A stretch of DNA of 64,000 bases from Salinispira pacifica. Its GTDB lineage: Bacteria > Spirochaetota > Spirochaetia > DSM-27196 > Salinispiraceae. Below, piece by piece: positions 1 to 64,000 of this stretch. The stretch's first letter is position 1, and each line of letters opens with the position of its first letter. The translations under genes were made by a program, and so were the position numbers. The stretch spans positions 2,335,570 through 2,399,569 of the forward strand of contig NC_023035.1 of assembly GCF_000507245.1 (NCBI RefSeq), read 5' to 3'. Below the pieces are notes generated by a model. It was not told where the DNA came from and did not search any database. It saw nothing but the letters and a program-made list of their open reading frames with translations.

Positions 1-1
1 T

Positions 2-241
2 CTGCTGTTCAGCAGCCTGAGAGCCCTGGAGGACGAGCCTGAACCGCATAGAAGGCTCTGCGTGTTTGACGATTTTCCCTATAACGAATTTATCCGCGGG
101 GGTCTTACCGCATTGCGTCAGCCGGTGGATGCCATGGGTGGAGAGCTGATCCGGATTCTGCTGAAGCGCTTGGAGAACCCCCTCTGTGAACCCGAAATGT
201 CCCTGTTTCCTGCGGAACTTGTGGTGCGGGGCAGTCTCTAG
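2..241 (+). CDS. LacI-family transcriptional regulator, C-terminal fragment (gene begins upstream of the window)
   Basis: Frame 2 translates to ...VFDDFPYNEFIRGGLTALRQPVDAMGGELIRILLKRLENPL... and ends at TAG 239-241. This matches the conserved C-terminal end of LacI/PurR effector domains (LTTVRQP...MG..A...LL). Confidence 0.5.
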   Translation: MLFSSLRALEDEPEPHRRLCVFDDFPYNEFIRGGLTALRQPVDAMGGELIRILLKRLENPLCEPEMSLFPAELVVRGSL

Positions 242-365
242 TCCGATATTGCAGCCAACAGTCCGATACTGCAGCCGACCGCTGCTTCGCTTTCGTTTCC
301 GCTCTTTTCCGGTTTGGGACAGGCTGGAGTGGACAGGGAAACCGGTTTCGTGATTCAATACCAAT

Positions 366-1712
366 ATGAACAGCATCCTTTCAAACGCCCCGGAAACCGA
401 ACTCAGAGAAGAGATCAGACAAATCTGCCGAAGCCAGGTTCTTACACATATTCTGCCTTTCTGGCTCTCCGCAGCCCGGAGCGACGGAAGCATTCCTCCC
501 CGGGTTGACCCCGCCGGGATATCTCACCCGGATGCGTCGAGAGGATTGGTGATGATATCCAGGCTGCTGTGGACATTCTCCCGGCTCAACACCATTCTGA
601 ATGAAGCGCCGGATCAAAAATCGCCCGAAGGAACTGCTCTTTTTTCGGGGCTGCTGGAATCTGCAGAACAAATTCGCAATATCATGAGATGGGCGAAGGA
701 AACTCTCACATCGGGTTTCCGGGATGGAGAGCATGAGGGCTTTTTCTGGACCATTACCCCCGAGGGAAGGCCGGATCAGAGTCACAAGCAGATGTACGGT
801 CAGGCGTTTGCTCTTTACGGTATGAGCGAATATCTGAAAGCAGAGGACGATCCAGAAGTGCTGGAACTGTGCCATCGAACCTTCGATCTCATTCACAACA
901 GGGGTCAGGATGCGGAATACCGGGGATACTGGGACGCCTGCAGCCGGGACTGGACTCCCCAGGAGGATGTCTCCCTCTCCGATGCGGATATTCCCTGTGC
1001 GAAATCAATGAACACCCACCTCCACATCCTTGAAGCATTCAGCTGCTATGCACAGATGCTCCGGATGCGCGGCAGCTTCAGTGGAGGGAGCAGTACCCGG
1101 GATTCCCGGTCCGGAACCGTCACTCATGCCCTGGAGGAGCTTGTATCTCTTCACCTGCAGAAAATTACCCACCGGGACAGCGGACATCTTCAGCTGTATT
1201 TCACCCGGGACTGGAAGGCAATTGGGGCACCCAACTCTTTCGGCCATGACATTGAAGCGTTCTGGCTCATACGGGAAGCCATGGAAATTCTCCCGTCCGA
1301 ATTAGACCCCAATCCTATCTCACCGGGCCCGGAGCAGCTGTTCACCGCCGCCGTTCAGGGACTGCGATCATTTGAAGCACAACTTCCTGATGCAGCCCGA
1401 AGGCTGGAATTGAGCTGCATGATCAACGAAACCCATGAAGGTACAGAGGATTCATCCAGAATATGGTGGGTACAGGCGGAAGCGGCCGCAGGTCTTGGAG
1501 AAGCCTGGCGTATGCATAAAGAGAGAAGTACTCTTGAACAACTGTGGCGGATCATCAATTTTATCGAACATGTTCAGACCTCCGCCCTGGGAGAGTGGCA
1601 TTGGCGTACCGATGAGTACAATCAGCCCGATACGAGCCGGGACATGGCCGGAATGTGGAAGACCCCGTATCATAATGTCCGGGCAATGCTCGAAGTTCTT
1701 CATAGAATTTAA
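366..1712 (+). CDS. N-acylglucosamine 2-epimerase (AGE) superfamily protein; cellobiose/mannobiose 2-epimerase-like or sugar isomerase
   Basis: 448-aa ORF with AGE-family alpha/alpha-barrel motifs (...MNTHLHILEAFSCYAQ..., ...WWVQAEAAAGL...). It follows a LacI-family gene. Confidence 0.55.
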   Translation: MNSILSNAPETELREEIRQICRSQVLTHILPFWLSAARSDGSIPPRVDPAGISHPDASRGLVMISRLLWTFSRLNTILNEAPDQKSPEGTALFSGLLESAEQIRNIMRWAKETLTSGFRDGEHEGFFWTITPEGRPDQSHKQMYGQAFALYGMSEYLKAEDDPEVLELCHRTFDLIHNRGQDAEYRGYWDACSRDWTPQEDVSLSDADIPCAKSMNTHLHILEAFSCYAQMLRMRGSFSGGSSTRDSRSGTVTHALEELVSLHLQKITHRDSGHLQLYFTRDWKAIGAPNSFGHDIEAFWLIREAMEILPSELDPNPISPGPEQLFTAAVQGLRSFEAQLPDAARRLELSCMINETHEGTEDSSRIWWVQAEAAAGLGEAWRMHKERSTLEQLWRIINFIEHVQTSALGEWHWRTDEYNQPDTSRDMAGMWKTPYHNVRAMLEVLHRI

Positions 1713-1747
1713 ACTCACCCATGGAATTTAAACTCACCAATTTTTAC

Positions 1748-1785
1748 CTCCGGTGAGCCTTCTCACCGGAGCCCCGTCCCGGGGC
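1748..1785 (+). terminator. Stem-loop after the epimerase gene; putative terminator
   Basis: Perfect inverted repeat ctccggtgag / ctcaccggag with a 4-nt loop (cctt), followed by a second small hairpin (gccccg tcc cggggc). A T-rich stretch follows a few nt later. Confidence 0.45.
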
Positions 1786-1973
1786 AATTTCACGATAATT
1801 TTTTATTGATAAAAATGTAATTATATCTTATCATTCATGTATATAACTGAGTCTTTTACTAATGTTTGCATCCGGGTTTGGCATACACAAGAAAAGAGTG
1901 ATGCAGTATACTGAACCATGAACATCAGCATTATTTCAAATACCAAAGCAGCAGTGATCGTTGAGGAGGCATC

Positions 1974-3215
1974 GTGTTTCAGAAACAACAGATAATGAGG
2001 AAGGTATTATACTCCCTCATACCTATTTTCCTGTACTCCATCTATCTGTATGGATGGCGGGTGATAGCAGTAACGGCGGTAGTTTTCGGCGTGGGAATTC
2101 TTTCGGAATTCATCATGGAGAAAGCGCGGAATAAAAAAGTCAGCGAAGCCGTACTTGTCACATCAGCCCTGCTGGCCATGTCATTTCCTCCTGCGGTCCC
2201 CCTGTGGGTTGCGGCGGTAGCATCGGTGTTTTCTGTGGTGATGGGAAAGGGCGTATACGGCGGTTTCGGACGAAACGTGTTCAATCCGGCCATAACAGGC
2301 CGTATTTTTACATACATCTCATTCCCGCTTCTCATGCAGACCACATGGATGATCCCGGGCGTCTTCGGAACCCTGGGCATCAACGGTCAGACCCAGGGAA
2401 GCGCATTGATCGAAGCGGTGTTCATGATCCTCATCGTAGCCGCAGCATATCTGATTATTACCCGGAATTATGAGAAAAAAGGCCTGGTGAAAATCACCAT
2501 CTTCGGTTCTATCGCAGTAACCATTGCCCTCTATGTAATTACCTCCTACGCCGGAGTGCTTCAGCCGGAAGTTGATGCAGTGAGTACGGTAACTCCCCTT
2601 GAGATTTACCGTGGACTGGATTCGGAAAATCTTCCGGAGTCCGCAGAGTATATCAATGATAACACCCTTGGGAATCTGTTTTTCGGACGTCGGGTGGGCT
2701 CAATCGGTGAGAGTGCAATTTTCCTGATTATCATTGCAGCTATCTACCTTATGTGGACCAAAACCGCCAACTGGCGGATGATACTCATGACGCTGCTGTC
2801 CGCAGCCGTACTGACCACCATTTTCTACTATGCAGGATTTATCGCCGATCTGAGCGGCGGGGCGTTAATGAACCCCGCAGGGAAGACGCTCCTGGAACAG
2901 ATCGTGGATATTACCAAGTTCCTGTTCTCCGGATCTCTTTTCTACGTGGCGGTGTTCATGTCCACCGACCCTGTTTCCGGACCCAACAAGCCTCTGGCTC
3001 AGTTTCTCTACGGAATTATTATCGGCTCGGTAACCATTGTTATCAGGGTGTTCAGCGGATTCCCCGAAGGTACCAGCTTCGGTATTCTCATGGGCAACAC
3101 CTTCGCCAACCTGCTGGATGAGATATCTCCCAAACCGAAGAAAAAGGCCAAGAAATCGACGGCCAAAAAGCAGACGGCATCTAACAAGCCCGCATCAGAG
3201 GGGGCCAAAGCATGA
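1974..3215 (+). CDS. nqrB: Na+-translocating NADH:quinone oxidoreductase subunit B (NqrB/RnfD family)
   Basis: 413 aa, polytopic membrane protein with the GKGVYGGFGRNVFNPA motif typical of NqrB/RnfD. GTG start at 1974 with a GAGGAGG RBS 5 nt upstream. Unusual lysine-rich C-terminal tail (KPKKKAKKSTAKKQTASNKPASEGAKA). Confidence 0.85.
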   Translation: MFQKQQIMRKVLYSLIPIFLYSIYLYGWRVIAVTAVVFGVGILSEFIMEKARNKKVSEAVLVTSALLAMSFPPAVPLWVAAVASVFSVVMGKGVYGGFGRNVFNPAITGRIFTYISFPLLMQTTWMIPGVFGTLGINGQTQGSALIEAVFMILIVAAAYLIITRNYEKKGLVKITIFGSIAVTIALYVITSYAGVLQPEVDAVSTVTPLEIYRGLDSENLPESAEYINDNTLGNLFFGRRVGSIGESAIFLIIIAAIYLMWTKTANWRMILMTLLSAAVLTTIFYYAGFIADLSGGALMNPAGKTLLEQIVDITKFLFSGSLFYVAVFMSTDPVSGPNKPLAQFLYGIIIGSVTIVIRVFSGFPEGTSFGILMGNTFANLLDEISPKPKKKAKKSTAKKQTASNKPASEGAKA

Positions 3216-3844
3216 ACAAGAACAGCCTAATTTACACAATCATTTTCAGCTTTATCGTAACCTTCGCCTTTGTATTTCTGCTGGCACTGGCGAATGAGGG
3301 CACCAAGGATATTGTGGAGCAGAATCAGCGGCTTGAAGCAAACCGTGCGGTGCTCAGCGCCCTGGGAATCGACTTCAATCCCGCGGACAGGAACGAGGTG
3401 TTCAGCAGGTTCGAGGAAGTCAACGAACTGACCAGTGAAGAGGGCCTCACCTATTACCGTGCAAACGTGGAAGGAGAGACGGTGTACGCCCTCCAGACCA
3501 ACGGCGCGGGTCTGTGGGGAAACATCGAACTGGTGATCGGGTTTAATGAGGATGTTACCCGCTTCAAAGGTCTTGAAGTGATCGATCAGAATGAAACACC
3601 CGGCCTGGGCGGACGGATCACCGAGGACTGGTATTCCTCACAGTTTGTAAACCAGGCCATTCCCCAGGACGTGGCCTCCGGTAATGATAAACTCGCTCTT
3701 GCATCAGGTGACGGCAGAGGCGACGACAATAAAGACGATGCCAAGGTGGATGCCATTACCGGTGCGACCAGAACATCCGAGTCCATGCAGACGATTGTCT
3801 CCCGGGCGGCAGCAGAAATGAACTCAATATTGGGAGGTATGTAA
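3212..3844 (+). CDS. nqrC: Na+-NQR subunit C (NqrC/RnfG family, FMN-binding)
   Basis: 210 aa with an N-terminal TM helix. The covalent-FMN attachment motif ITGATRTSES is present. The start overlaps the nqrB stop. Confidence 0.85.
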   Translation: MNKNSLIYTIIFSFIVTFAFVFLLALANEGTKDIVEQNQRLEANRAVLSALGIDFNPADRNEVFSRFEEVNELTSEEGLTYYRANVEGETVYALQTNGAGLWGNIELVIGFNEDVTRFKGLEVIDQNETPGLGGRITEDWYSSQFVNQAIPQDVASGNDKLALASGDGRGDDNKDDAKVDAITGATRTSESMQTIVSRAAAEMNSILGGM

Positions 3845-4467
3845 TGGGTCAGGCCAAAGATGTACTGAAAAACAACATCTGGGACAACAATCCCATCCTT
3901 ATTCAGATTCTGGGGATTTGTTCCACTCTGGCGGTTACCAACCTGTTGACCAACACCGCCATTATGACAATCGGAGTAACGCTGGTAACGGCGTTTTCCA
4001 GTTTTACCATATCTATCATCAAGAAATTAATTCCCCGCAAGGTGCGGATGATTGTACAGACACTGATCATTGCTTTTTATGTGATTATCGTGGATCTGCT
4101 GCTCAAGGCTTTCAGTCCTGAGATCAGCAAGAATCTCGGCCCCTATGTGGGTCTGATCATCACCAACTGTATTATCATGGGACGGGCGGAAGCCTTCGCC
4201 CAGAGCAATCCGCCCCTCATTTCCTTCTGGGACGGGTTCACCACAGGACTGGGCTATATGTCGGTTCTCATGCTCATCGCATTTGTACGGGAGCTGCTGG
4301 GATTCGGTACGCTTTTCGGCTTCCGGGTACTTCCCCTTGCGTTTACCTCAGGCGGATACAACTGGACCATCATGGTGATGGCCCCCAGCGCCTTCTTCCT
4401 GGTGGGAATACTCTTATGGATAGCCAAATCGATTATGCTCAAGGGCGAAGCCCAGGGAGGTAACTAA
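3844..4467 (+). CDS. nqrD: Na+-NQR subunit D (NqrD/RnfE family)
   Basis: 207-aa polytopic membrane protein, translationally coupled to nqrC. Its position and size fit NqrD. Confidence 0.85.
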   Translation: MGQAKDVLKNNIWDNNPILIQILGICSTLAVTNLLTNTAIMTIGVTLVTAFSSFTISIIKKLIPRKVRMIVQTLIIAFYVIIVDLLLKAFSPEISKNLGPYVGLIITNCIIMGRAEAFAQSNPPLISFWDGFTTGLGYMSVLMLIAFVRELLGFGTLFGFRVLPLAFTSGGYNWTIMVMAPSAFFLVGILLWIAKSIMLKGEAQGGN

Positions 4468-5060
4468 TGAGTGAAGTATTGAATCCTTTTTCCCTGTTTT
4501 TTGCATCAATTTTTACATCCAACATTCTGCTGGCCAACTTTCTGGGGATGTGTTCGTTTATCTCCATTTCCAAGGACCTGAAAAGTTCCAACGGTCTGGG
4601 AATGGCGGTTACCCTGGTGCTTGTGATCACCGCAGGAGTGAACTGGGCGGTTCTGAACTTCATTCTTGAACCCCTGGGGCTTGTGTACCTCCGCTTTATC
4701 GTATTTATTATCGTTATTGCGGCGGTGGTTCAGATCCTTGAAATGGTGATTGACCGTTTAAGCCCCGCACTTTACATGAATCTGGGGATCTTTCTTCCCC
4801 TGATCACCGTAAACTGTGCAATCCTGGGTGTGAGCCTTTTTATGGAAATCCGGGAATACACATTCACCCAGAGCCTCATATACGGCCTGGGAAGCGGTCT
4901 GGGCTGGTGGCTGGCCATTCTGGCCCTTGCGGCCATCAGGAAGAAAACCGATAAGGCCCCGGTTCCCGCGGGACTCCAGGGTCCGGGAATTACCATGATC
5001 ACCATCGGCTTTATGGCCATGGCGTTTATCGGATTCTCGGGCATGCTTCAGGTACAGTAA
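4467..5060 (+). CDS. nqrE: Na+-NQR subunit E (NqrE/RnfA family)
   Basis: 197-aa polytopic membrane protein, overlapping the nqrD stop. Conserved-Cys membrane protein of the NqrE/RnfA type. Confidence 0.85.
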   Translation: MSEVLNPFSLFFASIFTSNILLANFLGMCSFISISKDLKSSNGLGMAVTLVLVITAGVNWAVLNFILEPLGLVYLRFIVFIIVIAAVVQILEMVIDRLSPALYMNLGIFLPLITVNCAILGVSLFMEIREYTFTQSLIYGLGSGLGWWLAILALAAIRKKTDKAPVPAGLQGPGITMITIGFMAMAFIGFSGMLQVQ

Positions 5061-5072
5061 GGAGAAGATCTC

Positions 5073-6194
5073 ATGGCAACTATGTTACTTGCACCCGTGG
5101 CCATCGGCGCAGTGAGCGCCTTTCTGGGTGCGCTGATTTCCATCACCGATAAGATCGTTAACAACTACGGTGAAGTGCAGATCGACATCAACAACGGAAA
5201 AAAAGATGTGGAGGTAAAGGGCGGAAGTCCTCTGCTTCTCAGCCTGGCGGAACAGGATATATTCGTACCCTCCGCCTGCGGAGGCCGGGGAAGCTGCGGA
5301 GCCTGTAAGGTGAAGGTCACCAGCGATGTGGGCCCCCACCTTCCCACGGAAACCCCCTACCTCACCAAGGAAGAAATTGCGGATAATGTACGCCTCTCCT
5401 GCCAGGTAAAGGTAAAACAGGATCTCTCCATTGAGATCCCCGAAAGCCTCTTCAACATTAAAAAGGTGAAGACCACAATTGAGAAGATTACCGATGTCAC
5501 CCATGACATTAAGGAAGTGCTGGTAAAACTCCCCGAAGGAACGGATCTTCAATACGAGGCCGGACAATACGGTCAGTTTGAGGCTCCCAAATACGGAAAG
5601 GTAAAAGAAGCCACTCAGCGGGCATATTCCTTTTCCTCGGACCCACAGGATAAAGAACATCTTGAGTTTCTTATCCGTCTGGTGCCCGGCGGTATTGTCA
5701 CAACCTATGTGCATGAATACCTGAAAGAGGGTGACAGCATCAATATTGTAGCCCCTGTGGGGGACTTCAAGGTGCAGAAAACCGATGCTCCCATGATCTG
5801 TGTTGCCGGCGGTTCGGGAATGGCGCCTTTCAAGTCCATTTTCAACCAGATGATCCATGACGGCAGCATAGAAACTCGGGAAGTGTGGTACTTCTTCGGA
5901 GCCAGAACCACCAAGGATATTTTTTACATGGACTGGCTCAAGGAACTGGAAGAGAAGTATCCCAAGTTTCACTTCATTCCCGCCCTCTCCGAACCTCAGG
6001 AGGGTGACGGTTGGACCGGGGAAACCGGCCTGATTACCGACGTGATGGATAAATACCTGAAGTCCGATGAACTGAAGGATGCCGAAAAAGAAGGGTATTT
6101 ATGCGGAAGTCCCGGCATGCTTGATGCCTGTATGGTGGTTATGCGGGATAACGACATGCAGGAAGAGCGCATATATTTCGATAAATTCGCATAA
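5073..6194 (+). CDS. nqrF: Na+-NQR subunit F (2Fe-2S ferredoxin plus FAD/NADH-binding reductase)
   Basis: 373 aa. N-terminal TM helix, 2Fe-2S ferredoxin motif CGGRGSCGACKV, then the FNR-like FAD/NAD module (RAYSFSS..., ...GGSGMAPF...). NqrF is diagnostic of Nqr rather than Rnf. Confidence 0.85.
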   Translation: MATMLLAPVAIGAVSAFLGALISITDKIVNNYGEVQIDINNGKKDVEVKGGSPLLLSLAEQDIFVPSACGGRGSCGACKVKVTSDVGPHLPTETPYLTKEEIADNVRLSCQVKVKQDLSIEIPESLFNIKKVKTTIEKITDVTHDIKEVLVKLPEGTDLQYEAGQYGQFEAPKYGKVKEATQRAYSFSSDPQDKEHLEFLIRLVPGGIVTTYVHEYLKEGDSINIVAPVGDFKVQKTDAPMICVAGGSGMAPFKSIFNQMIHDGSIETREVWYFFGARTTKDIFYMDWLKELEEKYPKFHFIPALSEPQEGDGWTGETGLITDVMDKYLKSDELKDAEKEGYLCGSPGMLDACMVVMRDNDMQEERIYFDKFA

Positions 6195-6205
6195 TGTACC
6201 ATTAC

Positions 6206-6234
6206 GGCCGCCGGGAGTTCACTTTCCGGCGGCC
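6206..6234 (+). terminator. Stem-loop terminator after nqrF
   Basis: 9-bp perfect inverted repeat ggccgccgg / ccggcggcc with an 11-nt loop, immediately after the nqrF stop and followed by tgttct. Confidence 0.5.
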
Positions 6235-6257
6235 TGTTCTATAAGGAGCAGACAACC

Positions 6258-6710
6258 ATGAAACAAACACCAGATTACAGCAAAGCCGAAGCGAACATGC
6301 AGTCCGGAGTGATCACCGCCGACGGGTTCCTGGGCGAGGACACCAGGCCTCTGGCGGACATCATCGAACACGATGAAGAGCTGTTTGCTGAACTGAATAT
6401 CACCTTTGATTCAGTTGCTGAGAAGCTGGAATACCTGATGAAAAAGGGACAGACCGGTCTGGGCGAGCCCATTACCGTGGATGACACCTGGCTGGTCCGT
6501 ACTGATGAAACCAGGGGCTATCTTCCTTCCCCATTCGGAGACGGAGTGTTTCACAAAATCAACGTGGAAGTAGAGCTCAAGGGAAGCGGCAAGACGCTGC
6601 TTTTCACCGAGATGAACATCCATATGCTGAGGAAATTTCATTTTCTTGAGGGCAAGGGTTCAACCTTCAGAATGGAGCCTGCCCTCATTAAAGAGGTACT
6701 GATTCTCTGA
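6258..6710 (+). CDS. Hypothetical soluble protein (150 aa)
   Basis: Clean ORF with an AAGGAG RBS 8 nt upstream. It has no TM segments and I recognise no family. It sits between the nqr operon and the degraded ABC permease genes. Confidence 0.5.
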   Translation: MKQTPDYSKAEANMQSGVITADGFLGEDTRPLADIIEHDEELFAELNITFDSVAEKLEYLMKKGQTGLGEPITVDDTWLVRTDETRGYLPSPFGDGVFHKINVEVELKGSGKTLLFTEMNIHMLRKFHFLEGKGSTFRMEPALIKEVLIL

Positions 6711-6726
6711 TTTTTTCTGATATTAT

Positions 6727-7940
6727 TTGACAAATTCTCTTCTCCGGTTCACCATGTGGCCCTGCTGTACCAGGCGTTTTCATAGGGAATATACACTTTT
6801 GAACCGCCCCGGCCATCACATGCCTGACCGGAGACATGAAGTGAATAAGATATCAGCGCTGCCGGGCAATGTACTGGTAATTCTTTTTTCCGGCATTGCC
6901 GTTTCCGCCTTCCTTGCAGTTCTTATAACTGTGATCTATCGGATCTCCGCCGGTTTAGCCGGCGGCACCGTCGACTCTTCAAAAAAACCTCCCAGAGGTC
7001 CGATTCTGCGCCGATTGCACGGAAGCACAAAGACCGGAACTGTCCACAAACATCCCATTGTACCCGCTCTTATCATCGTTCCCATCCTCGCCCTGGGAGT
7101 GACCATGGGTTTCCCCTGGTGTATACGGTGGTTCTCAGTTTCGGCAATATGAATCTGTTCCATTTTCGAAATCCCGACTTATCCCTGAGCCTCTTCATGG
7201 AAAATATGATCGGCGTGTTCACCGGCCCCATCCTCCGGCGTGACGGACTGTGGATAATACTGGCCCGAACCCTGTTGTGGACGGGAATCCAGACCTTCTT
7301 CCAGGTGCTGCTGGGGATGATACTGGCTCTCAGCCTGAATGCACCCATCCGCTTCGCCCGCTTCTTCAAGTGGATGCAGGTTCTGCCCTGGGCCATTCCC
7401 GGCACCATCTCTCTGATGACTCTTCGCTATGAATTTCATCCCAGCTTCGGTTTCATAAATCAGGTTCTTGAGCTTCTCCCGGGTGTTGCCACAGGTCCTG
7501 CGTGGTGGAGCGATCCGTTCTGGAACTTCGTCTCCATGAATCTGGTGAATCTGTGGCTTGGAGTCCCTTTTATGATGATACTCCTTCTTGGGGCGCTGCA
7601 GGGCGTGGACCGAAACTGCCTTGAAGCAGCTGAACTGGACGGTGCAAGCCGTATGCGCAGGCTGTTTTCAGTGACCCTGCCCCTGATACTGCCCACGGTA
7701 CTCCCGGCGGTGCTTTTTTCCGCCATCTACAGCTTCAATAATTTCGGGGTGCCCTACTTCATGAACCCCCAGGAGCTGGAAAACAGCCATCTGCTGTCCC
7801 TTGCCATCTTCCGGGCCGCCAGCTATTTCAACCGCTACAGCTTTTCCTCGGCACTGGCCATTGTGAACACTCTTCTGGTACTTCTGATGGTGATAATTCC
7901 CATCCGCTACAGCGGACTTCTCCAGGAGGCCAAACGATGA
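6727..7940 (+). pseudogene. MalF/UgpA-like sugar ABC transporter permease interrupted by a -1 frameshift at a poly-C tract near 7113-7116
   Basis: Frame 1 (6727..7152) supplies the TM1 segment ...PALIIVPILALGVTMGFP. Frame 3 (7119..7940) continues LVYTVVLSFGN... through the EAA loop motif EAAELDGASRMRRLF. Adding one C to the run ttcccctgg would restore GFPLVYTVVLSF in one frame. The true N-terminus is unclear. Confidence 0.5.
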
Positions 7941-8605
7941 GACGTTTTCCGCCGTTCCTCAAATTTCTGGCATACTCGATTCTTATCGTGGCCGCTCTCA
8001 TCACCCTCTATCCGGTTCTCAGGGTGATCAGCATCAGTTTCCGGCCCCACAACATGATCCTCACCACCGGGCTGAGTCTTTTCCCCGATTCACCCACTCT
8101 GGAAAACTATCTGCAGTTGTTCACTGAGCGAAGCTTTCTGCTGTGGATCGGCGGTTCCCTCGCAATCACCGGGGTTACTGCCGGCCTGGCCGTTTCCATT
8201 GCCACCCTGTCGGCGTATGCCCTCACCCGCTGGAAGTTCCGTCTGCGCAACTCCATCCTGTTAAGCATATTTTTCACCCAGCTCATCCCCGGCTCGGTAA
8301 TGCTGGTTCCCACCTACCTGATGATTCTTAAGCTGAATCTGGTCAACACCTATCCGGGGTTGCTTCTCTCTTATGCCATTGCCACGGTACCATTCAGCAT
8401 CTGGCTTCTCAGAGGATACTTCATGGGCATTGACGTTGAGCCCGAGGAAGCGGCAATGATCGACGGAGCGGGACCGTTGAGGATATTTTATTCGGTGCTC
8501 CTGCCCCAGGCGGTTCCGGTACCGGCCGTGATTTTCATGAAAGTGAGCGGAGCCCTCCACACCGGGCTTGCCAGGGGCAGCGGCAAAGGCATGGGAAACC
8601 GATAA
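7937..8605 (+). CDS. MalG/UgpE-like sugar ABC transporter permease, apparently C-terminally truncated (about 55 aa missing)
   Basis: 222 aa with EAA loop EEAAMIDGAGPLRIFYSVLLPQAVP. The sequence then diverges (MKVSGALHTGLARGSGKGMGNR*) instead of the conserved final two TM helices. None of the three forward frames continues the family, and AT-rich non-coding DNA follows. Confidence 0.55.
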   Translation: MRRFPPFLKFLAYSILIVAALITLYPVLRVISISFRPHNMILTTGLSLFPDSPTLENYLQLFTERSFLLWIGGSLAITGVTAGLAVSIATLSAYALTRWKFRLRNSILLSIFFTQLIPGSVMLVPTYLMILKLNLVNTYPGLLLSYAIATVPFSIWLLRGYFMGIDVEPEEAAMIDGAGPLRIFYSVLLPQAVPVPAVIFMKVSGALHTGLARGSGKGMGNR

Positions 8606-8876
8606 AATATTACCCCGTGTGCGTTGCCCTCTCCGGAAATTTATCGTATATTCATACAGGTCGCACGGCATCACGAATTGGGAACATTTCAATCCGGCGC
8701 TGTGATCGAAAATGGTATTTTATTATATGGTATATAATTATGATCATTGCTCTACCCAAGTACCCGGCCGTACATGAGGTTGATTTGATCATCAGGTTTA
8801 TGCATTTTGCTGTATAGATGCAATGTACCGGCCAAGGACGCTATTTGCCGGCCCCCGAGGAGAAGCGAACCGGACC

Positions 8877-9404
8877 ATGCAGAATAAACGCTACATACTC
8901 CTTGGGTTAAAACACAGCGGCAAAACTTCTCTGGCTCAGGGAATGTCCAGGCAGCTTGGCATTCCATGGTTCGACCTGGATCACCGCATCGCATCTTCCC
9001 ACCCCCAATATCCGGATATCAGAAGCATGTACCGGGAACGAGGGCTGGCCTGGTTTCAGGAACAGGAATGCATTGCCTATGACTCCATCAGCGACCCCCA
9101 CTGCATAATTGCCTGCGGAGGGGGAGCCATGGAAAATCCTTCTCTTATGGAACGGATAGCAGCGGAGAGAGACGAAAGTCCGAAAACGCTGAGAATATTC
9201 ATCGACAGCCCGGAGGAGCTGCTGTTTACCAGAATTATCAAACACGGCATCCCGCCGTTTCTCTCGTCAGACGCACCCCGGGAACATTTCAGGTCCCTGT
9301 ATGTGCGGCGGAGAAACATGGGGCTTGAACACGCTGATGTGGTAATCAGTGCAGGCGAACTGGACAAGGAAGAGGTTCTTCAGCAGCTGCTTGATAGAAT
9401 ATAA
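8877..9404 (+). CDS. aroK: Shikimate kinase
   Basis: Walker A LGLKHSGKTSL and a shikimate-kinase-like layout (...FDLDHRI..., ...IIACGGGAME...), about 176 aa from the internal ATG at 8877. It lies directly upstream of aroC. The ORF track extends it to 8823. Confidence 0.7.
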   Translation: MQNKRYILLGLKHSGKTSLAQGMSRQLGIPWFDLDHRIASSHPQYPDIRSMYRERGLAWFQEQECIAYDSISDPHCIIACGGGAMENPSLMERIAAERDESPKTLRIFIDSPEELLFTRIIKHGIPPFLSSDAPREHFRSLYVRRRNMGLEHADVVISAGELDKEEVLQQLLDRI

Positions 9405-9475
9405 GCACATAAACATATACAATGAACGGAATAAAATTGTGCACACGGAAATAACCCGGGATAGGAGATACGGCT

Positions 9476-10531
9476 ATGGCAGGAAACAGCTTCGGGCAGG
9501 CTTATAAAATAACAACCTTCGGAGAATCCCACGGCGGCGCAGTGGGAGTCATCGTTGACGGCGTCACCCCCGGCGTGGAAATCACACTGGAGGATATTCA
9601 GAAAGAACTGGACAGGAGAAAAACCGGCCAGTCCTACATCACCACCCCCCGGAAGGAACCGGATAAGGTTCATTTCATGTCCGGGGTATTTGAAGGGAAA
9701 ACCACCGGTACTCCCCTGATGATGATTCTCTACAACAAGGATGCCCAGCCCAGCGCATACAATGACATTAAAGAGCTGTACCGTCCCGGTCATGCGGACT
9801 ACACCTATTCCAGAAAATACGGCATACGGGACTGGCGGGGAAGCGGAAGAGCCAGCGGAAGAGAAACCGCCGGACGTGTTGCAGCAGGCGCCCTGGCCAG
9901 AAAGATTTTGCGGGACAAAGGGGTGAACATTCTTGCATACACCCGCCGCACAGCAGGTATTGAAATCTCCAGCTTCGATCCTGAGGTAATTGAGAAGAAT
10001 CCGCTGCGGGCCCCGGACATGAAGGCTGCGGAAGAAATGAACAGGATCATCAGCAAAATCAAGGATGAGGAAGACAGCATGGGAGGGATCGTTGAATGCC
10101 GGATCAGCGGTGTGGATCCCGGTCTGGGTGAACCGGTCTTCGACAAGCTTGATGCGGAACTTGCAAAGGCCATGCTCTCAATCGGTGCCGTAAAAGGGAT
10201 AGAATTCGGCAAGGGCTTTGCCGCCGCGGATATGAGGGGCAGCGAACACAATGATCAGATGAGCGCTGACGGATTCATTACCAACAATGCCGGCGGAATT
10301 ATCGGAGGCATATCAACCGGGGAGGAAATTATCTTCCGGATCGTGGTAAAACCCACCTCCTCCATCAACAAAGTACAGAGAACTGTGAGCAAAGAGGGAA
10401 AGGAGCAGGAAATACGCACAGAAGGGCGTCACGATGCCTGCATCTGTCCCCGGATTATCCCGGTGGTGGAGGCCATGGCTTCCATCGTACTTCTGGATCA
10501 TATAAAACGGCTGGGAGCAATGCATATCTGA
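9476..10531 (+). CDS. aroC: Chorismate synthase
   Basis: 351 aa with N-terminal GNSFGQAYKITTFGESHGGAVGVIVDGVTPG..., the canonical AroC signature. TAGGAGA RBS upstream. Confidence 0.9.
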   Translation: MAGNSFGQAYKITTFGESHGGAVGVIVDGVTPGVEITLEDIQKELDRRKTGQSYITTPRKEPDKVHFMSGVFEGKTTGTPLMMILYNKDAQPSAYNDIKELYRPGHADYTYSRKYGIRDWRGSGRASGRETAGRVAAGALARKILRDKGVNILAYTRRTAGIEISSFDPEVIEKNPLRAPDMKAAEEMNRIISKIKDEEDSMGGIVECRISGVDPGLGEPVFDKLDAELAKAMLSIGAVKGIEFGKGFAAADMRGSEHNDQMSADGFITNNAGGIIGGISTGEEIIFRIVVKPTSSINKVQRTVSKEGKEQEIRTEGRHDACICPRIIPVVEAMASIVLLDHIKRLGAMHI

Positions 10532-10574
10532 TTCATCGGGCCCGGGCGTCCGGAAGTCCGGATCCCCAGGTGCA

Positions 10575-10594
10575 GCGGGGCGGTTCAGCCCCGC
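10575..10594. terminator. Bidirectional stem-loop between convergent aroC and the minus-strand peptidase gene
   Basis: 7-bp stem gcggggc / gccccgc with loop ggttca, in the 78-nt convergent intergenic gap. Confidence 0.4.
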
Positions 10595-10609
10595 GCCGGC
10601 TCAGAAATA

Positions 10610-11776
10610 TCATGATTCCAGCAGCTGCTCAATAATCGTGTAGGGATCGTCCCCTTTGCGGTATGTTACATTCATGGATTCGGGGTCCTTCATGGCAGTC
10701 TCCAGGGTCTGAAGAACCGCAGATACCGATCCCAGCCGCTCATAGAGCGCCTGATACCCAGGCCCCCGGCCGCTGTAGCTTCGGTAGAGACTGAGGAATG
10801 CATTGTTCAGCTCAAGTTCCGGGGCATTCCGGTACGCATCTCCCTCATAGCGCTCAGGATAGCTTATGCGGAATTGTTCACGGAACCTCTCCAGAATCCG
10901 TTCACGGGCAGCTTCCAGTTCGGAAGCTCGTTCAGGGGTTTGTTCGTGGGATGATTCGGGGGCCTGTTCGTCAGCCTGCTCGGGGGCACGGTCAGCAGAT
11001 GGGGGGTGGGCAGCACTGGCCGGGGGAGATTTCTCGCTGAATGTTTCCGGGAAGGACTCATAGAGGATCTCAAGCTCCCGGGAAAGGGTTCGCATATCTG
11101 CCGCGAACTGACGGGAATCATGGATACTCGCCTCTGCGGAACGGTACTCCCGGGAGTCTGTACCGTAATACCATTCAATGTATTCCAGCGCGGCCATATC
11201 TCCCAGAGTGGTTGCAAGCTCTTCATTAAAGGAAATATGTCCCTTTACCCAGAAGCTGGCATGAATCTGCTCATGGAAAATCAGACGGGCCAGCCTGAAC
11301 TGATCATATTCTGTCATAAAGGAAATAAGCGGATCTTTGGTAATGCCCAGGGTGCTGAAACCGTCAACTTTCCGGACAAACACATGGTATCCTTTATCCC
11401 GGAGTCTCCGGGCTTCCCGGGCAGCATCCTCCGGATTGTAATAGCCCCGGTATGGAGCGGGTCCGAGAAACGGATAGCGCCAGAGAAAGGGATCCAGGCT
11501 GTCAGGAGCAGCGGCATTCACCACCGCCACCAGATAGTCCCGGTCAAGTTCCAGATACTTCCGGTAATTCCCGTTGTCATTCAACCCGAGCCGTTCAACT
11601 CCGAAATCCCGGATCCGTTCAACCCCGGTAAAAAACCTTTCCAGCTCTTCCTGCCGGGATTCATCGGCGCTCTTCAGTGCAGCGCTTCTGCTTTGTGCGG
11701 CAAGACGGTTGCGGAAAAGTACACTCCCCTGCTCCACATAATAGCAGGAACTGAATAGAACCACGGCAAGAATCAT
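10610..11776 (-). CDS. Putative lipoprotein zinc aminopeptidase (HExxH; predicted-aminopeptidase PF10023-like family)
   Basis: The HEQIH motif (IFHEQIHASFWVKG) sits in a family-like context. A lipoprotein-type signal MILAVVLFSSC is present if translation starts at the internal ATG (11776). The ORF track extends to a TTG at 11929, which would add an (AGNKS)3 repeat. The C-terminal third is an acidic, Pro/Ala-rich low-complexity linker. Confidence 0.5.
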   Translation of the reverse strand: MILAVVLFSSCYYVEQGSVLFRNRLAAQSRSAALKSADESRQEELERFFTGVERIRDFGVERLGLNDNGNYRKYLELDRDYLVAVVNAAAPDSLDPFLWRYPFLGPAPYRGYYNPEDAAREARRLRDKGYHVFVRKVDGFSTLGITKDPLISFMTEYDQFRLARLIFHEQIHASFWVKGHISFNEELATTLGDMAALEYIEWYYGTDSREYRSAEASIHDSRQFAADMRTLSRELEILYESFPETFSEKSPPASAAHPPSADRAPEQADEQAPESSHEQTPERASELEAARERILERFREQFRISYPERYEGDAYRNAPELELNNAFLSLYRSYSGRGPGYQALYERLGSVSAVLQTLETAMKDPESMNVTYRKGDDPYTIIEQLLES

Positions 11777-11804
11777 GAAAAGCGCCTTCCCCGGGATGGT
11801 CCGG

Positions 11805-11849
11805 CTTTTGTTTCCTGCACTTTTGTTTCCTGCACTTTTGTTTCCTGCG
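11805..11849. repeat. Perfect 15-bp tandem repeat x3 (cttttgtttcctgca) at the 5' end or leader of the peptidase gene
   Basis: Seen directly: three head-to-tail copies, the last with one substitution. On the coding (minus) strand this is in frame and encodes AGNKS x3 if the upstream TTG start is used. Confidence 0.85.
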
Positions 11850-11982
11850 CTTATATTCCCCGCTGGGCAAACTTTCGTGTATTTCAGAGAAATCGGGAAG
11901 CTTTCAGTTTTAATCGGTATGAGTTTCAAGGGGATCCTGTTTCTTGGCGGGTACCGGAGAAAGGGGAAGTAACTCTCCGGTC

Positions 11983-12011
11983 AAAAAAAAAGCCACTCCC
12001 GGAGGAGCGGC
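11983..12011 (-). terminator. Rho-independent terminator of the rubredoxin gene
   Basis: On the minus strand there is an 8-bp stem (GCCGCUCC / GGAGUGGC, one G-U pair) with a 4-nt loop, immediately followed by a run of 9 U. It starts 8 nt after the rubredoxin stop. Confidence 0.65.
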
Positions 12012-12018
12012 TTACAAC

Positions 12019-12180
12019 TTAATCTTCAGGTGAAAAATCTTCCTTTTCAGCGCCGCACATGGGACACACCCAATCGTCGGGAAGAGCTTCAAAAGCTGTT
12101 CCGGCCGGCACACCATTGTCAGGATCACCTTCTGCGGGATCGTAAATGTATCCGCACACTTCACATACATATTTCTGCAT
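12019..12180 (-). CDS. rub: Rubredoxin (53 aa; below the ORF-track size cut-off)
   Basis: Hand translation of the minus strand: [53 protein letters not shown], with both CxxCG / CPxCG iron-binding knuckles. GAGGAG RBS 7 nt upstream. The listed ORF 12012..12224 is in a different frame. Confidence 0.8.
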
Positions 12181-12200
12181 GGAGCGCTCCTCGTTAAGCG

Positions 12201-12229
12201 TGAATCATCAAATTGAATGATCATTCATC
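12201..12229. promoter_or_regulatory. Putative Fur/PerR-type operator in the rubredoxin promoter region
   Basis: A perfect 14-bp palindrome tgaatgatcattca (12214-12227) is preceded by a half-site-like tgaatcatca. It is AT-rich and lies 21-49 nt upstream of the rubredoxin start, between ferritin and rubredoxin. Confidence 0.35.
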
Positions 12230-12262
12230 TCGGTTATGCTCTATAAGATAACAGCCTGAGGG

Positions 12263-12766
12263 CTATTCATCAAGTGTTCCCCGTGAAGACATTTCTTTGT
12301 CCAGCATGAACAGGCCGTATTTGGAACCCTCAATCCGTTCCAGCTGTTTGATAATGTTCATTGCAGTGGATTCCTCTTCCACCTGTTCGTTCACATACCA
12401 GTCCAGAAAGCGTTCGCTGGCGACATCGTCGGCTTCACGGGCGGTCTTCACCAGTTTGTGAATACAGGAAGTAATATACTGCTCATGATCATATGCTGCA
12501 CGGAAGGCATCCAGGGGAGATTTCCACTCCTTCTGAGGCTCTTTAATGGATGGCACCAGGGACCGTCCTTCCCTTTCAAAAAGATAATCAAAAAACTTGT
12601 GGGCATGCTCAAGCTCTTCCTGATACTGGGAACGCATCCAGACGGCGAACCCCGGAAGATCCTGATCCTCAAACCATGCCGCCATGGCTAAATACAGATA
12701 GGCCGAATCAAATTCCTCTTTGATCTGTGTATTGATGGCTGCTTCAACTTTTGCGGGTATTTTCAT
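12263..12766 (-). CDS. ftn: Non-heme ferritin
   Basis: From the internal Met: MKIPAKVEAAINTQIKEEFDSAYLYLAMAAWFEDQDLPGFAVWMRSQYQEELEHAHKFFDYL..., about 167 aa, with the ferroxidase-centre E/H pattern. AGGAG RBS upstream of that ATG. The ORF-track start at 12868 is an unsupported 5' extension. Confidence 0.8.
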   Translation of the reverse strand: MKIPAKVEAAINTQIKEEFDSAYLYLAMAAWFEDQDLPGFAVWMRSQYQEELEHAHKFFDYLFEREGRSLVPSIKEPQKEWKSPLDAFRAAYDHEQYITSCIHKLVKTAREADDVASERFLDWYVNEQVEEESTAMNIIKQLERIEGSKYGLFMLDKEMSSRGTLDE

Positions 12767-12779
12767 AACACCACTCCTA

Positions 12780-13751
12780 TTAACTGATAATATCTTTCCA
12801 GAAACTTTCCGCTCTGTGAAGGGAGCGTGTTTCAGGGTGAATTCCGGTGCGGGTAAGGGCAAAGTCATATTTCACCGGGTCTTCACTATTTATTATGCGG
12901 AAATTATCGGTAATTTCAATCACTGTGGACATATCCGCAGATTTTCTGCTTCGCAGGCCCAACTCTGCAGTAACCCTCATCATGTGGGTATCCAGGGGGT
13001 ACAGCAGGTCGGCAGGAGAGAGAATATTCCAGCCTCCTGGATCCACTTCATCCCGGCGAACCATCCACCGCAGAAAAAGCATCATCCGCTTGGCTGCACC
13101 GCTGCGGTGGAAGGGGGGCTTCACCTCAGGCACGATAATTCCGGGAATTCCATCTTCTCCCTGAAAGAGCTCAGGAAATCGTCTGATTTGATCTTCCGCC
13201 CCCCTCTCCAGCGCATACCTGAGATTCATGGCCGCAGCCAGCCCGGGGTACACTGCCTCTTCAGATTCCCCAGGCACCGGCGCCGCAGCCTGTTGAAGTG
13301 AACCGAATTTCTGAATTACCACTGCCATGGAAGAAATGAGTAGCAGAATTCGTGCATAACTGAAGAAACGGTATTTCATGGGGGGAATTATTCCCATCAG
13401 CTGTCGGGGAATATTGTCAGGGTCCAGCTCCAGAAGCATTTTCCGGGGATTGGGAAGATGAGTAAACAGCGTATCCAGAGTCTGAAGGATCAGATCCACC
13501 CTTCCCAGGGCAAACATTGCCGAAAGAAATGCGGCGATCTCCCGGTCTCCTGCTTCTGGAAACTTCAGGGCCGCCTCCAGGGGATCGGGATGTATGAACC
13601 GGCTTTGGTTCAGCTGATCGTACAGGGCATCCAGTTTTTTCCGGAAAACCGCAGCCGCCGAAGGTGATATTATCTTGAGGGCTCTGGGCAATTGAGGTAG
13701 TATCTCCTTATGAAACTGCATTCCTTTCTGCCTTCCAGGGCGGAACATCAA
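12780..13751 (-). CDS. Conserved hypothetical protein, TIGR02757/DUF2400-like (HhH-type fold suspected)
   Basis: 323-aa ORF. The C-terminal region ...DTHMMRVTAELGLRSRK...KYDFALTRTGIHPE resembles the conserved end of that family. It ends 13 nt before ftn, so it may be co-transcribed. Confidence 0.35.
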   Translation of the reverse strand: MMFRPGRQKGMQFHKEILPQLPRALKIISPSAAAVFRKKLDALYDQLNQSRFIHPDPLEAALKFPEAGDREIAAFLSAMFALGRVDLILQTLDTLFTHLPNPRKMLLELDPDNIPRQLMGIIPPMKYRFFSYARILLLISSMAVVIQKFGSLQQAAAPVPGESEEAVYPGLAAAMNLRYALERGAEDQIRRFPELFQGEDGIPGIIVPEVKPPFHRSGAAKRMMLFLRWMVRRDEVDPGGWNILSPADLLYPLDTHMMRVTAELGLRSRKSADMSTVIEITDNFRIINSEDPVKYDFALTRTGIHPETRSLHRAESFWKDIIS

Positions 13752-13838
13752 TATAATAGCATGAAAACATCCGGCAGGTCAGGCACAAAAGAGATGATCG
13801 TCGGCGCCCTCTTGCGTCTGTTCTCCAGCAACGCCCGG

Positions 13839-14882
13839 ATGAGGACGGGATCCCGGAGATTTTTTACCGCAATTCTTCTGACGGGACTCATCCTGTTCAC
13901 CTCCTGCGCAGGATCAAACAGCTATCCCCGCTACGAATTCCTGGGTCCGGAATACCGAAGTTATCTGGCAAGACTCATGGAAGAAAAGGACTTTGCCAGC
14001 AGGTTTGTGATGATGGAGCGGCTTACCGCTGAAATTGCTCGGGAACGGGGAAGCGATGATCTGCGCTCCTTTATCCATCAATACAGCATGGACCAGGGGG
14101 ACGACCCCTATATGGCATACTATCTCCAGATTCTGGGAGATCATTACGCCGGGCAAAAGCCGGGCCTCAGCCAGTATTATTACAACAGGATTCTCAGTGA
14201 ATATCCGGATGTCAGGAGAGGAACCAGTTCCACCCATTTTGCCGCCCTTCAGGGACTGCTGCGGCAGGAAACAGACCCGCCGAAACGAATCGAGTACTAC
14301 CGGCAGCTCATACGGGAGTTTCCCGAAAAGATTGACCTCGGTCTTACCTGGTACCGACTGGCAGGAGAGTACCGCAATGACGGACGATTCAGTGAGTATT
14401 TTGCGGCACTTGAGGAATTTTCCCGTTATCCGGATACCCGGGTGCCCGGAGCGCCGGACATCCACGAAGCAGTGCAGGAACAGCTGAGTTTTCACCGGAA
14501 TAACAGCAAGGACTGGACGTCACCCAGCCTGGATACTCTGGTGGATAACATCAAAATATCACTCTATTACAAACAGGACTGGAGGCTTGAGCGCCACCGG
14601 GCCAAGGAAAATTTCTTTGCCATGAGCTGGCTGCAGGATCCGTCGGACTTCAACAGCCGTCCGAATTTCAATATCGGAACATTTCTGAATGCAGCCCGCA
14701 GCATCTCCTTTTCCGCCGACTTCACCATTCTGAATGAAAAGGAAGCATATCTGAAAACCTGGGGGTGGAGTTACCGGATTCCGGAGTGGTATTTTTACTT
14801 CAGAAAGGTGGATTATCCTGCCGATCCTGAAATACATGGAAACTGGGAGTGGGCAGGAATTTATTTTGGAGACACGCTCTAA
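13839..14882 (+). CDS. Hypothetical lipoprotein, TPR-like helical repeats
   Basis: From the internal ATG: MRTGSRRFFTAILLTGLILFTSCAGS (signal plus lipobox-like LFTSC). Starting here avoids overlap with the divergent minus-strand gene. Recurrent Y/W-rich helical motifs (...MAYYLQILGDHYAG..., ...YYRQLIREFPE...). The ORF track starts at 13710. Confidence 0.5.
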   Translation: MRTGSRRFFTAILLTGLILFTSCAGSNSYPRYEFLGPEYRSYLARLMEEKDFASRFVMMERLTAEIARERGSDDLRSFIHQYSMDQGDDPYMAYYLQILGDHYAGQKPGLSQYYYNRILSEYPDVRRGTSSTHFAALQGLLRQETDPPKRIEYYRQLIREFPEKIDLGLTWYRLAGEYRNDGRFSEYFAALEEFSRYPDTRVPGAPDIHEAVQEQLSFHRNNSKDWTSPSLDTLVDNIKISLYYKQDWRLERHRAKENFFAMSWLQDPSDFNSRPNFNIGTFLNAARSISFSADFTILNEKEAYLKTWGWSYRIPEWYFYFRKVDYPADPEIHGNWEWAGIYFGDTL

Positions 14883-16206
14883 TTTGATACCCAACAGAAA
14901 ACTGCGCTCCGGGAGACCCTTCAGTTCATTTTCCGGTCTCCCCGGCTCCATCCATGCAGTACAACTGATACTGATCTTCTTCCTGATATGTTCTCCAACG
15001 GGAATTCACTCTCTCCCCCGCCGAAACAATCCTGAAGCCGCATGGGAAAACGGGCCGGGCCCCGGGGAAGAACACTCCGTCAAATCGTCAGCACCTGCTT
15101 CCCCTCTTCCGTCATTACAGACCCATGCCGGTCCCATGATGTTCGCCAGTTTTTCCCAGCATGATCTCCTTCATCCCCGGGTAATTGCCGAGCTGGACGA
15201 ACGGACCCGGAATGACAGCCTTTCCGCCCACTGGTCGGCAATGATCCGTTCGGAACTCTACCGGGACTACATCCGTTCGGAAATTCTCCGGCAGAGAGTC
15301 CCCACGGAACTGATGGCGGTGGCATACATTGAATCTTCCTTTGACGTGATGGCGGAAAGCCGCACCGGTGCCCGTGGTCTGTGGCAGTTTGCCGATAACT
15401 CCCTTGCTCCCTGGCTGAGCAGATCAGAAACCTTTCCGCGATTTGATGAGCGCTTTGATTTCCGGAAATCTACCATAGCGGCCATGGAAAAACTGATGAT
15501 CAACCGGAGAGAAACCGGCGACTGGATTTCCGCTGTGGCGGCCTACAACGGCGGATTGGGCAGACTCAGCCGAAGCCTTGCCGCCTTGAACCGCCGGGGC
15601 ACCGGCAACGGCTCTGCCCCGGCGCCGAACCCCGCAGATACACCGGGTGAAACCCTGTCACCTTTCTGGAGTCTTGATATACAGGATGAGGGAGAGCCCT
15701 ATGTACGGGAAGCGGGAAATATCAGCAGAGAAACCGCGAACTACATTCCCCGGTACATTGCCGCCTCGGTTATCGCCGCATATCCGGGCCGCTTCGGCAT
15801 CCGTCTCAACTGGTCTGCCCCCCTGCACTGGGAGCACCTGAGTCCGGGAATTGAAATTGAGTTGACCACACTCGCCGGGGAATCCGGCGTACCTCTTCAG
15901 ATTCTCCGGGCCGGGAACGGCGAGTACCTTGACGGAATTATTCCCGGCGGTGCCCATGAACTGAAATTTCCCCGGCGATATTCCAGTGCCGTCCGATCCG
16001 CCCTGGGGAGTCTGAGAAAAACCCGGGAACCCTCCGGTCCCGGATACTACACGGTGAAACCCGGCGATACCCTCTGGAGCATCAGCAGATCCCATGGAAT
16101 AGATCTGGAGAACCTTCGAAAGCTGAATAACCTTGAGCAGGATAATATTATCCATGCGGGGATGCAGCTCAGGCTGGCGGATGAATCTGCCGATACAAGT
16201 AATTGA
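14836..16206 (+). CDS. Membrane-bound lytic murein transglycosylase (MltD-like): SLT domain plus C-terminal LysM
   Basis: SLT catalytic motif ...AYIESSFDVMAESRTGARGLWQF... and the C-terminal LysM YYTVKPGDTLWSISRSHGIDLENLRKLNNL. A TTG at 14884 (just after the upstream stop) would be the more likely real start and gives a lipoprotein-like signal ...AVQLILIFFLICS. Confidence 0.7.
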   Translation: METGSGQEFILETRSNLIPNRKLRSGRPFSSFSGLPGSIHAVQLILIFFLICSPTGIHSLPRRNNPEAAWENGPGPGEEHSVKSSAPASPLPSLQTHAGPMMFASFSQHDLLHPRVIAELDERTRNDSLSAHWSAMIRSELYRDYIRSEILRQRVPTELMAVAYIESSFDVMAESRTGARGLWQFADNSLAPWLSRSETFPRFDERFDFRKSTIAAMEKLMINRRETGDWISAVAAYNGGLGRLSRSLAALNRRGTGNGSAPAPNPADTPGETLSPFWSLDIQDEGEPYVREAGNISRETANYIPRYIAASVIAAYPGRFGIRLNWSAPLHWEHLSPGIEIELTTLAGESGVPLQILRAGNGEYLDGIIPGGAHELKFPRRYSSAVRSALGSLRKTREPSGPGYYTVKPGDTLWSISRSHGIDLENLRKLNNLEQDNIIHAGMQLRLADESADTSN

Positions 16207-16207
16207 G

Positions 16208-17086
16208 ATGAAGCACATTATCCCCGATTCGCCAGCTGCCGCCCTTCGACTCCTCCTGTTGGTCATAATGACCTGTTTTGTCCTTCCTGCCCTGCTCCCT
16301 CTTCACAGCCTGAACGCCCAGATGGGAGTTGACAGCAGCATGGACTGGGAGAATGGTATTCTCCGGGTAACCGTATCCAGAACGGTGGATGACCGGGGAT
16401 ATAACCTTCCCGCAGCCCTCTACAGTGCCGAGCTGGAAATCGAGCGGAGGCTGCCGGACATCCTTTTCCGGGAGCTTCTCAATGTCCAGGTAGACTCCTG
16501 GAACAGTCTGGAAGATACTTTGCGAAATGAACCGGAACTTATCTCCTTCATAGAAAACCTCAGTGCAACGGCGGAACATGTCTCTGTCCGCCCGGATCCC
16601 TCGGTACCCGTACTGCACAGCAGCTATGCGCTGGAACTGTACCCCCGTCTCAGCGGTGAGCTGGTTCGCCACGGGAACAGTTTCCCCATGAATGAGGTTC
16701 TGCAGTGGCAGCCGGGTTCGGACTACAGCGGAATTGTGATATATGCCGGCCGTGAGCTTCCGGTTCACGGCGAACAACGGAGCGCAGCTCTGGAACCTGC
16801 TCTGTTCCCGGTAATCTACGATGAGAATATGCGGGTGGTGGCCGATAAAAACCGCCTGGATCCCGAGTATGCATCCCGTTGGGGCGTTGCCGCCTACACC
16901 CGGGGGTTTGATGAATCGGAACACCGGGAACGGATCGGGGACAACCCCTACAGAATTATCGCCACCAGTCTGTTCGGCATTACCCCTTCCGATCCCCTCA
17001 TTCCTCCCGCCGATGCGGATGTTCTGCTGTACAGCGAGAACAACCGGAGGCTGCTGCGGGAAGGCAGAATTCTGATCATCTACTGA
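16208..17086 (+). CDS. Hypothetical exported protein
   Basis: The internal start MKHIIPDSPAAALRLLLLVIMTCFVLPALLPLHSLNAQ (signal peptide) begins 2 nt after the MltD-like stop. No recognisable family. The ORF track starts at 16133. Confidence 0.5.
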   Translation: MKHIIPDSPAAALRLLLLVIMTCFVLPALLPLHSLNAQMGVDSSMDWENGILRVTVSRTVDDRGYNLPAALYSAELEIERRLPDILFRELLNVQVDSWNSLEDTLRNEPELISFIENLSATAEHVSVRPDPSVPVLHSSYALELYPRLSGELVRHGNSFPMNEVLQWQPGSDYSGIVIYAGRELPVHGEQRSAALEPALFPVIYDENMRVVADKNRLDPEYASRWGVAAYTRGFDESEHRERIGDNPYRIIATSLFGITPSDPLIPPADADVLLYSENNRRLLREGRILIIY

Positions 17087-17136
17087 GCAGTGCGGGATTC
17101 ACCCCCACCCCAGCCTCCCATACCTTCCCGGATTCT

Positions 17137-17204
17137 CCCCCCCCATGCCGGATTAATTTCCCTGCATCCTGGCGGTGGTTTTTTTTTCGGTTCTTGGGTA
17201 CAAT
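17137..17204 (+). promoter_or_regulatory. Promoter region with homopolymeric C8 and T9 tracts upstream of the 17326 lipoprotein gene
   Basis: C8 tract at 17137-17144, T9 at 17179-17187, and a TACAAT -10-like hexamer at 17199-17204. The T tract would fall in the -35/spacer region. An 8-bp inverted repeat ccctgcag / ctgcaggg lies at 17267-17291, nearer the start codon. Confidence 0.35.
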
Positions 17205-17325
17205 CCAGCAATTAAACCAGATCTCCATAGGGCAGTTCTCTTCAGGGAGTGCTCTATAGGACTATTCCCTGCAGAGCAGTCCCCTGCAGGGCAAGCGATC
17301 CCCACAGAATCTTCAGGAGCCATTC

Positions 17326-18678
17326 ATGATTCGTAATGTATATTCACATTCTTTTACCCGGACCGGATCCGTTTTCAACAGGATGCCTGTCGCCCTGCTT
17401 CTTCTGTTCCTCCTTAGCGTCGTTTCATGCGGTCCACGGGCCATTGGACGGGGAGTTCTTCTGTGGGCTCCGGAAGATCTGGATATACCCGGCGGTGCTG
17501 CAGTGGAAATTTTATCCGAATCCGAACTCAGGGGCAGCTACCAGCTTCGCTATGTACCCGGGGGAGAGGAAGACGGAGAGCAGATTTTTGAAGCCGAAAC
17601 CTGGAGAGTACGCAGGATCGATGACCGGGATGAGCTGGAATCAGCCAGGGAACGCTACGCCGAGTTTGCCCCCTACTTCGGCGTGGCGGAGATTCAGGCT
17701 CTTCCTGTGCGTGACAGCATGGGCACCGGTCCATCCAGCTCCATTATCTACCGGATGAGACAGGGCGAACAGGCCAAAATCATTTCCCGGAGCGAAGATG
17801 TTGTACCCGTGGGCGGCCTGGAGGATTACTGGTTCGAAATTCTTACTTCAGACGGAACACGGGGATATGTCTACGGTTATCGCCTGGATGTGGTTGACGC
17901 CCAGGGTGTCTCCACGGAGAAGACCGCTGCCTCTGAAGATGCCTTCCTGGATGCGGTGTTGAACAGTGTATGGCGTCCCGATTATTTCGCCTGGATGATC
18001 AACGACAACGTGTACGATCTGACCCGCTTCAAGGATGAATACCGTTTCGAACATGACGGGGAAAACCGGACCTTCACTTTAAACACCCGGGAGATCTCTG
18101 CGGAATTCCCCTATGAGGAGGTGTTTCGTGCCAGGTATAAAGAATATGTTGTTGCGGGAACCAGCCTTCAGATCACCACATTCAGCGAAAATTCCATTTC
18201 CATCCAGTTCACCAGAGACGGAGAAACCATTCAGGAAAGCCTGGTGCGCATTGACAGGGATGTGAGCGAGATCATTGAAAATGAACGGCAGCGCAGGGAA
18301 GATGTGAAAACAGCCTTTCTCTCCATGGGAAAAAGTTTCCGCAGCAGCCAGTACGGCAGCATGCAATTCAGCGAAGACGGGAGTCTTGAATGGCGGGGAT
18401 ACAACGCCCTGGATTCCAGCATTCTTCCGTCATGGTTTCAGGGACGGGGGGATCTGGCCTTTAATCTGTATCTTGCACGAGATCTCCGGAGCAGCTATGA
18501 CGGAGCAGTGAGCATCACACGTCCCGGCATATCCATCTCCGAAAGTCTGAATTTCCTCTACCGGAGAACCGATCAGGGAATTCAGCTTGAATTTGTGCCC
18601 GGAGAAAATATCGACCGGAATGTCATTCTGAAACAGGCTCTGACCCCATTCGTGATATTCTTCAGCATTCAAGAGTAA
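17326..18678 (+). CDS. Hypothetical lipoprotein (450 aa), possible SH3-like/beta-rich domains
   Basis: N-terminus ...MPVALLLLFLLSVVSCGPRA (signal plus lipobox-like cysteine). No catalytic motifs recognised. Confidence 0.5.
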   Translation: MIRNVYSHSFTRTGSVFNRMPVALLLLFLLSVVSCGPRAIGRGVLLWAPEDLDIPGGAAVEILSESELRGSYQLRYVPGGEEDGEQIFEAETWRVRRIDDRDELESARERYAEFAPYFGVAEIQALPVRDSMGTGPSSSIIYRMRQGEQAKIISRSEDVVPVGGLEDYWFEILTSDGTRGYVYGYRLDVVDAQGVSTEKTAASEDAFLDAVLNSVWRPDYFAWMINDNVYDLTRFKDEYRFEHDGENRTFTLNTREISAEFPYEEVFRARYKEYVVAGTSLQITTFSENSISIQFTRDGETIQESLVRIDRDVSEIIENERQRREDVKTAFLSMGKSFRSSQYGSMQFSEDGSLEWRGYNALDSSILPSWFQGRGDLAFNLYLARDLRSSYDGAVSITRPGISISESLNFLYRRTDQGIQLEFVPGENIDRNVILKQALTPFVIFFSIQE

Positions 18679-18684
18679 GGGCGT

Positions 18685-20757
18685 ATGATTTTACTGCAGG
18701 CCGATTCTCTGAAACTTTCATTCGGAGACAGGGAAATTCTCAAAAACGTCAGCATTCGCATCCCTGAGCGGGGGCGGATCGCCCTCTCCGGAGCCAACGG
18801 AAGCGGAAAATCAACCCTTCTTACCATTCTCGCCGGCCTGAGGCAGAGCGAAGGGGGCAACGTTAGCAGCCACAAGGCCGTACGCATCAGCTATCTTCCC
18901 CAGTCGGGCATTGAACACCGGGGCAGAAGCCTGGAGGATGAACTGGAAACCGCATTCTCCCACTTCAAGGAGGATGAAGCCCGTCTGGAGGAGCTGGGAC
19001 GACGGCTGGAGCATCACAGCAGCGAAGGCCCGGAAACCCGCAAACTGCTGGAAGAGCATCACCAGATCAGCGAACGGATCGCCTCCAGCCATTATTATCA
19101 GCGGGAGCAGTACATCATGCGCACCATCCGGGGTCTGGGGTTCAAAACGGATGACCTTCACCGGGACTGCGGAAATTTCAGCGGCGGATGGCAGATGCGC
19201 ATTGCCCTGGCCAAGATTATTCTGGAGAACCCTGATGTGATGCTTCTGGATGAGCCCACCAACTACCTGGACCTGGATGCCCGGCAGTGGCTGGCCGACG
19301 AGATGAACCGTTTCCATGGCGGAATTCTCATGGTGAGCCACGATAAGGGCTTCCTTGACGATACGGTGAATCAGGTTGCCGAACTGTTCATGGGGCAAAT
19401 CAAACTGTATAAGGGAAACTACAGTCACTACGAGAGACTCCGTGAACAGGAAATGGAAATTCTCATTAAACAGTATGAACAGCAGCAGCAGGAGATTCAG
19501 CAGCTTGAGGATTTTATCGCACGCTTCCGGGCCAATGCCAGCAAGGCCGCCCAGGTTCAGAGCAGGATCAAACAACTGAACAAGATCGAGCGGATCGAGA
19601 TCCCCGAAAGCATGAAACGGATGCATCTGCACTTCCCTCAGGCCCCCCGTTCCGGAGATATGGTTCTTGAGGCCGACAATATAGAAAAGTCCTACGGGGA
19701 TCTGCATATTTACCGCAACCTGTCTTTGGAGCTTCAGCGGGGGGACCGGGCGGTGCTGATCGGACCCAACGGGGTGGGAAAATCCACTCTTCTGAGAATT
19801 CTCGCCGGCCGGGACCGGAATTATCAGGGTACGATTCGCTACGGATCCAAGGTTGAGATGGCCTACTTCGCCCAGGAATCGGAAGACGAATTGAATACCT
19901 CCTGGACCATCATGGAAGAGATGGAGGCCGCCTCCCCCACCGAACTGTACCCCAATCTCAGGGGGATGCTGGGAGCCTTTCTGTTCAGGGGGGATGACAT
20001 TTACAAGCCCATCTCCGTGCTCAGCGGCGGAGAGAAAAACCGCCTGGCCCTTTTAAAAATGCTCATGCGTCCGGGAAATTTTCTGATCCTGGATGAGCCC
20101 ACCAATCATCTGGATCTCACCAGCAAGGAAGTGCTCCTGGATGCCCTGAAAGACTATGAGGGTACCATTCTCTTTGTAAGCCACGACCGGTTTTTTATCA
20201 GGGAACTGGCAACACGGGTAATCGAGCTGCAGTTGCCGGAAGCCGAAGGGGATTACCGGCAGGTACACAATATTCCCGGGAATTTTGACTATTACCTGGA
20301 GTACCGCAGCAAATTCGGTTCCGGATCTCACTCAGGCAACCATGGAAGCGGGCCCGCAGCAGGGGCAGCCGCCTCAGCCGCGGACTCTTCCGCGTCTGCT
20401 TCTGCTTCATCTTCCTCTTCCTCTGTCTATCACCCCGGCGCTTCCTCTGGTAATCACCCCGGGCCGCAGGAAGCCGGGGATGGAACCGGAAAACTCAGTC
20501 ACGAGGAGATGAAGAAGCGTCGTTCCCTTCTGAAAAAACTCCAGCGGCGGGAGGAGGAGGTTCTTTCTTCCATTGAAGAGGGAGATGAAAAACAGGCCGA
20601 AATTCAGCACCAGATGAGTCTGGAAGAGAACTACAGCGACGGGGAAAAAATATCAGCCCTGCAGAACAGCCTGGACAGCCTTGAACAGAAGCAGCAGGAA
20701 CTGCACCTTGAGTGGGAGGATCTTGCCCTCCGGCTGGAAGAGTTGAAAAAGCCGTAA
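18685..20757 (+). CDS. ABC-F family ATPase (two fused NBDs, Uup/EttA-like) with a Ser/Ala-rich low-complexity C-terminal extension and coiled-coil
   Basis: Two Walker A sites (GANGSGKST, GPNGVGKST) and two signature motifs (FSGGWQMRIALA, LSGGEKNRLALL). There are no TM domains. The tail SGSHSGNHGSGPAAGAAASAADSSASASASSSSSS precedes a charged helical C-terminus. Confidence 0.8.
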   Translation: MILLQADSLKLSFGDREILKNVSIRIPERGRIALSGANGSGKSTLLTILAGLRQSEGGNVSSHKAVRISYLPQSGIEHRGRSLEDELETAFSHFKEDEARLEELGRRLEHHSSEGPETRKLLEEHHQISERIASSHYYQREQYIMRTIRGLGFKTDDLHRDCGNFSGGWQMRIALAKIILENPDVMLLDEPTNYLDLDARQWLADEMNRFHGGILMVSHDKGFLDDTVNQVAELFMGQIKLYKGNYSHYERLREQEMEILIKQYEQQQQEIQQLEDFIARFRANASKAAQVQSRIKQLNKIERIEIPESMKRMHLHFPQAPRSGDMVLEADNIEKSYGDLHIYRNLSLELQRGDRAVLIGPNGVGKSTLLRILAGRDRNYQGTIRYGSKVEMAYFAQESEDELNTSWTIMEEMEAASPTELYPNLRGMLGAFLFRGDDIYKPISVLSGGEKNRLALLKMLMRPGNFLILDEPTNHLDLTSKEVLLDALKDYEGTILFVSHDRFFIRELATRVIELQLPEAEGDYRQVHNIPGNFDYYLEYRSKFGSGSHSGNHGSGPAAGAAASAADSSASASASSSSSSVYHPGASSGNHPGPQEAGDGTGKLSHEEMKKRRSLLKKLQRREEEVLSSIEEGDEKQAEIQHQMSLEENYSDGEKISALQNSLDSLEQKQQELHLEWEDLALRLEELKKP

Positions 20758-20778
20758 GAATACCGTATTCTCTCCCCC

Positions 20779-21555
20779 ATGACACGAATCTACTCCTGGA
20801 ATGTAAACGGAATCCGGGCCGCCCACCGCAAAGGGTTTCTGGACTGGCTTAATGAAAGCAACGGCGATATTGTGTGCGTGCAGGAAACCAAGGCTCATCC
20901 TGACCAGCTGCCCGAAGAACTGCGGAGCCCCCAGGGATACCACAGTTACTATTCCTCTGCTTCACGGAAGGGGTACAGCGGGGTTGCCATATACAGCAAA
21001 ACCGAACCTCTGGAAGTTCAGCAGTTTGAAATTCCCCGCTTCGATGATGAAGGCAGGGTGCTGATTGCCGAATACCCGGACTTCTTTCTCCTCAGCGCCT
21101 ATTTTCCCAACAGTCAGGCCGAAGGAAAGCGGCTGGATTATAAACTTGATTTCAATAACGAGGTTCTCTCATGGGCCCGGAAGAACGTTGATTCGGGGAA
21201 GAATGTGGTGATCTGCGGTGATTATAACGTGGCTCACAAACCCATCGACCTGGAAAACCCCAAATCCAATGAAAAAAACCCCGGATATCTTCCTGAAGAA
21301 CGGGAGTGGATGTCCGGCTTTCTGGATGCGGGCTTTGTTGATACCTTCCGCATGTTCAACCAGGAAGCCCGGCAGTATTCCTGGTGGAGCTACCGGATGA
21401 AAGCACGGGACAGGAACATCGGCTGGCGGATCGACTATCACTGTGTGAATGAAGCGTTCCGGGATTCGGTGCTGAATGCTGATATTCATCAGGATATTCA
21501 CGGTTCCGATCATTGCCCGGTAAGCCTCGATCTGAACACAGATCTGAGCAGATAA
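20779..21555 (+). CDS. xthA: Exodeoxyribonuclease III
   Basis: MTRIYSWNVNGIRAAHRKGFLDWL...VCVQETKA... and C-terminal ...HGSDHCPVSLDL, the Xth/APE1 endonuclease signature. Confidence 0.85.
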   Translation: MTRIYSWNVNGIRAAHRKGFLDWLNESNGDIVCVQETKAHPDQLPEELRSPQGYHSYYSSASRKGYSGVAIYSKTEPLEVQQFEIPRFDDEGRVLIAEYPDFFLLSAYFPNSQAEGKRLDYKLDFNNEVLSWARKNVDSGKNVVICGDYNVAHKPIDLENPKSNEKNPGYLPEEREWMSGFLDAGFVDTFRMFNQEARQYSWWSYRMKARDRNIGWRIDYHCVNEAFRDSVLNADIHQDIHGSDHCPVSLDLNTDLSR

Positions 21556-21565
21556 GGAGCTGAAA

Positions 21566-22174
21566 TTGCGCATACGTTACAACGCACCGGTAACCCTCAG
21601 CTTCTCCCTTCTGGCGGTGGCGGTGCTGATCATCGATATGGTTTCTCCGGGAGAATTTCAGCTCCGGCTCTTTTCCGTGGGACCGGCAATGAACTGGAGT
21701 TCTTTCACCGATTATCTGCGGCTGTTCACCCATGTTCTGGGACACGCTTCGGTGGAGCATCTGCTTGGCAACCTGGCGCTTATTCTCCTTCTGGGACCCA
21801 TCCTGGAGGAAAAATACCACTCCTCCGCCATGGTGTTCATGATTCTGGTCACCGCCCTCACCACCGGCCTGGGGAATATCATCTTTTCCGATGCCGCTCT
21901 TCTGGGAGCAAGCGGAGTGGTGTTTATGATGATCCTTCTTGCAAGTTTTACCAATGTCCGGAGGGGAGAAATTCCCCTCTCCTTCATTCTGGTGGTGCTC
22001 ATATATCTCCTGCGGGAATTTATCTCCGCCCTTGAAGCCGATTCCATCTCACAGCTGGCCCATATTGTGGGGGGAGCAGTGGGTTCGGTTTTCGGGTTTA
22101 TTCACGCTCCCAGCCGCTCGCCGGTGAACCCGTCCGGGAGTTCTGAAACAACAGAGGAAAATCATGATAGATAA
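21566..22174 (+). CDS. Rhomboid-family intramembrane serine protease
   Basis: TTG start with an AAGGAG RBS. Six TM helices. GASGVVFMM provides the GxSG catalytic Ser, AHIVGGAVG the catalytic His, and [17 protein letters not shown] is also present. Confidence 0.7.
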
Positions 22175-23222
22175 ACTGGAAAAACTGGAAGATTATTTTG
22201 AGGATCTGCAGAAAAGGATTCTTGACCCCAACCTTCATAAAGACCCCAAGGCATACAAAGAGGCCATGCAGGAACACTCCCATTTGAGTGAAGTGATGGA
22301 GGTGTACAACCGTTACAAGGATGCTCAGGAGGCTGCAGAAGAGGCCCGGACCATGCTCGAAGACGATGACCCGGAAATGAAGGCCATGGCCCGGGAAGAG
22401 CTGGCCGGACTGGAAGAAGAGCTGCCCGCACTTGAGCAAAAACTGAAAATGCTTCTGGTGCCCCGGGATCCCATGGACGGAAAAAATATCATCATGGAGA
22501 TCCGGGCCGGTACAGGGGGCGACGAGGCCGCATTGTTCGCCGCCGATCTCTACCGGATGTACACCCGTTATGCTGAAAAGCATAATTGGAAGCTTGAGGT
22601 GATCACGGTGAATGAGACGGAGATCGGGGGGCTGAAAGAGGCGATCTTTTCGGTGAAAGGAAAGGACGCATACGGCACCCTCCGCTACGAAAGCGGCGGG
22701 CACCGGGTCCAGAGGGTTCCCAGCACCGAAAGCGGGGGCAGAATCCATACATCCGCATGTACGGTGGCAGTACTTCCCGAAGCCGAAGAAACGGATGTGC
22801 AGATCAACGACAACGACCTGAGAATTGACGTGTTCCGTTCTTCCGGTCCCGGCGGGCAGTCGGTGAACACCACAGACTCTGCGGTACGGATCACCCATAT
22901 TCCCACCGGACTGGTGGTGAGCTGTCAGGATGAAAAATCCCAGATCAAGAACCGGGCCAAAGCCATGCGGGTGCTCACCGCCAGGCTGTATGAACTGGAA
23001 GAATCAAAGCGCCGGGCCGAGGAAGCGGAAGCCCGGAAGAACCAGATCGGCAGCGGTGACAGATCCCAGCGAATCCGCACCTACAATTTTCCCCAGAGCC
23101 GGGTAACGGACCACCGCATCGGCCTGACCGTACACAAGCTGGACCAGGTGCTGCAGGGTGAGCTGGATGAAATTATCGAGGCATTGAAACTGTCAGCGAG
23201 CCAGGAGGCCCTGGAAGCCTGA
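22164..23222 (+). CDS. prfA: Peptide chain release factor 1
   Basis: GGQ motif ([23 protein letters not shown]) and an RF1-type P-x-T tripeptide ([13 protein letters not shown]). Followed directly by prmC, the usual arrangement. Confidence 0.9.
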
Positions 23223-24094
23223 TGAATCCCCGACAATTCCAGGGGCTCAGCCTCTCCCGTGCGGTACAGCTGGGGCGCAGCCTGCTCCCTGCAGGTCCCT
23301 ACGACAGCCCCGGGCTGGACGCTCTGATCCTTTTATGCCACAGCATGAATATCAGCAAGGAACAGTACTACGCCCGCATGCAGGACAGCCTGCCGCAGGC
23401 TGCAGGGGAGCTATACGCCCGGGCCCTGGAACGGAGAATTTCCGGCGAACCAGTGGCGTACATTCTGGGCTTCAAGGAGTTTTACGGCCTAGAATTCCGG
23501 GTGAACCCCGGCGTACTCATCCCCCGGCCGGATACAGAAATTCTGGTTGACTGGGTGCTTGAAAGCCATCCGGCGGATTCACCCCTGGTGATCCACGACT
23601 GCTGCAGCGGCAGCGGCGCAATCGCAATCGCCCTGGCACACATGCGCCCCGCATGGGATGTGAGCGCTTCGGATATCAGCCTGGCCGCCGGCGAGGTCTT
23701 CGGGGTGAACGCAGCCGCGCTCGTTCCAACCTCACCGCCCCTCTGGTTCCAGAGCGACCTGCTGGAGTCGGCAGCCCAAAGGGAAATGAAATTCCACATT
23801 ATTACCGCAAATCCCCCCTATCTTACCCCTGCTGAAACCCGTGAACGGGAACTGGAGGGGTGGAAAGAGCCTATGCTGGCCCTTGACGGCGGGGAAAAAG
23901 GGCTAGATCTTATACAAAGGCTGGCTTCACAAGCCCATGATCTGCTGGAACCCGGCGGATGGCTGTATATTGAAGCAGCGGATGATCAGGCGGATGCAAT
24001 CGAGAAGCTATTGAAAACTCTCGGCTATGCCGATCTAGAATGTAAGAAAGATTTAGCGGGTATGAAACGGATATCCAGAGGCAGAAAACGGTGA
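23222..24094 (+). CDS. prmC: Release factor glutamine N5-methyltransferase (PrmC/HemK)
   Basis: NPPY motif (IITANPPYL) and a SAM-binding GxGxG-like DCCSGSGAIA. The start overlaps the prfA stop. Confidence 0.85.
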   Translation: MNPRQFQGLSLSRAVQLGRSLLPAGPYDSPGLDALILLCHSMNISKEQYYARMQDSLPQAAGELYARALERRISGEPVAYILGFKEFYGLEFRVNPGVLIPRPDTEILVDWVLESHPADSPLVIHDCCSGSGAIAIALAHMRPAWDVSASDISLAAGEVFGVNAAALVPTSPPLWFQSDLLESAAQREMKFHIITANPPYLTPAETRERELEGWKEPMLALDGGEKGLDLIQRLASQAHDLLEPGGWLYIEAADDQADAIEKLLKTLGYADLECKKDLAGMKRISRGRKR

Positions 24095-26115
24095 TTCGCA
24101 CCATAGATGATCTGGCGGCCCTGCTGTCGGAACAGGGAATATCAGAAGAAAAAATCAACCTCATTACCAGAGCGGCCCGGAAGAGCGAAGAGCTGCACAC
24201 CGGGCAGTTCCGGGCTTCCGGTGATCCCTACTTTGTACACCCCCTTCAGGTATCGGAAATTCTGATCCGGATGAAGCTGGACGAAATCACCATCGTTGCC
24301 GGCCTGCTCCATGACAGCATAGAAGATACTTCCTATACCAGGGATCAACTCACCGCTGATTTCGGCGAAGAGGTCACAACCCTTGTGGAGGGAGTGACCA
24401 AGATTGATATTGTCAAAGCGAAGAACAAGAATTCCGTCCAGGCAGAGACCATCCGCAAGATGCTGTTCGCCATGGTGAAGGATATCAGAGTCATTCTCAT
24501 CAAGCTGGCTGACAAGCTGCACAATATGCGAACCCTGGAGTTCAAGAAACCTGAGCGGATCCGCGCCATCGCCCAGGAAAACCTGGACATTTATGCTCCC
24601 CTGGCCGGCCGGCTGGGGATCAGCTGGATGAAGGACGAGCTGGAGGATCTCAGCCTGAAGCATCTGCAGCCTGACGTGTACATCCAGCTGAAGGATTATG
24701 TAAAGCAAAAGCGAAGCGAACGCAGCGAATATCTGAATAAAATCACCGGCGCTATTGAAGACGCCGCCTCCCGGGAAGGCATTGAGGTTCACACCAAAAC
24801 CCGGGCAAAGCATTTTTACTCCATTTACAGCAAAATGCGCCAGCGCAGCAAAAGCCTGGATGAGATCTATGACCTTCTGGGCGTGCGGGTGCTGTGCAAG
24901 AGCATTCCCGACTGCTATGTGGTGCTGGGTCTTGTACACCGCCTCTGGATGCCCATCGAGGGACGGTTTAAAGACTATATCGCCATGCCCAAATCAAACC
25001 GCTATCAGAGTCTTCACACCACGGTGATGGGATACGACGGAAGACTTCTGGAGATTCAGATCCGCACCGTGGCCATGGAAGAGACCGCACAGCACGGTGT
25101 TGCCGCCCACTGGCAGTATAAGAAAAGCCTACGGGGGGACCGGGCGGGTCATGAGGACCTGACCATCATCAACCGCTTGAAGGACATGGACAGCATCAAG
25201 ATCGCCGGCAGGGATTTTCTGGAGGAGATGAAACGGGAGATCCTGAAGGATTCCATCTATGTATTCACTCCCAAGGGTGATGTGATTCAGCTCCCCAAGG
25301 GTGCAACCGCCCTGGATTTTGCCTACCATATTCATACCGAGGTGGGTCATCACACATCCGGAGCCAAGGCCGACGGCTCCATCGTCCAGCTGAAACAGCC
25401 GCTGAAGAACACCCAGGTGGTTGAGATCATTACCCATCCCCACGCCCATCCCCACCTGGAATGGCTGCGCTATGTGAAAACCCGGGGCGCCAGAAGCAAA
25501 ATCCGGGCATGGATCAATAAACACGACGAAAGCCTTTTTGTTGACCAGAGCATTGTGGCCCGGAAAAAACAGGAACTTCCACCGGCCAAACCCCGAAAGA
25601 AAAAAACCGGCAGCGGCAACACGGTTATCGAAAGCGACAAGCTGGGCATACGGGTGGGCCGGGACCGGAACCTGATGATTCACTTCGCCAACTGCTGTAA
25701 TCCCAAAACCGGTGACGACATTGTGGGTTATGTATCAAGAGGACGGGGCATCATTATTCACCGCAGGGATTGCAAGAATTTCCGGAATATCAAAGATGTG
25801 GGAGAGCGGACCATCGATGTGGAGTGGGAAACCGTAAGCCCCAAGAGCACCCGGAAATTCAGCGTCACCGCACGGAAAACCGGAGATCTGTTCAGCGAAA
25901 TCGAAGGCGCAATCCGGAAACAGCACGGGCATCTCATCGAAGGAAAGGTTGATGCGGTTCACAGCGGTTCGTCATCCCAGGCGGGTACCCTGGAAGGGCA
26001 TTTTACCATGGAACTGGACAAGGGCGGGGATATGACCAGGATCATGAAGAACATCAGGGCCATTCCCAGCATTCTCACCATTCAGGAAATTCAGTCCGAA
26101 GATGATACTCGCTGA
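24091..26115 (+). CDS. rel: Bifunctional (p)ppGpp synthetase/hydrolase (RelA/SpoT homologue)
   Basis: HD hydrolase domain (HPLQVSEILIRMKLDEITIVAGLLHDSIEDT), synthetase domain (...RAKHFYSIYSKM..., YQSLHTTV), then TGS and ACT-like C-terminal regions. GTG start overlaps the prmC stop. Confidence 0.9.
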   Translation: MIRTIDDLAALLSEQGISEEKINLITRAARKSEELHTGQFRASGDPYFVHPLQVSEILIRMKLDEITIVAGLLHDSIEDTSYTRDQLTADFGEEVTTLVEGVTKIDIVKAKNKNSVQAETIRKMLFAMVKDIRVILIKLADKLHNMRTLEFKKPERIRAIAQENLDIYAPLAGRLGISWMKDELEDLSLKHLQPDVYIQLKDYVKQKRSERSEYLNKITGAIEDAASREGIEVHTKTRAKHFYSIYSKMRQRSKSLDEIYDLLGVRVLCKSIPDCYVVLGLVHRLWMPIEGRFKDYIAMPKSNRYQSLHTTVMGYDGRLLEIQIRTVAMEETAQHGVAAHWQYKKSLRGDRAGHEDLTIINRLKDMDSIKIAGRDFLEEMKREILKDSIYVFTPKGDVIQLPKGATALDFAYHIHTEVGHHTSGAKADGSIVQLKQPLKNTQVVEIITHPHAHPHLEWLRYVKTRGARSKIRAWINKHDESLFVDQSIVARKKQELPPAKPRKKKTGSGNTVIESDKLGIRVGRDRNLMIHFANCCNPKTGDDIVGYVSRGRGIIIHRRDCKNFRNIKDVGERTIDVEWETVSPKSTRKFSVTARKTGDLFSEIEGAIRKQHGHLIEGKVDAVHSGSSSQAGTLEGHFTMELDKGGDMTRIMKNIRAIPSILTIQEIQSEDDTR

Positions 26116-26173
26116 AGGTGAATGAAGCGATTATTTTGTTTCTTTTTATCCTCTCATCCAGTATGTTATTGCT

Positions 26174-26743
26174 ATGAATGAGATCACCTTTAAGGGTAAG
26201 CCCCTGAGCCTGGACGGAACACCACTTGAACCCGGTGATACGGCACCTGATTTTTCCCTGATCCGCAGCGATCTGGGGGAATGTCACCTTTCAGACTTGA
26301 AAGAGGACTACATTGTCCTCAATATTGTCCCTTCTCTGGACACTCCGGTGTGCGCAGCCAGCGCCCGTGAGTTTAACCGGCAGGCCCATGATCTTGACCT
26401 TAACTGCAGATTTCTCACCATAAGCAGGGATCTTCCCTTCGCTCAAAGCCGCTTCATTCAGCGTGAAGATGTTCATGACATGGAGCTGCTCTCGGACATG
26501 CGCTTCTCGGATTTCGGCCGGGAATACGGCGTACTTATCTCCAGCGGTCCTCTGAAAGGCCTGCTGGCCCGGGCGGTGTTTCTCCTGGGCCCTGAATCCG
26601 ATACTTCCGGTCATGACAGTAATGCCGACAGTGACAGTGCCGGCCGGAACGTGCTGTACCGGGAAATGATCCCCGAGATTGCCTGGGAGCCGGATTACCG
26701 CCGGATTCTGGAAGTTCTCTACCGGGAAAACGGAGACAGCTGA
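26174..26743 (+). CDS. tpx: Thiol peroxidase (atypical 2-Cys peroxiredoxin Tpx) with a C-terminal extension
   Basis: ...APDFSL...IVLNIVPSLDTPVCAASAREFN..., the Tpx peroxidatic Cys context. About 25 extra acidic residues at the C-terminus. Confidence 0.8.
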   Translation: MNEITFKGKPLSLDGTPLEPGDTAPDFSLIRSDLGECHLSDLKEDYIVLNIVPSLDTPVCAASAREFNRQAHDLDLNCRFLTISRDLPFAQSRFIQREDVHDMELLSDMRFSDFGREYGVLISSGPLKGLLARAVFLLGPESDTSGHDSNADSDSAGRNVLYREMIPEIAWEPDYRRILEVLYRENGDS

Positions 26744-26746
26744 CAC

Positions 26747-27250
26747 ATGGGCGAATATGATCTTCATCTGGTCCTTCACGAACCGGAGATTCCTCAGAAC
26801 ACCGGCAATATTGCACGAACCTGCACGGCCCTGGATGCCACCCTTCATTTGATTAAGCCCCTTGGATTTTCCCTGGAAGATAAATACGTCAAACGCTCAG
26901 GGATGGATTACTGGGAACGGCTCAATTATATAGTGTGGGAAGACCTGGATGATTTTTTCCAGGGAATCCAAAGGGAATACGGTGCTGATCCCGCCGAAGA
27001 GTGTTTCTATATCAGTACAAAGGCCAGACAGCAGCTGGGCCAGGTGGAGTACCCTTCCCGTGCGTTTTTTCTGTTCGGAAAGGAAAGCGCGGGACTTCCG
27101 GAATATCTGATGAAGAACTTTCCCGAACAGTCTTTGAGAATTCCCATGAAGCCCGGTATCCGCAGCCTGAATCTAAGCAATGCGGCGGCGATTATCGCAT
27201 ACGATCACTGGAAGCATTTCAACTTTCCCGGATGTGAGTCTTTTAATTAG
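26747..27250 (+). CDS. trmL: tRNA (cytidine/uridine-2'-O)-methyltransferase TrmL (SpoU/TrmH family)
   Basis: 167 aa: LHLVLHEPEIPQNTGNIARTC...FLFGKESAGLP...IPMKPGIRSLNLSNAAAIIAYD, the SPOUT knot motifs. Confidence 0.75.
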   Translation: MGEYDLHLVLHEPEIPQNTGNIARTCTALDATLHLIKPLGFSLEDKYVKRSGMDYWERLNYIVWEDLDDFFQGIQREYGADPAEECFYISTKARQQLGQVEYPSRAFFLFGKESAGLPEYLMKNFPEQSLRIPMKPGIRSLNLSNAAAIIAYDHWKHFNFPGCESFN

Positions 27251-27314
27251 CAGCTTTTACTGGTAGCCTGAAATGATACCAATGCCCGGCAGGGATACTA
27301 TACGAGGAGCAGGC

Positions 27315-28109
27315 ATGAAAACCATCGGAATTATCGGTTTTGGAAATATGGGCGAAGCGATGATCTCGGGATTGCTTGACCGGGAATCCGGGTACAGCTT
27401 GTCGGTTATCGAGAAAAGCGCTCCGCGGAGAAAGCTTGCAGTTGAAACCTACAATGCCGAGGATTGCACGGATACGCCGGAAAAACTGTTCGCTTCCGCA
27501 GACGCGGTGGTGCTTGCAATCAAACCCCAGGACCTGCCTGCTCTCGGCGAGGAGTTTTATTCATATACGGAAAAGCTCCCTCTCATATCAATAGCCGCCG
27601 GGGTGAACCTTGAGACGCTGAAAGAACTGTTCGGCTCGGATCAGATCGCACGCTTTATGCCCAGCCTTGCTGCGAGCGTGGGAAAATCAGTTACCGGAAT
27701 ATCCTATTCAGACGGCTGCAGTGAAGAGTTCAAGGAACTGTCTTTTACGGTGGCAGAATCATTTGGCCTGGCAATGGAAATGCCCGAACGGCTGATTCCC
27801 GCAATAATCGGAATTTCCGGTTCCGCCATCGCCTATGTATACGAGTTTGTGAACGCCCTGGCCCTGGGGGGAGTGAAAAACGGCATCAAGTACGATTCCT
27901 CTCTGGAAGTTGCCCTGGATGTGCTGGAAGGGGCGGTATCCACCATCCGAAGCAGCGGGATGACCCCCGGCGAGCTTGTCACAAAGGTGTGTTCACCCGG
28001 CGGGACCACCATTCAGGGCATCAGCAGCCTCCATGAGGACGGGTTCACCGCCACCGTCATGAGAGCCGTGGATGCCGCCGCAGACCGTGCCCGGGATCTG
28101 GAAAGCTGA
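27315..28109 (+). CDS. proC: Pyrroline-5-carboxylate reductase
   Basis: From the internal ATG: MKTIGIIGFGNMGEAMISGL (Rossmann fold) and C-terminal ...VCSPGGTTIQGISSLHEDGF... (ProC dimerisation-domain signature). The ORF track starts at 27273. Confidence 0.8.
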   Translation: MKTIGIIGFGNMGEAMISGLLDRESGYSLSVIEKSAPRRKLAVETYNAEDCTDTPEKLFASADAVVLAIKPQDLPALGEEFYSYTEKLPLISIAAGVNLETLKELFGSDQIARFMPSLAASVGKSVTGISYSDGCSEEFKELSFTVAESFGLAMEMPERLIPAIIGISGSAIAYVYEFVNALALGGVKNGIKYDSSLEVALDVLEGAVSTIRSSGMTPGELVTKVCSPGGTTIQGISSLHEDGFTATVMRAVDAAADRARDLES

Positions 28110-28193
28110 ACCGCCGCCCGGGCTCACAGCGGCCGCACATGAAAGCACCTTGCCCCCTTGTCCATTCTTGCCCCGAACGTATATGATACCGCC

Positions 28194-29474
28194 ATGTTAG
28201 ATATTAAATTTATCCGAGATAACATCGAAGCCGTAAAGGCCAATATTTCTGCACGGAACATGTCTGCAGATCCCACCCTGGTTGTGGAACTCTATGAGAA
28301 GCGCAATGCCCGCATTCAGGAGCTCGACACACTCCGTCAGGCCCGGAACGACAATGCCAAGAAAATGAAGGGCCCCATGGATCAGGATGCACGTCAGCAG
28401 CTGATTCAGGAGGGTAAGGAGATCAAGGAAAAGATTTCCTCATCGGAAGCAGAGCTCCAAAATATTGAAGCCCGGATGTATGATGAGGCCCGGAAAATTC
28501 CCAATATGGCCCATCCCGATGCTCCCATCGGCAAAGAAGACAAGGACAATCTTGAGCTGAAGAAGCTTGGAGATGTTCCCCGGTTCGGCTTCACTCCCAA
28601 AGATCATGTAGAACTGGGAGAACTGCTTGATATTATCGATTTTGAAAAAGGAACCAAAGTCTCGGGTACCAAATTTTACTTTCTGAAAAATGAAGGAGTG
28701 TACCTGGAGATGGGGCTGATCCGCTACGCCCTGGATATTCTGCAGAAGCACGGTTTTACCCCCACCATCACTCCGGACATTGCCAAGGAAGAGGTTGTTC
28801 AGGGCATCGGGTTCAATCCCCGGGGCGAAGAGAGCAATATTTACACCATTGAAGGAACCGACAGCTGCCTGGTAGGAACCGCAGAGATCACCCTGGGAGG
28901 GTATCATTCCGGTGAGATGCTGGAAGCGGAGGATCTCCCCATCAAGCTGGCGGGGGTTTCCCACTGTTTCCGCCGGGAAGCCGGCGCCGCAGGACAGTTC
29001 TCCAAAGGACTGTACCGGGTGCATCAGTTCACGAAAATTGAAATGTTTGTATACGCCTCACCTGAATCCTCCCCACAGCTCCACGAGGATCTGAGGGAGA
29101 TCGAAGAGGAAATCTTCACCGGTCTGGGGATTCCCTTCCGGGTGGTGGATACATGCACCGGAGATCTGGGTGCTCCTGCATACCGCAAGTACGATCTGGA
29201 AGCATGGATGCCCGGACGGGGCGAACAGGGCGGCTGGGGGGAGATCACCTCAACCTCCAACTGCACCGACTACCAGGCCCGGCGCCTGGGAGTACGCTAC
29301 CGCGACGGTAAAACCAAGGGCCATGTGCATATGCTGAACGGTACCGCCATTGCCATCAGCAGGGCGATTATCAGCATTCTGGAAAACTTTCAGCAGGAAG
29401 ACGGATCGGTACACATGCCTGAAGCTCTGGTGCCCTACCTGGGCTTCGATACCATCCGCCCCCGTAAAAACTGA
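28194..29474 (+). CDS. serS: Seryl-tRNA synthetase
   Basis: MLDIKFIRDN... N-terminal coiled-coil arm, with class II motifs (...FRREAGAAG..., ...GTAIAISRAIISILENFQ). The ORF track begins at 28158. Confidence 0.9.
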   Translation: MLDIKFIRDNIEAVKANISARNMSADPTLVVELYEKRNARIQELDTLRQARNDNAKKMKGPMDQDARQQLIQEGKEIKEKISSSEAELQNIEARMYDEARKIPNMAHPDAPIGKEDKDNLELKKLGDVPRFGFTPKDHVELGELLDIIDFEKGTKVSGTKFYFLKNEGVYLEMGLIRYALDILQKHGFTPTITPDIAKEEVVQGIGFNPRGEESNIYTIEGTDSCLVGTAEITLGGYHSGEMLEAEDLPIKLAGVSHCFRREAGAAGQFSKGLYRVHQFTKIEMFVYASPESSPQLHEDLREIEEEIFTGLGIPFRVVDTCTGDLGAPAYRKYDLEAWMPGRGEQGGWGEITSTSNCTDYQARRLGVRYRDGKTKGHVHMLNGTAIAISRAIISILENFQQEDGSVHMPEALVPYLGFDTIRPRKN

Positions 29475-29475
29475 T

Positions 29476-30687
29476 ATGTCCGCCTCCTCCGTTTCCCAGA
29501 TCAGGAACTCCCGGGTCTCCCCAACGGAGATTGTAGCGGAAATCGGTTCCGGTCATAGAAAAGACCGGAACCGGGCCCGGGATCTGATTGCAGCAGCGTC
29601 AGATGCCGGCGCCGACACGGTGAAATTTCAGCATTTTTATGCCGATGAAATTGTTCATCCCCTGACAGGGATGGTGGAACTTCCCGGGGGTTCAGTTCCC
29701 CTCCACAGCCGCTTCAGGGAGCTTGAACTGGATGCCGGTTTTCTTGAGTTCCTGAAAAACGAGTCGGAAAAGAACCAGCTCCGGTTTTTCTGTTCGCCCT
29801 TCGGTATCCGCAGTGCACAGGATCTTATCAAACTGGGGGAATCATCCTTTAAAATTGCCAGTCCGGAACTGAATCACATCCCCCTCCTGGATTTCCTCAA
29901 CACCCGGGCAGAGTCTCTGGTTCTTTCCACCGGAGTGAGCCGTCTGGGTGATATGGAGGAAGCTCTCTCCCATGTGGGAGATACTGAACAGCTCAGCCTT
30001 CTTCACTGCATCACCAGCTATCCTGCCAGGGAAGAAGAGTACAATCTTCGCCTCATTCCCGGATTGCATGCCCTCTTCGGCATTCCTGCGGGACTGTCGG
30101 ATCACAGCATAGATCCTGTACTGGTGCCCTCCCTGGCAGTGCTTCTGGGAGCCCATATGGTGGAGAAGCATTTCACCCTGAGCCGCAGCGACGGCGGTCT
30201 GGACGATCCCATCGCATTGCCCCCGGAGGAGTTCGGCAGAATGACCCGGGCCATACGGGAGGCGGAATCCGTGATTTATTCTTCCCCGCACATCGGTTCT
30301 TCTTCCCGACACATTGCGGACTCACCGGCTTCACCCCGGGAACATGCCCTTCCCTCCTCCGGTACAATCCTTGAGCATGCAGGCAGACACAGTCTGCTGG
30401 CCCCTTTCTCCCCGGACAGAATACGCAGCATCCTGGGAGACGGAGTGAAGCGTCTTGCACCGGGGGAAAGGGAAAACTACGGAAAAAGCAACAGAAGCAT
30501 TCACGCCCTCATCGATCTTCAGCCAGGGGATATTCTCAGCGACACCAATATGGCAGTGCTCCGCAGCGAGAAAAACCTCCGGCCGGGACTTCATCCCCGA
30601 CATTTTCTTCAGATTACCGGCTCCAGAGTTCAACGCAGCATCCGGGCCGGTGAAGGAATTGTATTCACAGATCTCATGATCCGCTGA
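29476..30687 (+). CDS. NeuB-family nonulosonic acid (sialic/pseudaminic/legionaminic acid) synthase with C-terminal SAF domain and an unusually long inter-domain linker
   Basis: From the internal ATG (2 nt after the serS stop): IVAEIGSGHRKDRNRARDLIAAASDAGADTVKFQ, HCITSYP and GLSDHS motifs of NeuB/PseI/LegI. The C-terminal SAF domain (...PGLHPRHFLQITGSRVQRSIRAGEGIVFTDL) follows an insertion of about 80 aa that is Ser/Pro-rich. Confidence 0.65.
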   Translation: MSASSVSQIRNSRVSPTEIVAEIGSGHRKDRNRARDLIAAASDAGADTVKFQHFYADEIVHPLTGMVELPGGSVPLHSRFRELELDAGFLEFLKNESEKNQLRFFCSPFGIRSAQDLIKLGESSFKIASPELNHIPLLDFLNTRAESLVLSTGVSRLGDMEEALSHVGDTEQLSLLHCITSYPAREEEYNLRLIPGLHALFGIPAGLSDHSIDPVLVPSLAVLLGAHMVEKHFTLSRSDGGLDDPIALPPEEFGRMTRAIREAESVIYSSPHIGSSSRHIADSPASPREHALPSSGTILEHAGRHSLLAPFSPDRIRSILGDGVKRLAPGERENYGKSNRSIHALIDLQPGDILSDTNMAVLRSEKNLRPGLHPRHFLQITGSRVQRSIRAGEGIVFTDLMIR

Positions 30688-30721
30688 TACAGAATTCGAT
30701 AATCTGACCTTACTGAATCCG

Positions 30722-30758
30722 AATATTGGGTGCTTTGATAATATTGGGTGCTTTGATA
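30722..30758 (+). repeat. Tandem direct repeat (2 x about 19 bp, aatattgggtgctttgata) abutting the -35 box of the gntR operon promoter
   Basis: Seen directly: ...ccgaatattgggtgctttgataatattgggtgctttgatattgaca... Confidence 0.8.
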
Positions 30759-30787
30759 TTGACAGCTTGCCACCGGCAAATTACTAT
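30759..30787 (+). promoter_or_regulatory. Sigma70-type promoter of the gntR-spfh-ABC-lolA-like-omp operon with an operator-like palindrome in the spacer
   Basis: TTGACA (30759-30764), a 17-bp spacer gcttgccaccggcaaat containing the inverted repeat ttgcc-N3-ggcaa, then TACTAT (30782-30787). Start codon at 30826. Confidence 0.5.
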
Positions 30788-30825
30788 TGTATTAAAGCAT
30801 TAGTACAAGCATACAAGGAGATGGG

Positions 30826-31227
30826 GTGGCAGCTTCAGATATCCGGCAGTCCGGTATTCCGTTCAGTCTCGATCCCAAAAGCGGAGTACCCTACTATAAG
30901 CAGATTATACTCCAGATTGAGATGGCAATTGCAGACGGAAGGCTGACCACCGGCGACCAGCTGCCCACGGTGAGAAGCCTTGCGGTGACCCTGAAAATCA
31001 ACCCCAACACCGTAGCCCGGGCCTACAGCGAACTGGAAATCCGGAACCTGGTCACCACTCAGCAGGGTACCGGCACCTTTATCAGCGATAAAGAGGTGAA
31101 GCTCAGCGAGGTGGAGCGGGAGGAGAAGCTTGAAGAGATGGTCCGGACCTTTTTATCCAGGGGCCGATCCTACGGGTTCAGCCCCCGGGAGCTGGCGGAA
31201 GCTGTGCGCAGGGCCGGGGAAACCTGA
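30826..31227 (+). CDS. GntR-family transcriptional regulator, YtrA-like short subfamily
   Basis: 133 aa. Winged HTH (...YKQIILQIEMAIADGRLTTGDQLPTVRSLAVTLKINPNTVARAYSELEIRNLV...) plus a short C-terminal helical dimerisation region. YtrA-type regulators typically precede ABC transporter operons. Confidence 0.8.
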   Translation: MAASDIRQSGIPFSLDPKSGVPYYKQIILQIEMAIADGRLTTGDQLPTVRSLAVTLKINPNTVARAYSELEIRNLVTTQQGTGTFISDKEVKLSEVEREEKLEEMVRTFLSRGRSYGFSPRELAEAVRRAGET

Positions 31228-31271
31228 GGAATCATACAGCGGGAGCCGGGGACTGCTAATCCGGCCTTTTT

Positions 31272-31310
31272 GATCATCGGTCCTGATTTTTCCGGATCAT
31301 CGGTCCTGAA
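31272..31310 (+). repeat. Perfect 15-bp direct repeat (gatcatcggtcctga) x2, 9 nt apart, between gntR and the SPFH gene
   Basis: Seen directly at 31272-31286 and 31296-31310. Confidence 0.8.
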
Positions 31311-31387
31311 TTTCACCGGCATCCTGTGGTCAATCACGAACGGGACTGTCTGAAAAGCACCAAAACGCCCATCCACGGAGGATACAG

Positions 31388-32614
31388 ATGGAAAAACATT
31401 TCAATGCCCTGAACAGAATCAAGAATCCCATGCCCAGAGTTCAGAAGGGGGATTTCCGCTTCAGTATATATTCCTTCTTCTCCATGCTGGGAATCTTTGC
31501 AGTCTTTGCGGGTATGCAGTGGCTCATTGCAGGAGGGGTGAACCTGGAGATTATTATTCGGGGCAGCATTGCCCTTGCCGCAGCCGCGTTGGTCTATCTG
31601 CTTCTTCCCAGGTGGTCGGCGCTGATTCTGGTGATCATTATCAGCCAGGGCATTGCCCTGGTTCCCCTGCCCCGGGAAGTGCTCTCCGCTCTCCCTTCGG
31701 GAGCGGGTGCGTCACCAGGCCCCTGGGATGGCATCGCTCTGGCGGGCCTGGTTCTGGCGGTGCTCAGCGGACCCTCGGTGCAGCTGATCTTTCAATGGGA
31801 GAAGGCGGTGGTGCTCCGGCTGGGTAAATTCCACCGGGTCCGGGATCCGGGCATTTTTCTCCTGGTTCCGGTTATGGACCGATGCACCGCCTTCGTGGAT
31901 ACCCGCATACGGGTGACGGATTTCAGCGTGGAAAAAATCCTTACCAGCGATACGGTGCCGGTACACGTGGATGCCCTGGCCTTCTGGATGATCTGGGATC
32001 CCGGCAGGGCAATTCTGGAGGTTGAAGACTATATTTCAGCGGTGACCCTTTCGGCTCAGGCGGCACTGAGGGATAGTATCGGGAAGTACAGTCTTACAAC
32101 CCTTCTCAGCGAAAGGGATACTCTTTACCGGGAGATCCAGACCATTCTTGACGCCAAAACCAATCCCTGGGGCATCACCATTCTCAGCGTTGAGTTCACC
32201 GATATCATTCTTCCCGATGATCTTCAGGATGTGATGTCCAAGAAGGCCCAGGCAGAGCGTGAGAAGGAAGCCAGGCTCTATCTTGCCCAGGCCGAGTATG
32301 ATATTGCGGTGGAGATGTCCAGGGCTTCCCGGCAGTATAACGGCGACAGTGAAGCGCTGAATTTACGGGCCATGAATATGGTATACGACAGCATGAAGAC
32401 CCGGGGAAGCATGGTGATGCTGCCCTCGGGAGTACTTGAACGGATGAATATGGGCACGACACTGGGTGTCAGTGCATTTGCGGAATCCGCCATGAAAGAC
32501 GGAGATTCACCGGCAGAACATGAGGATCCTGTGACTGCAGAACCACAGAGCGATACAAATAACCAGAACAAGAGGGATACGCCCCAGGAGCGGGATCCCG
32601 GGAGGAAATCATGA
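31388..32614 (+). CDS. SPFH/band-7 (stomatin-like) protein with a 4-TM N-terminal domain and charged coiled-coil tail
   Basis: Four N-terminal hydrophobic helices, then a canonical stomatin/PHB core (...WEKAVVLRLGKFHRVRDPGIFLLVPVMDR...VDTRIRVTDF...DTVPVHVDALAFWMIWDP...ILSVEFTDIILPDDLQDVMSKKAQAEREKEARL...). GGAGGA RBS. Confidence 0.8.
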   Translation: MEKHFNALNRIKNPMPRVQKGDFRFSIYSFFSMLGIFAVFAGMQWLIAGGVNLEIIIRGSIALAAAALVYLLLPRWSALILVIIISQGIALVPLPREVLSALPSGAGASPGPWDGIALAGLVLAVLSGPSVQLIFQWEKAVVLRLGKFHRVRDPGIFLLVPVMDRCTAFVDTRIRVTDFSVEKILTSDTVPVHVDALAFWMIWDPGRAILEVEDYISAVTLSAQAALRDSIGKYSLTTLLSERDTLYREIQTILDAKTNPWGITILSVEFTDIILPDDLQDVMSKKAQAEREKEARLYLAQAEYDIAVEMSRASRQYNGDSEALNLRAMNMVYDSMKTRGSMVMLPSGVLERMNMGTTLGVSAFAESAMKDGDSPAEHEDPVTAEPQSDTNNQNKRDTPQERDPGRKS

Positions 32615-33288
32615 TCAGCACACAGAACGTTCACCGCACATATCAGAGCGGGGAAACCAGTGTTCACGCACTGAAAGGGGTGGACCTTGAGATTGAAACC
32701 GGAGAATTTCTCTCGATTGCAGGACCCAGCGGCTCGGGGAAAACCACCCTTCTGAATATTCTGGGCTGCATCGACAGCGCGGATGAGGGAGTTGTCCACA
32801 TCGACGGGACGGAGATCACATCAATTCCCCACGGCAAGCTTGCTTCCTTCCGACGGGAGAAACTGGGCTTTGTTTTTCAATCCTTTAATCTGATACCGGT
32901 GCTCAGCGCATATGAAAATGTTGCACTGGCTCTGAATCTTCTGAAAATACCTGAAGATGAGATCAAGAAGCGTACCATGGCGCTCCTGAAGGAAGTGGGC
33001 CTGGAAGGAATGGAGAACCGGCGCCCGGGGAAACTGTCCGGGGGTCAGCAGCAGCGGGTGGCCATAGCTCGGGCACTGATCAAGGAACCGGCCATAGTAC
33101 TGGCAGACGAGCCCACGGCAAATCTGGACAGCGAAACCGGACAGGAGATTCTTGAACTGATGAAGAAGATGAACTCCAAGACCAACACCACATTTATTTT
33201 CAGCACCCACGACAAGATGGTGATGGATTACGCCCGAAGGCTTGTGCTGCTCCATGACGGCTATGTCCAGAAGGACGAACGGAGGTAA
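32611..33288 (+). CDS. ABC transporter ATP-binding protein, MacB/LolD/FtsE-type
   Basis: Walker A GPSGSGKTT, signature LSGGQQQRVAIARAL, Walker B IVLADEPTANLD. The start overlaps the SPFH stop (ATGA). Confidence 0.85.
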   Translation: MISTQNVHRTYQSGETSVHALKGVDLEIETGEFLSIAGPSGSGKTTLLNILGCIDSADEGVVHIDGTEITSIPHGKLASFRREKLGFVFQSFNLIPVLSAYENVALALNLLKIPEDEIKKRTMALLKEVGLEGMENRRPGKLSGGQQQRVAIARALIKEPAIVLADEPTANLDSETGQEILELMKKMNSKTNTTFIFSTHDKMVMDYARRLVLLHDGYVQKDERR

Positions 33289-33290
33289 TC

Positions 33291-34550
33291 ATGAAATTCC
33301 TCATAGCACTTTCCTTCAAGAACCTTGCCCGGTACACAAAACGCACCATCATCACTGCTTCGGCAATCGCATTCGGACTGGCCATGTTTTTATTCATCGA
33401 CAGCATGCTCAAGGGTGCCGAAAAAGATTCTGAACGAAATCTCATCTGGTATGAAACTGCCTCGGCACGGGTGTATGCCAGGGAAAACCTCGATGACTGG
33501 CGGAAAATGAATCTGAAACACATGATTGAGAATCCCGGAGAAATTATCTCCGCCATAGAAGATGCCGGCTACGAAGCGGCCCCCCGAGCGGCTTTCAGCG
33601 GGGAAATGGTGGTATACCGCGATCCGTTTCCCGAGGACGGATCTGTACAGGTGAGGCTCTTCGCCGTGGATCCTGTGAAGGATCCCGACGTATACCGGAT
33701 GAAGGAGTCCCTGATCGACGGCTCCTCCTGGCTGGAGGAAGGAAGCAACGGAGTAATTATGGGCAGCTGGATGGCCGAGGATCTGGGTGCGGATATCGGG
33801 TATCCGGTTACCATCGTCACCCGTACCCGGGACGGAGCGTTTCAGACCATCGATCTTGAAATTACCGGTCTGATCAAAACCGCAAATCCCATGGTGAACC
33901 GCAGCAGCCTTCTCATGGATCTGAGTTATGCGGATGCCATGCTGAACCTTGATGGTGCAGTGAGCCAGATCGATGTTTCCTACCCCCTGGCCGCCGACGA
34001 CCGGGAGGAAGTTGCCGCACTGAAAGCCGCCCTTCCTTCTCAGAGGGATGATGTGAGTGTGGTCAGCTGGAGGTTTCTTGCAGGGGATTACCTGAGCCTT
34101 GCCGCCGCAAAGCAGAGCGGTACGCTGGTAATTCTGGGGCTGGTATTCATTATCGCCCTGGTGGGGATTTCCAACACCATGCTGCTTGCAATGTATGAAC
34201 GGCGGCGGGAGCTGGGTATGCTCAGGGCCATGGGTATGACCGACAGAGAGATTGGCCTGAGCTTCATGATGGAAGCCGGAGGCATAGGACTTATCGGCAG
34301 TCTCATCGGAGCAATCATCGGGGCTGCACTGGTGTGGTTTCTGGTAGATGTGGGCATCAATTTTGAATTTATCCTTCGGGATTTCGACGCCGGATACCGC
34401 ATCAGTTCGGTGTTCCGGGGAATCTGGCGACCCGGCATGTTCGTTCTCGCCGCGGTTTTCGGAGTAGTAATGTCCATGATAGTGGCCCTCATCCCCACCC
34501 GGCAGGCGCTGAAAATGCGGATAACCGACTGCCTTCATGCGGAAACATAG
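33291..34550 (+). CDS. FtsX-family ABC permease with a large periplasmic MacB-like domain (LolC/LolE/MacB type)
   Basis: 419 aa: N-terminal TM, a periplasmic domain of about 220 aa, then 3 C-terminal TMs with the FtsX-type motif (...MYERRRELGMLRAMGMTDREI...). Confidence 0.8.
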   Translation: MKFLIALSFKNLARYTKRTIITASAIAFGLAMFLFIDSMLKGAEKDSERNLIWYETASARVYARENLDDWRKMNLKHMIENPGEIISAIEDAGYEAAPRAAFSGEMVVYRDPFPEDGSVQVRLFAVDPVKDPDVYRMKESLIDGSSWLEEGSNGVIMGSWMAEDLGADIGYPVTIVTRTRDGAFQTIDLEITGLIKTANPMVNRSSLLMDLSYADAMLNLDGAVSQIDVSYPLAADDREEVAALKAALPSQRDDVSVVSWRFLAGDYLSLAAAKQSGTLVILGLVFIIALVGISNTMLLAMYERRRELGMLRAMGMTDREIGLSFMMEAGGIGLIGSLIGAIIGAALVWFLVDVGINFEFILRDFDAGYRISSVFRGIWRPGMFVLAAVFGVVMSMIVALIPTRQALKMRITDCLHAET

Positions 34551-34559
34551 GAGAGGCTT

Positions 34560-35786
34560 ATGAAACTTCACATAATGGCATGGCGAAACATTCAACGGAA
34601 TACCAGGCGTACCGCCCTGTCGGTATCGGCTATCGCAGTTGCTGCAATGGCAATAGTGCTGTTGTTCTCCCTGCTGGCCGGTTTGAGCAATGAACTGAAA
34701 AGCAATCTGCAAACCTTCTACTTCGGTGAGCTGCGGATCCGGCATGCCCAGTATGAAAAGCACGCCAATCTCAATCCCCTGCACCTCAGTGTGGAGTCAG
34801 CCTCCCGCCTCATAGCTGAACTTGAGTCCAGCCCCGCATTGGAACAGGCATCGGCCCGTATTCAGTTCCCGGCTGCAGTGTATGAAGAGGGAAATAATAT
34901 CGGAGTTTCAGCCATGGGGCTGGACTTCTCAAAGGACCTGATGGAACCGGGAACATATCTGATTGAAGGCCGGCTGCCCCGTCCCGGCGAACAGGAGGTC
35001 CTCCTAGGCAGTTCAGCCGCCGGCTCCCTGAACAAAGGCGTAGGCGATTCATTTACCGCCCTCTCCACCACCCTGCGGCGGGCCAGCAATGCCATGACTT
35101 TTGAGGTGGTGGGCGTTGCCTCATTTCCCCTGGCCGATGTGAACTCCCGAATTTATCTGCCGGTGGATACCGTTCAACGCTTCCTGAAGACCGGAGACCG
35201 GGCGGTAGATGTGGTAATGGAAGCTGCCGGCGAATACAGCCTGGAAGATGCACGGACCGCCGCAGCCGCCATTCTGGAAAGTTATCCTCAAAAGGAGGAT
35301 CTCCTGCTGGAGACCTGGAACCGGATCCCTTCAAGCTATATATTTATCCGCATGGCCCAGATGGTCTACTACATTGCCGGAGCGGTCTTCTATGTGCTGG
35401 CTTCCACGGTGATAATCAACACCATCATGATGATCATCTTTGAGCGCACCCGGGAAATCGGCACCCTGGCCAGCATGGGTATGAGCGGGAAAGACATCGT
35501 CCGGATGTTCTTCCTGGAATCCTTTTTCATCAGTACCATTGGAAGTGTTGCCGGTGCAGCTGTGGGCGCAGGATTTACCCTCATTCTGGAGAATACGGGG
35601 ATTGACCTCACATCCGCCATGGAAGGAGTTGACTTTGAAATCTCAGGGGTTGTGTATCCCCACCTGACCGCCGTGAACATTCTCATCGCAGTAGTTACGG
35701 GTATTATTGTTGCCTCGGGCATCAGTCTGATACCCTCACGCAGGGCATCGGGAATTAAGCCCGTGGAAGCAATGAAGAGCATATAG
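34560..35786 (+). CDS. Second FtsX-family ABC permease (paralogous partner)
   Basis: 408 aa with the same architecture (...IFERTREIGTLASMGMSGKDI...). Confidence 0.8.
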   Translation: MKLHIMAWRNIQRNTRRTALSVSAIAVAAMAIVLLFSLLAGLSNELKSNLQTFYFGELRIRHAQYEKHANLNPLHLSVESASRLIAELESSPALEQASARIQFPAAVYEEGNNIGVSAMGLDFSKDLMEPGTYLIEGRLPRPGEQEVLLGSSAAGSLNKGVGDSFTALSTTLRRASNAMTFEVVGVASFPLADVNSRIYLPVDTVQRFLKTGDRAVDVVMEAAGEYSLEDARTAAAAILESYPQKEDLLLETWNRIPSSYIFIRMAQMVYYIAGAVFYVLASTVIINTIMMIIFERTREIGTLASMGMSGKDIVRMFFLESFFISTIGSVAGAAVGAGFTLILENTGIDLTSAMEGVDFEISGVVYPHLTAVNILIAVVTGIIVASGISLIPSRRASGIKPVEAMKSI

Positions 35787-35879
35787 CATATTGAGTGTAC
35801 AGAAGGCATTCCGGCTGCCCCACCATACGGCACAATGCCGGGGACCGCGGGGAAAGCCGCTGCACTAACTGGAGGTACC

Positions 35880-36623
35880 ATGCACAAACGAATCGCAATC
35901 ATAACCGTTCTTCTCATTCTGGGACTCAGCTCCCTCTGGGCCCAGTTTGAGAGAGCCGAGGAAATAATCCTGGAGATGGAAGATCAGGAGGTGTTTGACA
36001 GCGCCTACATTCAGGGAAAAATGATAATCAACGACCGTTTCGGTGAAAAAGTGAGCACCTTTGACAGCTGGTCTCTGGGCAGCGACTACAGTCTGATAGA
36101 ATTCACCAGCGTGGAGGAACGGGGACAGAAAATCCTGCGAAACGACGACGACCTGTATCTCTATTATCCCGATGCCGATGAAGTGATCCGCCTTTCCGGA
36201 GCAGCTCTCAGGGACGGAATTCTCGGTTCAGATGTGAGCTATGAGGATATGACCGGAGATAAATCCCTGCTGGCAGACTACCGGGTCAGCGGATTTGAGG
36301 AAGACCGGCTCACAGGAAAGGATGTATACGTAGTTGAACTGGAAGCTCTCCGTTCATCGGTTCCGTACCAGAAACAGATTCTCTGGATCGAACAGGACCG
36401 CCTGGTGGGAATGCAGGCACACAAATTTTCCCTGAGCGGCAGACTGCTGAAGGTTGAGCGGGTGCTGGAATACCGCGCGATGGATGAATACCTGTTCCCG
36501 GTTCATATTGTCACAGAGGATAAGCTCAAGCAAAATTCCAGCACAGAGTTTATAATTGAAGAGATAGATCTTGATTATCCCCTGGATCGAGGATTCTTCT
36601 CCCTGGATGAACTTACCTGGTGA
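35880..36623 (+). CDS. LolA-like outer-membrane lipoprotein-sorting/carrier-fold protein (PF17131-like), secreted
   Basis: Signal peptide MHKRIAIITVLLILGLSSLWAQ from the internal ATG, with a GGAGG RBS. Core ...ILRNDDDLYLYYPDADEVIRLSGAALRDGILGSDVSYEDM matches the LolA-like family pattern (rng-d-W-Y-P...v-ri-s......GSDFsYeD). Confidence 0.55.
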   Translation: MHKRIAIITVLLILGLSSLWAQFERAEEIILEMEDQEVFDSAYIQGKMIINDRFGEKVSTFDSWSLGSDYSLIEFTSVEERGQKILRNDDDLYLYYPDADEVIRLSGAALRDGILGSDVSYEDMTGDKSLLADYRVSGFEEDRLTGKDVYVVELEALRSSVPYQKQILWIEQDRLVGMQAHKFSLSGRLLKVERVLEYRAMDEYLFPVHIVTEDKLKQNSSTEFIIEEIDLDYPLDRGFFSLDELTW

Positions 36624-36678
36624 GACGGGCTCCCATTCCCGGGCAAGGAGGATTATTTTGATACCCAATCGAGCACTG

Positions 36679-37818
36679 ATGACACTTCTCATGTTTCTTA
36701 TGCTCCCGGGCATCTGGATCTCTCAGGCCGCAGCGGAAACCGGCACGTCGGTGGAACTGGACCTGTATAACGGTATTCTCATGAATCCCGAACCGGACAA
36801 CATTGAGCTTCGGTATCTGGCAGGAGGTTCGGGAAAAATACGCCTGGAGGCACGGGGAAACAGGAACGTCCGGGGTGAACTCAGCATCGCCGCAGACCTG
36901 GGCCTCACCTACACCCTGACAATCGATACGGCATATATCCGCACCCGCCTGGGTCCACTTCGCCTTACTGCGGGAAAGACCAGAATCAGCTGGGGTGAAG
37001 GTACCGTGTTCAACGCTGCAGATGTAATCATGGGCTCCACCGATCTGGATGTGGACCTCACATCCGCGGAGTTCAGGAGTGAAACTGACTGGTTGAGTGC
37101 CCTGTACCTTCCACTGGGCCGCTTTTCCTTCATAGAGGCCATTGTACTCCCCCCCATGCCCGATACACAGGCATACCAGGACTATATGAGCGGGCTCATA
37201 AGCGATCCTTTCCCGCCGATATCAGATACGGGACTGGGAGTACGTAGTTCCTTCACCTTTGAACGCTTTTTGGGAATCAAGCTGGAAACGGGGTACTTTT
37301 ACACCGGCAGCGCCGACAGCCACACCGGGTATCTCAGTCTCCAGGGCGGCACCGGGCTGAACTGGCACCTGAGCAGTTCCCTTGAGATGACCGGCGATAG
37401 CTTTGGAAGCGGTGCCGATGCGTTTTTCCAGGGACTCACCGCCAGCGGAGGTCTCTACTCGCTGAACGATGTCTCTTCACGGGTCAGCATGAATGTCCGC
37501 ATGGAAGCCCTCTACAACTACAGCGGTGAATTCATCGAAGTGGAGAATCCAGATCCTGCGAACCCTCCGGAATACGGAATATACGGATACTTCGACTTCT
37601 CCCTGGGCATTGATTCCAACCTGAACGTGTATCTCCGCTCAATTGTGAGTCCCGCAGACGGCTCGGCTTTGGTAATTCTCGGCAACACCTTCAATATATA
37701 TCAGGGATTTACCTTTTATACCAATGTGAGCGGGAGTTTCGGCGAAAGCAACGATACCTATGCCAACAGAAGGCTGGGCGGGTACGGCTTGGTCACCGGC
37801 ATCCGCTACATTTATTAA
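36679..37818 (+). CDS. Putative outer-membrane beta-barrel protein
   Basis: Signal peptide MTLLMFLMLPGIWISQAAA from the internal ATG. Alternating hydrophobic Gly/Tyr/Ser-rich strands throughout, and a C-terminal ...GIRYIY* ending in an aromatic residue, as in OM barrels. Confidence 0.45.
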   Translation: MTLLMFLMLPGIWISQAAAETGTSVELDLYNGILMNPEPDNIELRYLAGGSGKIRLEARGNRNVRGELSIAADLGLTYTLTIDTAYIRTRLGPLRLTAGKTRISWGEGTVFNAADVIMGSTDLDVDLTSAEFRSETDWLSALYLPLGRFSFIEAIVLPPMPDTQAYQDYMSGLISDPFPPISDTGLGVRSSFTFERFLGIKLETGYFYTGSADSHTGYLSLQGGTGLNWHLSSSLEMTGDSFGSGADAFFQGLTASGGLYSLNDVSSRVSMNVRMEALYNYSGEFIEVENPDPANPPEYGIYGYFDFSLGIDSNLNVYLRSIVSPADGSALVILGNTFNIYQGFTFYTNVSGSFGESNDTYANRRLGGYGLVTGIRYIY

Positions 37819-37881
37819 GCAGCATATTTAAGGTACAAAGCCGCATATTTCAGGTACCAGGCCGCATATTCCAGGAAAGCC
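37819..37881. repeat. Three imperfect 21-bp tandem direct repeats (gcNgcatattt(a/c)aggtac...) in the convergent intergenic gap
   Basis: Seen directly: gcagcatatttaaggtacaaa / gccgcatatttcaggtaccag / gccgcatattccaggaaagcc. Confidence 0.7.
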
Positions 37882-37894
37882 CACAGGGCCGGTT

Positions 37895-38725
37895 TCATAG
37901 CCGTTGATCCATATAGGCAACGGCAAAATCCACCAGTTCCCGTGAGGGAAGAATACGAACGGTTCCTATACCAAGGCTCAGTGTTTTCCATAGTTCGGGG
38001 TGTTCTGTACAGAAGGCCTCTCCGATCTCCTGGAAGAGATCGCTGTTGAAATCAATATCCCGGTATTCTTCCCATTGAGTTTTCCCGTTTTTCACGGACA
38101 CCGGTGCACGGTAACTGCATTGCTTATCCCGTGAGTCTGCGGCCCTGCATTCGGCCAGATGAAGCATGGTGCAGTTTTCGAACCCCACGCCCATGAGGAG
38201 AATTTTCACATTCCGGTCATACAGCCGGGCGAGGGGGCTGTGCTCCCCCATTGAGAAATCCATGGGATGGGGTTCCAGGATGGATGATGCGTCCGGGCCC
38301 ATACAGGCTATGCTGTAGTGGGGGTGGCTGCTTCGCTTCACCCCCGGCAGCGTACGGAACAGTTCCGGGGTGCGCCCCAGCCTTCTGCAGCTGGCGGTAT
38401 GAAGGTCAAAGGGGGGCATGGAATCCATCACCTGATCAATCCAGCCCTCAGGTACCGGGGGGTTTTCCCACAGTCCGGGATCACTGATATCATTGCTGTG
38501 GGCGGGCATGACAATATGCCCCCGTTCTCCCACCGCATCCTTCACTCCCTGAATCAGTGCCAGCGGACCTCCGCAGATCCAGCCGATATTATTCAGGGAA
38601 ACATGCAGCATCACATCACTGCCCGACTCAAGGGGGCTGAGCGCATCCCGCACATCCTTCCGGGTCACCGGTCCGGACCCGGTTTTCAGCATCAGGCGGT
38701 ACTCCGCCTCGTATCGTGGTTCCAT
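37895..38725 (-). CDS. Aminoglycoside N3-acetyltransferase-family protein (AAC(3)/YokD-like, PF02522 fold)
   Basis: ...VMLHVSLNNIGWICGGPLALIQGVKDAVGERGHIVMPAHSNDISDP...PPFD... reproduces the AAC(3) family core (VMVHSSLS.IG.V.GG...VI.AL.D.VG..GTLVMPTHS). Confidence 0.6.
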   Translation of the reverse strand: MEPRYEAEYRLMLKTGSGPVTRKDVRDALSPLESGSDVMLHVSLNNIGWICGGPLALIQGVKDAVGERGHIVMPAHSNDISDPGLWENPPVPEGWIDQVMDSMPPFDLHTASCRRLGRTPELFRTLPGVKRSSHPHYSIACMGPDASSILEPHPMDFSMGEHSPLARLYDRNVKILLMGVGFENCTMLHLAECRAADSRDKQCSYRAPVSVKNGKTQWEEYRDIDFNSDLFQEIGEAFCTEHPELWKTLSLGIGTVRILPSRELVDFAVAYMDQRL

Positions 38726-38759
38726 GGAATGATTTTACCCGGTACAAAGTTCTGTGTCA

Positions 38760-39803
38760 TCATTCCCTGAACAGCGCTTCATCTTCTATCTGGTCGTCAT
38801 AACTGGCAAATACGCTTGCACGATCCGGTTTGCTTGCCCCCGGCGGCATGAGGTCAAGCACCACCTGACCGTCCAGGGCCTGAAATACCGGCATTCCCTG
38901 GAAGCTCCCCCGCTTACCGTACTCCCCCACATGTTCCCCCAGACCGCCGCCGAATCGTCCCTTGAGGATCAGAACATTCCGGATAATCCGCCGCTCCCCC
39001 TGAAACTCCAGGGTAAGGGGCACCGGAATATACTGGCCGTTGAAGGCCCGGTTTTTCCGGTCGATTCCTGCGAGGCTGTCTTCCGTCCAGTTGATATGTG
39101 CCCGTGTACGGGCCAGCTGGATGGACGCATGTACACCGTTCATCATTTCCTGGGATACGGGCAGCACCTCACCCCGGTGCATAAGCTTCACAAGGCTTTT
39201 GATATGCCGAATCCCCGCATAGCAGGTGCGGTTGAGAAGGGATGCCGGGGTTTCGCGCCTTCGGATTGATACCGCCGGAGTGCGCCAGATTATTTCCCCG
39301 GCGTCGTACTGTTCGCTTACCCGGTGTACCGTTCCATAAAAACTCTGCATATCGCTGAGAATAGCCCAGGTTTCCGCCTCAAAGCCCCTGAGGGCAGGTA
39401 GAGGCCCCGGGTGAAAATTGATGAACCCCAGCCTGGGTGCGGAAAACAGGTCGGGAGGAAGCCATGATCCAAAGTATACAACTCCCAGGCTGTAGTTTTC
39501 CCTTCTGAACGTTTCCAGCCACTCCTGCCAGCCGGCGTTCCGGTCAGGATCGGAGAAACTTTTCAGGATCTTTTTCCTGGGCTGTCTGAGAATGGCCGGG
39601 ATGTGATGAATCCTGCATCCTTTGAACCGCTGATGGTTGAGCCTGTCCCCGGGGCGTACATACAGCCCCTCCACCTTCACCCCCTGATTAATCAGGGCGC
39701 GAACCAGATCTGCACCGCTGTCCCGCCGGGATGCAGGACGGTGACTTCCAATGAATACGCATACTTTTTCCCGCTGCCTGGGCGTAGCTGCCATGTTCTG
39801 CAC
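38760..39803 (-). CDS. Formyltransferase-family protein (Fmt/ArnA-N-like fold; not a canonical methionyl-tRNA formyltransferase)
   Basis: N-terminal ...KVCVFIGSHR...LINQGVKVEGLYV... and the substrate-loop motif INFHPGPLPALRGFEAETWAIL (compare Fmt NVHASLLPRWRGAAPIQ), plus a C-terminal Fmt-like domain. Its start abuts the cyclase stop. Confidence 0.5.
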   Translation of the reverse strand: MQNMAATPRQREKVCVFIGSHRPASRRDSGADLVRALINQGVKVEGLYVRPGDRLNHQRFKGCRIHHIPAILRQPRKKILKSFSDPDRNAGWQEWLETFRRENYSLGVVYFGSWLPPDLFSAPRLGFINFHPGPLPALRGFEAETWAILSDMQSFYGTVHRVSEQYDAGEIIWRTPAVSIRRRETPASLLNRTCYAGIRHIKSLVKLMHRGEVLPVSQEMMNGVHASIQLARTRAHINWTEDSLAGIDRKNRAFNGQYIPVPLTLEFQGERRIIRNVLILKGRFGGGLGEHVGEYGKRGSFQGMPVFQALDGQVVLDLMPPGASKPDRASVFASYDDQIEDEALFRE

Positions 39804-42734
39804 CTATTTCTGCTGGGGCCGGAGGATTCCGTCCCAGGGTTCGGGTTCACGTCCACGCTTGCGGGCTTCTTCCCGCTCGATGTGGTACCGGTCGATACAG
39901 GAAATAAACAGATCCGCAATTGCACGGTTGAATGGATCCTCCCTGATGGTCATGAACAGATCGTAGGCGGTCTGCATATTTCCTGCTTCAAAAGCTGCGA
40001 CCCCATCATTCAGAATCTGCTTGTTTCGAAGCTTGGCCTCAATCTCCTCCTCGGGCAGACCATTGAGAATCTCGTATACGCTCCGGGCCTGCTGCCTGCC
40101 CACCACCTGTATCCGTCCCATGTAGCGCTTCAGGTATTCATCGGCGGTGCTCATCGCCTCAAGGGCGTCGCTGCTGACGATGATGGAAGCGCCCATCTGC
40201 TTGGAGAGGGTCTCCAGTCTGGCGGCGAGGTTCACCGAGTCGGAGATCACCGTCCCCTGCATTCGATTCTCATCCCCCAGAATACCCAGCATCAGATCGC
40301 CGGTATGAATGCCTGCTCCCACCCGGATCTCCGGCTGCCCCTGTTCACGCTGTTCCCTGTTGTAACCGTTCAGCCGGGTAATCATGGCCACCGCCGCCTG
40401 CACTGCGTCATCGGCGCTGTCGGGAAAGAGAGCCATTATAGCGTCTCCGATATATTTATCGATAAAACCCCGTCGTTCCCGGATGACCGGCCCCACCATG
40501 CTCAGATAGGCGTTGAGAAAGTTGAAATTTTCATCCGGACTCATGCTCTCGGAGATGGCCGTAAAGCGCCTGATATCAGAGAACATGATCGTCATGGTTT
40601 TCTGCACCTGGTCTCCCAGCTTCACTTCCGTAAGATCGCTGAGATCCAGATATTTCAGAAACTGGTCGGGAAAGAACCGGCGGTAGCTCTCGTTCATATT
40701 TTCTATCTGCTGAAGATAGGTGTTGATGGAACGGCTCATGAAATTAAACCGCTTGCCCAGGTCGCTCACCTCATCGTTGCTTGTGAGCCGGATCTGGTAA
40801 TCCCAGTCCCCTTCGGCAATCCGCTCAACCCCGTTGCGTAAAATCCGCAGACTCCGGAGAATCATCACCGTCATGATCATAATAAAAACCACAATCAGGG
40901 CGGCAATCAGGGTCATCACCATCATGGTCCTGGAATAGAGCTCCCTGGCATTCTCATTAAAACTGTATAAGTCGCTGCCGATCTCCAGAAGAGCCACCAC
41001 CTGATTGCTGGAATCGTAGATCGGGCCCACGCCGTACAGCCAGTTGCCGCTGATATCCTGTACCTGTTCGAACACCACATCCCCTTCATTGGCTTTCCGG
41101 TACACGCTCTGGGGATCCTCATACCAGTTGAAGGGATGACGGAGGCCGATACGGTTATTCAGATACATAAACCCGTACAGGTTCTCATCCACAACCTGAT
41201 ACAGGGCGAAATACAGCCCTTCGTTCCAACTGTCCAGGTTGTAATTCAAGGCTTGCCGGAGATCGTTGCGTATCTGCTGATATTCTGCATTCATGTAATC
41301 ATCCATCCCGCGTATTTCATGGAACAGATCCCCGTCCACGCTTTGTCCGATGGTCTGGGTAAGAGCCAGAATTGTATCGATATTATTCTGCTCATAGGAA
41401 TCGATGAAGCTGCTTAAAAGAATGGTGGAAATGAGGAAAATTCCCCCGGCCATCAGCGGTACGATGATCAACAACTGCTTGAATACCAGAGATATCCGCC
41501 TCTTGAGAATATAAATATAGGTGTGAACCACCAGCGCCGCCAGGGCCAATCCTCCTGCAATGAGTCCCGTCCACCAGAGAAACGCCCTGACCCGCCACAT
41601 GGGCGGGATGTGATACTTTTCACTGTGTGTAATCCGGGAGTTGGCATCTCCCCCGTAGACCCCGTAATCATAGGTTGTGAGAAATCCGTTGGGGGAATAC
41701 CCCACCCGGTAATAGATAAACGGTTCATCCGAGTATCCCTTTCGGGACAGCAGCTCCCGATCCAGAACACTGCGGTATTCAACGGTGAAATTTGAGGAGT
41801 TCAGGAAGGAAATCAGGGGGATGGCTGCAATACGACGGTTGACCAGATCACTGACATACAGCCAGTCATCTCCGCCGATGGTCATATCCCAGAAATACTC
41901 GTCCGGAAGCCCGGGATCGTAAAAATAGCCGGCACCGCTATTCTGACTGGACGGGAATGACTCATCTTCCTCATCATCCGCCCGGACAGGTCCGGCGATA
42001 TCCACCCGGGACATTTCAGAGTAAATATCTCCGAGAATCATATGTCCCCGCTTATCCAGAATGATGTAATTCTCACCATCCACCCACTCAATATCCGCCA
42101 CATAGGCATTGGCGTCGGGAAAATAGCTTTCGCCGAGAATTTCCGTGGTTTCCCGTTCAAGAGATTTCCGGATGAACTGGATACCCGTATCCTGTACCAG
42201 AAAAAAATAGAGATAGCCCCGTTGAATCCGGGGACTGAAAATTTCTCCTCTCTGAATATACTCGGCCTTTTTCTCATCATACCTGCGCTGATACAGAATT
42301 CTGCGAAAATCGCCGTTCACCCCGTACTCCAGGATTTCCTCCCGCTGGATGAAGGTTCCTTTGTCATCCAGCACATAGTTGAGAATAAAAAAACTGTCTT
42401 CTTCTCCGGGAAGCACCAGGTCGGCATAGAAAAACCGTCCCTCTCTTCTGTCCCCTCCCCGGATTTCGGAGATCAACTCTCCTTCCTGGTCCGCCACAAG
42501 AATTCTTCTCAGGCTGGTGTCTATGACAATCGTTCTGTTCTGATCATCCTCCACGGCAAACTGGGGGAAATCCAGGACCGCATGACTCTGGAAAGGGTTT
42601 CTGTCACGCTCAGCAAAACCCGCCAGGATCAGAATAAGACTCACTCCCAGAACTCCCGATGCCACGGGAAGAATGCTTCTTCCAAGCTTCTGTATCCACG
42701 TCCGTTTATGATTATCAGTGCTTCGGCTGCTCAT
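39804..42734 (-). CDS. Membrane sensor adenylate/guanylate cyclase (class III): TM, NHL-repeat-like periplasmic domain, 2 TM, Cache-like periplasmic domain, TM, HAMP, cyclase
   Basis: 976 aa. HAMP (...RSLRILRNGVERIAEGDWDYQIRLTSNDEVSDLGKRFNFMSRSIN...). Class III cyclase core (TIMFSDIRRFTAISE...FIDKYIGDAIMALF...VGAGIHTGDLMLGILGDENRMQGTVISDSVNLAARLE). The periplasmic domains are paralogous to those of the adjacent gene. Confidence 0.8.
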   Translation of the reverse strand: MSSRSTDNHKRTWIQKLGRSILPVASGVLGVSLILILAGFAERDRNPFQSHAVLDFPQFAVEDDQNRTIVIDTSLRRILVADQEGELISEIRGGDRREGRFFYADLVLPGEEDSFFILNYVLDDKGTFIQREEILEYGVNGDFRRILYQRRYDEKKAEYIQRGEIFSPRIQRGYLYFFLVQDTGIQFIRKSLERETTEILGESYFPDANAYVADIEWVDGENYIILDKRGHMILGDIYSEMSRVDIAGPVRADDEEDESFPSSQNSGAGYFYDPGLPDEYFWDMTIGGDDWLYVSDLVNRRIAAIPLISFLNSSNFTVEYRSVLDRELLSRKGYSDEPFIYYRVGYSPNGFLTTYDYGVYGGDANSRITHSEKYHIPPMWRVRAFLWWTGLIAGGLALAALVVHTYIYILKRRISLVFKQLLIIVPLMAGGIFLISTILLSSFIDSYEQNNIDTILALTQTIGQSVDGDLFHEIRGMDDYMNAEYQQIRNDLRQALNYNLDSWNEGLYFALYQVVDENLYGFMYLNNRIGLRHPFNWYEDPQSVYRKANEGDVVFEQVQDISGNWLYGVGPIYDSSNQVVALLEIGSDLYSFNENARELYSRTMMVMTLIAALIVVFIMIMTVMILRSLRILRNGVERIAEGDWDYQIRLTSNDEVSDLGKRFNFMSRSINTYLQQIENMNESYRRFFPDQFLKYLDLSDLTEVKLGDQVQKTMTIMFSDIRRFTAISESMSPDENFNFLNAYLSMVGPVIRERRGFIDKYIGDAIMALFPDSADDAVQAAVAMITRLNGYNREQREQGQPEIRVGAGIHTGDLMLGILGDENRMQGTVISDSVNLAARLETLSKQMGASIIVSSDALEAMSTADEYLKRYMGRIQVVGRQQARSVYEILNGLPEEEIEAKLRNKQILNDGVAAFEAGNMQTAYDLFMTIREDPFNRAIADLFISCIDRYHIEREEARKRGREPEPWDGILRPQQK

Positions 42735-42756
42735 TGCTACTCCATTTCATTGATCT

Positions 42757-45700
42757 TCAATCTGCCTTACGAATGAATACATACGGGATTGCAATCACTG
42801 CGATGGCAATTCCCAGAAGGATCAGTCCCTGTCTCTGACCCAGAACCAGGACGGCGGCAAAAACCACCGGTCCAATGGTTTCGCCCAGCTTCCCCATCAG
42901 TTCGAAATATCCCGTGGCCCTGTCCTGTCCCACCACATGAACAATTTTCTGGGAGAAATAGAGTCCGTTCTGGCTGCTTACCGCAAATCCCTCGGTGAGC
43001 CCCATGAGAATCAGAACCAGTGCAGCGGACCAGATATTGCCGCTGAGACCCGCCAGAATTAACGCCGCACCCCACATCAGCGAACCCAGCAGGCTTCCCC
43101 AGAAGCTGCCCAGATGTTTTTCCACCAATCGGCTGAGGGGCGGACCCAGGTAGACAATAAAGAGCCCGTTCACAATGAGGAACCTGCCGATTTCCGGTGT
43201 GCTCAGTCCCCTGGCTTCGGCAAAGAGAGGGAAGTAAAAGCTCACGTATGCCGCTGCCACATAGGTGGGAAGAATCAGAAGGACAAAGTACATCCACAGC
43301 CGGGGACTGTGGATCATGGTAAGCAATGCCCTGCCATGTCCCAGTTCGCCCCGGGTATCCTGTTCCCAGAAAAACCGTGTATCCCGGTACAGGAATGCAA
43401 AAAGGATTCCGGTCATGCCGGTAAGGGCCATTCCCATGAGAAAAACATTCCGGTACCCCACCAATCCGGCAAGAGAGGCTCCAAGCACCAGTCCCACGTT
43501 TATTCCTGCTATCATGCCCGAATAAAAGTTGGAGTACGCCTGATTTCTGAGTTTTTCCCGTCCCTCTTTGTTGATGAAACTGCGAAGGGCAATATAGCCC
43601 ATACCGGTACCCAGACCCGTAAGAGACCGGGCCAAAAGAAAAGCCGGAAGAGATCCTGCCAGAGCGGAAAGCAGAAGCCCCAGAGCGCTGATAACCAGAC
43701 TTACTGCGAACACTCCCTTCCATCCCCTGTGGGCAATCAAAATGGAAGTCAAAACCGTGGCAATCCCGAAAAAGGCCATCTCAAGTGAAAGGGGCAGCGC
43801 AATTACCACATCCCTGCTCAATCCGGCCAGGGGCTGGTAGAGATCCCTGCTCAGCAAAGGCAGAAAGGCTATGGAGAAACTCACCGCAGTAAAGTAGAGA
43901 AACACCAGGGGTCGTGCAAGATTCCCGTCACTGAACCCTTCATCCCGGCTGCTCAACGGCGGAGTTGCCAGCCGGCGTTCTTTCAGCAGGGAGCTGAGAA
44001 CGGTGAGCTCTATCATCAACAGAATAAGAACAATGAGAACGGTAACCAGCTCCCAGATCAGCTCCCGGATGAGTACACGGTTTTCCTGGTTCATGGTGTA
44101 CAGATCTGTTCCCGTTTCGAAAAGAGCAACCACTTCGCCACGGCTGTTATAGATGGGTCCCACACCGTAGATCCAATCACCTGATATATCGGTATCCATC
44201 TCTGTTGCAATTCTTCCGTCCAGGGCGAGATCGTACACCCCGGGGTTTTCATCTCCCCCCAGCCAGTCGAAGGGATGATACATGGAAATGCCTCCATTCA
44301 TGTACATGAATCCGTAGAGCCGGTCATCGATTATCCGGTAGAGAGCAAAATAATATCCCTTGTTCCACTCGTCCCGGTTATTGTTGAACGCATCAATGAA
44401 GGTATTTCGAATCTCCATATACTCTTCATTCCCGAAATCCTCCTGGGATTCAATTTCACTGAAAGAATCACCGTCAATCACCAGGGGGAGCACCTGTATC
44501 ATCTGGGAAATTCTTTGAAAGATAATGCCGGTGTAGCGGTTGTTGAAATTGTTGATGAGAAGGAACGTACTCAGTGCTCCGACGGCAACGACCAGCAGGA
44601 CTACAGCCATGGAACGCACGAGAACAGGCGGGAGATTACCTTCAAAAATCCGTGAATATATGATCCACAGAAGCAAAACAGCCCCGGAGACGGTCAGGAT
44701 TACCCCGACCCACCACAGAATTCGTCCCAGAGTTCTGCCGGGTCCCAGCCTGGCGGAGGTGACAAAGCTGATATCACCTTGATCGTATATCACTATTCCT
44801 TCATCATTGGTTGTGTAAATCCTGCCATCCGGGGAAATATCCAGTCGGTAGTAATTGTACGGGTATAAATCCTCCAGGTTCATGGATGCCATGATCTGTT
44901 CCCTGCCGATGAGGGTTTCGCCTGAAACATTCCGAATTTCCTTATGCTCCAGGTCTACGAACACAATATCTCCGCCGGCGCTGCCCAGCTCCCATGGAAC
45001 AACCCCCGGAGGATTCTCGGAAGTTCCATTAAAGAGAATCCGGTTTTCCCCTGCTGCAGAAAGCCGGCGGATAGTTCCGTCCCTGAATGTTGCCACGGCA
45101 CCGGAAACGCTGTGTACTGCATCGGCAATATAGAGCATTGCCTGATCCACCTGAATGGGTTCAGCCTTCTGAATACGGTGAGGCACTGATCGGGATACTG
45201 CTGATTCTGCCTGTTCCTCTGTCTTTTGGGCTACCCGTTCCTCTGTATTTTCCGACGGGCCGTTCCCGTCGGGGAGAGAATATGTGATGGTTACCGGGGT
45301 AAGGGCATCCTCTTCAAGAATAAAAAAGCGGAGCATTCCCGGTTCCACAGCATTCAGTCCAAGAATTCTGTTCCGCTGTACAAGGGTGGGGTCGTTGTGT
45401 CCCGGAGGATATTCCCGTTCATACACCACCGAAAGCAGCTTTCCCCGGGGGCTGTAGAGCAAAATTCGTTCTCTGAGAACATAAAACCCTTTGGCATCCC
45501 GGGTTTCATCCAGGAGAAAAAGATACCCTTCCGGAGTCACACTGATCTGATTGGCATAAAAGAATCTGTTATCTTCCCGGGAACCCCCGTCAAGGCGGTA
45601 GACCAATTCCCCGTTCCCGGAGATTTTCGATACCCGTCTCAGGGATGTATCAATTACATAGTGATTACCGACGCTGTCTCCGGTGGCAAAGACCGGATAA

Positions 45701-45819
45701 TCAAATTCATAGCTGCTTCTGAGAGGATTTTCGAAACGGGAACCGCTTTCCAGAAAGAGAAGTCCGATTCCAGAGATAATCAGAACAACGGGTATAAGCC
45801 AGATATATCCTTTTTTCAT
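42757..45819 (-). CDS. Fusion protein: the same dual periplasmic sensor module (NHL-like plus Cache-like on 4 TM helices) fused to a C-terminal 12-TM MFS transporter domain
   Basis: 1020 aa from ATG 45819 (GGAG RBS). N-terminal 620 aa align with the cyclase N-terminus (VIDTSLRRV; GGSREDNRFFYA; DEWNKGYYFALYRIIDDRLYGFMYMNGGISMYHPFDW versus DSWNEGLYFALYQVVDENLYGFMYLNNRIGLRHPFNW). The C-terminal 400 aa is MFS-like (...LARSLTGLGTGMGY..., 12 hydrophobic helices). The ORF track extends to 45876. Confidence 0.65.
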   Translation of the reverse strand: MKKGYIWLIPVVLIISGIGLLFLESGSRFENPLRSSYEFDYPVFATGDSVGNHYVIDTSLRRVSKISGNGELVYRLDGGSREDNRFFYANQISVTPEGYLFLLDETRDAKGFYVLRERILLYSPRGKLLSVVYEREYPPGHNDPTLVQRNRILGLNAVEPGMLRFFILEEDALTPVTITYSLPDGNGPSENTEERVAQKTEEQAESAVSRSVPHRIQKAEPIQVDQAMLYIADAVHSVSGAVATFRDGTIRRLSAAGENRILFNGTSENPPGVVPWELGSAGGDIVFVDLEHKEIRNVSGETLIGREQIMASMNLEDLYPYNYYRLDISPDGRIYTTNDEGIVIYDQGDISFVTSARLGPGRTLGRILWWVGVILTVSGAVLLLWIIYSRIFEGNLPPVLVRSMAVVLLVVAVGALSTFLLINNFNNRYTGIIFQRISQMIQVLPLVIDGDSFSEIESQEDFGNEEYMEIRNTFIDAFNNNRDEWNKGYYFALYRIIDDRLYGFMYMNGGISMYHPFDWLGGDENPGVYDLALDGRIATEMDTDISGDWIYGVGPIYNSRGEVVALFETGTDLYTMNQENRVLIRELIWELVTVLIVLILLMIELTVLSSLLKERRLATPPLSSRDEGFSDGNLARPLVFLYFTAVSFSIAFLPLLSRDLYQPLAGLSRDVVIALPLSLEMAFFGIATVLTSILIAHRGWKGVFAVSLVISALGLLLSALAGSLPAFLLARSLTGLGTGMGYIALRSFINKEGREKLRNQAYSNFYSGMIAGINVGLVLGASLAGLVGYRNVFLMGMALTGMTGILFAFLYRDTRFFWEQDTRGELGHGRALLTMIHSPRLWMYFVLLILPTYVAAAYVSFYFPLFAEARGLSTPEIGRFLIVNGLFIVYLGPPLSRLVEKHLGSFWGSLLGSLMWGAALILAGLSGNIWSAALVLILMGLTEGFAVSSQNGLYFSQKIVHVVGQDRATGYFELMGKLGETIGPVVFAAVLVLGQRQGLILLGIAIAVIAIPYVFIRKAD

Positions 45820-45944
45820 GCAAAACTCCGGTATATTTGTTTTCACCCCGCCGCACCCGGCAGGGCTGCAGTGCATACCTACATTCTATGAGTCCCCGGG
45901 AAGGATTGCCAATACCAGGTGAAAAGAGGTAGATTCCACAAAGT

Positions 45945-47726
45945 ATGAAACAGGAAACCCGCCCCCTTACACAGCTTTGGCAATACCTCCGGCCGAAACA
46001 CGGAAAGATTCTGGCTGCCAGCGCCTTTTCGGTGTTTAACAAACTCTTTGACCTCATGCCCCCGGCCCTCATCGGGTTCGCGGTTGATATCGTGGTCAAC
46101 GGAGAGGACAGCTTTTTATCCCGTTTCGGACTTCCCAGGCCGGAACAGCAGCTGGTGGCTCTGGCCCTAATTACCGCCGTAGTGTGGCTTCTGGAATCCC
46201 TTTTTGAGTATCTCTTCGAAATCGCCTGGAAAACCCTTGCTCAACAGACCCAGGATGATATCCGCACCCATGCTTACCGACATATCCAGAATCAGCGCTA
46301 TGCGTACTTTGAAGATAAACGCACCGGTGAACTGGTGACCATTCTCAATGAAGATGTAAATCAGCTGGAGCGCTTTCTCGATGTGGGGGCCAACGATATC
46401 ATCCAGGTAATCACAACCATCGCCATCATCGGCGGAATGTATATGGTGGTGGCTCCGGGTGTGGGCTGGGTGGCGGTAATCCCCATCCCGATTATCGTCT
46501 GGGCTTCCCTCTGGTTCCAGAAATTCCTTGAACCCCGGTATGCGAAAGTCCGGGAAGCCGCAGGGGAAACCAGCAGTCAGCTGGCTACCAACATTCAGGG
46601 CATGGCCACCATCAAAAGCTACGGCAGCGAAGAGCAGGAAAATCGCCGGATCGCAGGCCTGAGCGGCGACTACCGGAGAGCCAACGAGTCCACCATCAGA
46701 CTCTCAAGCGCATTTATTCCGATGATCCGCATGATCATTCTTGCAGGGTTCCTGGCAATCATGCTGATGGCGGGCTTTCAGGCTCTCAACGGCGCCATAG
46801 CAGTAGGCCTTTACAGCATGATGGTCTACATCGTTCAACGGCTCTTATGGCCCCTTACCCGCCTGGGGCAAACATTTGATTTATATCAGAGGGCCATGGC
46901 AAGCATACGCCGGATCATGAGCATTCTTGATTCCCGGGAACATCTCGTTGACGGCGATACGCCATATCCCCCTGAAAAAGCCCGGGGACATATACAGACC
47001 AGAGACTTGAGCTTCTCCTACAAGATCGGCCCGGAAGTATTATCCCGGGTGAACATGGAAATTCAGCCCTGCTGGACGGTGGGAATCGTGGGTCCCACCG
47101 GAGCGGGGAAAACAAGTCTGATCAAACTCTTTCTTCGACTGTATGATGTAAGCTCCGGCGCATTGATCCTTGACGGAAGGGATATCCGGGACTACCGCCT
47201 GAAAGATCTGGCTGCAAACATCGGCCTGGTGAGCCAGGATGTGTTTCTCTTTCACGGAAGCGCACTGGATAATATCGCCTATGGAAAACCCGGAGCAGAC
47301 AAGGAAGAGATCATCCGGGCGGCGAAGCTGGCGGAGGCCCATGACTTTATTATGCGGCTCCCGGAAGGATACGACACCATTGTGGGGGAACGGGGACAAA
47401 AACTCAGCGGAGGTCAGCGTCAGCGCATCAGCATCGCACGGGCCATGCTGAAAGACGCACCCATTCTGATTCTGGATGAAGCCACCAGTTCGGTGGACAA
47501 TGAAACCGAAGCGGCCATTCAAAAGAGCCTCTCCAGAATTGCCCATCAGAAAACCAGTATCGTCATCGCCCACCGCCTCTCAACCATCCGGAATGCCGAC
47601 ATGATCTTTGTATTCGACAGCGGCAGGATTGCCGAATCCGGTACACATGATGAATTAATCTCACAGGATGGGCTGTACCGGAATCTCTGGCGGGTACAGA
47701 GCGGTGAACAGGTTTTCACGTTTTAA
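45945..47726 (+). CDS. ABC exporter, fused TMD-NBD (MsbA/lipid or multidrug exporter type)
   Basis: 593 aa: six N-terminal TM helices, Walker A GPTGAGKTS, signature LSGGQRQRISIARAML, Walker B ILILDEATSSVD. Confidence 0.85.
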   Translation: MKQETRPLTQLWQYLRPKHGKILAASAFSVFNKLFDLMPPALIGFAVDIVVNGEDSFLSRFGLPRPEQQLVALALITAVVWLLESLFEYLFEIAWKTLAQQTQDDIRTHAYRHIQNQRYAYFEDKRTGELVTILNEDVNQLERFLDVGANDIIQVITTIAIIGGMYMVVAPGVGWVAVIPIPIIVWASLWFQKFLEPRYAKVREAAGETSSQLATNIQGMATIKSYGSEEQENRRIAGLSGDYRRANESTIRLSSAFIPMIRMIILAGFLAIMLMAGFQALNGAIAVGLYSMMVYIVQRLLWPLTRLGQTFDLYQRAMASIRRIMSILDSREHLVDGDTPYPPEKARGHIQTRDLSFSYKIGPEVLSRVNMEIQPCWTVGIVGPTGAGKTSLIKLFLRLYDVSSGALILDGRDIRDYRLKDLAANIGLVSQDVFLFHGSALDNIAYGKPGADKEEIIRAAKLAEAHDFIMRLPEGYDTIVGERGQKLSGGQRQRISIARAMLKDAPILILDEATSSVDNETEAAIQKSLSRIAHQKTSIVIAHRLSTIRNADMIFVFDSGRIAESGTHDELISQDGLYRNLWRVQSGEQVFTF

Positions 47727-48663
47727 GCTGCTCTTTGTTTCCGTACAGCTGTGTAAGAAGGTCGTTCTCTGAACTATAGCCGTCTATAAATCTGCCTCTG
47801 GCCGATGGAAGAATGCTTTCAACGGGCAACAGAATGGCAGTTTCAAATACCGAACCGAAATGCCCGTTTTCAGCCGTGCCGAAAGACTCAATTTCCCGGC
47901 TTACTCCCAGATAGGATTTCATGAGAGGGGGCACAGGATGTCCGGCTTCAGTCATTTCCCGGGAGAAGCGCTGAAAAGCTTCATCTGAAGAGATCGTTTC
48001 GGGGTAATCCCGGAAATATTCAGCATCCTCATCCACGGCATGCTCTTTCACAGGACAGATAATGCTTCGATCTCCGGGATAATACCGGCTCCAGAAGCCG
48101 AACAGACGCTTTCGAAGCTCCTGCGGCACCCGGGGATAGACGGTCAGTTTTCCGAAGAACCACTTCAGCCCGGGAATCTCGTTGATTAATGCCCCCAGAC
48201 CGGACCACACCGCAAATAATCCCATAACCCGCCTGCGGGCCTTCCGGTTCACCACTGAGCGGCCCAGTTCGACAGTACCCCGGGAATACCCATCCATGAA
48301 GCGAGGGGAGAACCGAAATAGTCTGCCAGCCGGGGTTGAGCCCTTGAGCAGCCCGGGAGAAATCATTCCGTGGTGAATGTACCGGTAACAGGATACGATT
48401 TCCCTCCACTGCGGGTCATAGGCTATCAGCTGATAACAGTGTTCCCCGGTATCGAAGGAATCGATATCTTCACTTTTTCCGCTGCCTCCACCTTCCCGAC
48501 GGAACTCCTGTTCCCGGATGCGGCCGATCTCCTTCATGCAGTTCGGCGACGTTGTTCCATGGAGGTGATGTATTTCAAGATCACGGAACCTGGTCAGCAA
48601 ACTGTGACTTCCCAGTTCCCCGGCGAATCCGGTATCGTCTCTATCAGATACTTGTACATGCAT
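47716..48663 (-). CDS. OlsB-like GNAT N-acyltransferase (N-acyl amino acid / lyso-aminolipid synthase, hemolysin-like family)
   Basis: ...IGRIREQEFRREGGGSGKSEDIDSFDTGEHCYQLIAYD...RGTVELGRSVVNRKARRRV... parallels OlsB (RLRYEVF...DLDAFDAHCDHLLV...LELGRSCVHRDHR). C-terminal PLMKSYL-type region. The start is uncertain; the ORF track extends to 48744. Confidence 0.55.
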   Translation of the reverse strand: MHVQVSDRDDTGFAGELGSHSLLTRFRDLEIHHLHGTTSPNCMKEIGRIREQEFRREGGGSGKSEDIDSFDTGEHCYQLIAYDPQWREIVSCYRYIHHGMISPGLLKGSTPAGRLFRFSPRFMDGYSRGTVELGRSVVNRKARRRVMGLFAVWSGLGALINEIPGLKWFFGKLTVYPRVPQELRKRLFGFWSRYYPGDRSIICPVKEHAVDEDAEYFRDYPETISSDEAFQRFSREMTEAGHPVPPLMKSYLGVSREIESFGTAENGHFGSVFETAILLPVESILPSARGRFIDGYSSENDLLTQLYGNKEQLKT

Positions 48664-48765
48664 GTTTTTATCATACTCCCCGGGCCCGTGTATTGCAAGT
48701 TTGTTGACAGCATTCGAAAATCCGGAATAGTATTCAAATACCACAAATTTTTACGAGGAGACACA

Positions 48766-49305
48766 ATGAAGAAATTTGTGTTAATCATGATCATTTCCAT
48801 GATTGCAATCTCAGGCATCAGTGCGGAAGCTGATCTGATTGTTAAGCCGTTTGCGGGCATCAGCCTTGGATCGGAAGACGCCCTCCGGGGCGGCGGCGTA
48901 CACGTTCAGTACAATGTACTGGGCACCGGGATACATCTGGGTACCTGGGCGGCGGTGAACTACGACATCTGGTATTCCAATGCATCACTGCCTGTGGCGC
49001 TGACACTTGGAAAAGATTTCTACATTCTCGCAGGTACCACCTTCGATCTCAGTACGGCCACAAACCCTGCAACTCTCACCGCCACAGCTCCTGCGGGTTT
49101 CTTCAATACCTTCGGACTGGGCTTCAACACGGTACTGATTCCTTTCAGTGATTCGATGATCCTCGGTGCGAACGCCGAACTGGTGTATACCAACTATGTG
49201 GCTGAATCCACCGGAGATGATTTGGGAGATGCATTCGGAGCCCTTGCCGGACTGATCGCAAATATCAAGCTTTTTGCTTCTATAAACCTGGCCTTTCTTT
49301 TCTAG
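48766..49305 (+). CDS. Small (179-aa) putative 8-strand outer-membrane beta-barrel protein (OmpW/OmpX-like)
   Basis: ATG at 48766 with an AGGAG RBS. Signal peptide MKKFVLIMIISMIAISGISAEA. Gly/aromatic alternating pattern and the C-terminal ...INLAFLF* (terminal Phe). The ORF track extends upstream to 48370 without support. Confidence 0.5.
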   Translation: MKKFVLIMIISMIAISGISAEADLIVKPFAGISLGSEDALRGGGVHVQYNVLGTGIHLGTWAAVNYDIWYSNASLPVALTLGKDFYILAGTTFDLSTATNPATLTATAPAGFFNTFGLGFNTVLIPFSDSMILGANAELVYTNYVAESTGDDLGDAFGALAGLIANIKLFASINLAFLF

Positions 49306-49409
49306 GGAAGCGGTGTAACTTCCAGGAAAGAAATGAATCTTCCAGGGAAGCGATCTACCACAGAAACAGAATGGTGAAAGCCTTCCACCCCGAGGGAATG
49401 GAAGCAAAA

Positions 49410-49459
49410 GGGCCGCAGCGGAACATGAATCTCATGAACCGCCGCGGCCGTTGTTTTTT
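49410..49459 (+). terminator. Rho-independent terminator after the small OMP gene
   Basis: GC-rich hairpin of about 11 bp (ggccgcagcgg ... ccgccgcggcc, one mismatch) enclosing an inner palindrome catga-atc-tcatg, followed by ttgtttttta. Confidence 0.55.
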
Positions 49460-49516
49460 ATCTACCGTGTGCAGAGTGTATCGTCTGCAGTGTTTATCGT
49501 CTGCGGTGTCCCGTTT

Positions 49517-52233
49517 TCAGGAATTCTTCACGAAGTTCCGAAGTACCGTGTGAAGGATTCCGCCGTTCCTGAAATATTCCACTTCAACGGAGCTGTCAAT
49601 CCGGCAGGTTACGGTGAACTCTTTTTTGTCACCGGAGGGATCCACCGCTGTAACGGTAATATCCTGCTTGGGCGTAACCGAGTCATCCACATGAATGCTG
49701 AATTGTTCATTCCCGCTCAGTCCCAGGCTTTCGGCATTTTCGCCCTTTTTGTACATAAGGGGAAGAACTCCCATGCCGATCAGGTTGCTTCGGTGGATAC
49801 GCTCAAAGCTTTCGGCTATTACCGCCTTGACGCCCAGAAGGTACACGCCTTTTGCAGCCCAGTCACGGCTGGAACCCATTCCGTAATCCTTACCGGCCAG
49901 AACAATGCTCGGCGTGGCTTCTTCCTTATACCTGCGGCTCGCCTCAAAAATGCTCACCTGCTCACCGCTGGGAAAGTGGGTGGTCCAGCTGCCCTCGGTT
50001 CCCGGAGCGAGCTGGTTTCTCAGGCGGATATTTGCAAAAGTACCCCGGGTCATTACCCGGTCATTGCCCCGGCGGCTTCCGTAGGAATTAAAATCAAAAT
50101 ACCCCACGCCCTGTCCTTTTAGATATTTTCCCGCCGGACTTGCAGGATCAATCACCCCTGCAGGGGAAATATGGTCAGTGGTGACCGAATCCCCCACCTT
50201 CACCAGAACTCGTGCATCTTCAACCGGCTGAATTGGACTCACTTCAGTGCTCATATCCACAAAGAACGGAGGTTCCTGAATGTAGGTGGACTCTTCCTTC
50301 CAGTCATACACCTCCGATGAGCTGAGTTCAATTGCATTCCACTGGGGGTTGCTGGTTTCGATGCCTCCATAGCTTTCCTGGAAGGATTTCCTGTCCATGG
50401 CCTTTGCCACATATTCGTCGATTTCCTCTTTGGAAGGCCAGATATCCTTCAGATACACCGGCTTACCGTCTTTTCCCGTACCCAGGGGCTGACTGTCCAG
50501 ATTTACATTCATGTTCCCGGCAATGGCATAGGCCACACAGAGAGGGGGGATGCCAGGAAGTTGGCCCGGGTATCCGGGTTCACCCGGCCTTCGAAATTCC
50601 GGTTTCCCGAAAGAACGGCCGCAGCAACCAGATTGTTTTCCTGAATGGTTTTACTGATCTCTTCATTCAGCGGTCCTGAGTTTCCGATACAAGTTGTACA
50701 GCCGTAACCCACAAGATGAAAGCCCAGCTGTTCGAGATACGGCATAAGTCCTGCGGTTTTCAAATATTCGGTTACCACAACGGATCCCGGAGCGAAGCTG
50801 GTCTTCACAAAGGGCTTTGAGCTGAGCCCCGCCTCAACGGCTTTTTTGGCCAGCAGACCGGCCCCCATGAGCACCGACGGATTGGAGGTGTTGGTACAGC
50901 TCGTAATTGAGGCGATCACCACATCTCCATGGGTGAGCTCAACTTCCTCCCCTCCCTCAAGGGTCACTTTGGCAGTGGTTTCCGCCGCATCGCTGCTCTC
51001 TTCAAAACCGCCATCCTTAATGGGAGCGGTCATGAGACGTTTAAACTCCGGTGCCACCGATTTCAGTTCGATTCGGTCCTGGGGTCGTTTCGGGCCTGCG
51101 ATTGCCGGAACGATGCTTCCAAGATCCAGCTCAAGAACGGCTTCATAGTCTCTTGCATCATCCTCGCTGTCGCCATCTTCACGGTACACACCCTGAGCTC
51201 TGGTATAACTCTTTGCCAGATCCATGAGGTCTTCATCCCGGCCTGTTGAATACATATACTCCAGGGTCTTGGCATCCACCGGAAAAAATCCCGCGGTGGC
51301 GCCGTACTCGGGGGCCATATTCGCCAGAGTGGCTCTGTCCGGTACCGAAAGCACATCCAGACCGGGTCCGAAGTATTCCACTATCTTTCCTACAACGCCG
51401 TGGGCCCGGAGAAGTTCGGTAACCCTGAGAACCAGGTCGGTGGCGGTTGTGCCTGCAGGAAGGTCTCCGGTCAATTTCACTCCCACCACAGGAGGTGCCA
51501 GCATGTAGATGGGCTGTCCCAGCATGGCGGCTTCGGCCTCGATTCCGCCCACACCCCAGCCCAGAATTCCCAGACCGTTGATCATGGTTGTGTGACTGTC
51601 GGTACCCACCAGGGTATCGAAATAGGCAAAATTTTCTCCGCCGTCCTCTTTGTGCTGAACTACTTTTCCCAGATACTCAAGGTTTACCTGATGACATATT
51701 CCGCTAGCGGGGGGGACAACATGAAAGTTCTCCAGGGCTCCCTGACCCCACCTGAGAAATTCATAGCGCTCCTTGTTTCTCTCGAATTCCCGTTCGGCAT
51801 TTTTCCTGAAGGCATCGGGATGGGCGTAAAAATCGATGCTTACCGAATGGTCAATAACCAGATTCACCGGCAGTTGGGGATTAATCCGACCGGGATCACC
51901 GCCCATTCTCGCCATTGCGGAACGCAGCGCAGCCAGATCCACAACACAGGGCACACCGGTGAAATCCTGAAGAAGAACCCGGGCAGGGGTATAGGGTATT
52001 TCCACATCACCGGGCTTTTTCGGATCGTAGTTCAGGAATGATTTCAGATGATCGCTTGTAACTTCTTTTTCATTGATATTCCGCAGAACAGATTCCAGAA
52101 GGACCTTTATGCTGTAGGGGAAACGGGAAATCTGAGGGTATTTCTTTGCAAGTTCAGTAAGGGAAAAATATGAAAACTGTTTCCCCCCGGCACTCAGACT
52201 CTGCTTTACACCAAATGCATCAGAATAGGGCAT
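49517..52233 (-). CDS. acnA: Aconitate hydratase A, split into two ORFs by a -1 frameshift in a G6 tract at 50544-50549 (plus strand; C6 on the coding strand)
   Basis: N-terminal ORF 50509..52266 (...[22 protein letters not shown]...; real start MPYSDAFG at 52233 with an AGGAG RBS) ends ...[18 protein letters not shown]. The C-terminal ORF 49517..50536 begins (GTG)[12 protein letters not shown]... Adding one C restores [14 protein letters not shown], the conserved aconitase segment. Confidence 0.85.
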
Positions 52234-52314
52234 GAATTCTCCTTTAAAATAATCACCGGATAGCACCGGTGAGATGGTTTGAAAAAAAATAATTAAAACA
52301 CTCGGGTATAATCC

Positions 52315-52343
52315 ATATTACCCATCATAAGGCGACTCTGCAA
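52315..52343 (-). promoter_or_regulatory. Putative acnA promoter
   Basis: In minus sense: TTGCAG, a 17-bp spacer, then TAATAT, about 75 nt upstream of the acnA ATG and immediately downstream of the terminator hairpin. Confidence 0.4.
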
Positions 52344-52346
52344 CAA

Positions 52347-52393
52347 TTTTAAAAAAACGCGGATCGTATGCTGGCTCAGGGCATACGATCCGC
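52347..52393 (-). terminator. Strong rho-independent terminator oriented on the minus strand, upstream of acnA
   Basis: Perfect 13-bp stem gcggatcgtatgc / gcatacgatccgc with a 9-nt loop. On the minus strand it is followed by GUUUUUUUAAAAUU. Confidence 0.6.
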
Positions 52394-52555
52394 AAAAGAA
52401 ACAGGGTATCGGCGGTGAAAAGGAGCAAAAACCGCTTCAACCAATCCAAAGGACGCTTCGTACAAAAGGAGATTTTAGGAGGCACGTTAGAACACCTTTT
52501 ACATACACTAAACCCTCGAACCACTGTGGCGTAACAAACAAAATGAAATTATAGT
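52394..52555 (-). ncRNA. Candidate small non-coding RNA (about 190 nt) ending at the 52347-52393 terminator
   Basis: The terminator sits upstream of the acnA promoter, so it must close a separate minus-strand transcript. A TATAAT -10 (minus sense; plus 52548-52553) lies about 190 nt upstream of the U-run. The only ORF in the region (52318..52524) reads through the hairpin and looks spurious. No family assigned. Confidence 0.25.
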
Positions 52556-52611
52556 AAGCGTAGAGCCCGATCTCGGACGGTTCCGACGGGTACCAGCGGG
52601 GAGGTTATTCT

Positions 52612-55600
52612 ATGAATTATATCACTGTCTTGTTTCACCGCTTTCTGCGGCAAAAAATCGGAGGACCCCATCATAGAGGCGGGCGGGCGCTTTTTATTCT
52701 CACAGCCCTGCTTCTCCTGGTGCCCTGCATGTACGTGAATGCCGATTTGTATTCCGGTCCTACGGATCTGCTCCAGCTGGAAACCCGACATTTTCTCTTT
52801 ATATACCCCCCGGAATCTGCAGAAGCCGCTGAATATCTTGCAGGACTGGCTGACGGCATGTATGAATGGGTTGCCGATGAGCTGAATACTGATACCTGGT
52901 TTACACGTTTTCCTGTGGTCATCACCCCTGACACGGACCTGTTGAACGGAGCCTTCACAGTATTTCCTTCCCAGAGAATCAGACTCTTTCAGGCACCTAT
53001 ATCCCCCTCCACCGGTTTTGCCCGGTATAACGATCCCCTGGCAAAACTGTTCCTGCATGAACTGACCCATGCGGTTTCCCTTACCCTGAGATCCCCGTTT
53101 TTCCGGGCAGGGCGTTTTCTTTTGGGTGATGTTGTGGCTCCGGCCTTTTTCTCCGCCCCTCCGTTTTTTGTTGAAGGGGTAACCGTGGCAGCCGAAAGTG
53201 CCGACAGCTTCGGAAGGGCACATGACACCCCCTACGCCTCAGTAATCCAGCAGGATATTCTTGAAAACCGGATGATGAGTCCCATGGAAAGCAACGGCAT
53301 CCGGGGAGCGTACCCTTCCGGCGCATGGTATATCTATGGAGGCTGGTTTTCCAGGTATCTTATTGAAACCTACGGAACGGATGCCTACGCAGAATTCTGG
53401 AGTCTGCTTGGTACAGGTCAGCTCTACCAGGACGGTCTGTTTACCCGGGGAGCGTTCAGCAAGGCATTCGGAGAGTCCATCCAAAACGTCTGGGATGATT
53501 TCCGCTCCTGGATCTCAATACAAGCACCGGTTGAGTTCAACAGCCGGGTGCTGGATCCCCGGTATCAGTTTATCGGGGCAGCTGCCTCACACCCCGGCGG
53601 AATCCTGTATTCCACCAGCGATAGCGTGTATCACCTGGAATGGGAGAATGAAACCGTCATGGAAGAAGACTCCCCGTCCCCGGCTTCTTTCAGCACCGCA
53701 CCCCTCTTCCCGTCGGATAATTTCACCAACCGCATTGCCGTTCATGGCAATGAAATTCTGATCAGCACCTACCGGAGGGATTCGGAGGGGCAGTTCCACG
53801 CCAGAATCAAATCCTATGATCTTGACAGCGGCCGGCCTCAGCCCGGGCCTCTGTTTCCCGGTGAGAAAGATACTTCTCTCACTGAGGCTGTGAGGGATCC
53901 CCGGACCGGAACCATTCTGGCCATTCGGCCCCGGGGGTACTCGGGAGATCTGGTGCAGGTGAACACGGACGGCAGTATCCGGGTACTTCTGGAAGGAAAT
54001 CCAGGTCTTATCCCTTCCATGCCGGTCGTCCTGGGAGACAGGGTGTATTTCCTGCTGCAGCAGCGGGGGAAAAACCGCATCGCCCGGTTTTCACAGAACG
54101 GGAATATCGAACTGATGGAGCCCCGGGTCCCTCTCCGGGGAATCCGGAACATATCAGGAGACGGCTCCTCGCTGTACTTTATCTATGATAATGATTTCAG
54201 TCTCTTCAAACTGGGGGTTTTCACCCCCGGCGCTCCACTTCTGGTGCAGGAGCAGAGCATCAGCGGCGGAGTACAGCACCCGGTGGGAGTGGACGGTGAC
54301 AGGGTTGCATACATCGGGAATTTCAGCCGGGGCCAGCGCGTCATGCTTCATCCGGCCAGGGTGAAAGAGCCGGCCAGGGTGAAAGAGCCGGCCAGAGAGC
54401 CGGCCGAAGAAACCACCGAAGAAACCACCGAAGAAACCACCGAAGAAACCACCGAAGAAACCACCGGAGAAACCTACAGAGAGCCGGGGCGTCAGCCTGA
54501 ACCCTGGCAAAGCCGTCCGACATTGCCATCGCAAAGCCGTCAGCAGGGGCAGCTGGAAGAAATTGATTATAGCTGGGCAGCCCTGGATGTTCTCCGGGAC
54601 GGCGGCAGCAGCGGCAGCGGCAGCGGACAAGGGACGGAGAGATCCCGGGGATACGGAGGAATCCGGGTGCCCATGCCCGGGGAGCAACCTTCCGAGTTTC
54701 GCCCCGAACCATATGCAGCCCTGCCCTGGATTCTCACCCCCCGGCTGCGCTATCCCCTTGTCACCGTCAACCCACGGGTGTTGGGCGGAGCCGAAGAATC
54801 TGCCCTGATCACCGGAGCAGGCGCAGGGTTCAGCACAGAGGACCCCACAGCCGCCTACAGTCTTACGGCCAATCTGCAATACCTGTACGATCAGCCCTTC
54901 CTCCACGCAGATGTTCAGCTGGGAGTCCGCACCCTTCCGGTGGCTTTCGGTCTGGGATTCCGGGATTGGAGAGTCTATAATCCGATAATAAACGGCGAGT
55001 TTCGGGGAGACAGCCGGGTGCTGTCCGCCTCCCTGTCTGCATCCCAGTCAATCAGCCTTTATCCTCTCTGGCGAAACATCAGCTGGCAGCTGCAGGCAGA
55101 ATTTGTACAGCAGTTCGATGAAGATCCGGATGAGGAAGCAGGCCCCTACGGCTGGGACGCTGCAGGATGGCGGGTTCCCATCACCGCCGCCCTGGGCTTC
55201 AGCTCCGTCAGGGATAATCCCCTGGATCATCGGGGATCTGCGGGAATACGCAGCCGTCTTTCCGGTGTGGGTCTTTTCTCCCAGGCCGGGGATGTACCGT
55301 TCACAGGATATGCCGGCTTGAAACTTGAAGGAGAAACTCCCTGGATGTACGGCAGACTCCGTCTCTTTTCCGCCATCTCACTCCAGCAGTCAACCGGGGT
55401 CAGTCCGGCGGGAGCTATCATTCCCGGTGTGAGTACCGGGTCTTTCAACACCGACTATGTTGTCCACCCGGGTTTCTCTGCAGAGGCGGAAACCGGCGGA
55501 ACCGTGTATTCCTTCGGGGAAATCCGCATCGGGCAGAAATATGACATTCACAGGGGAATACTCAGCCTGGCCTATCTGCAGAAACTGAAAATCAGAGGGG

Positions 55601-55812
55601 GGCACAGAATATCCGTGCAGGATAACCTTCTCCTGGAAGAGGGGGTGATCAACCAGTCCAGCTTCATTGCACCCAGCATGGAGTTTGTGATCAATGGAGG
55701 AGCCCTGGCCCGGACGGCATGGGAGGTTGGAGCCGAGTTCAATTACCTCTATGGAGGGGGTGGGAATCCCTGGTATATCTCCCTCTTTTTGACCCCTCCG
55801 GGAGGTTTTTAG
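52612..55812 (+). CDS. Large secreted multidomain protein: N-terminal HExxH (zinc metallopeptidase-like) region, beta-propeller-like middle, tandem peptide repeats, probable C-terminal outer-membrane beta-barrel
   Basis: Signal peptide ...ALFILTALLLLVPCMYVNA. HELTH motif (LAKLFLHELTHAVSLT). TolB/PD40-like repeats (DGSIRVLLEGNPG, DGDRVAYIGNF). Repeats PARVKE x2 and EETT x5, and a (GS)n linker. The last 350 aa have amphipathic beta pattern ending ...WYISLFLTPPGGF* (terminal Phe). Confidence 0.55.
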   Translation: MNYITVLFHRFLRQKIGGPHHRGGRALFILTALLLLVPCMYVNADLYSGPTDLLQLETRHFLFIYPPESAEAAEYLAGLADGMYEWVADELNTDTWFTRFPVVITPDTDLLNGAFTVFPSQRIRLFQAPISPSTGFARYNDPLAKLFLHELTHAVSLTLRSPFFRAGRFLLGDVVAPAFFSAPPFFVEGVTVAAESADSFGRAHDTPYASVIQQDILENRMMSPMESNGIRGAYPSGAWYIYGGWFSRYLIETYGTDAYAEFWSLLGTGQLYQDGLFTRGAFSKAFGESIQNVWDDFRSWISIQAPVEFNSRVLDPRYQFIGAAASHPGGILYSTSDSVYHLEWENETVMEEDSPSPASFSTAPLFPSDNFTNRIAVHGNEILISTYRRDSEGQFHARIKSYDLDSGRPQPGPLFPGEKDTSLTEAVRDPRTGTILAIRPRGYSGDLVQVNTDGSIRVLLEGNPGLIPSMPVVLGDRVYFLLQQRGKNRIARFSQNGNIELMEPRVPLRGIRNISGDGSSLYFIYDNDFSLFKLGVFTPGAPLLVQEQSISGGVQHPVGVDGDRVAYIGNFSRGQRVMLHPARVKEPARVKEPAREPAEETTEETTEETTEETTEETTGETYREPGRQPEPWQSRPTLPSQSRQQGQLEEIDYSWAALDVLRDGGSSGSGSGQGTERSRGYGGIRVPMPGEQPSEFRPEPYAALPWILTPRLRYPLVTVNPRVLGGAEESALITGAGAGFSTEDPTAAYSLTANLQYLYDQPFLHADVQLGVRTLPVAFGLGFRDWRVYNPIINGEFRGDSRVLSASLSASQSISLYPLWRNISWQLQAEFVQQFDEDPDEEAGPYGWDAAGWRVPITAALGFSSVRDNPLDHRGSAGIRSRLSGVGLFSQAGDVPFTGYAGLKLEGETPWMYGRLRLFSAISLQQSTGVSPAGAIIPGVSTGSFNTDYVVHPGFSAEAETGGTVYSFGEIRIGQKYDIHRGILSLAYLQKLKIRGGHRISVQDNLLLEEGVINQSSFIAPSMEFVINGGALARTAWEVGAEFNYLYGGGGNPWYISLFLTPPGGF
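54352..54474 (+). repeat. In-frame coding tandem repeats: 18-bp unit x2 (PARVKE) plus 12-bp unit gaagaaaccacc x5 (EETT)
   Basis: Seen directly; perfect copies. Inside the large protein gene. Confidence 0.85.
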
Positions 55813-55819
55813 CAGGATA

Positions 55820-56722
55820 TCAGGCGGGAAAAACCCCGGTGGACAGGTAGCGATCCCCCCTGTCGCAGATGATGGTGACGATCAGGGCATCATCCACACC
55901 GGACTCCTCAAGTTCTCTGGCCAGCCTGATGGCCACTGCCACGTTTCCGCCGCTGGAAATACCGGAAAACAGACCTTCGTGGGAGGCAAGCATCCGTGCG
56001 GTGCGCTCGGCTTCCTCTTTGGAAACTTCCTCACTGCGGTCAATGCGCGTGGGATCGTAAATGGCAGGAAGATACTCCTCAGGCCAGGCCCTGATGCCCG
56101 GGATTCCGCCCTGGCCGTCGGGGCGTGCACCCACAATCCGAATTTCCCGGCGCTGCTCCTTGAGATACCGGGACGTTCCCATGAGCGTACCAGTCGTCCC
56201 CGTTGACGCCACAAAATGAGTCACCTTGCCGTCGGTGTCCCGCCATATTTCCGGGCCGGTTGTCCGGTAGTGGGCTTCCGGATTGGAAGGATTTCCAAAC
56301 TGGTTCAGAATCACCCCTTCTCCGGCGGCTTCCATCTCCCGTGCCTTGTCTATTGAACCTTCCATGCTCTGATCTTTGGGAGTGAGTATTACCTCGGCAC
56401 CGTAGCTTTTCATCAGCGCAATCCGTTCCTTGCTCATGTGTTCCGGCATGATCAGCACCATTCGGTATCCCCGTACTGCCGCCACCATGGAAAGGCCGAT
56501 ACCCGTGTTTCCGCTGGTAGCCTCAATCAGGGTATCTCCGGGCTTGATCCTGCCGCTGTGTTCCGCATCTGCGATCATCTGCAGGGCCGGACGGTCCTTC
56601 ACCGAACCTGCGGGATTGTTTCCCTCAAGCTTGCATGCAATGATGTTGGGCCCTGTATACAGCTTCTGAAGCCGTACCAGCGGCGTGTTTCCGATAATCT
56701 CTTCAGTGGTGAATATTCGCAT
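55820..56722 (-). CDS. cysK: Cysteine synthase (O-acetylserine sulfhydrylase, CysK/CysM family)
   Basis: 300 aa: ...IIGNTPLVRLQKL...KLEGNNPAGSVKDRPALQMI...TSGNTGIGLSMVAA..., including the PLP-lysine motif. Confidence 0.85.
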   Translation of the reverse strand: MRIFTTEEIIGNTPLVRLQKLYTGPNIIACKLEGNNPAGSVKDRPALQMIADAEHSGRIKPGDTLIEATSGNTGIGLSMVAAVRGYRMVLIMPEHMSKERIALMKSYGAEVILTPKDQSMEGSIDKAREMEAAGEGVILNQFGNPSNPEAHYRTTGPEIWRDTDGKVTHFVASTGTTGTLMGTSRYLKEQRREIRIVGARPDGQGGIPGIRAWPEEYLPAIYDPTRIDRSEEVSKEEAERTARMLASHEGLFSGISSGGNVAVAIRLARELEESGVDDALIVTIICDRGDRYLSTGVFPA

Positions 56723-56953
56723 AACGCTAATATAAGCATATCACGTTTGTTACTCAAGTTTACTCTGGACATTATTCCCGGCAATTTTTATCATGTAACA
56801 AATTCTTATCTGCCTGCTCATATTTACAGCAGCACAAGTCCCAGCAGGGCGCACAATACAGCAAATACGCTGCAGCGAATACGTTTGAGTTGCCGGAACG
56901 GGAGCCGCTGCACGCACCGGCATACAGGCAGGAACCGGATGTGAGGTGGAATC

Positions 56954-57370
56954 ATGAAGATACAACTGGAGCGGATGAACAATGGGGTGCACTTTCAGGC
57001 ACGGAACGAAAGCGGAGCTTCTCTGGATATCGACGGCAGCCCCTCCGTGGGCGGAGAAAACAAGGGAATGCGGCCCATGGAGACCGTCCTGGCCGGCCTT
57101 GCGGGCTGCAGCGCCATGGACCTGGTATCAATCATCAAAAAACAGCGCATGATACTGAATGACTGTAAAATTGATGTAGAAGCGGAGCGGGCCGACGGCG
57201 TCCCATCTCCCTTCACCAAAATTCATCTTCACTACCGGCTCTTTGGATCTTTGGAAGAGGAAAAGACACGAAGGGCCGTTGATCTGGCCGTTGATTCATA
57301 CTGCTCCGTGGCGGTGATGCTGGAAAAATCCGCAGAAATCACCCACAGTTTTGAAATAATCCGGGAGTAA
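56954..57370 (+). CDS. OsmC/Ohr-family peroxiredoxin-like protein
   Basis: 138 aa with the two conserved Cys contexts (...LAGLAGCSAMDLVSI..., ...VDSYCSVAVML...). Confidence 0.75.
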   Translation: MKIQLERMNNGVHFQARNESGASLDIDGSPSVGGENKGMRPMETVLAGLAGCSAMDLVSIIKKQRMILNDCKIDVEAERADGVPSPFTKIHLHYRLFGSLEEEKTRRAVDLAVDSYCSVAVMLEKSAEITHSFEIIRE

Positions 57371-57554
57371 TCCGCCCCGGATCAGGCAGAAGCGGATCAG
57401 AAGGAAGCAGAGCGGACAAAAGCGGCACGGAACAAGCGGCCGCGGCCGAGCCCTCAGCCGGCAGAATCGGGGCCGCCGAATCGCGGCCGAAAAACAGGGA
57501 TACGCCATACAGAATGGATAAATGGCTGAAACTGAGAGGAGGCAGACTTTGAGC

Positions 57555-58772
57555 ATGCAGAATCAGGACAAACGCAACAGCGGCGGACAGGGATTCAATA
57601 CATCGGCGATCCGCAACAGGATGCCTTCGGCGGATATGCATGAACACAGCTCCCCGATTTACATGACATCCAGCTTCACCTTCGAAAGCGCAGAGGAAGC
57701 CAGGGATCTGTTTTCCGGTGAGAGTCAGGGGAACATCTACAGCCGCTACAGCAACCCGAATACCGATGAGTTCATCAACAAAATGATGGTGCTGGAACAC
57801 TGCGAAGATGGTGTTCCCCTTGCCTCGGGGATGTCCGCCATGTTTGTGAGCATTCTTGCGCATCTCAACAGCGGGGATCATCTGGTGGCAAGCCGCTCAA
57901 TCTTTGGTTCTACCCATCAGATCATCACCCAAATTCTGCCCCGATGGGGAATCGAATACAGTTATGTGGATATCGGAGGGGATGAATACCGGCAAAATCC
58001 CCGGAGGGCCTGGGAAGAAGCCCTCAGGCCCAATACCAAAATGCTGTTCTGCGAAACCCCCTCGAATCCAGGTCTTGATATCATCGATCTTGAGATGCTG
58101 GGGAAGCTGTGCCGGAACAGGGGAATTCTGTTCAATGTGGATAACTGTTTCGCAACCCCCTATTTCCAGAATCCCCGGGATTTCGGAGCTGATATTGTGG
58201 GTCACTCGGCCACAAAATTCATTGACGGCCAGGGGCGCAGCCTCGGCGGGGTGCTGCTGGGCAGCAGTGAGGCAATCGAACCCATACGCTTTTTCGCCCG
58301 CCACAGCGGCCCTGCTCTCAGCCCTTTCAACGCATGGATTCTCTCCAAAAGTCTGGAGACCCTCGGACTGAGAATGGAACGGCATGCGGATAATGCGGAA
58401 AAGATTGTTGAGTTTCTGAAAGGCCGCAGGGAAATCTCATGGGTCAAATATCCCCATGATCCCGATCATCCCGGATATTCCACCGCAAAAAAGCAGATGC
58501 GCAGGGGCGGTGCCATGGTAAGCTTTGAACTGAAGGACGGCCTGAAAGCGGGAATCAGTTTTCTGAACAGCCTTGAGATGATCAGCCTCACCGCGAACCT
58601 GGGGGACAGCCGAAGCATCGCAACTCATCCTGCCAGCACCACCCATTCAAAACTCAGTCCCGGGGAGAGAGCAACGGTTGGAATCAGCGACGGATTTGTG
58701 CGCATATCCGCGGGTCTTGAAGATGCGGAAGATATTATTCAGGATATTCAGCAGGCTCTGGAGAGAAGCTGA
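57555..58772 (+). CDS. O-succinyl/acetyl-homoserine sulfhydrylase family PLP enzyme (MetZ/MetY/MetB-like)
   Basis: ...IYMTSSFTFESAEEARDLFSGESQGNIYSRYSNPNTDEF... and the PLP-Lys motif GHSATKFIDGQGRSLGGVLLG. ATG 57555 has an AGGAGG RBS. The ORF track starts at 57522. Confidence 0.8.
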   Translation: MQNQDKRNSGGQGFNTSAIRNRMPSADMHEHSSPIYMTSSFTFESAEEARDLFSGESQGNIYSRYSNPNTDEFINKMMVLEHCEDGVPLASGMSAMFVSILAHLNSGDHLVASRSIFGSTHQIITQILPRWGIEYSYVDIGGDEYRQNPRRAWEEALRPNTKMLFCETPSNPGLDIIDLEMLGKLCRNRGILFNVDNCFATPYFQNPRDFGADIVGHSATKFIDGQGRSLGGVLLGSSEAIEPIRFFARHSGPALSPFNAWILSKSLETLGLRMERHADNAEKIVEFLKGRREISWVKYPHDPDHPGYSTAKKQMRRGGAMVSFELKDGLKAGISFLNSLEMISLTANLGDSRSIATHPASTTHSKLSPGERATVGISDGFVRISAGLEDAEDIIQDIQQALERS

Positions 58773-58942
58773 GCATCCGGGCGGACAAAGAGCACTGGCG
58801 GACAGTGAACATCAGCCCCCGAACAAACGGACAGAATGTACAAACAGGCGGAGTGCAAACACTCAGGCGGAGAGCAGCGCATCAGTGGGGTTGCATGAAA
58901 CAGCCCCCGGGGAAAAACCGGGGAAAATCCAGGGAGAGATAC

Positions 58943-59782
58943 ATGTCAGCAAAAACAGAAACAGCAGAACAAACAGCGGGAACAAGCACAGATCAGCCGG
59001 AACAGCGTAAATGGGCGCTGATCACCGGGGCAAGCTCAGGAATCGGTGCGGCCTTCGCACGGCAGCTGGCATCCCGGGGATACTTTCTCATTCTCAACGG
59101 CCGGCGGGCTGAAAAGCTTACGCCGTTGAAGGCAGAGCTGGAACGTCTGTATTCCGGGAGACACGAACTGGTTCTGGGTGACCTGAGAGAAGAGCCGGTG
59201 ATCCAGGAACTGATTACCCTGGGCAACCGGCATGAAATTGATCTGCTCATTAATAATGCCGGCTACGGGGCCGGTGTGGATTTTCTCCAGGATGACGCAG
59301 CGGCACAGTTGGGAATGCTGCAGGTTCATTGCACAGCGGTGGTACAACTGTGCAGGGGGCTCATTCCCGGAATGCAGCAGAGAGGACGGGGGGAAGTGAT
59401 TAATGTAAGCTCGGTTGCGGGTGAACAGAGTCTTCCCAAAAGCGTAATGTACGGTGCCAGCAAGAGCTTTCTCACTCGGTTCACCGAAGCGCTGGCCCTG
59501 GAGCTTCGCCCCTCAGGCGTACGGATGCAGGCCCTGCTTCCGGGGTTCACCCACACCGACTTCCACGACAAGCTGCCGGAGTGGGAACGGGAAAAACGGA
59601 ACCGGGGCATCGTGCGCTGGCAGAGCGCTTCCCAGGTGGCGGAATACTCCCTGAACATGCTGAAAAAACGGCCGGGAAAAATTATTGCGATCCCCGGGTT
59701 TTTCAACCGGCTCATTGCAAAGATTCCCGTGCTTCTCCCGAAAAAACTCTATTATGCCATGGCAGTGAGGATTACCCGGTAA
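58943..59782 (+). CDS. Short-chain dehydrogenase/reductase (SDR)
   Basis: From the internal ATG: ...KWALITGASSGIGAAFARQLASRGY... (TGxxxGxG) and YGASKSF (YxxxK). The ORF track starts at 58805. Confidence 0.75.
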   Translation: MSAKTETAEQTAGTSTDQPEQRKWALITGASSGIGAAFARQLASRGYFLILNGRRAEKLTPLKAELERLYSGRHELVLGDLREEPVIQELITLGNRHEIDLLINNAGYGAGVDFLQDDAAAQLGMLQVHCTAVVQLCRGLIPGMQQRGRGEVINVSSVAGEQSLPKSVMYGASKSFLTRFTEALALELRPSGVRMQALLPGFTHTDFHDKLPEWEREKRNRGIVRWQSASQVAEYSLNMLKKRPGKIIAIPGFFNRLIAKIPVLLPKKLYYAMAVRITR

Positions 59783-59789
59783 AACTCAC

Positions 59790-60413
59790 TTACTTGCCGT
59801 CGCCGGCATCATGAATGTCGTGGGGCAATGGGTCGTCGGCATCCTCTATGTTGATATCAACGGGCCGGGCTTCATCTTCCTCCCGGTCACCGGATGTTCC
59901 CGAATCCTTTGCATTTTCGCCGTTCTCTGAGCGGTCACGGTTCATATTCTGATTCATTCTGGAAAAAAACGATCCGAACTGGTTCAGGCCGTCTTTAATA
60001 AACTCCCCCGCCTGCTCGGCAAAGCTTTCCATGGGTTCGGCGGCATCTTCCATTCCTTCCTGAACCGTTTTCTTTCCGGTGAATACATCCTGCATGTTCC
60101 GCATACCCCTGGCAAATTCGGGGAACACATCTCCGCCGCCGGTGGCGATGCGCAGCTGCTCCCGGTAGATGGGAGCAAGCCCGGGATACTCCTTGAGCAG
60201 CCAGGCCAGCACAGAACGCAGATATACCACCCGTTCACGGTCGCCTCCGCTGCGGGCACGACCCAGGTCCTGAATAACATGGGACACAACTCCTCCCATC
60301 CGGGCCGATCGTTCCGCCTTTTCCAGGTCAAGTTCTCTCAGATACTGGGCTGCGCCCAGAAAATTTTTGTCATTAAGCAGTTCGCTCAAAAGGTCCTTTT
60401 GCTCAACAGTCAT
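59790..60413 (-). CDS. Hypothetical protein (207 aa), acidic low-complexity C-terminus
   Basis: Clean ORF with no TM and no recognisable family. It lies downstream (minus strand) of the DUF2807-like gene. Confidence 0.4.
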   Translation of the reverse strand: MTVEQKDLLSELLNDKNFLGAAQYLRELDLEKAERSARMGGVVSHVIQDLGRARSGGDRERVVYLRSVLAWLLKEYPGLAPIYREQLRIATGGGDVFPEFARGMRNMQDVFTGKKTVQEGMEDAAEPMESFAEQAGEFIKDGLNQFGSFFSRMNQNMNRDRSENGENAKDSGTSGDREEDEARPVDINIEDADDPLPHDIHDAGDGK

Positions 60414-60549
60414 GTTTCCTCCTGACGAAATTACCGGGATATTTGCCGGGCATGAGGGCAGCCGGTCCTCCCGCGCTGCTTCTCATCCCGTCCCTGGATG
60501 TTCGTTTCATTGTGCCGCTACTCCAAACCCTGAAAGTTCGTGCGGCTCT

Positions 60550-61257
60550 TTAGTCAAAGTACTCGAAACTTCCCAGACCGTCTATGCGAAAATCCTTTTC
60601 CGACACACTTCCGGTATACCGGACCTTTCCCACTCCATCCAGAGAACCGCTGATTGGACCTCCGTCCATTCGTATGGATACTTTGGCAGCACCTTCGATC
60701 CGCAGATCGGCGGTGTATGTGAGAGAGTTCTGCAGATCCACATTCGCTGCACCCTCTGCTTTCAGACGTACATCATTAAACTCGCAGTCTTCAGCCAGGA
60801 TCTTTGCTGCGCCTTCCAGGCGTAGCTCAAGTGCGTCCAGATTCATCCCGGAAATATCAACAGAGGAAGCTCCCTCCACCGATATGAGGGAAAGCTCTTC
60901 CAGATACACTGTGGCCTCCATCTCCTTTGCGAATCCCCGGAACCCGCCCGGTGCGGGCAAGGTAAGACGGGAGTCCTGCTGGGTCCTGATATCGTCAATA
61001 ATCTCTCCAGGGGCATTCAGGGTTATCCGCTGCCCGGCGCTGTCTGCGGGAAGAATACGCACATCCCACACGCCTCTGATCTCAAGCTCATTAATATCAC
61101 TCAAATCCAATTCCGCATCACTGAAATCGACATCCATTTCTGTCTCCACAAACTGTTTACCGCGGTTCACCATCAGGGTAACCGCCAGAATAATCACCAG
61201 CACAGCTGCAATAATCCCCGCTGCGGCAATCCAGGTGTATTTCGAAGTTCCCGGCAT
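60550..61257 (-). CDS. DUF2807-like (GIN-domain / putative adhesin-head beta-helix) membrane-anchored protein
   Basis: N-terminal TM (WIAAAGIIAAVLVIILAVTLMV), then repeated approximately 20-aa beta-helix-like units (...VDISGMNLDALELRLEGAAKIL.../...VDLQNSLTYTADLRIEGAAKVSI.../...GSLDGVGKVRYTGSVS...) typical of that family. Confidence 0.45.
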   Translation of the reverse strand: MPGTSKYTWIAAAGIIAAVLVIILAVTLMVNRGKQFVETEMDVDFSDAELDLSDINELEIRGVWDVRILPADSAGQRITLNAPGEIIDDIRTQQDSRLTLPAPGGFRGFAKEMEATVYLEELSLISVEGASSVDISGMNLDALELRLEGAAKILAEDCEFNDVRLKAEGAANVDLQNSLTYTADLRIEGAAKVSIRMDGGPISGSLDGVGKVRYTGSVSEKDFRIDGLGSFEYFD

Positions 61258-61299
61258 GTTTTTTCCTCCTAAAGCTGGTAGAATAGCCCCGGGGGGCGC

Positions 61300-62787
61300 A
61301 TGAATTCCAACAACAGATCACCATTTTCCTTTGTAACAGATGAGAAGATCAATCCTGCCACCGGGTTTTTTCACAGGTTTTTTCCGGCGCTTTTTCTCGT
61401 ATTAATGCTCATGTCGTCCCCGTCAGCAGCCGCCCAGGAGCAGCAGCTGGCGGTGATGATTCCCGAAGACAGCACCTACCTCAGCAGATACAACATCAGA
61501 GTCTACCGGGACAATCGGTATGAGGGATTACGCTACAGTGAAATATCAGGCCAACTGACCAGTATTGAAGACGGCTATGAAAGCACGTTCTGGCACAGCA
61601 ACGAAACCACCCGGGACCTGCGAACCGTCATGGCCGCTGTAGATTCCCGAAGCAATCGAACAACCAATCTTGACGAGCTGACCTACACAGAAAAACCTCT
61701 GAGCGGCTCATATCCACGGCACCTCACCCAGCTTCCCGAATACCGGAATTTTCCGCTCCTGCCCCCGGCAACTCTCCGCCGTCTGGAAGGCCCGGGGATT
61801 CCCCGGACGGGAGACAGCTATGAGGCATTTGCATACCGCCTTGTTGATCCGCTGGGAAGGGGGGAGTTCACGCCTGTTCAGGTGTATGTACGCTATATTT
61901 ACCAGGGAACCGGAGATTATCTGGGCAGCAAAGTGCACTTTATTAACGCCGATTTTGCCCTCCGAAGTGACGGCCGGCTCACCGGATTCCGGGTTCAGGG
62001 CAGCAACCGGGTACGGATCGCAGTTTTTCCCGGCGAGGAAACCAAAATCTTCATGAGCAACACCCTGAACGAACAGTACCAGCTTCAATCCGGGAATCTG
62101 CTGCGGCTGGAGGGCTTCGGTCAGACCTGGATTCGAAGCCCCAGGCCCGTTTTTCAGGACCCTCAATTCCTCCGGGGCATCGCCTCCGCCACAGCAAACG
62201 GCCCGGGCACCATGCCTCCGGGCTCATCCTCTGATCCCCGGTCCGGCAGACCTACCGATGCTCCTTCTCATGAACCTTCCGACGAACCTTCCGGAACAGA
62301 ACCGGCGGCCACCCCGGAAGACGGAGTCACCGATGATGAGCCGGGGAAGGATGATGATGATACCAGTCTTGCCGCCCTCCCCGATCTTCCGAGTATTATC
62401 CCGTCGGAATCCGGGAATATTGAGGTGAGCCGGGATCAGCTTGGACTGAAGCTCAACATCCCGGATATTAAATTCGCAGCAGACAGTGCTGAACTGCTCC
62501 CGGGTGAGATATCCCGGGTGGACCGCCTTCATGAAATACTGGCAGAAAGCGGCCAGCGTCGGATTCTGATTATCGGGCATACCGCAGATGTGGGAAATCC
62601 CCGGGGACAGCAGCAGCTGTCACAGGAACGAGCCCGGCGAGTGGGAGAACTGCTTATTGAGCGGGGCATACAACCGGCCAGAATTCGCTTCGAAGGCCGG
62701 GGAGGCACAGAACCGGTGGGGGACAACGCAACTCCAGCCGGCCGGGCCAGGAACCGGAGGGTTGAGGTGATTATTCTGAATCAGTAA
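61300..62787 (+). CDS. OmpA-family protein: unknown N-terminal domain (about 330 aa), Pro/Ser/Thr/Asp-rich linker, OmpA-like peptidoglycan-binding C-terminus
   Basis: C-terminal ...FAADSAELLPGEISRVDRLHEILAESGQRRILIIGHTADVG...LSQERARRVGELLIERGI...NRRVEVIILNQ is an OmpA_C domain. Signal peptide near FFPALFLVLMLMSSPSAAAQE. Confidence 0.75.
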   Translation: MNSNNRSPFSFVTDEKINPATGFFHRFFPALFLVLMLMSSPSAAAQEQQLAVMIPEDSTYLSRYNIRVYRDNRYEGLRYSEISGQLTSIEDGYESTFWHSNETTRDLRTVMAAVDSRSNRTTNLDELTYTEKPLSGSYPRHLTQLPEYRNFPLLPPATLRRLEGPGIPRTGDSYEAFAYRLVDPLGRGEFTPVQVYVRYIYQGTGDYLGSKVHFINADFALRSDGRLTGFRVQGSNRVRIAVFPGEETKIFMSNTLNEQYQLQSGNLLRLEGFGQTWIRSPRPVFQDPQFLRGIASATANGPGTMPPGSSSDPRSGRPTDAPSHEPSDEPSGTEPAATPEDGVTDDEPGKDDDDTSLAALPDLPSIIPSESGNIEVSRDQLGLKLNIPDIKFAADSAELLPGEISRVDRLHEILAESGQRRILIIGHTADVGNPRGQQQLSQERARRVGELLIERGIQPARIRFEGRGGTEPVGDNATPAGRARNRRVEVIILNQ

Positions 62788-62915
62788 ACGCCGGAGAAGA
62801 TATTCCCGCTTGAGAAACATTCCGGCAGAAACTACACTGATAGCAGTGCAACGAAGCATGTAAAAATGTTTCACAAGCTTCGCGGCACTGGATTTTGATT
62901 AACGGCGGCTCGCCC

Positions 62916-64000
62916 ATGACCGGACAAAGGAAAAACACAACTCTGACGCTGCTCCTTGCAGCTATTCTTCTCAGTTTTCTTCAGCTGGAGCCGATACACG
63001 CCCAGGAAGCAGAACGGCGGACCGGAGAAACCACCACTCCGGTTGTGATATATGGAATAATGCCCGACGCCCATCCAACAACCTTCCTGGATGAAAATGA
63101 GCAGCCCTCGGGATTCTTTGTGGAGCTGTTCAGCCGAATTCTCAGAGAAGAGGGCTACCGTATCAATTTTGTGGTGGATGACTTTCAGAGTCTATACGCT
63201 ATGCTGGTGAGAGGGGAAATTGATCTGTTCACCTCTCTCTCACGGAGCATGGAGCGTGAACGGCTTTTTTACTTTTCCCAGACCCCGAGCACCGTTGCCT
63301 GGGCTGAACTGTTTATCAGTCAGGATAATCAATTCGGAGGAATCGCCGATCTACGGAACAAAAATATCGCACTGGTAGGCGGCGTTAGCCAGAGTGATGC
63401 ATTCAGACGGGCCATGGAAGATTTTGAAATTCAGTTCAATGAAGTGCCTGTAAGCTCTTTTGCAGAGGCCGCCCAGCTGGTGACTGACTCCCGGGCCTAC
63501 GGCATGGTGGCATACAACTGGTTTGTTCTCGATGACCCCCGGGTGAAGCCCAGCGGCTTCAGTTTTCAACCCACCGCCGGTTACCCGGCATTCAGCAAAA
63601 CCGACCGCAATCGTCAGCTGGCCGATCTTGTTTCTCAACGTTTGATCGAACTGAAGAACGATCCAGACTCATACTACTACCGCCTGTACAATACATGGAT
63701 TCTCTCCACCACCGAAACCCTTCCCCCCTGGTTTTCCGCCCTGATTTTTGCATCGGCTTTTCTGGTATTTATACTCATATCATTTCTGATGCTTCTGAGA
63801 CGGGAAGTGGCCAAACGTACGGCGGAGCTGGCTGGGCTGAATCAGGAACTGGAACAACGGGTGGAACAACGCTCCCGCCAGCTTCTGGAAATATCCCAAA
63901 AAGCCAGGCGTGAGGAGACCGTTCAGACCCTCTCTTCAATGATCGCAGGCCTTACCCACCGCATCAATTCCCCATTGGGCAATGCAATCACCACCGCATC
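62916..64000 (+). CDS. Sensor histidine kinase with an N-terminal periplasmic solute-binding (PBPb/SBP_bac_3-like) domain; 3' end beyond the window
   Basis: ATG at 62916; signal/TM ...TLTLLLAAILLSFLQLEPIHAQE. The periplasmic domain resembles amino-acid-binding PBPs (...GFFVELFSRILREEGYRINFV...), then a TM (FSALIFASAFLVFILISFLMLL), a coiled-coil and the HisKA H-box (...MIAGLTHRINSPLGN...). There is no stop before 64000, so it is absent from the ORF track. Confidence 0.6.
   Translation, partial: MTGQRKNTTLTLLLAAILLSFLQLEPIHAQEAERRTGETTTPVVIYGIMPDAHPTTFLDENEQPSGFFVELFSRILREEGYRINFVVDDFQSLYAMLVRGEIDLFTSLSRSMERERLFYFSQTPSTVAWAELFISQDNQFGGIADLRNKNIALVGGVSQSDAFRRAMEDFEIQFNEVPVSSFAEAAQLVTDSRAYGMVAYNWFVLDDPRVKPSGFSFQPTAGYPAFSKTDRNRQLADLVSQRLIELKNDPDSYYYRLYNTWILSTTETLPPWFSALIFASAFLVFILISFLMLLRREVAKRTAELAGLNQELEQRVEQRSRQLLEISQKARREETVQTLSSMIAGLTHRINSPLGNAITTA

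Follow-up and report, generated by a model that had tools for sequence, protein, structure and literature searches.

A predicted seven-gene operon of free-living spirochaetes combining a GntR-slipin cassette with a Lol-like transporter core

Genes and regulatory features of the Salinispira pacifica locus

The window analyzed in this work, a stretch of 64,000 nucleotides of Salinispira pacifica DNA, contains a group of seven open reading frames (g1 to g7), all on the + strand, preceded by a repeat, a predicted promoter and a palindromic element:

30722..30757, +, perfect tandem direct repeat of 18 bp (AATATTGGGTGCTTTGAT x2), shortly before the -35 hexamer
30759..30787, +, predicted sigma-70-like promoter (TTGACA, 17 nt, TACTAT; 10/12 matches)
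30787..30808, +, 22-bp palindromic operator TTGTATTAAAGCATTAGTACAA, adjoining the -10 hexamer and spanning the expected transcription start; putative g1 binding site
30826..31227, +, g1, YtrA-type GntR repressor, 133 aa; PF00392
31388..32614, +, g2, slipin/stomatin-type SPFH protein with 4 TM helices; Band_7
32611..33288, +, g3, ABC ATPase of the LolD/MacB/FtsE type; ABC_tran
33291..34550, +, g4, type VII (FtsX/MacB-type) permease; FtsX and MacB_PCD
34560..35786, +, g5, second type VII permease; FtsX and MacB_PCD
35880..36623, +, g6, secreted, non-lipidated PF17131 (LolA_like / TP_0789-like) periplasmic protein, 247 aa
36658..37818, +, g7, predicted 18-stranded outer-membrane beta-barrel, 386 aa

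A preliminary description of the locus had portrayed the seven genes as tightly packed. This holds for the junctions g2/g3, g3/g4 and g4/g5 (-4, +2 and +9 nt, respectively, the start of g3 overlapping the stop of g2), which are followed by 93 nt between g5 and g6. The g1-g2 junction is not tight, since 160 nt separate the two genes, and this gap could harbor a second promoter. The formerly assumed overlap of g6 and g7 pertains to their longest reading frames, which begin at 35835 and 36571. The likelier starts are the ATG at 35880, preceded by GGAGG, and the TTG at 36658, preceded by AAGGAGG, such that the overlap turns into a 34-nt gap. From these starts, the 247-aa product of g6 agrees in every residue (100% identity) with the NCBI protein, and the 386 aa of g7 match its relatives in length. 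Judged from spacing only, g1 to g7 would be co-transcribed.

Position 30722, from which the operon had been thought to begin, is the first base of the tandem repeat upstream of the promoter, and no gene starts there; the repeat may lie outside the system. A close relative (locus L170) carries a different triple repeat of ~20 bp at the equivalent position. The TTGACA hexamer occurs directly 5' of the operator in most of the related loci and is conserved in L170. The operator, with the 22-bp consensus TTGTAYTA-N6-TARTACAA, has a single match across the 64-kb window (0.03 expected) and closely precedes gntR in 46 of the 48 GntR-bearing loci, with 49 matches in total in 1.37 Mb.

The g1 protein contains a GntR-type winged HTH (PF00392, E = 3.5e-18, residues 24-86 of 133), followed by a C-terminal tail of ~45 aa. 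Its top NCBIfam models are the YtrA-type Rv1152 family and PmtR, both of which score under their equivalog cutoffs. Members of the YtrA subfamily combine a GntR winged HTH and a short C-terminal domain of ~50 aa with a palindromic operator at their own promoter and adjoining membrane or ABC genes; g1 displays all of these features, the site itself being predicted. The expected YtrA-type repressor is found together with its promoter and operator architecture, the operator at 30787-30808 overlapping the promoter. We presume that g1 binds the 22-bp palindrome; it would thereby repress the operon until an inducing signal is received. A response to envelope stress, as in B. subtilis ytrA, is suggested by analogy only.

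The product of g2, 100% identical to "slipin family protein [Salinispira pacifica]", shows a strong match to Band_7 in Pfam (E = 2.9e-35, 122.3 bits versus a cutoff of 23.6). It comprises, in order, four N-terminal TM helices (evident both from hydropathy and from the AF2 model, at residues 27-48, 53-72, 77-91 and 114-130), a cytoplasmic SPFH domain, a coiled coil and a disordered acidic tail. Further AF2 helices at residues 277-316 and 321-339 complete the combination of membrane anchor and coiled coil typical of the SPFH family. The AF2 model and positive-inside counts place the SPFH domain on the cytoplasmic side, together with the ATPase. The nearest solved relatives are PH stomatin (E = 2.7e-34) and QmcA (E = 1.1e-24), and a domain search revealed no NfeD partner gene among the products of the cluster.

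The ATPase g3 (ABC_tran in Pfam, E = 1.1e-34) has LolD (TIGR02211) as its best NCBIfam match, at 224.5 bits and thus short of the cutoff of 307.75. Both g4 (FtsX, E = 3.4e-20; MacB_PCD, E = 4e-06, 27.7 bits versus a cutoff of 27) and g5 (FtsX, E = 2.5e-19; MacB_PCD, E = 2.1e-15) contain four TM helices and a periplasmic domain of ~230 aa, and both align over their full length with the lolCE model (TIGR02212), scoring 92.4 and 96.7 bits, respectively, against a cutoff of 362.45. The PDB relatives of g4 are YtrF of B. subtilis, which ranks top, LolF and LolC; those of g5, its presumed heterodimer partner, are LolF, LolC/E, YtrF and MacB. In g6 the only Pfam family matched is PF17131 (E = 4.3e-46, 157.3 bits versus a gathering score of 30), and the same search gave no match to LolA (PF03548). 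Its PDB relatives are 3BUU (E = 5.5e-18), 3BK5, 4Z48 and 9TP6. The protein begins with a type-I signal peptide (MHKRIAIITVLLILGLSSLWA, followed by Q), inspection of which revealed no lipobox. The unusual four-TM stomatin/SPFH protein, the LolD/MacB-type ATPase with two FtsX-type permeases bearing large periplasmic domains, and the secreted LolA-like carrier-fold protein of PF17131 type, all anticipated in the preliminary description, are therefore borne out by these domain and fold assignments.

The g7 product has a signal peptide, no match in Pfam or NCBIfam, and is a member of a small family that lacks annotation and was found exclusively in Spirochaetota. A profile search against the PDB found nothing. 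The AF2 model is an 18-stranded beta-barrel (pLDDT 92.9), which, together with the C-terminus ...RYIY, agrees with the suggested outer-membrane barrel ending in an aromatic residue. Against the Wzi capsule-assembly barrel family (PF14052), g7 itself stays under the gathering score (14.2 versus 30.1 bits); weak matches to this family appear in 26 of 51 g7-family members (best E = 3.2e-4). Structural matches of the modeled barrel are to substrate-specific uptake channels and polymer-export barrels, the best of them including OccD/OprD, maltoporin and chitoporin, a resemblance that forms a counterpoint to reading the system as an exporter. Many charged residues are conserved, among them a conserved stretch that lies between strands 5 and 6, and with these g7 is not an obvious lipid conduit.

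Gene order is conserved and modular across Spirochaetota

Across a set of 83 non-redundant loci, all of which derive from Spirochaetota, the g3-g4-g5-g6-g7 core was complete wherever the sequence was long enough to contain it. Dozens of species-level genomes keep the gene order, even where the identity of g7 has fallen to ~30%; the adjacency is therefore not due to chance, and the neighborhood is conserved across genomes as had been supposed. In total, 102 relatives were recovered among 185,579 species genomes, in a patchy distribution confined to Spirochaetota, and one Marispirochaeta genome contains two copies (L013 and L019). Searches from the SPFH homologues return to the same cluster. In four of the five loci with called genes, g6 and g7 overlap by 4-7 nt, which suggests translational coupling. 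No cargo or biosynthetic gene was found to be linked to or conserved beside the cluster.

GntR and SPFH genes precede the core in 49 of 59 informative loci. Ten core loci lack SPFH: seven are led by a TetR gene and are located at no fewer than three (i.e., at least three) positions in the tree, one has GntR without SPFH and two have neither. The GntR+SPFH pair forms a stand-alone cassette in most metagenomic loci, with GntR directly upstream of SPFH in 63 of 64, and the same operator motif is present in 49 of 63 such stand-alone cassettes. ABC or FtsX genes lie nearby in 3 of the 26 GntR+SPFH loci with at least 3 kb of downstream sequence, and multi-TM SPFH variants are also found away from ABC genes. 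Since the GntR+slipin cassette stands alone with the same operator, and the TetR-run core occurs without SPFH, g2 appears to belong with the repressor, and the role initially assigned to it, that of a scaffold of the transporter, is not supported. The predicted seven-gene operon, conserved in free-living spirochaetes, is a composite, in which a widespread GntR+slipin cassette is joined to a transporter core.

A possible export function and its alternatives

Our preferred reading, to which we give about an even chance, is that of a two-module operon under one autoregulated promoter, which would serve the inducible extrusion or clearance of a hydrophobe embedded in the membrane, and not the sorting of lipoproteins as a housekeeping task. 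Module A would consist of g1 and g2, i.e., the YtrA-type GntR repressor and the cytoplasm-facing slipin, a pair that exists independently in many other bacteria; g1 bound to the palindrome abutting the -10 hexamer would switch off the whole operon. Module B (g3 to g7) would form a Lol-like trans-envelope exporter that probably removes a greasy molecule from the inner membrane. The g3 ATPase dimer would drive the g4/g5 heterodimer of type VII permeases, which would extract a hydrophobic or amphipathic cargo and hand it to the soluble LolA-fold g6; this protein would then cross the periplasm with the cargo and deliver it to g7, the dedicated barrel, where it would either be released from the outer membrane or become inserted in it. 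Here we infer the direction of transport, the hand-over to g6 and g7 and the nature of the cargo. The inducible, non-housekeeping character is indicated by the dedicated local repressor (YtrA or TetR), the operator at the promoter, the patchy distribution and the two copies in one genome. The earlier Lol/Mac-like trans-envelope interpretation is reasonable. Extraction of lipid-like substrates is a recurrent theme among type VII ABC systems (PMC12646458), and iron limitation induces TetR-controlled PF17131/MMPL/ABC clusters in Porphyromonas and Prevotella by a factor of 13 to 136 (PMC10434189).

Module B may alternatively be dedicated to biogenesis, supplying the outer membrane or cell surface with one particular endogenous lipoprotein or glycolipid as a second, specialized Lol pathway. 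The layout resembles LolCDE-LolA, spirochaetes are without a known LolB (PMC13078400), and Borrelia BBJ23-29, with its MacB-like ABC transporter, LolA-like protein and outer-membrane barrel, has been so interpreted (PMC13078400). We nevertheless consider this function unlikely, as the scores stay well short of the equivalog cutoffs for LolD and LolCE, no similarity of g6 to Borrelia plasmids was detected, the cluster has no conserved cargo gene beside it, and the local repressor swaps between YtrA and TetR types. Such repressor swapping is commoner in inducible export. We would attach hardly any probability to g3-g6 being the organism's only, housekeeping LolCDE-LolA system: LolD and lolCE are indeed the top-ranked NCBIfam models, but the scores fall far under the equivalog cutoffs, the carrier is PF17131 instead of LolA PF03548, and the cluster is under repressor control, has relatives in only ~100 of the species genomes searched, all Spirochaetota, and is duplicated in one of them. 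Transport in the opposite direction, in which the barrel would admit a hydrophobic nutrient, g6 would carry it inward and the ABC complex would insert or import it, draws on the OccD/OprD, maltoporin and chitoporin matches of g7 and seems very improbable.

A further alternative concerns g2, whose oligomer might form an integral scaffold or cage enclosing or organizing the ABC complex. HflK/C, which encloses or organizes FtsH, provides a precedent, as does stomatin for channels. The 4-nt overlap of g2 and g3, the presence of SPFH in 49 of 59 informative loci and the cytoplasmic location shared by the SPFH domain and the ATPase are consistent with such a cage, and encapsulation of transporters by stomatin cages is reported (PMC12407830). 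We regard it as quite doubtful, given that stand-alone GntR+SPFH loci dominate (with ABC or FtsX neighbors in 3 of 26), that the transporter core does without SPFH in 10 loci, with TetR variants at three or more tree positions, and that SPFH copies unlinked to ABC genes have a multi-TM N-terminus as well. A literature search found no paper linking SPFH to a type VII ABC system, in line with the preliminary remark that no characterized system is known to join an SPFH protein with a Lol/Mac-like transporter.

Comparison with known systems

Among known systems, LolCDE-LolA of E. coli resembles the cluster in having a single ATPase and a pair of distinct FtsX-type permeases, each with four TM helices and, between TM1 and TM2, a large periplasmic domain, all of which are found in g3-g5; a soluble partner of LolA fold is likewise common to both. 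The nearest solved relatives of g4 and g5 include LolF and LolC/E. Identity with canonical LolCDE was rejected, as g3 scores 224 versus 308 bits for LolD and g4/g5 92-97 versus 362 for LolCE, the carrier is PF17131, and the outer-membrane partner is an 18-stranded barrel in place of the lipoprotein LolB. The present cluster is, moreover, repressor-controlled and patchily distributed. With MacAB-TolC, the cluster has in common the envelope-spanning logic and a type VII permease with the MacB_PCD periplasmic core domain, present in both g4 and g5. This assignment was also rejected: a domain search of the cluster found neither an HlyD-type membrane-fusion adaptor nor a TolC-type outer-membrane factor that would supply the duct, the ATPase is a separate polypeptide, and a soluble carrier replaces the continuous channel.

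Like B. subtilis ytrGABCDEF and S. salivarius MbrR-MbrAB, the locus has a short GntR repressor as the first gene of an FtsX-type ABC operon, and its 22-bp palindrome has G and C at positions 3 and 20, as mutated in the MbrR study (10.64898/2026.02.18.706565). Those operons belong to monoderm Bacillota, however, and are without a LolA-like protein, barrel or SPFH. Slipin + NfeD operons likewise contain a stomatin-branch SPFH protein, whereas the partner of g2 is a YtrA-type GntR and its anchor has four TM helices instead of a single hairpin.

Borrelia BBJ23-29, likewise a spirochaete cluster, brings together a type VII ABC transporter (MacB-like), a LolA-like protein and a barrel of the outer membrane, and has been read in silico as exporting a non-polar ligand (PMC13078400). 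It differs in its Omp85-type barrel and TPR chaperones; g7 is porin-like with 18 strands, and a domain search found no TPR genes in the seven-gene cluster. AmeABCD of Castellaniella defragrans consists of a DUF1302 barrel (605 aa), a DUF1329 LolA-superfamily protein, an HAE3 RND pump, which takes the place of the ABC transporter found here, and an extra COG4447 protein. As proposed for the present cluster, an inner-membrane exporter is combined with a periplasmic protein of the LolA superfamily and a barrel of its own in the outer membrane. The system is inducible, strains deleted for it tolerate monoterpenes less well, and genetic evidence supports efflux of hydrophobes, namely monoterpenes and Nile Red (PMC6394551).

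The seven genes and their products

The block comprises seven ORFs (g1-g7) on the plus strand at positions 30826-37818, and its SPFH and PF17131 proteins both match NCBI proteins from Salinispira pacifica at 100% identity. Six of the ORFs (g1-g6) were assigned by Pfam and NCBIfam, and all of the domains named in the preliminary description (GntR, SPFH, ABC, FtsX/MacB_PCD and LolA-like) were recovered.

Products of the seven genes (30826-37818, plus strand)
g1: 133-aa GntR protein (PF00392, E 3.5e-18); closest full-length relatives are the YtrA-type Rv1152 and PmtR families
g2: Band_7/SPFH protein, a slipin (E 2.9e-35)
g3: ABC ATPase; top model LolD, 224.5 bits versus a cutoff of 307.75
g4 and g5: permeases with FtsX and MacB_PCD domains; lolCE, 92-97 bits versus a cutoff of 362
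g6: PF17131 LolA_like protein, named TP_0789-like in the newer Pfam release (E 4.3e-46)
g7: predicted 18-stranded barrel; no match in Pfam or NCBIfam

Ribosome-binding sites and homologue lengths place the start of g6 at ATG 35880 (247 aa) and that of g7 at TTG 36658 (386 aa); with these revised starts, the successive junctions measure 160, -4, +2, +9, +93 and +34 nt. A lipobox-free signal peptide of type I is present in g6 as well as in g7, and g7 terminates in ...RYIY. Antisense to g4 lies a 464-aa ORF (33390-34784, minus strand) with a His/Gly/Pro-rich, low-complexity-looking translation, which is almost certainly a shadow ORF of the coding strand.

Hydropathy and AF2 concur in assigning four transmembrane (TM) helices to g2 (27-48, 53-72, 77-91 and 114-130), followed by the SPFH domain and a long coiled coil. 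The K+R counts of 54 g2 homologues (N-terminus 6.1; loops one to three 0.02, 0.22 and 0.33; segment following TM4 4.2) indicate an N-in, C-in topology, with the SPFH domain facing the cytoplasm. Among solved structures, g2 is closest to stomatins and QmcA and not to HflK/C. What stomatins do in bacteria is a question of long standing. An adaptation to the transporter was considered as the reason for the three additional TM helices and rejected, because multi-TM SPFH variants are also present in stand-alone GntR+SPFH pairs.

The assignment of g7 as an outer-membrane barrel is supported at the fold level. Only 52 g7-like clusters were detected in 5.8 billion proteins, and those matches that bear a taxonomic name are all spirochaetal. 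When the profile was run in full with HMMER against 1.84 billion representatives, 445 family members were found; among the matches listed, all of them strong members of the family, none forms a bridge to a named barrel family. The g7-family profile likewise matched nothing among PDB sequences at E<=10. Sub-threshold matches to Wzi (PF14052) occur in half of the family (best E 3.2e-4), and we treat this sequence relation as a lead and not as membership. The strongest conserved motif, R-x3-GKTRLSWGEG-x2-FNAGD, falls in the long stretch that connects strands 5 and 6; by standard barrel topology this would correspond to extracellular loop 3, which usually forms the constriction. The g7 proteins add an unannotated outer-membrane protein family to the free-living spirochaetes.

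Conservation of the cluster

The distribution of the cluster was assessed by scanning 185,579 species, each represented by one genome, with the g7 profile, which revealed 102 relatives. The 80 loci retrieved are all from Spirochaetota (Salinispira, Marispirochaeta, Oceanispirochaeta, Sphaerochaeta, Pleomorphochaeta, Thalassospirochaeta and one Treponemataceae), and these, together with five loci from gene look-ups, were annotated by phmmer. The transporter core, g3-g4-g5-g6-g7, was found wherever the contig extends far enough. Among the 59 loci that are informative upstream, 49 contain the SPFH gene, and GntR is visible in 47 of these; seven have a TetR regulator without SPFH, one has GntR without SPFH, and two have neither regulator type nor SPFH. 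A search from SPFH homologues (48-76% identity) returned to the same seven-gene cluster. Since the flanking genes vary among loci, the seven-gene block itself is the conserved unit, and the neighbourhood on which the operon proposal depended holds across the retrieved Spirochaetota loci.

In the window, proC, serS and a NeuB-like gene lie upstream of the cluster, and three convergent genes lie downstream (37895-42734, minus strand). By synteny with L170, one of the related loci (L-numbers), the latter encode an AAC(3)-type antibiotic N-acetyltransferase, a formyltransferase-like protein and a 976-aa membrane adenylate/guanylate cyclase containing a HAMP domain. These flanking genes are shared with the Salinispira relatives L001 and L170, but not with other genera.

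Many related clusters contain a third FtsX-type permease paralogue, the position of which varies by lineage: between g2 and g3 (L027, L045, L049, L050, L065), between g6 and g7 (L038, L068, L077, L079, L081, L084), after g7 (L071, L078, L080, L083) or upstream (L069, L076). In L069, a second operator palindrome is located 1.4 kb upstream, ahead of the extra permeases. Candidatus Marispirochaeta associata JC231 harbors two copies of the transporter core (L013 and L019), one with GntR+SPFH and the other without either regulator type within reach. Only in L056 (1024-1906) does a GntR ORF, a short one of 82 aa, immediately precede the ABC ATPase, the SPFH gene being absent; this locus may represent a deletion derivative.

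The putative operator and the stand-alone GntR-slipin cassette

Upstream of g1 there is a putative promoter, TTGACA-17-TACTAT, with a perfect 22-bp palindrome (TTGTATTAAAGCATTAGTACAA, 30787-30808) abutting the -10 hexamer; the palindrome is the single match in the window, versus 0.03 expected. The motif TTGTAYTA-N6-TARTACAA occurs just upstream of gntR in 46 of 48 GntR loci, with only 49 occurrences in the entire 1.37 Mb of loci and none in the TetR-type loci. It is conserved in the close relative L170, in which the sequence farther upstream is not. Its G3 and C20 correspond to the positions mutated in the operator study of MbrR, a YtrA-type repressor of S. salivarius that is sequestered by its own ABC ATPase (10.64898/2026.02.18.706565). 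The uniqueness of the palindrome, its conservation upstream of gntR and the correspondence of G3 and C20 support autoregulation of the operon through this putative operator. Inside the operon, promoter-like matches (10 versus 5.4±2.5 by chance) and terminator-like matches (11 versus 8.0±3.5) are within expectation, and Rfam gave no match anywhere in the window.

Several short repeats are evident in the same region. A perfect 18-bp tandem repeat (AATATTGGGTGCTTTGAT, two copies, 30722-30757) lies just upstream of the promoter, and a partial third copy extends into the -35 hexamer; at the same site the relative L170, which is 76-97% identical, carries (about 7395-7455) a different triple repeat of about 20 bp (TGTATTCACAGTTRCGATT). 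The 160-nt g1-g2 spacer includes a 23-nt tandem duplication (GATCATCGGTCCTGAWTTT, two copies, 31272-31313), which is missing from the 83-nt spacer of L170, and in most other loci g1 and g2 abut or overlap. The spacer was rejected as an attenuator, as its fold is no better than that of shuffled sequences (z 0.59) and the spacer itself is not conserved in L170.

The pairing of GntR and slipin extends well beyond the transporter. Scanning metagenomes with the SPFH profile yielded 80 loci; of the 64 that have upstream sequence, 63 contain a g1-like GntR gene immediately before the SPFH gene, and the same palindrome is present in 49 of these 63. By comparison, an ABC or FtsX gene is nearby in only three of the 26 loci that extend 3 kb or more downstream. 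Taken together, these data indicate that GntR and slipin form a stand-alone, presumably autoregulated cassette, found on many metagenome contigs (counted as contigs) other than the spirochaete cluster. When g4+g5 are placed in a neighbour-joining tree, the variants with TetR and no SPFH fall at three or more separate positions, indicating that SPFH is gained or lost along with GntR and not with the transporter. On this sequence evidence, the operon appears to be a fusion of two modules, the GntR+slipin cassette and the transporter core. The observations of the preliminary description are confirmed and its interpretation only in part: an SPFH scaffold for the transporter is not borne out, as GntR+SPFH mostly stands alone and the core occurs without SPFH under TetR.

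Full-text literature searches returned no paper linking GntR to slipins, nor SPFH to FtsX or LolA systems; in line with the earlier remark, no characterised system joining SPFH with a Lol/Mac-like transporter was found, and we could not find a description of the GntR-slipin cassette in the searchable literature. In L106 (5543-9303), the ORF immediately after a stand-alone cassette is 818 aa long, has weak similarity to FtsX permeases and resembles an ADOP-type duplicated permease; the cassette may here have a further, independent connection to FtsX-type proteins.

Proposed function and relation to known systems

Beyond domain, fold, synteny and operator conservation, the mechanism is what we infer. 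We favour an inducible system, in which g3-g5 would withdraw a compound of hydrophobic or amphipathic nature from the inner membrane, to be shuttled via g6 to g7. The interchangeable local repressors, patchy distribution, paralogous copies in one genome and coupling to the slipin cassette together favour this reading; the main rival is a specialised biogenesis route. Speculatively, g2 or g3 could relieve repression by sequestering the repressor, as the MbrR precedent suggests. A broader and rather improbable proposal is that GntR+slipin constitutes an undescribed, widely distributed membrane-state sensor/effector cassette. At a perturbed membrane, the repressor, which has no ligand domain, would be sequestered by the cytoplasm-facing slipin (or by the ABC ATPase in spirochaetes), and this would induce the slipin, and in Spirochaetia also a new Lol-like exporter (LolA-fold shuttle and private 18-stranded barrel) that clears the offending hydrophobe. 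If true, prokaryotic stomatins would gain a defined regulatory circuit and a function open to testing. The close, apparently phylum-spanning association between slipin and YtrA-type autorepressor, together with a defined operator, reduces the question of slipin induction to a simple reporter-gene experiment.

The partner set of PF17131 LolA-fold carrier and dedicated 18-stranded barrel has, to our knowledge, no experimental characterisation so far, and could reveal how hydrophobes transit the periplasm in diderms without LolB or TolC-type ducts. Like LolCDE-LolA, the transporter core consists of an ATPase, a type VII permease heterodimer and a soluble LolA-fold partner, but it scores below the Lol equivalog thresholds; unlike Mac pumps, it has neither an MFP nor TolC. 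A known defence system was rejected, as PADLOC gave only generic ABC-ATPase and LolE-TM similarities.

A LolA-superfamily protein is combined with a private barrel and an inner-membrane exporter in AmeABCD, which confers monoterpene tolerance (PMC6394551), and, by in silico inference, in the Borrelia BBJ23-29 cluster (PMC13078400). Since tblastn against 72,556 plasmids gave no Borrelia lp38-type match to g6, the BBJ cluster is an analogue with no detectable orthology. In Porphyromonas and Prevotella, PF17131 genes occur in TetR-controlled, strongly stress-induced exporter clusters (PMC10434189). The Bacteroidota megaplasmid pPP1 of Persicobacter psychrovividus (L088, 4126-9747) encodes TetR, a 378-aa secreted ORF, ABC, FtsX, FtsX and PF17131; the 378-aa ORF, the same size as g7, has no Pfam match and no significant hhalign match to the g7 profile (E 0.59), and could be an analogous barrel. 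It is the partner proteins that define a type VII ABC system; such systems work through mechanotransmission, and lipid-like molecules recur among their substrates (PMC12646458). Judged by its domains and folds, the operon is predicted to encode a type VII ABC system that uses a LolA-fold carrier and its own barrel and is joined to a GntR-slipin cassette.

Follow-up and report, generated by a model that had tools for sequence, protein, structure and literature searches.

An input module shared by adjacent MFS permease and predicted adenylate cyclase genes in Salinispira pacifica

Results

Gene organization

The window analysed here is a stretch of 64,000 nucleotides from the spirochaete Salinispira pacifica (NC_023035.1, positions 2,335,570 to 2,399,569). 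The region studied within it is best explained as a conserved three-gene operon, running from a sensor-MFS gene through a gene for a sensor-HAMP-class IIIb adenylate cyclase to an Fmt-like formyltransferase gene, with the following features:

45883..45912, minus strand: sigma-70-like promoter candidate, TTGGCA-18-TAGAAT (consensus scan, 10/12 matches; a consensus match only)
42757..45876, minus strand: longest ORF of the sensor-MFS gene, 1039 aa
42757..45819, minus strand: sensor-MFS gene, 1020 aa from the ATG at 45819 (ORF and 100% match to the S. pacifica 'MFS transporter' of 1020 aa)
39804..42734, minus strand: sensor-HAMP-adenylate cyclase gene, 976 aa (ORF and 100% match to the S. pacifica 'adenylate/guanylate cyclase domain-containing protein')
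38760..39803, minus strand: third cassette gene, Fmt-like formyltransferase, 347 aa (Pfam Formyl_trans_N, 42.7 bits; found at the corresponding place in 13 other loci)

The two co-oriented genes described in a first-pass annotation were recovered as minus-strand ORFs (39804..42734 and 42757..45876). Translation of the MFS gene most probably begins with the ATG at 45819 (MKKGY...): this codon has GGAG ahead of it, it is where the NCBI protein and every orthologue start, and a promoter-like site lies upstream, ending at 45883. This promoter candidate sits within the 125-bp gap between the MFS gene and a divergent ABC gene. At the other end, the junction sequence places the cyclase stop codon directly against the formyltransferase start.

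A common input module

Both proteins begin with the same arrangement of membrane helices and ectodomains, mapped as follows:

44746..45732, minus strand: MFS protein, ectodomain 1, modelled six-bladed NHL-type beta-propeller (aa 30-358)
44545..44742, minus strand: MFS protein, TM2-TM3 hairpin (aa 360-425, hydropathy scan; long helices in the model at 360-390 and 398-447)
44104..44544, minus strand: MFS protein, ectodomain 2, modelled single Cache (PDC) domain, CitA-like (aa 426-572)
43978..44103, minus strand: MFS protein, TM4 (aa 573-614; model helix 573-614; Glu604 at 44008..44010)
41607..42602, minus strand: cyclase, ectodomain 1, homologous to the MFS-protein propeller (aa 45-376; alignment onto model boundaries; 26% identity to the paralogue)
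40971..41405, minus strand: cyclase, ectodomain 2, putative sCache (aa 444-588; alignment mapping; 45.5% identity to the paralogue; weak sCache_3_3 match)

BLASTP joined cyclase residues 21-629 to residues 27-630 of the MFS protein in one segment (30% identity, 47% positives, E 2e-67), in agreement with the earlier claim that the N-terminal ~620 residues of the two proteins align end to end. The likeness is not confined to transmembrane or low-complexity stretches: identity between the MFS and the cyclase protein is 26% in ectodomain 1, 22% in TM2-TM3, 45.5% in ectodomain 2 and 29% in TM4. In a hydropathy scan, the four helices TM1 to TM4 fall at equivalent positions in the two proteins; together with the alignment, this bears out a common module with four transmembrane helices and two ectodomains.

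In the structural models, ectodomain 1 is a six-bladed propeller whose nearest structural relatives are NHL domains, which upholds the NHL-like fold proposed before, though neither window protein matched the Pfam NHL repeats at E<=1. Ectodomain 2, on the extracytoplasmic side, has the layout of the PDC fold in the model: its N-terminal helix is long, helices flank a central antiparallel sheet, and a C-terminal strand runs on into a transmembrane helix. No Pfam Cache family reached its cut-off in the two proteins (sCache_3_3 in the cyclase protein, E 0.1, 13.4 bits versus 28.8), and across 17 module members sCache_3_3 gave weak matches in 7, with a best E of 0.0036. The Cache part of the earlier assignment therefore stands at the level of the predicted fold, as a single and not a double Cache domain.

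This Cache domain is also the best-conserved part of the module. Thirty of its 147 columns are invariant across 17 aligned members of both families, or 20% as compared with 5% of the propeller. The invariant positions carry acidic and aromatic side chains, and Lys, Arg and His are not among them. Among 80 sensor-MFS proteins, two further positions reach at least 95% conservation: R636, where the MFS domain begins, and E604, a membrane-embedded residue of TM4 that gives way to M, T or S in the cyclase family.

Cyclase output

Downstream of the module, the first output is built from three parts:

40722..40865, minus strand: HAMP domain (aa 624-671), right after TM4 (~603-627); Pfam HAMP E 6.4e-9, 36.5 bits versus a cut-off of 25
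40086..40604, minus strand: class IIIb nucleotidyl cyclase catalytic domain (aa 711-883); Pfam Guanylate_cyc 64 bits versus a cut-off of 21.9
39807..40085, minus strand: helical C-terminal tail (aa 884-976), conserved in orthologues P0013-P0018

A HAMP domain and a class III cyclase in one gene, as first annotated, are thus backed by Pfam, and the tail (aa 884-976) had no Pfam match. The best PDB relatives of the catalytic domain are the bacteriophytochrome-fusion cyclase 6fht, OaPAC, bPAC, CyaC and CyaB. Residue-level alignment to 6fht and OaPAC finds the six-residue signature DKDTNR intact, with two metal-binding Asp (D720, D764), the Lys/Thr substrate pair (K760, T828) and the transition-state Asn/Arg (N835, R839). 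Given the Lys760/Thr828 pair, typical of class IIIb, the predicted product is cAMP and not cGMP, which narrows what had been proposed as a cAMP/cGMP output. The signature is kept in the window cyclase and in all MFS-paired cyclases examined; two family members have a degenerate one, and neither adjoins an MFS gene.

MFS permease

The second output occupies the C-terminus of the other protein:

42760..43914, minus strand: MFS permease domain (aa 636-1020), Pfam MFS_1

MFS_1 scores 87.5 bits against a cut-off of 33.4 over residues 658-973 and spans profile positions 5-319 of 347, that is, both six-helix halves, so that the MFS fold assigned to this C-terminus is supported. Motif A (G-x-L-a-D-r-x-G-r-k, in the TM2-TM3 loop) is lacking, the window protein having ...LIAHRGWKG... 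instead. Orthologues share only the G-W-K part, with no conservation of the Asp and Arg. This deviation weakens the MFS assignment without excluding it, as many bona fide MFS members deviate too. The antiporter motif C (G-x-x-x-G-P) is partial, without the Pro, and the domain holds few conserved charged residues. Transport competence is not assured, because motif A is degenerate (HRGWK) and conserved charges are few.

Against solved structures, the permease family profile found YajR (E 1.5e-13) and, at full length, NorA (residues 13-377, E 5e-11), as well as VMAT1/2, EmrB, EmrD and EfpA, with symporter families scoring lower. A single-sequence NCBIfam search gave nearly equal weak matches to uptake symporters (MhpT, AAHS, galactonate). 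Since the nearest solved relatives are DHA1/SLC18-type exporters, export would be as likely as import. By Pfam, no output domain follows the permease and the cyclase protein contains no transporter domain; neither polypeptide thus joins transporter and signalling output in the manner of a transceptor.

Module family and conservation of the cassette

An exhaustive profile search with the input module returned 372 cluster representatives at E<=1e-30. Among the best matches, HAMP connects the module to histidine kinases, an MCP, SpoIIE/PP2C phosphatases and cyclases, and fusions to MFS occur as well; this spread of outputs argues that the module is a genuine input for signalling. No MFS gene neighboured the MCP and kinase versions that we checked. 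The four-TM propeller and sCache module is absent from Pfam and NCBIfam. The sensor-MFS fusion had been called a rare architecture; it proved to be the commonest in the family, with 87 of the best 166 proteins. We found no description of this fusion, which is unannotated, and it is better regarded as undescribed than as rare.

MFS and cyclase genes adjoin in 19 other distinct loci of Spirochaetota and Gammaproteobacteria. The order MFS then cyclase occurs in 13 loci with unrelated flanks (Salinispira and other Spirochaetota, Cardiobacteriales, Marinospirillum, Pseudomonadaceae) and the order cyclase then MFS in six (Leptospirales and Spirochaetia); stop/start overlap between cassette genes is frequent. 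Adjacency kept in two phyla with different flanks agrees with the functional linkage first suggested for the two genes, which probably act together on one signal. The duplication with different outputs that was proposed as their origin is likewise consistent with our data, except that it was not a local event: the window MFS module is 37-40% identical to MFS-type modules of other phyla and 31% to the window cyclase module, which places the duplication before the split of the carrier lineages. That the genes are merely uncoupled tandem duplicates, as their co-orientation and homology might suggest, is very improbable, given that after so ancient a duplication they still adjoin in these 19 loci, whose flanks are unrelated and whose gene order takes two forms.

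The third gene, overlooked by the first-pass annotation, is conserved as either a formyltransferase-like or an LPG_synthase_C-like gene. A formyltransferase lies 3' of 12 of the 13 MFS-to-cyclase loci (the 13th contig breaks off within the cyclase gene), and an LPG_synthase_C-family protein is the third gene in all six loci of the other order; in clade L021-L026 its family is the one that includes the MprF lipid-aminoacylation domain. The window formyltransferase resembles PDB Fmt 4iqf (E 2e-13), with an alignment that reaches the Fmt C-terminal domain. Its N-x-H...D catalytic triad is invariant in 13 cassette copies, and the HPG-LP-L-G folate loop is present. Identity with Fmt itself was rejected, the NCBIfam fmt equivalog TIGR00460 scoring 55.5 bits versus a cut-off of 201.5. 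The gene represents a distinct subfamily with the formyltransferase fold.

Discussion

Based on these results, we favour, at slightly better than even chances, a model in which one extracellular compound, or a closely related pair, is both signalled as cAMP and moved by a sensor-controlled transporter, and in which the third enzyme would act on the compound in the cytoplasm. The propeller lies outside the membrane between TM1 and TM2, and the CitA-like single Cache is on the same side, flanked by TM3 and TM4. In the cyclase protein, an external cue binding the ectodomains would cause a change that passes through TM4 and HAMP to the homodimeric cyclase, and so to cAMP. In the MFS protein, the module ends in TM4 with its family-specific buried glutamate, from which a cytoplasmic linker of ~20 residues leads to the first helix of the 12-TM permease; here the module may either gate the alternating-access cycle or capture the substrate and hand it over. 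A single compound (or related pair) is suggested for both proteins because the two modules keep the same Cache residues and the genes are co-inherited. Within a genome, the two modules showed no detectable partner-specific covariation beyond clade structure, the window MFS Cache being about 45% identical to that of the window cyclase and 42-46% identical to those of cyclases in other genomes, and the case for the same ligand therefore comes down to shared conservation.

The genes may instead form a producer-exporter-receptor loop. The third enzyme could make a small molecule that the DHA1-like permease exports and that the receptor cyclase senses outside and reports as cAMP, in an autocrine or quorum-like loop where the exporter's own sensor would provide feedback on export. 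The permease profile does lie nearest to exporter-type MFS proteins (YajR, NorA, VMAT1/2, EmrB, EmrD, EfpA), with symporters lower, but the exporter E-values are modest, weak matches to uptake symporters are nearly equal in the single-sequence NCBIfam search, and motif C is partial and without its Pro. A biosynthetic-type transferase with an intact triad, encoded flush against the preceding gene or overlapping its end, is what such a producer might look like, and a second clade has a different, LPG_synthase_C-like acyl/aminoacyl transferase in the same slot; a single transferase is nevertheless a thin pathway, and other biosynthetic genes are not conserved nearby. Acidic and aromatic invariant Cache residues would suit an amine-type ligand, and DHA1/SLC18 transporters move amines. 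On balance, we consider this loop unlikely, if worth keeping in view.

It is less probable still, and in our judgement doubtful, that the chief role of the sensor-MFS protein is that of a sensing partner, acting as a non-transporting or flux-reporting 'transceptor' that pairs with the sensor-cyclase through ectodomains and membrane helices, so that transporter state modulates cAMP much as in DctA-DcuS or UhpC-UhpB co-sensing. Homologous modules could heteromerise, co-inheritance is strict in most lineages, and a degenerate motif A with few conserved permease charges would fit a protein of this kind. Class III cyclases, however, need a homodimer for two symmetric active sites, so the HAMP-cyclase must pair with itself, and no partner-specific covariation was seen. 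Moreover, in four Thiomargarita/Thiotrichaceae loci the sensor-MFS gene has no adjoining sensor-cyclase gene, which argues that the transporter can work without its paralogue.

Alternatively, instead of binding a small ligand, the propeller may be a periplasmic enzyme acting on an envelope polymer, may bind such a polymer, or may sense osmotic or ionic stress. The cyclase would then report the stress, and the MFS protein and the third enzyme would remodel the envelope, for instance through the flipping of a modified lipid. This reading draws on a weak Vgb_lyase Pfam match in one family member, on the MprF-related third gene of clade L021-L026, on the lipid-transporting EfpA among the PDB relatives and on the saline or sulfidic habitats of the organisms. 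We find it rather improbable, as the Cache, typically a binder of small ligands, is better conserved than the propeller (20% versus 5% invariant columns), none of the catalytic motifs of propeller enzyme families was identified, and the formyltransferase clade has no known lipid link.

The favoured model, a shared sensor controlling both cAMP synthesis and transport, can be set against known systems. CitA/DcuS Cache domains bind carboxylates through basic residues. The Cache of the present family is only marginally similar to these sCache domains of histidine kinases (sCache_3_3, best E 0.004), lacks invariant basic residues, and comes after another ectodomain and two additional membrane helices. 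Compared with the extracellular NHL propeller of the M. tuberculosis Ser/Thr kinase PknD, and with NHL domains generally, the window propeller has no Pfam NHL match, lies between two transmembrane helices and not at a terminus, and is combined with a Cache domain. On the cyclase side, M. tuberculosis Rv3645 is a membrane-anchored class III adenylate cyclase with a HAMP linker, and HAMP-linked class IIIb cyclases share the succession of TM helix, HAMP and homodimeric class IIIb domain, with the same Lys/Thr, Asp pair and Asn/Arg (as in the catalytic domains of CyaC of Spirulina, CyaB of P. aeruginosa, bPAC and OaPAC). Unlike them, the window cyclase has a four-TM propeller and sCache input and a conserved C-terminal tail of ~90 residues. 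DHA1/SLC18-type proteins (YajR, NorA, VMAT1/2) are the best solved relatives of the permease, although distant (E ~1e-11 to 1e-13); they do not have the ~620-residue N-terminal sensor, and motif A is degenerate and motif C incomplete in the window permease. The third gene shares with Fmt and with the N-domains of ArnA and FDH the Formyl_trans_N fold, the Asn-His-Asp triad and the folate loop, and differs from Fmt in falling far under the equivalog cut-off.

Other known systems couple transport to signalling. DctA-DcuS and UhpC-UhpB each comprise a transporter-like and a signalling protein that are encoded together and respond to one substrate; their partners are not paralogous in their sensing parts, whereas the window pair carries the same input module. 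Bacterial transceptors include CbrA, in which an SLC5 transporter is joined to a histidine kinase (PMC13022988, PMC7096432), and Ks-Amt5, where the kinase is attached to an Amt transporter (PMC5764959). Like the window pair, these proteins link solute transport and signalling physically or genetically. The difference is that in CbrA and Ks-Amt5 the transporter feeds the kinase within one polypeptide, while the window MFS protein has no signalling output domain, and a dedicated extracytoplasmic sensor would serve as the input, duplicated on transporter and cyclase and so distributed over two polypeptides.

Two tandem genes with one input module

The flagged interval is occupied by two minus-strand ORFs, whose products match deposited S. 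pacifica proteins at 100%. The tandem, co-oriented arrangement with a shared N-terminal module that the first-pass annotation had described is borne out, with one coordinate corrected slightly: BLASTP aligns the N-terminal ~620 residues of both proteins in a single segment (30% identity, E 2e-67), and the hydropathy peaks of TM1-TM4 fall at coinciding positions. Both proposed outputs were found with Pfam, as HAMP (residues 624-671) plus a class III cyclase domain (711-883) in one protein and MFS_1 (658-973) in the other. A spacing of 22 nt separates the MFS gene from the cyclase gene, and a third ORF follows directly.

The gene pair and the ORF that follows it (window coordinates)
42757..45876, minus strand: sensor-MFS gene as the longest ORF (1039 aa), likely start ATG 45819
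39804..42734, minus strand: sensor-HAMP-cyclase gene, ORF of 976 aa
38760..39803, minus strand: formyltransferase ORF, beginning on the base that follows the cyclase stop codon

The true start of the MFS gene is most likely ATG 45819: GGAG stands upstream of it, 45883 is where a promoter-like TTGGCA-18-TAGAAT ends, and both the deposited protein and every orthologue start at this ATG. An Rfam scan of the whole window found no RNA families.

A structure model of the module from the window MFS protein (pLDDT 83.6, pTM 0.82) gives the following order of parts.

Parts of the sensor module in the structure model (residues of the sensor-MFS protein)
5-23: TM1
~30-358: all-beta domain
360-447: TM2 and TM3, two long helices
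~450-572: alpha/beta domain
573-614: TM4, long helix

The two ectodomains had been called NHL-like and Cache-like, which stands at the level of fold in this model but not as a sequence match at Pfam thresholds: NHL has no match in either window protein, and sCache_3_3 matches family members, including the window cyclase, only below threshold (E 0.004-0.1). The Cache domain is a single one, with one PDC unit, and a double Cache was dropped. Placing the basic N-terminus in the cytoplasm turns both ectodomains outwards and has TM4 lead into HAMP, or into the first MFS helix, on the cytoplasmic side, as HAMP and the MFS permease each require. By far the most similar region of the window pair is the Cache domain (45.5% identity). 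When 17 modules from both families were aligned, 30 of the 50 invariant columns fell in this domain; the residues concerned are mostly aromatic, acidic or Asn, and no Lys, Arg or His is invariant in the Cache domain of these 17 modules. A family-wide check of the same 50 columns left only about nine Cache positions whose conservation reaches at least 85% in every output class.

Family and outputs of the module

When 1.84 billion cluster representatives were searched with a profile, 372 proteins (at least 372 clusters at 50% identity) matched at E<=1e-30, almost all of them over the entire module. We classified 166 proteins, namely the best 150 of these 372 matches plus earlier matches, and found 87 sensor-MFS and 57 sensor-HAMP-cyclase proteins. 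At least seven more carry other classical outputs downstream of HAMP as judged by Pfam (one histidine kinase, one hybrid kinase, three kinase-receiver-SpoIIE proteins, one MCP and one SpoIIE phosphatase), and the remainder are mostly fragments or unclassified. The MFS fusion, which had been taken for a rare architecture, is thus the commonest form within this family; it is merely unannotated. Public labels for family proteins stop at 'MFS transporter' or 'adenylate cyclase', the former being the NCBI label of the window protein, and NCBIfam holds no model for the sensor module. The ~600-aa input module is newly defined, in a region that public annotation leaves blank. That signalling outputs of at least five kinds share it is an argument for its sensing something. 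Cache-type inputs are known on kinases, chemoreceptors and cyclases; here the same input module is also fused directly to a secondary transporter.

A conserved three-gene cassette

We surveyed loci of relatives (L numbers below) taken from contig look-ups and from scanning a single genome for each GTDB species, annotated with our own HMMs. Thirteen further distinct loci have the order sensor-MFS, then sensor-cyclase; they belong to relatives of Salinispira, to other Spirochaetota, to Marinospirillum and to one MAG each of Cardiobacteriales and Pseudomonadaceae. In 12 of them a Formyl_trans_N protein of ~340 aa comes next, and the thirteenth (L006) lies on a contig that stops within the cyclase gene. 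Gene ends within the cassette commonly overlap, by 4 or 8 bp, and the flanks are unrelated (FeoB and BCCT at one locus, RND efflux and LysR at another). A second, more divergent clade, in six Leptospirales/Spirochaetia genomes, has the order cyclase, MFS and then a protein of ~296 aa of the LPG_synthase_C family (PF09924, E 1e-30 to 1e-33), which takes the place of the formyltransferase. At four Thiomargarita/Thiotrichaceae loci (L003, L007, L008, L015) the sensor-MFS gene has no adjoining sensor-cyclase or formyltransferase; directly upstream of it at L015 lies an ORF of 1802 aa (2340-7748) with a cyclase-like C-terminal domain and without this sensor module. At the MCP and kinase-SpoIIE versions checked, an MFS neighbour is absent. 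Judged by gene order in this survey, the three genes make up one operon, and among the module versions checked only the cyclase one is paired with MFS.

Other features of these loci are noted here. The MCP version at L027 (1044-9853) lies downstream of a CUT2-type ABC transporter, made up of two ABC_tran domains and two BPD_transp_2 permeases, and of a 505-aa protein without a Pfam match; this is possibly another link between sensor and transporter. Two Salinispira MAGs (L016:7875-10924 and L020:7953-14982) have cassette genes split into several ORFs, probably through assembly indel errors and not as pseudogenes. In the window, an ABC exporter (45945-47726, plus strand; ABC_membrane and ABC_tran) is divergent to the sensor-MFS gene, next to an Acetyltransf_5 (GNAT) gene (47716-48744, minus strand). 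We rejected both as cassette members on account of their synteny being limited to close Salinispira relatives, and an Antibiotic_NAT acetyltransferase gene on the other side (37895-38725, minus strand), whose synteny reaches no further, likewise falls outside the conserved cassette.

The third gene differs between the two clades. The formyltransferase keeps the Asn-x-His...Asp triad and the folate-loop motif invariant in 13 copies and aligns with Fmt into the C-terminal domain, with a score far under the fmt equivalog cut-off of NCBIfam. Its counterpart in the second clade is a stand-alone protein of the family of the MprF C-domain.

Stand-alone LPG_synthase_C (PF09924) third genes
L021:9078-9977
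L022:13765-14652
L023:13768-14655
also at L024-L026

Aminoacyl-tRNA is the substrate of both archetypes, Fmt and the MprF synthase domain, and by analogy this shared use may be a hint to the chemistry of the cassette.

The modules also bear on the age of the pair. Compared with the window MFS module, MFS-type modules from Gammaproteobacteria and from other spirochaetes show 37-40% identity; compared with the window cyclase module they show only 27-31%. Because MFS-type modules across lineages are closer to the former, we dated the duplication, by these identities, before the spread of the cassette and dropped a recent local duplication. In the second clade module identities are saturated (~22%), and a midpoint-rooted neighbour-joining tree of 152 sensor modules gives large blocks that are purely MFS or purely cyclase, with no clean split into two clades, and we draw from it no choice between a single duplication and several. 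Partner modules are on average more similar than non-partners (27.3% vs 24.8%, permutation p 0.0002). The identity matrix traces this excess to clade structure, without partner-specific matching, and we do not use it as evidence for a shared ligand.

The two outputs

In alignment, the closest class IIIb relatives of the window cyclase are a bacteriophytochrome-fusion cyclase, OaPAC, bPAC, CyaC and CyaB. All six canonical residues are present, the metal ligands D720 and D764 and the substrate residues K760 and T828, together with N835 and R839. Since the Lys/Thr pair points to ATP as the substrate, the predicted product is cAMP; of the cAMP/cGMP output first proposed, the former is retained, and a guanylate cyclase was dropped on the same pair. 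The DKDTNR signature occurs in every cassette cyclase examined. Signatures are degenerate (e.g. NNATNI or NKANNM) in about 20 of the 72 full-length family members under comparison, which are probably pseudo-cyclases.

Degenerate-signature cyclases
L029:431-3196
L030:8001-10778
others among the homologous proteins P0084-P0165

Neither of the two degenerate cyclases whose contigs were examined has a sensor-MFS neighbour. Downstream of the one at L030 lie a cNMP_binding protein and a partner-switching set (HATPase_c_2, STAS, GAF-SpoIIE). After its cyclase domain the window protein has a predicted helical tail of ~90 aa (residues 884-976, window 39807-40085) that is kept among cassette cyclases; it contains the motif EEEIEAKLR, ends in EPWDGILRP..K and has no Pfam match.

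The permease is, by its sequence, a distant MFS member. A PDB search with the single MFS domain found no match, and a 13-member family profile matched YajR (1.5e-13), NorA over its full length (5e-11), VMAT1/2, EmrB, EmrD and EfpA, ranking sialin, SLC37 and galactonate transporters below these. NCBIfam gives equally weak matches to a multidrug-type superfamily model and to aromatic-acid symporters, and no subfamily assignment. Motif A of the MFS family is degenerate. Conservation is seen in glycine-rich motifs of TM4/TM5, in R636, where the permease begins, and in E604 of the sensor TM4. The latter (window 44008-44010) is membrane-embedded and occurs in 95% or more of 80 sensor-MFS proteins, and the position holds M, T or S in the eight cyclase-family modules of the 17-sequence alignment. 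E604 is a candidate for the residue that couples sensor and permease.

Other features of the window

An aconitase gene on the minus strand is split into overlapping ORFs (49517..50536 and 50509..52266), with the break at a C-run, TCCCCCCTCTCTG (window 50509-50560), where one added C would restore the frame (20 residues, not shown). In L001 the orthologue is one gene of 946 aa, and the break is either a homopolymer sequencing error or a real frameshift. In the 1066-aa ORF 52612..55812, two perfect or near-perfect in-frame tandem repeats (window 54352-54474; 18 bp x 2.4, PARVKE, and 12 bp x 5.9, EETT) encode an acidic low-complexity linker.

Discussion

The reading that we favour, by a modest measure, is that one external cue acts on two paralogous receptors. 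In the cyclase protein the signal would pass through TM4 and HAMP to the cyclase and be converted into cAMP; in its paralogue the same cue would control or feed the MFS carrier, and the cytoplasmic transferase would act on the compound that this carrier moves. The main rival uses the same parts with the flow reversed: a product of the transferase would leave the cell through the DHA1-like MFS and be sensed by the cyclase. We regard this as unlikely, if the strongest of the alternatives. That the two proteins form a co-receptor complex is less probable again, and a role of the propeller in sensing envelope state, or as an enzyme, slightly less so. Tandem paralogy without functional coupling is effectively excluded by the conserved adjacency.

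We would suggest, tentatively and against the balance of probability, that sensor-MFS proteins are secondary transporters under direct gating by an extracytoplasmic receptor module fused to them (propeller and Cache, acting through TM4 and the buried Glu), the first such case to be described, and that they have set partners in the paralogous receptor cyclase and in a transferase dedicated to the unit. Together the three would form a self-contained circuit to make or modify, move and signal a possibly amine-type compound, spread between Spirochaetota and Gammaproteobacteria. Speculatively, an amine would fit the aminoacyl-tRNA archetypes, an acidic and aromatic Cache pocket and the SLC18/NorA-like relatives of the permease. 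No description of the module, sensor-MFS fusions, the cassette or Salinispira signalling was found in the searchable literature, whose coverage is incomplete.

If the module gates transport, this would be a clear bacterial case of a ligand-gated MFS carrier. The system comes with a built-in control, as the cyclase paralogue, given a shared input, turns the same input into easily measured cAMP. Ligand discovery is practical because this paralogue can serve as a cAMP reporter, in cya-deficient E. coli, for compound screens followed by transporter tests, and it is this direct testability that makes the system of solid interest.

Among receptor-type class IIIb cyclases, the window cyclase is a new member that differs by its new input module. 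The sensor-MFS protein differs from known transceptors: in CbrA (PMC13022988, PMC7096432) and Ks-Amt5 (PMC5764959) the transporter is the sensor for a kinase, whereas here the transporter is the output of a dedicated extracytoplasmic sensor.

What the first reader, a model, noticed from the sequence alone, without database searches (positions are those of the whole stretch)
52612..55812. 1066-aa secreted protein combining an HExxH motif, beta-propeller-like repeats, perfect tandem peptide repeats and a probable C-terminal OM beta-barrel
The architecture resembles an outer-membrane-anchored or autotransported metalloprotease, but the barrel is not preceded by POTRA or a passenger beta-helix, and the middle looks TolB/PD40-like. 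The in-frame perfect repeats (PARVKE x2, EETT x5, a GS linker) are the kind of sequence that expands and contracts between strains. I recognise no characterised homologue.
Basis: partly seen in the sequence, partly recalled or inferred. Interest (0 to 1): 0.55.

Follow-up and report, generated by a model that had tools for sequence, protein, structure and literature searches.

The report
Spirochaete outer-membrane zinc protease with Omp85-like barrel
This gene encodes a real, widely conserved but never-studied spirochaete protein that joins a zinc protease and a TolB-like propeller, through a floppy repeat-rich tether, to a BamA-like outer-membrane barrel; it is a very divergent branch of a protein class so far known only from computer surveys.

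Summary
Window 52612-55812 (+) is a 1066-aa gene with a signal peptide, a nearly invariant HELTH motif, a six-bladed propeller, perfect in-frame tandem repeats and a C-terminal barrel.

- **Structure:** AlphaFold2 gives a confident model (pLDDT 87, pTM 0.88).
- **Middle:** it is TolB/tricorn-like.
- **C-terminus:** it is a 16-strand barrel with one 41-residue loop between strands 11 and 12. Its significant Foldseek barrel matches are all Omp85 proteins (BamA, Sam50, FhaC, Toc75), plus LptD at lower probability.
- **Family:** about 1,900 clusters, nearly all Spirochaetota, all "hypothetical", with no Pfam or NCBIfam hit.
- **Sister family:** profile comparison (E 1.4e-35) ties it to a family in Krumholzibacteria and Latescibacteria that carries Peptidase_MA_2 + PD40 + Omp85. 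That family fits the uncharacterised "WD40-Omp85" subfamily named in 2014.
- **Divergence:** the spirochaete barrel has lost the Omp85 sequence signatures.
- **Repeats:** they are a lineage-specific expansion of a hypervariable linker.

Most likely it is an outer-membrane-anchored, periplasm-facing protease; this part is inferred. I rate it a new variant of a known kind, of moderate interest.

The parts
52600..52604 (+). Shine-Dalgarno-like GGAGG, 7 nt before the ATG
   Evidence: Read directly from the sequence.
52612..55812 (+). Whole gene: 1066 codons plus stop
   Evidence: ORF list. Homologues in 290 GTDB species and 1,934 clusters.
52612..52743 (+). Signal peptide, residues 1-44. It has a long n-region, a hydrophobic core at 26-38 and a probable signal peptidase I site at VNA|DL.
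   Evidence: Hydropathy maximum at residues 26-44. All 73 family members start with a signal peptide, mostly A-x-A|DL, and Cys39 is not conserved. pLDDT is about 50 here.
52747..53526 (+). Gluzincin (clan MA) zinc-peptidase domain, residues 46-305
53056..53070 (+). HELTH zinc-binding and catalytic motif: H149 and H153 as ligands, E150 as general base
   Evidence: Nearly invariant in 73 and in 80 sequences. It aligns with the invariant HExxH of the sister family.
53173..53178 (+). E188-G189 of FVEGVTV: the probable third zinc ligand (gluzincin 'EG' motif)
   Evidence: E188 is at least 90% conserved and G189 is invariant. It aligns with the invariant E184-G185 (WFAEG) of the Peptidase_MA_2-positive sister family. 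The ligand role is inferred from M1/MA families.
53527..54351 (+). Six-bladed TolB/PD40-like beta-propeller, residues 306-580 (23 strands)
54352..54711 (+). Mostly disordered acidic/Pro/Thr/Gly-rich linker, residues 581-700. It contains one confident conserved hairpin at residues 648-663 around W655.
   Evidence: pLDDT is below 50 at residues 595-634 and 666-677. The linker is 125 aa here against about 44 aa in most homologues.
54352..54395 (+). 18-bp tandem repeat x2.4 (PARVKE PARVKE PAR)
   Evidence: TRF: 100% matches, score 88.
54404..54474 (+). 12-bp tandem repeat x5.9 (EETT x5, then GETY)
   Evidence: TRF: 98% matches, score 135.
54600..54626 (+). 6-bp repeat x4.5 (GSSGSGSGQ)
   Evidence: TRF: 85% matches, score 40.
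54709..54756 (+). Conserved pre-barrel motif PY-x-x-L...P..(W/R)-x-P, residues 700-715
   Evidence: Y701 and P710 are at least 90% conserved. The motif is shared with the sister family (PYKW.YT.FQFYPR) in the hhalign alignment. pLDDT is 86-95.
54745..55794 (+). 16-strand Omp85-like outer-membrane beta-barrel, residues 712-1061
55381..55503 (+). Long loop between strands 11 and 12, residues 924-964, at the position of Omp85 loop L6
   Evidence: DSSP and loop lengths. A low-stringency alignment places it opposite the LRGYTYY L6 motif of the sister family, but the motif itself is absent.
55807..55809 (+). C-terminal Phe1066 (aromatic OMP-type terminus)
   Evidence: 42 of 73 family members end in F, Y or W.

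Best explanation
**What it is.** The gene encodes a Sec-exported, integral outer-membrane protein built from four parts.
- An active clan-MA (gluzincin) zinc endopeptidase. H149 and H153 are zinc ligands, E150 is the catalytic base, and E188 is the probable third ligand.
- A six-bladed TolB-like beta-propeller packed next to it.
- A flexible linker, expanded here by recent tandem repeats.
- A 16-strand barrel that is a highly divergent Omp85 (BamA-type) barrel.

**Where it belongs.** It is the spirochaete branch of the uncharacterised Peptidase_MA_2 + PD40 + Omp85 architecture, which fits the "WD40-Omp85" subfamily.

**How it probably works (inferred, not shown).**
- The barrel anchors the protein in the outer membrane.
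- Both barrel ends and the short turns face the periplasm. The peptidase-propeller module therefore hangs on its tether under the outer membrane.
- The propeller gates or recruits unfolded polypeptides.
- The protein acts as an envelope protein-processing or quality-control protease. It is functionally comparable to a BamA/BamB/BepA-type fusion.
For: **Shown**
- The model is confident: pLDDT 87.2, pTM 0.88.
- HExxH and E188 are nearly invariant.
- The propeller matches TolB and tricorn protease.
- The barrel has 16 strands with a 41-residue loop between strands 11 and 12.
- hhalign of the spirochaete family against the sister family gives probability 99.9 and E 1.4e-35 over 627 columns. The match covers the peptidase, the propeller, the linker and the first barrel strands.
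- In the sister family, 32 of 32 members hit Peptidase_MA_2, 32 of 32 hit PD40 and 24 of 32 hit Omp85 PF01103.
- All family members have signal peptides, and 42 of 73 end in an aromatic residue.

**Inferred**
- Topology follows from loop asymmetry, 103 against 38 residues, and from the rule that N-terminal domains of Omp85 proteins are periplasmic.
- A housekeeping role follows from near-universal, vertically distributed occurrence in Spirochaetota, with no mobile or conserved operon context.
Against: - There is no sequence-level Omp85 signal in the spirochaete barrel. None of 40 members hits PF01103. Barrel-only hhalign gives E 0.09. HMM cross-searches are marginal. The (V/I)RG(F/Y) L6 motif is absent.
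- The side of the membrane on which the peptidase sits was not determined. Model coordinates and PAE were not available to me.
- No substrate, no partner and no conserved gene neighbourhood point to a pathway.
- PlpD shows that an Omp85 barrel can export its own N-terminal enzyme domain.
Confidence: 0.55

Rival explanations
1. It is a self-exporting surface protease, similar to type Vd secretion. The Omp85-like barrel would translocate its own N-terminal peptidase-propeller module to the cell surface, as PlpD does with its patatin domain. The module would stay tethered by the repeat-rich linker and would degrade external proteins for nutrition or host and partner interaction.
For: - The order enzyme - linker - Omp85-like barrel parallels PlpD (PMC4104836).
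- A long, low-complexity, rapidly evolving linker carrying tandem repeats is typical of surface-exposed stalks under diversifying pressure.
- The closest peptidase folds (M30 lugdulysin, M9 collagenases) are secreted endopeptidases.
Against: - There is no POTRA domain, and no helix or plug segment was predicted in the pore.
- The sister family keeps canonical BamA-type L6 and strand-13 motifs, which belong to closed barrels.
- TolB-like PD40 propellers in diderm bacteria are typically periplasmic.
- The 535-residue folded module is far larger than known type V passengers exported through Omp85-type barrels.
- The distribution looks housekeeping-like and vertical.
Confidence: 0.2
2. The barrel is a generic porin-like membrane anchor that is unrelated, or only convergently similar, to Omp85. 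In that case the spirochaete family replaced the ancestral Omp85 barrel or never had one.
For: - There is no significant barrel-to-barrel sequence similarity with the Omp85-positive sister family.
- No member hits PF01103.
- The VRGY motif is absent.
Against: - Foldseek lists only Omp85-superfamily barrels, plus LptD at lower probability, at E<=1e-3 and no porins.
- The barrel has 16 strands, and its single very long loop sits exactly at the L6 position.
- The hhalign match with the sister family runs collinearly through the shared PY..L..P motif into the first two barrel strands.
- The barrel lengths are similar, about 366 and 395 aa.
Confidence: 0.15
3. It is mainly an Omp85-type assembly or translocation factor, a BamA-BamB-like fusion as Heinz & Lithgow proposed. 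The peptidase-like domain would then act only as a substrate-binding or scaffold module, not as a protease.
For: - Heinz & Lithgow interpreted the WD40-Omp85 class as reminiscent of a BamA-BamB fusion (PMC4104836).
- The barrel is Omp85-like.
Against: - The full catalytic set (H149, E150, H153, E188) is conserved in at least 90% of members of both families. That argues for retained catalysis.
- The spirochaete barrel has lost the L6 VRGY motif, which established knowledge of BamA and FhaC says is needed for Omp85 function.
- Spirochaetes already have a canonical five-POTRA BamA (PMC11358297).
Confidence: 0.1

Closest known systems
WD40-Omp85 subfamily of the Omp85/TpsB superfamily (Heinz & Lithgow 2014, PMC4104836; described in PMC11358297 as carrying "divergent WD40 and peptidase domains"). 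I take the Peptidase_MA_2 + PD40 + Omp85 proteins of Krumholzibacteria, Latescibacteria and Chitinivibrionia (alignment A4) as present-day examples. That equation rests on matching architecture; I did not check it against the paper's sequence lists.
   Same: - Same domain order and similar length (about 1,000 aa): signal peptide, MA-clan peptidase with HExxH...EG, TolB-like propeller, unstructured linker, the PY..P pre-barrel motif, and a 16-strand barrel with no POTRA.
- Homology is significant over the first two thirds (hhalign E 1.4e-35).
   Different: - The spirochaete proteins hit none of the Pfam models (Peptidase_MA_2, PD40, Omp85) above threshold.
- Their barrel lacks the IRGY L6 motif and the F-x-(D/E)-A-x-N-x-W strand-13 motif that P0214 has.
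- It shows no significant barrel-level sequence similarity to the sister family.
- The subfamily itself has never been studied experimentally.
BamA / TamA / Sam50 (Omp85 barrels)
   Same: - The fold is a 16-strand barrel, and the longest loop lies between strands 11 and 12.
   Different: - There are no POTRA domains and no VRGF/Y motif.
- Sequence identity is 8-11%.
- The N-terminal region is an enzyme plus a propeller rather than a chaperone-like POTRA arm.
PlpD (type Vd secretion: patatin - POTRA - Omp85 barrel)
   Same: A hydrolytic enzyme is fused N-terminally to an Omp85-type barrel.
   Different: - PlpD carries a lipase and has a POTRA domain, and its passenger is secreted and released.
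- Here there is a metallopeptidase plus a propeller, no POTRA, and the export status is unknown.
BepA (M48 protease + TPR, a BAM-associated periplasmic quality-control protease) and BamB (propeller lipoprotein)
   Same: The proposed logic is the same: an HExxH zinc protease and a beta-propeller placed at the periplasmic face of an Omp85 barrel.
   Different: - These are separate soluble or lipoprotein subunits in Proteobacteria.
- BepA belongs to family M48 and BamB has eight blades.
- There is no homology beyond the clan or fold level. The resemblance is a functional analogy only.
M30 (hyicolysin/lugdulysin), M1 and M9 gluzincins; Pfam Peptidase_MA_2 (PF13485)
   Same: - The HExxH and downstream EG motifs are present.
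   Different: - The M1 GxMEN exopeptidase motif is absent.
- The His-to-Glu spacing is 35 residues, not 18.
- No member of the spirochaete family reaches PF13485 even at E 0.1.
TolB and the tricorn protease propellers
   Different: - It lacks the TolB N-terminal domain and sits outside any Tol-Pal gene context.
- PD40 repeats are barely detectable by sequence: 2 of 40 members, E about 1e-3.

Membership tests
Clan MA(E) gluzincin metallopeptidases | HExxH motif with conserved His, Glu and His | tested here: met
   HELTH at residues 149-153. H149, E150 and H153 are at least 90% conserved in 73 and in 80 sequences.
Clan MA(E) gluzincin metallopeptidases | A third zinc ligand: a Glu downstream on the next helix (the 'EG' motif in M1/MA_2) | tested here: inconclusive
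   E188-G189 is conserved and aligns with the invariant E184-G185 of the PF13485-positive sister family. The geometry could not be checked because no coordinates were available.
Clan MA(E) gluzincin metallopeptidases | Thermolysin-like alpha/beta catalytic fold | tested here: met
   [not shown]
Pfam Peptidase_MA_2 (PF13485) | Score above the Pfam gathering threshold | tested here: not met
   None of 40 members hits it at E<=0.1. Homology is only transitive, through the sister family.
M1 aminopeptidases | GxMEN exopeptidase motif and HExxH-x18-E spacing | tested here: not met
   There is no GxMEN motif in the sequence, and E188 lies 35 residues after H153.
Omp85/TpsB superfamily | 16-strand C-terminal barrel | tested here: met
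   The model has 16 long strands. The best structural matches are BamA, Sam50, FhaC and Toc75.
Omp85/TpsB superfamily | Sequence match to the Omp85 barrel models (PF01103 / PF03865) | tested here: not met
   Neither the query nor any of 40 relatives hits them. Barrel-only hhalign against an Omp85-positive family gives E 0.09.
Omp85/TpsB superfamily | Conserved (V/I)RG(F/Y) motif at the tip of loop L6, and the strand-13 (F/G)xDxG motif | tested here: not met
   The long loop is at the right place (residues 924-964), but its consensus is YP...EY and contains no RG(F/Y). The sister protein P0214 has GIRGYTYY and VFFEAANAW.
Omp85/TpsB superfamily | At least one POTRA domain N-terminal of the barrel (typical, but absent in the noNterm, WD40 and Metallo subfamilies) | tested here: not met
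   Residues 590-700 are mostly disordered, and no beta-alpha-alpha-beta-beta unit is present.
WD40-Omp85 subfamily (Heinz & Lithgow 2014) | TolB-like propeller N-terminal of the barrel, with no POTRA | tested here: met
   The subfamily description is in PMC4104836.
WD40-Omp85 subfamily (Heinz & Lithgow 2014) | Homology to proteins with this architecture that carry a detectable Omp85 domain | tested here: met
   hhalign A1 against A4: probability 99.9, E 1.4e-35, 627 columns. A4 hits PF13485 in 32 of 32 members, PF07676 in 32 of 32 and PF01103 in 24 of 32. The match does not extend through the barrel.
Classical (type Va) autotransporters | 12-strand barrel, alpha-helical linker in the pore, beta-helix passenger | tested here: not met
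   The model has 16 strands, no pore helix and no beta-helix. No autotransporter Pfam hit.
TolB | N-terminal alpha/beta TolA-binding domain plus a six-bladed PD40 propeller, encoded in a tol-pal operon | tested here: not met
   Only the propeller is shared. The neighbours are aconitase and cysK.
Outer-membrane localisation | Experimental presence in the outer membrane, and the orientation of the N-terminal module | not testable with these tools
   Indirect evidence only: signal peptide, C-terminal Phe, and loop asymmetry of 103 against 38 residues.

The most novel reading that the evidence does not exclude
Spirochaetes may carry a previously unrecognised, near-universal outer-membrane machine. 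In it an Omp85-derived barrel has lost the BamA signature motifs and been repurposed. One possibility is that it exports its own 535-residue protease-propeller module to the cell surface, which would be a new POTRA-less branch of type V secretion. The other is that it acts as a single-chain BamA/BamB/BepA-like quality-control station for outer-membrane proteins. Either way it would be a new conserved surface or envelope component in a phylum whose outer-membrane proteome is notoriously sparse and medically important.
Probability: 0.2. Interest if true: 0.75.

Novelty: new variant of a known kind. Interest (0 to 1): 0.5.

Why it matters
- **Spirochaete outer membranes:** these membranes hold few integral proteins, and each new conserved barrel protein matters for envelope biology and, in pathogens, for vaccine work. 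This family is invisible to Pfam and NCBIfam and is annotated only as "hypothetical". It now has a three-domain assignment and a testable catalytic centre.
- **A wider class:** the family is linked to an unstudied class that fuses a zinc protease and a TolB-like propeller to an Omp85 barrel.
- **Omp85 evolution:** it shows that an Omp85-type barrel can drift beyond sequence recognition while the rest of the protein stays recognisable. Surveys of Omp85 diversity therefore undercount.
- **The function question:** the family gives a concrete system for asking what non-POTRA Omp85 proteins do.

Tried and rejected
- **Sequence-only searches:** Pfam, NCBIfam and PDB sequence searches with the single protein gave nothing useful. 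The only hit was a low-complexity CT47 match to the EETT repeats.
- **Profile against PDB:** it reached only the propellers.
- **afdb50 fold library:** it was not available, so no UniProt-annotated structural neighbours were obtained.
- **Barrel-only comparisons with the Omp85-positive sister family:** not significant (hhalign E 0.09; HMM cross-searches). Omp85 membership therefore rests on fold and collinearity only.
- **Strain variants of the repeats:**
  - The exact protein is not on record.
  - A 24-nt flank pattern found nothing in metagenomes.
  - The EETT-repeat DNA pattern found four unrelated contigs.
- **Gene neighbourhood:**
  - Four annotated contexts share nothing.
  - Clustering ORFs around 83 loci found only sub-clade synteny: a TP_0593-like gene in 24 loci and a RadC-DinG helicase in 17. 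Neither is present in this window.
- **Lipoprotein reading of Cys39:** rejected, because the Cys is not conserved and A-x-A|DL sites are.
- **Classical autotransporter:** rejected on strand number and the lack of a pore helix.
- **Pallilysin-type treponemal HEXXH protease (PMC3406077):** from my own knowledge it is a small, unrelated protein; no comparison was run here.
- **Rfam:** no RNA families anywhere in the window.
- **Strand amphipathicity:** barrel strands alternate more than shuffles do, but no more than the propeller strands, so this does not discriminate.
Full report
**1. The observation**

Window 52612-55812 (+) is a 1066-codon ORF that starts at an ATG. A GGAGG lies 7 nt upstream.

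The gene sits alone. It is divergent from an aconitase gene and convergent with a cysK-like gene.

- HELTH lies at residues 149-153.
- There are three in-frame tandem DNA repeats:
  - an 18-bp unit x2.4 with 100% matches (PARVKE);
  - a 12-bp unit x5.9 with 98% matches (EETT);
  - a 6-bp unit x4.5 (GS).
- The only strongly hydrophobic stretch is residues 26-44, which ends in VNA|DL.
- The protein ends in Phe.

**2. It is a real, conserved, unannotated family**

The single sequence hits nothing in Pfam, NCBIfam or PDB sequences.

Homologues were found at three levels:
- The word-indexed search found 75 full-length relatives of 900-1060 aa. All are "hypothetical" and none has a precomputed Pfam domain.
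- The exhaustive representative search found 1,934 clusters at E<=1e-3 and 956 at E<=1e-10.
- A scan of GTDB species genomes found 290 relatives. The 80 that were listed are nearly all Spirochaetota: Salinispira (best, 51% identity), Treponema, Treponemataceae, Brevinematales, Gracilinema and Rectinemataceae.

The exact protein is not on record. The closest relative is 68% identical.

In the 73-sequence alignment, H149, E150, H153, E188 and E195 are each conserved in at least 90% of sequences. Every member starts with a signal peptide, usually with an A-x-A|DL site. Cys39 is not conserved, so this is not a lipoprotein. Forty-two of 73 members end in F, Y or W.

**3. Structure**

AlphaFold2 with this alignment gives pLDDT 87.2 and pTM 0.88. 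The model divides as follows:
- an alpha/beta domain at residues 46-305;
- 23 strands forming a six-bladed propeller at 306-580;
- a mostly disordered stretch at 590-700, with pLDDT below 50 at 595-634 and 666-677, and one confident hairpin at 648-663;
- sixteen long strands at 712-1061.

There is no GxMEN motif. The closest folds are endopeptidases, so I expect an endopeptidase (inference).

The barrel loops are asymmetric. Loops on one face total 103 residues and those on the other face total 38. The one very long loop (41 residues, 924-964) lies between strands 11 and 12, which is the position of Omp85 loop L6.

**4. Link to a known architecture**

A profile search picked up three distant non-spirochaete relatives. 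Two of them hit Pfam Peptidase_MA_2 and PD40, and the third hits PD40 only.

One of these, P0214 from a Krumholzibacteria genome, carries GIRGYTYY and VFFEAANAW near its C-terminus. These are the classical Omp85 L6 and strand-13 motifs (my knowledge of BamA and FhaC).

A search with P0214 found 930 relatives. The source labels that were given name Krumholzibacteria, Latescibacteria and Chitinivibrionia, and many are labelled "Tol biopolymer transport system component".

In a 32-member alignment of this family, all members hit Peptidase_MA_2, all hit PD40, and 24 hit Omp85 PF01103 with best E 5.6e-11.

hhalign of the spirochaete profile against this family gives probability 99.9 and E 1.4e-35 over 627 columns. 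The match runs from the first beta-strand of the peptidase through the propeller, the linker and a shared PY..L..P motif into the first two barrel strands.

The rest of the barrel does not align significantly (E 0.09; marginal HMM cross-hits). A forced collinear alignment puts the spirochaete long loop opposite the LRGYTYY motif, but the motif itself is gone.

The most economical reading is that the spirochaete barrel is a strongly diverged Omp85 barrel. Replacement by an unrelated barrel is not excluded, and I give it 0.15.

**5. Literature**

Heinz & Lithgow (2014, PMC4104836) divided the Omp85/TpsB superfamily into ten subfamilies. One is "WD40-Omp85", which has a TolB-like propeller instead of POTRA domains. 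They read it as reminiscent of a BamA-BamB fusion and reported no experiments on it.

A 2024 paper summarises that class as carrying "divergent WD40 and peptidase domains" (PMC11358297). Only two papers in the library contain the term WD40-Omp85.

No paper I could find describes the spirochaete family. A 2026 structural survey of the T. pallidum proteome does not mention a propeller or Omp85 protein of this type.

**6. The repeats**

The linker between propeller and barrel is about 44 residues in most members. It is 125 residues here, 92 in the 68%-identical relative, and 64-89 in a few others.

The extra length is low-complexity sequence specific to each lineage. Examples are NSSQ repeats in P0001 and ILGGR repeats in P0053.

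The near-perfect DNA identity of the units shows recent slippage-type expansion in a region under little constraint. Whether copy number varies between strains could not be tested, because no near-identical sequence exists in the collections.

**7. Mechanism**

Shown:
- a secretion signal;
- a complete and conserved gluzincin centre;
- a TolB-like propeller;
- a disordered tether;
- an Omp85-like 16-strand barrel.

Inferred:
- The barrel inserts in the outer membrane with both termini and the short turns facing the periplasm.
- The peptidase-propeller module therefore hangs below the membrane.
- The propeller restricts or recruits unfolded polypeptides, as propellers do in tricorn protease and prolyl oligopeptidases.
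- The protein works as an envelope processing or quality-control protease.

The vertical, near-universal distribution without a mobile or operon context fits a housekeeping role.

The main rival is export of the module to the surface, as in PlpD. That would fit the fast-evolving linker and the secreted-endopeptidase-like fold. It lacks support from any POTRA domain, pore helix or plug.

**8. Verdict**

- The protein is a new, sequence-cryptic variant of a catalogued but experimentally untouched architecture.
- Interest is moderate (0.5). It would be higher if the module proves surface-exposed or BAM-associated.

Noticed in passing
window 49517-52266 (- strand); frameshift at the C-run 50544-50549: The aconitase gene is split into two overlapping ORFs of 585 and 339 aa. 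The cause is a 1-nt frameshift in a C6 homopolymer inside the conserved FLASPPLVVAYAIAG motif. It is either a sequencing or assembly error or a recent pseudogene.
   Followed up: partly
window 48740-49305 (+), inside the listed ORF 48370-49305: A protein of about 188 aa starts MKKFVLIMIISMIAISGISAEA and ends ...INLAFLF. It has a signal peptide, no Pfam hit and a C-terminal Phe, so it may be a small outer-membrane beta-barrel protein.
   Followed up: no
window 42757-45876 (-): A 1039-aa ORF has its MFS transporter domain only at residues 658-973. The N-terminal 650 residues or so have no Pfam match.
   Followed up: no
window 39804-42734 (-): A 976-aa HAMP + adenylate/guanylate cyclase protein has a large unannotated N-terminal region of about 620 aa.
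   Followed up: no
L082 2923-5724 (-), L027 2353-5751 (-), and 22 other related loci: In 24 of 83 loci that carry a family member, a 930-1130-aa gene lies divergently upstream. In L082 it is recorded as Pfam PF27485 TP_0593_N. In 17 loci a RadC-DinG-like helicase lies downstream. This is sub-clade synteny and is absent from this window.
   Followed up: partly
P0001, P0053, P0015 and P0018, at the linker equivalent to query residues 575-700: Other family members carry their own unrelated short tandem peptide repeats or long low-complexity inserts in the same linker, for example NSSQNSSQNS and ILGGRILGGRILGGR. The linker is therefore a recurrent site of repeat expansion.
   Followed up: partly
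L054 6001-6936 (contig PHBR01000023.1, labelled Chloroflexi bacterium HGW-Chloroflexi-9): A 40%-identical match to residues 10-307 sits about 175 bases from the end of the contig held for this locus, in a bin labelled Chloroflexi. It could be a mis-binned spirochaete contig or a rare occurrence outside the phylum.
   Followed up: no
window 1-64000: No Rfam family reaches its gathering score anywhere in the 64-kb window.
   Followed up: yes
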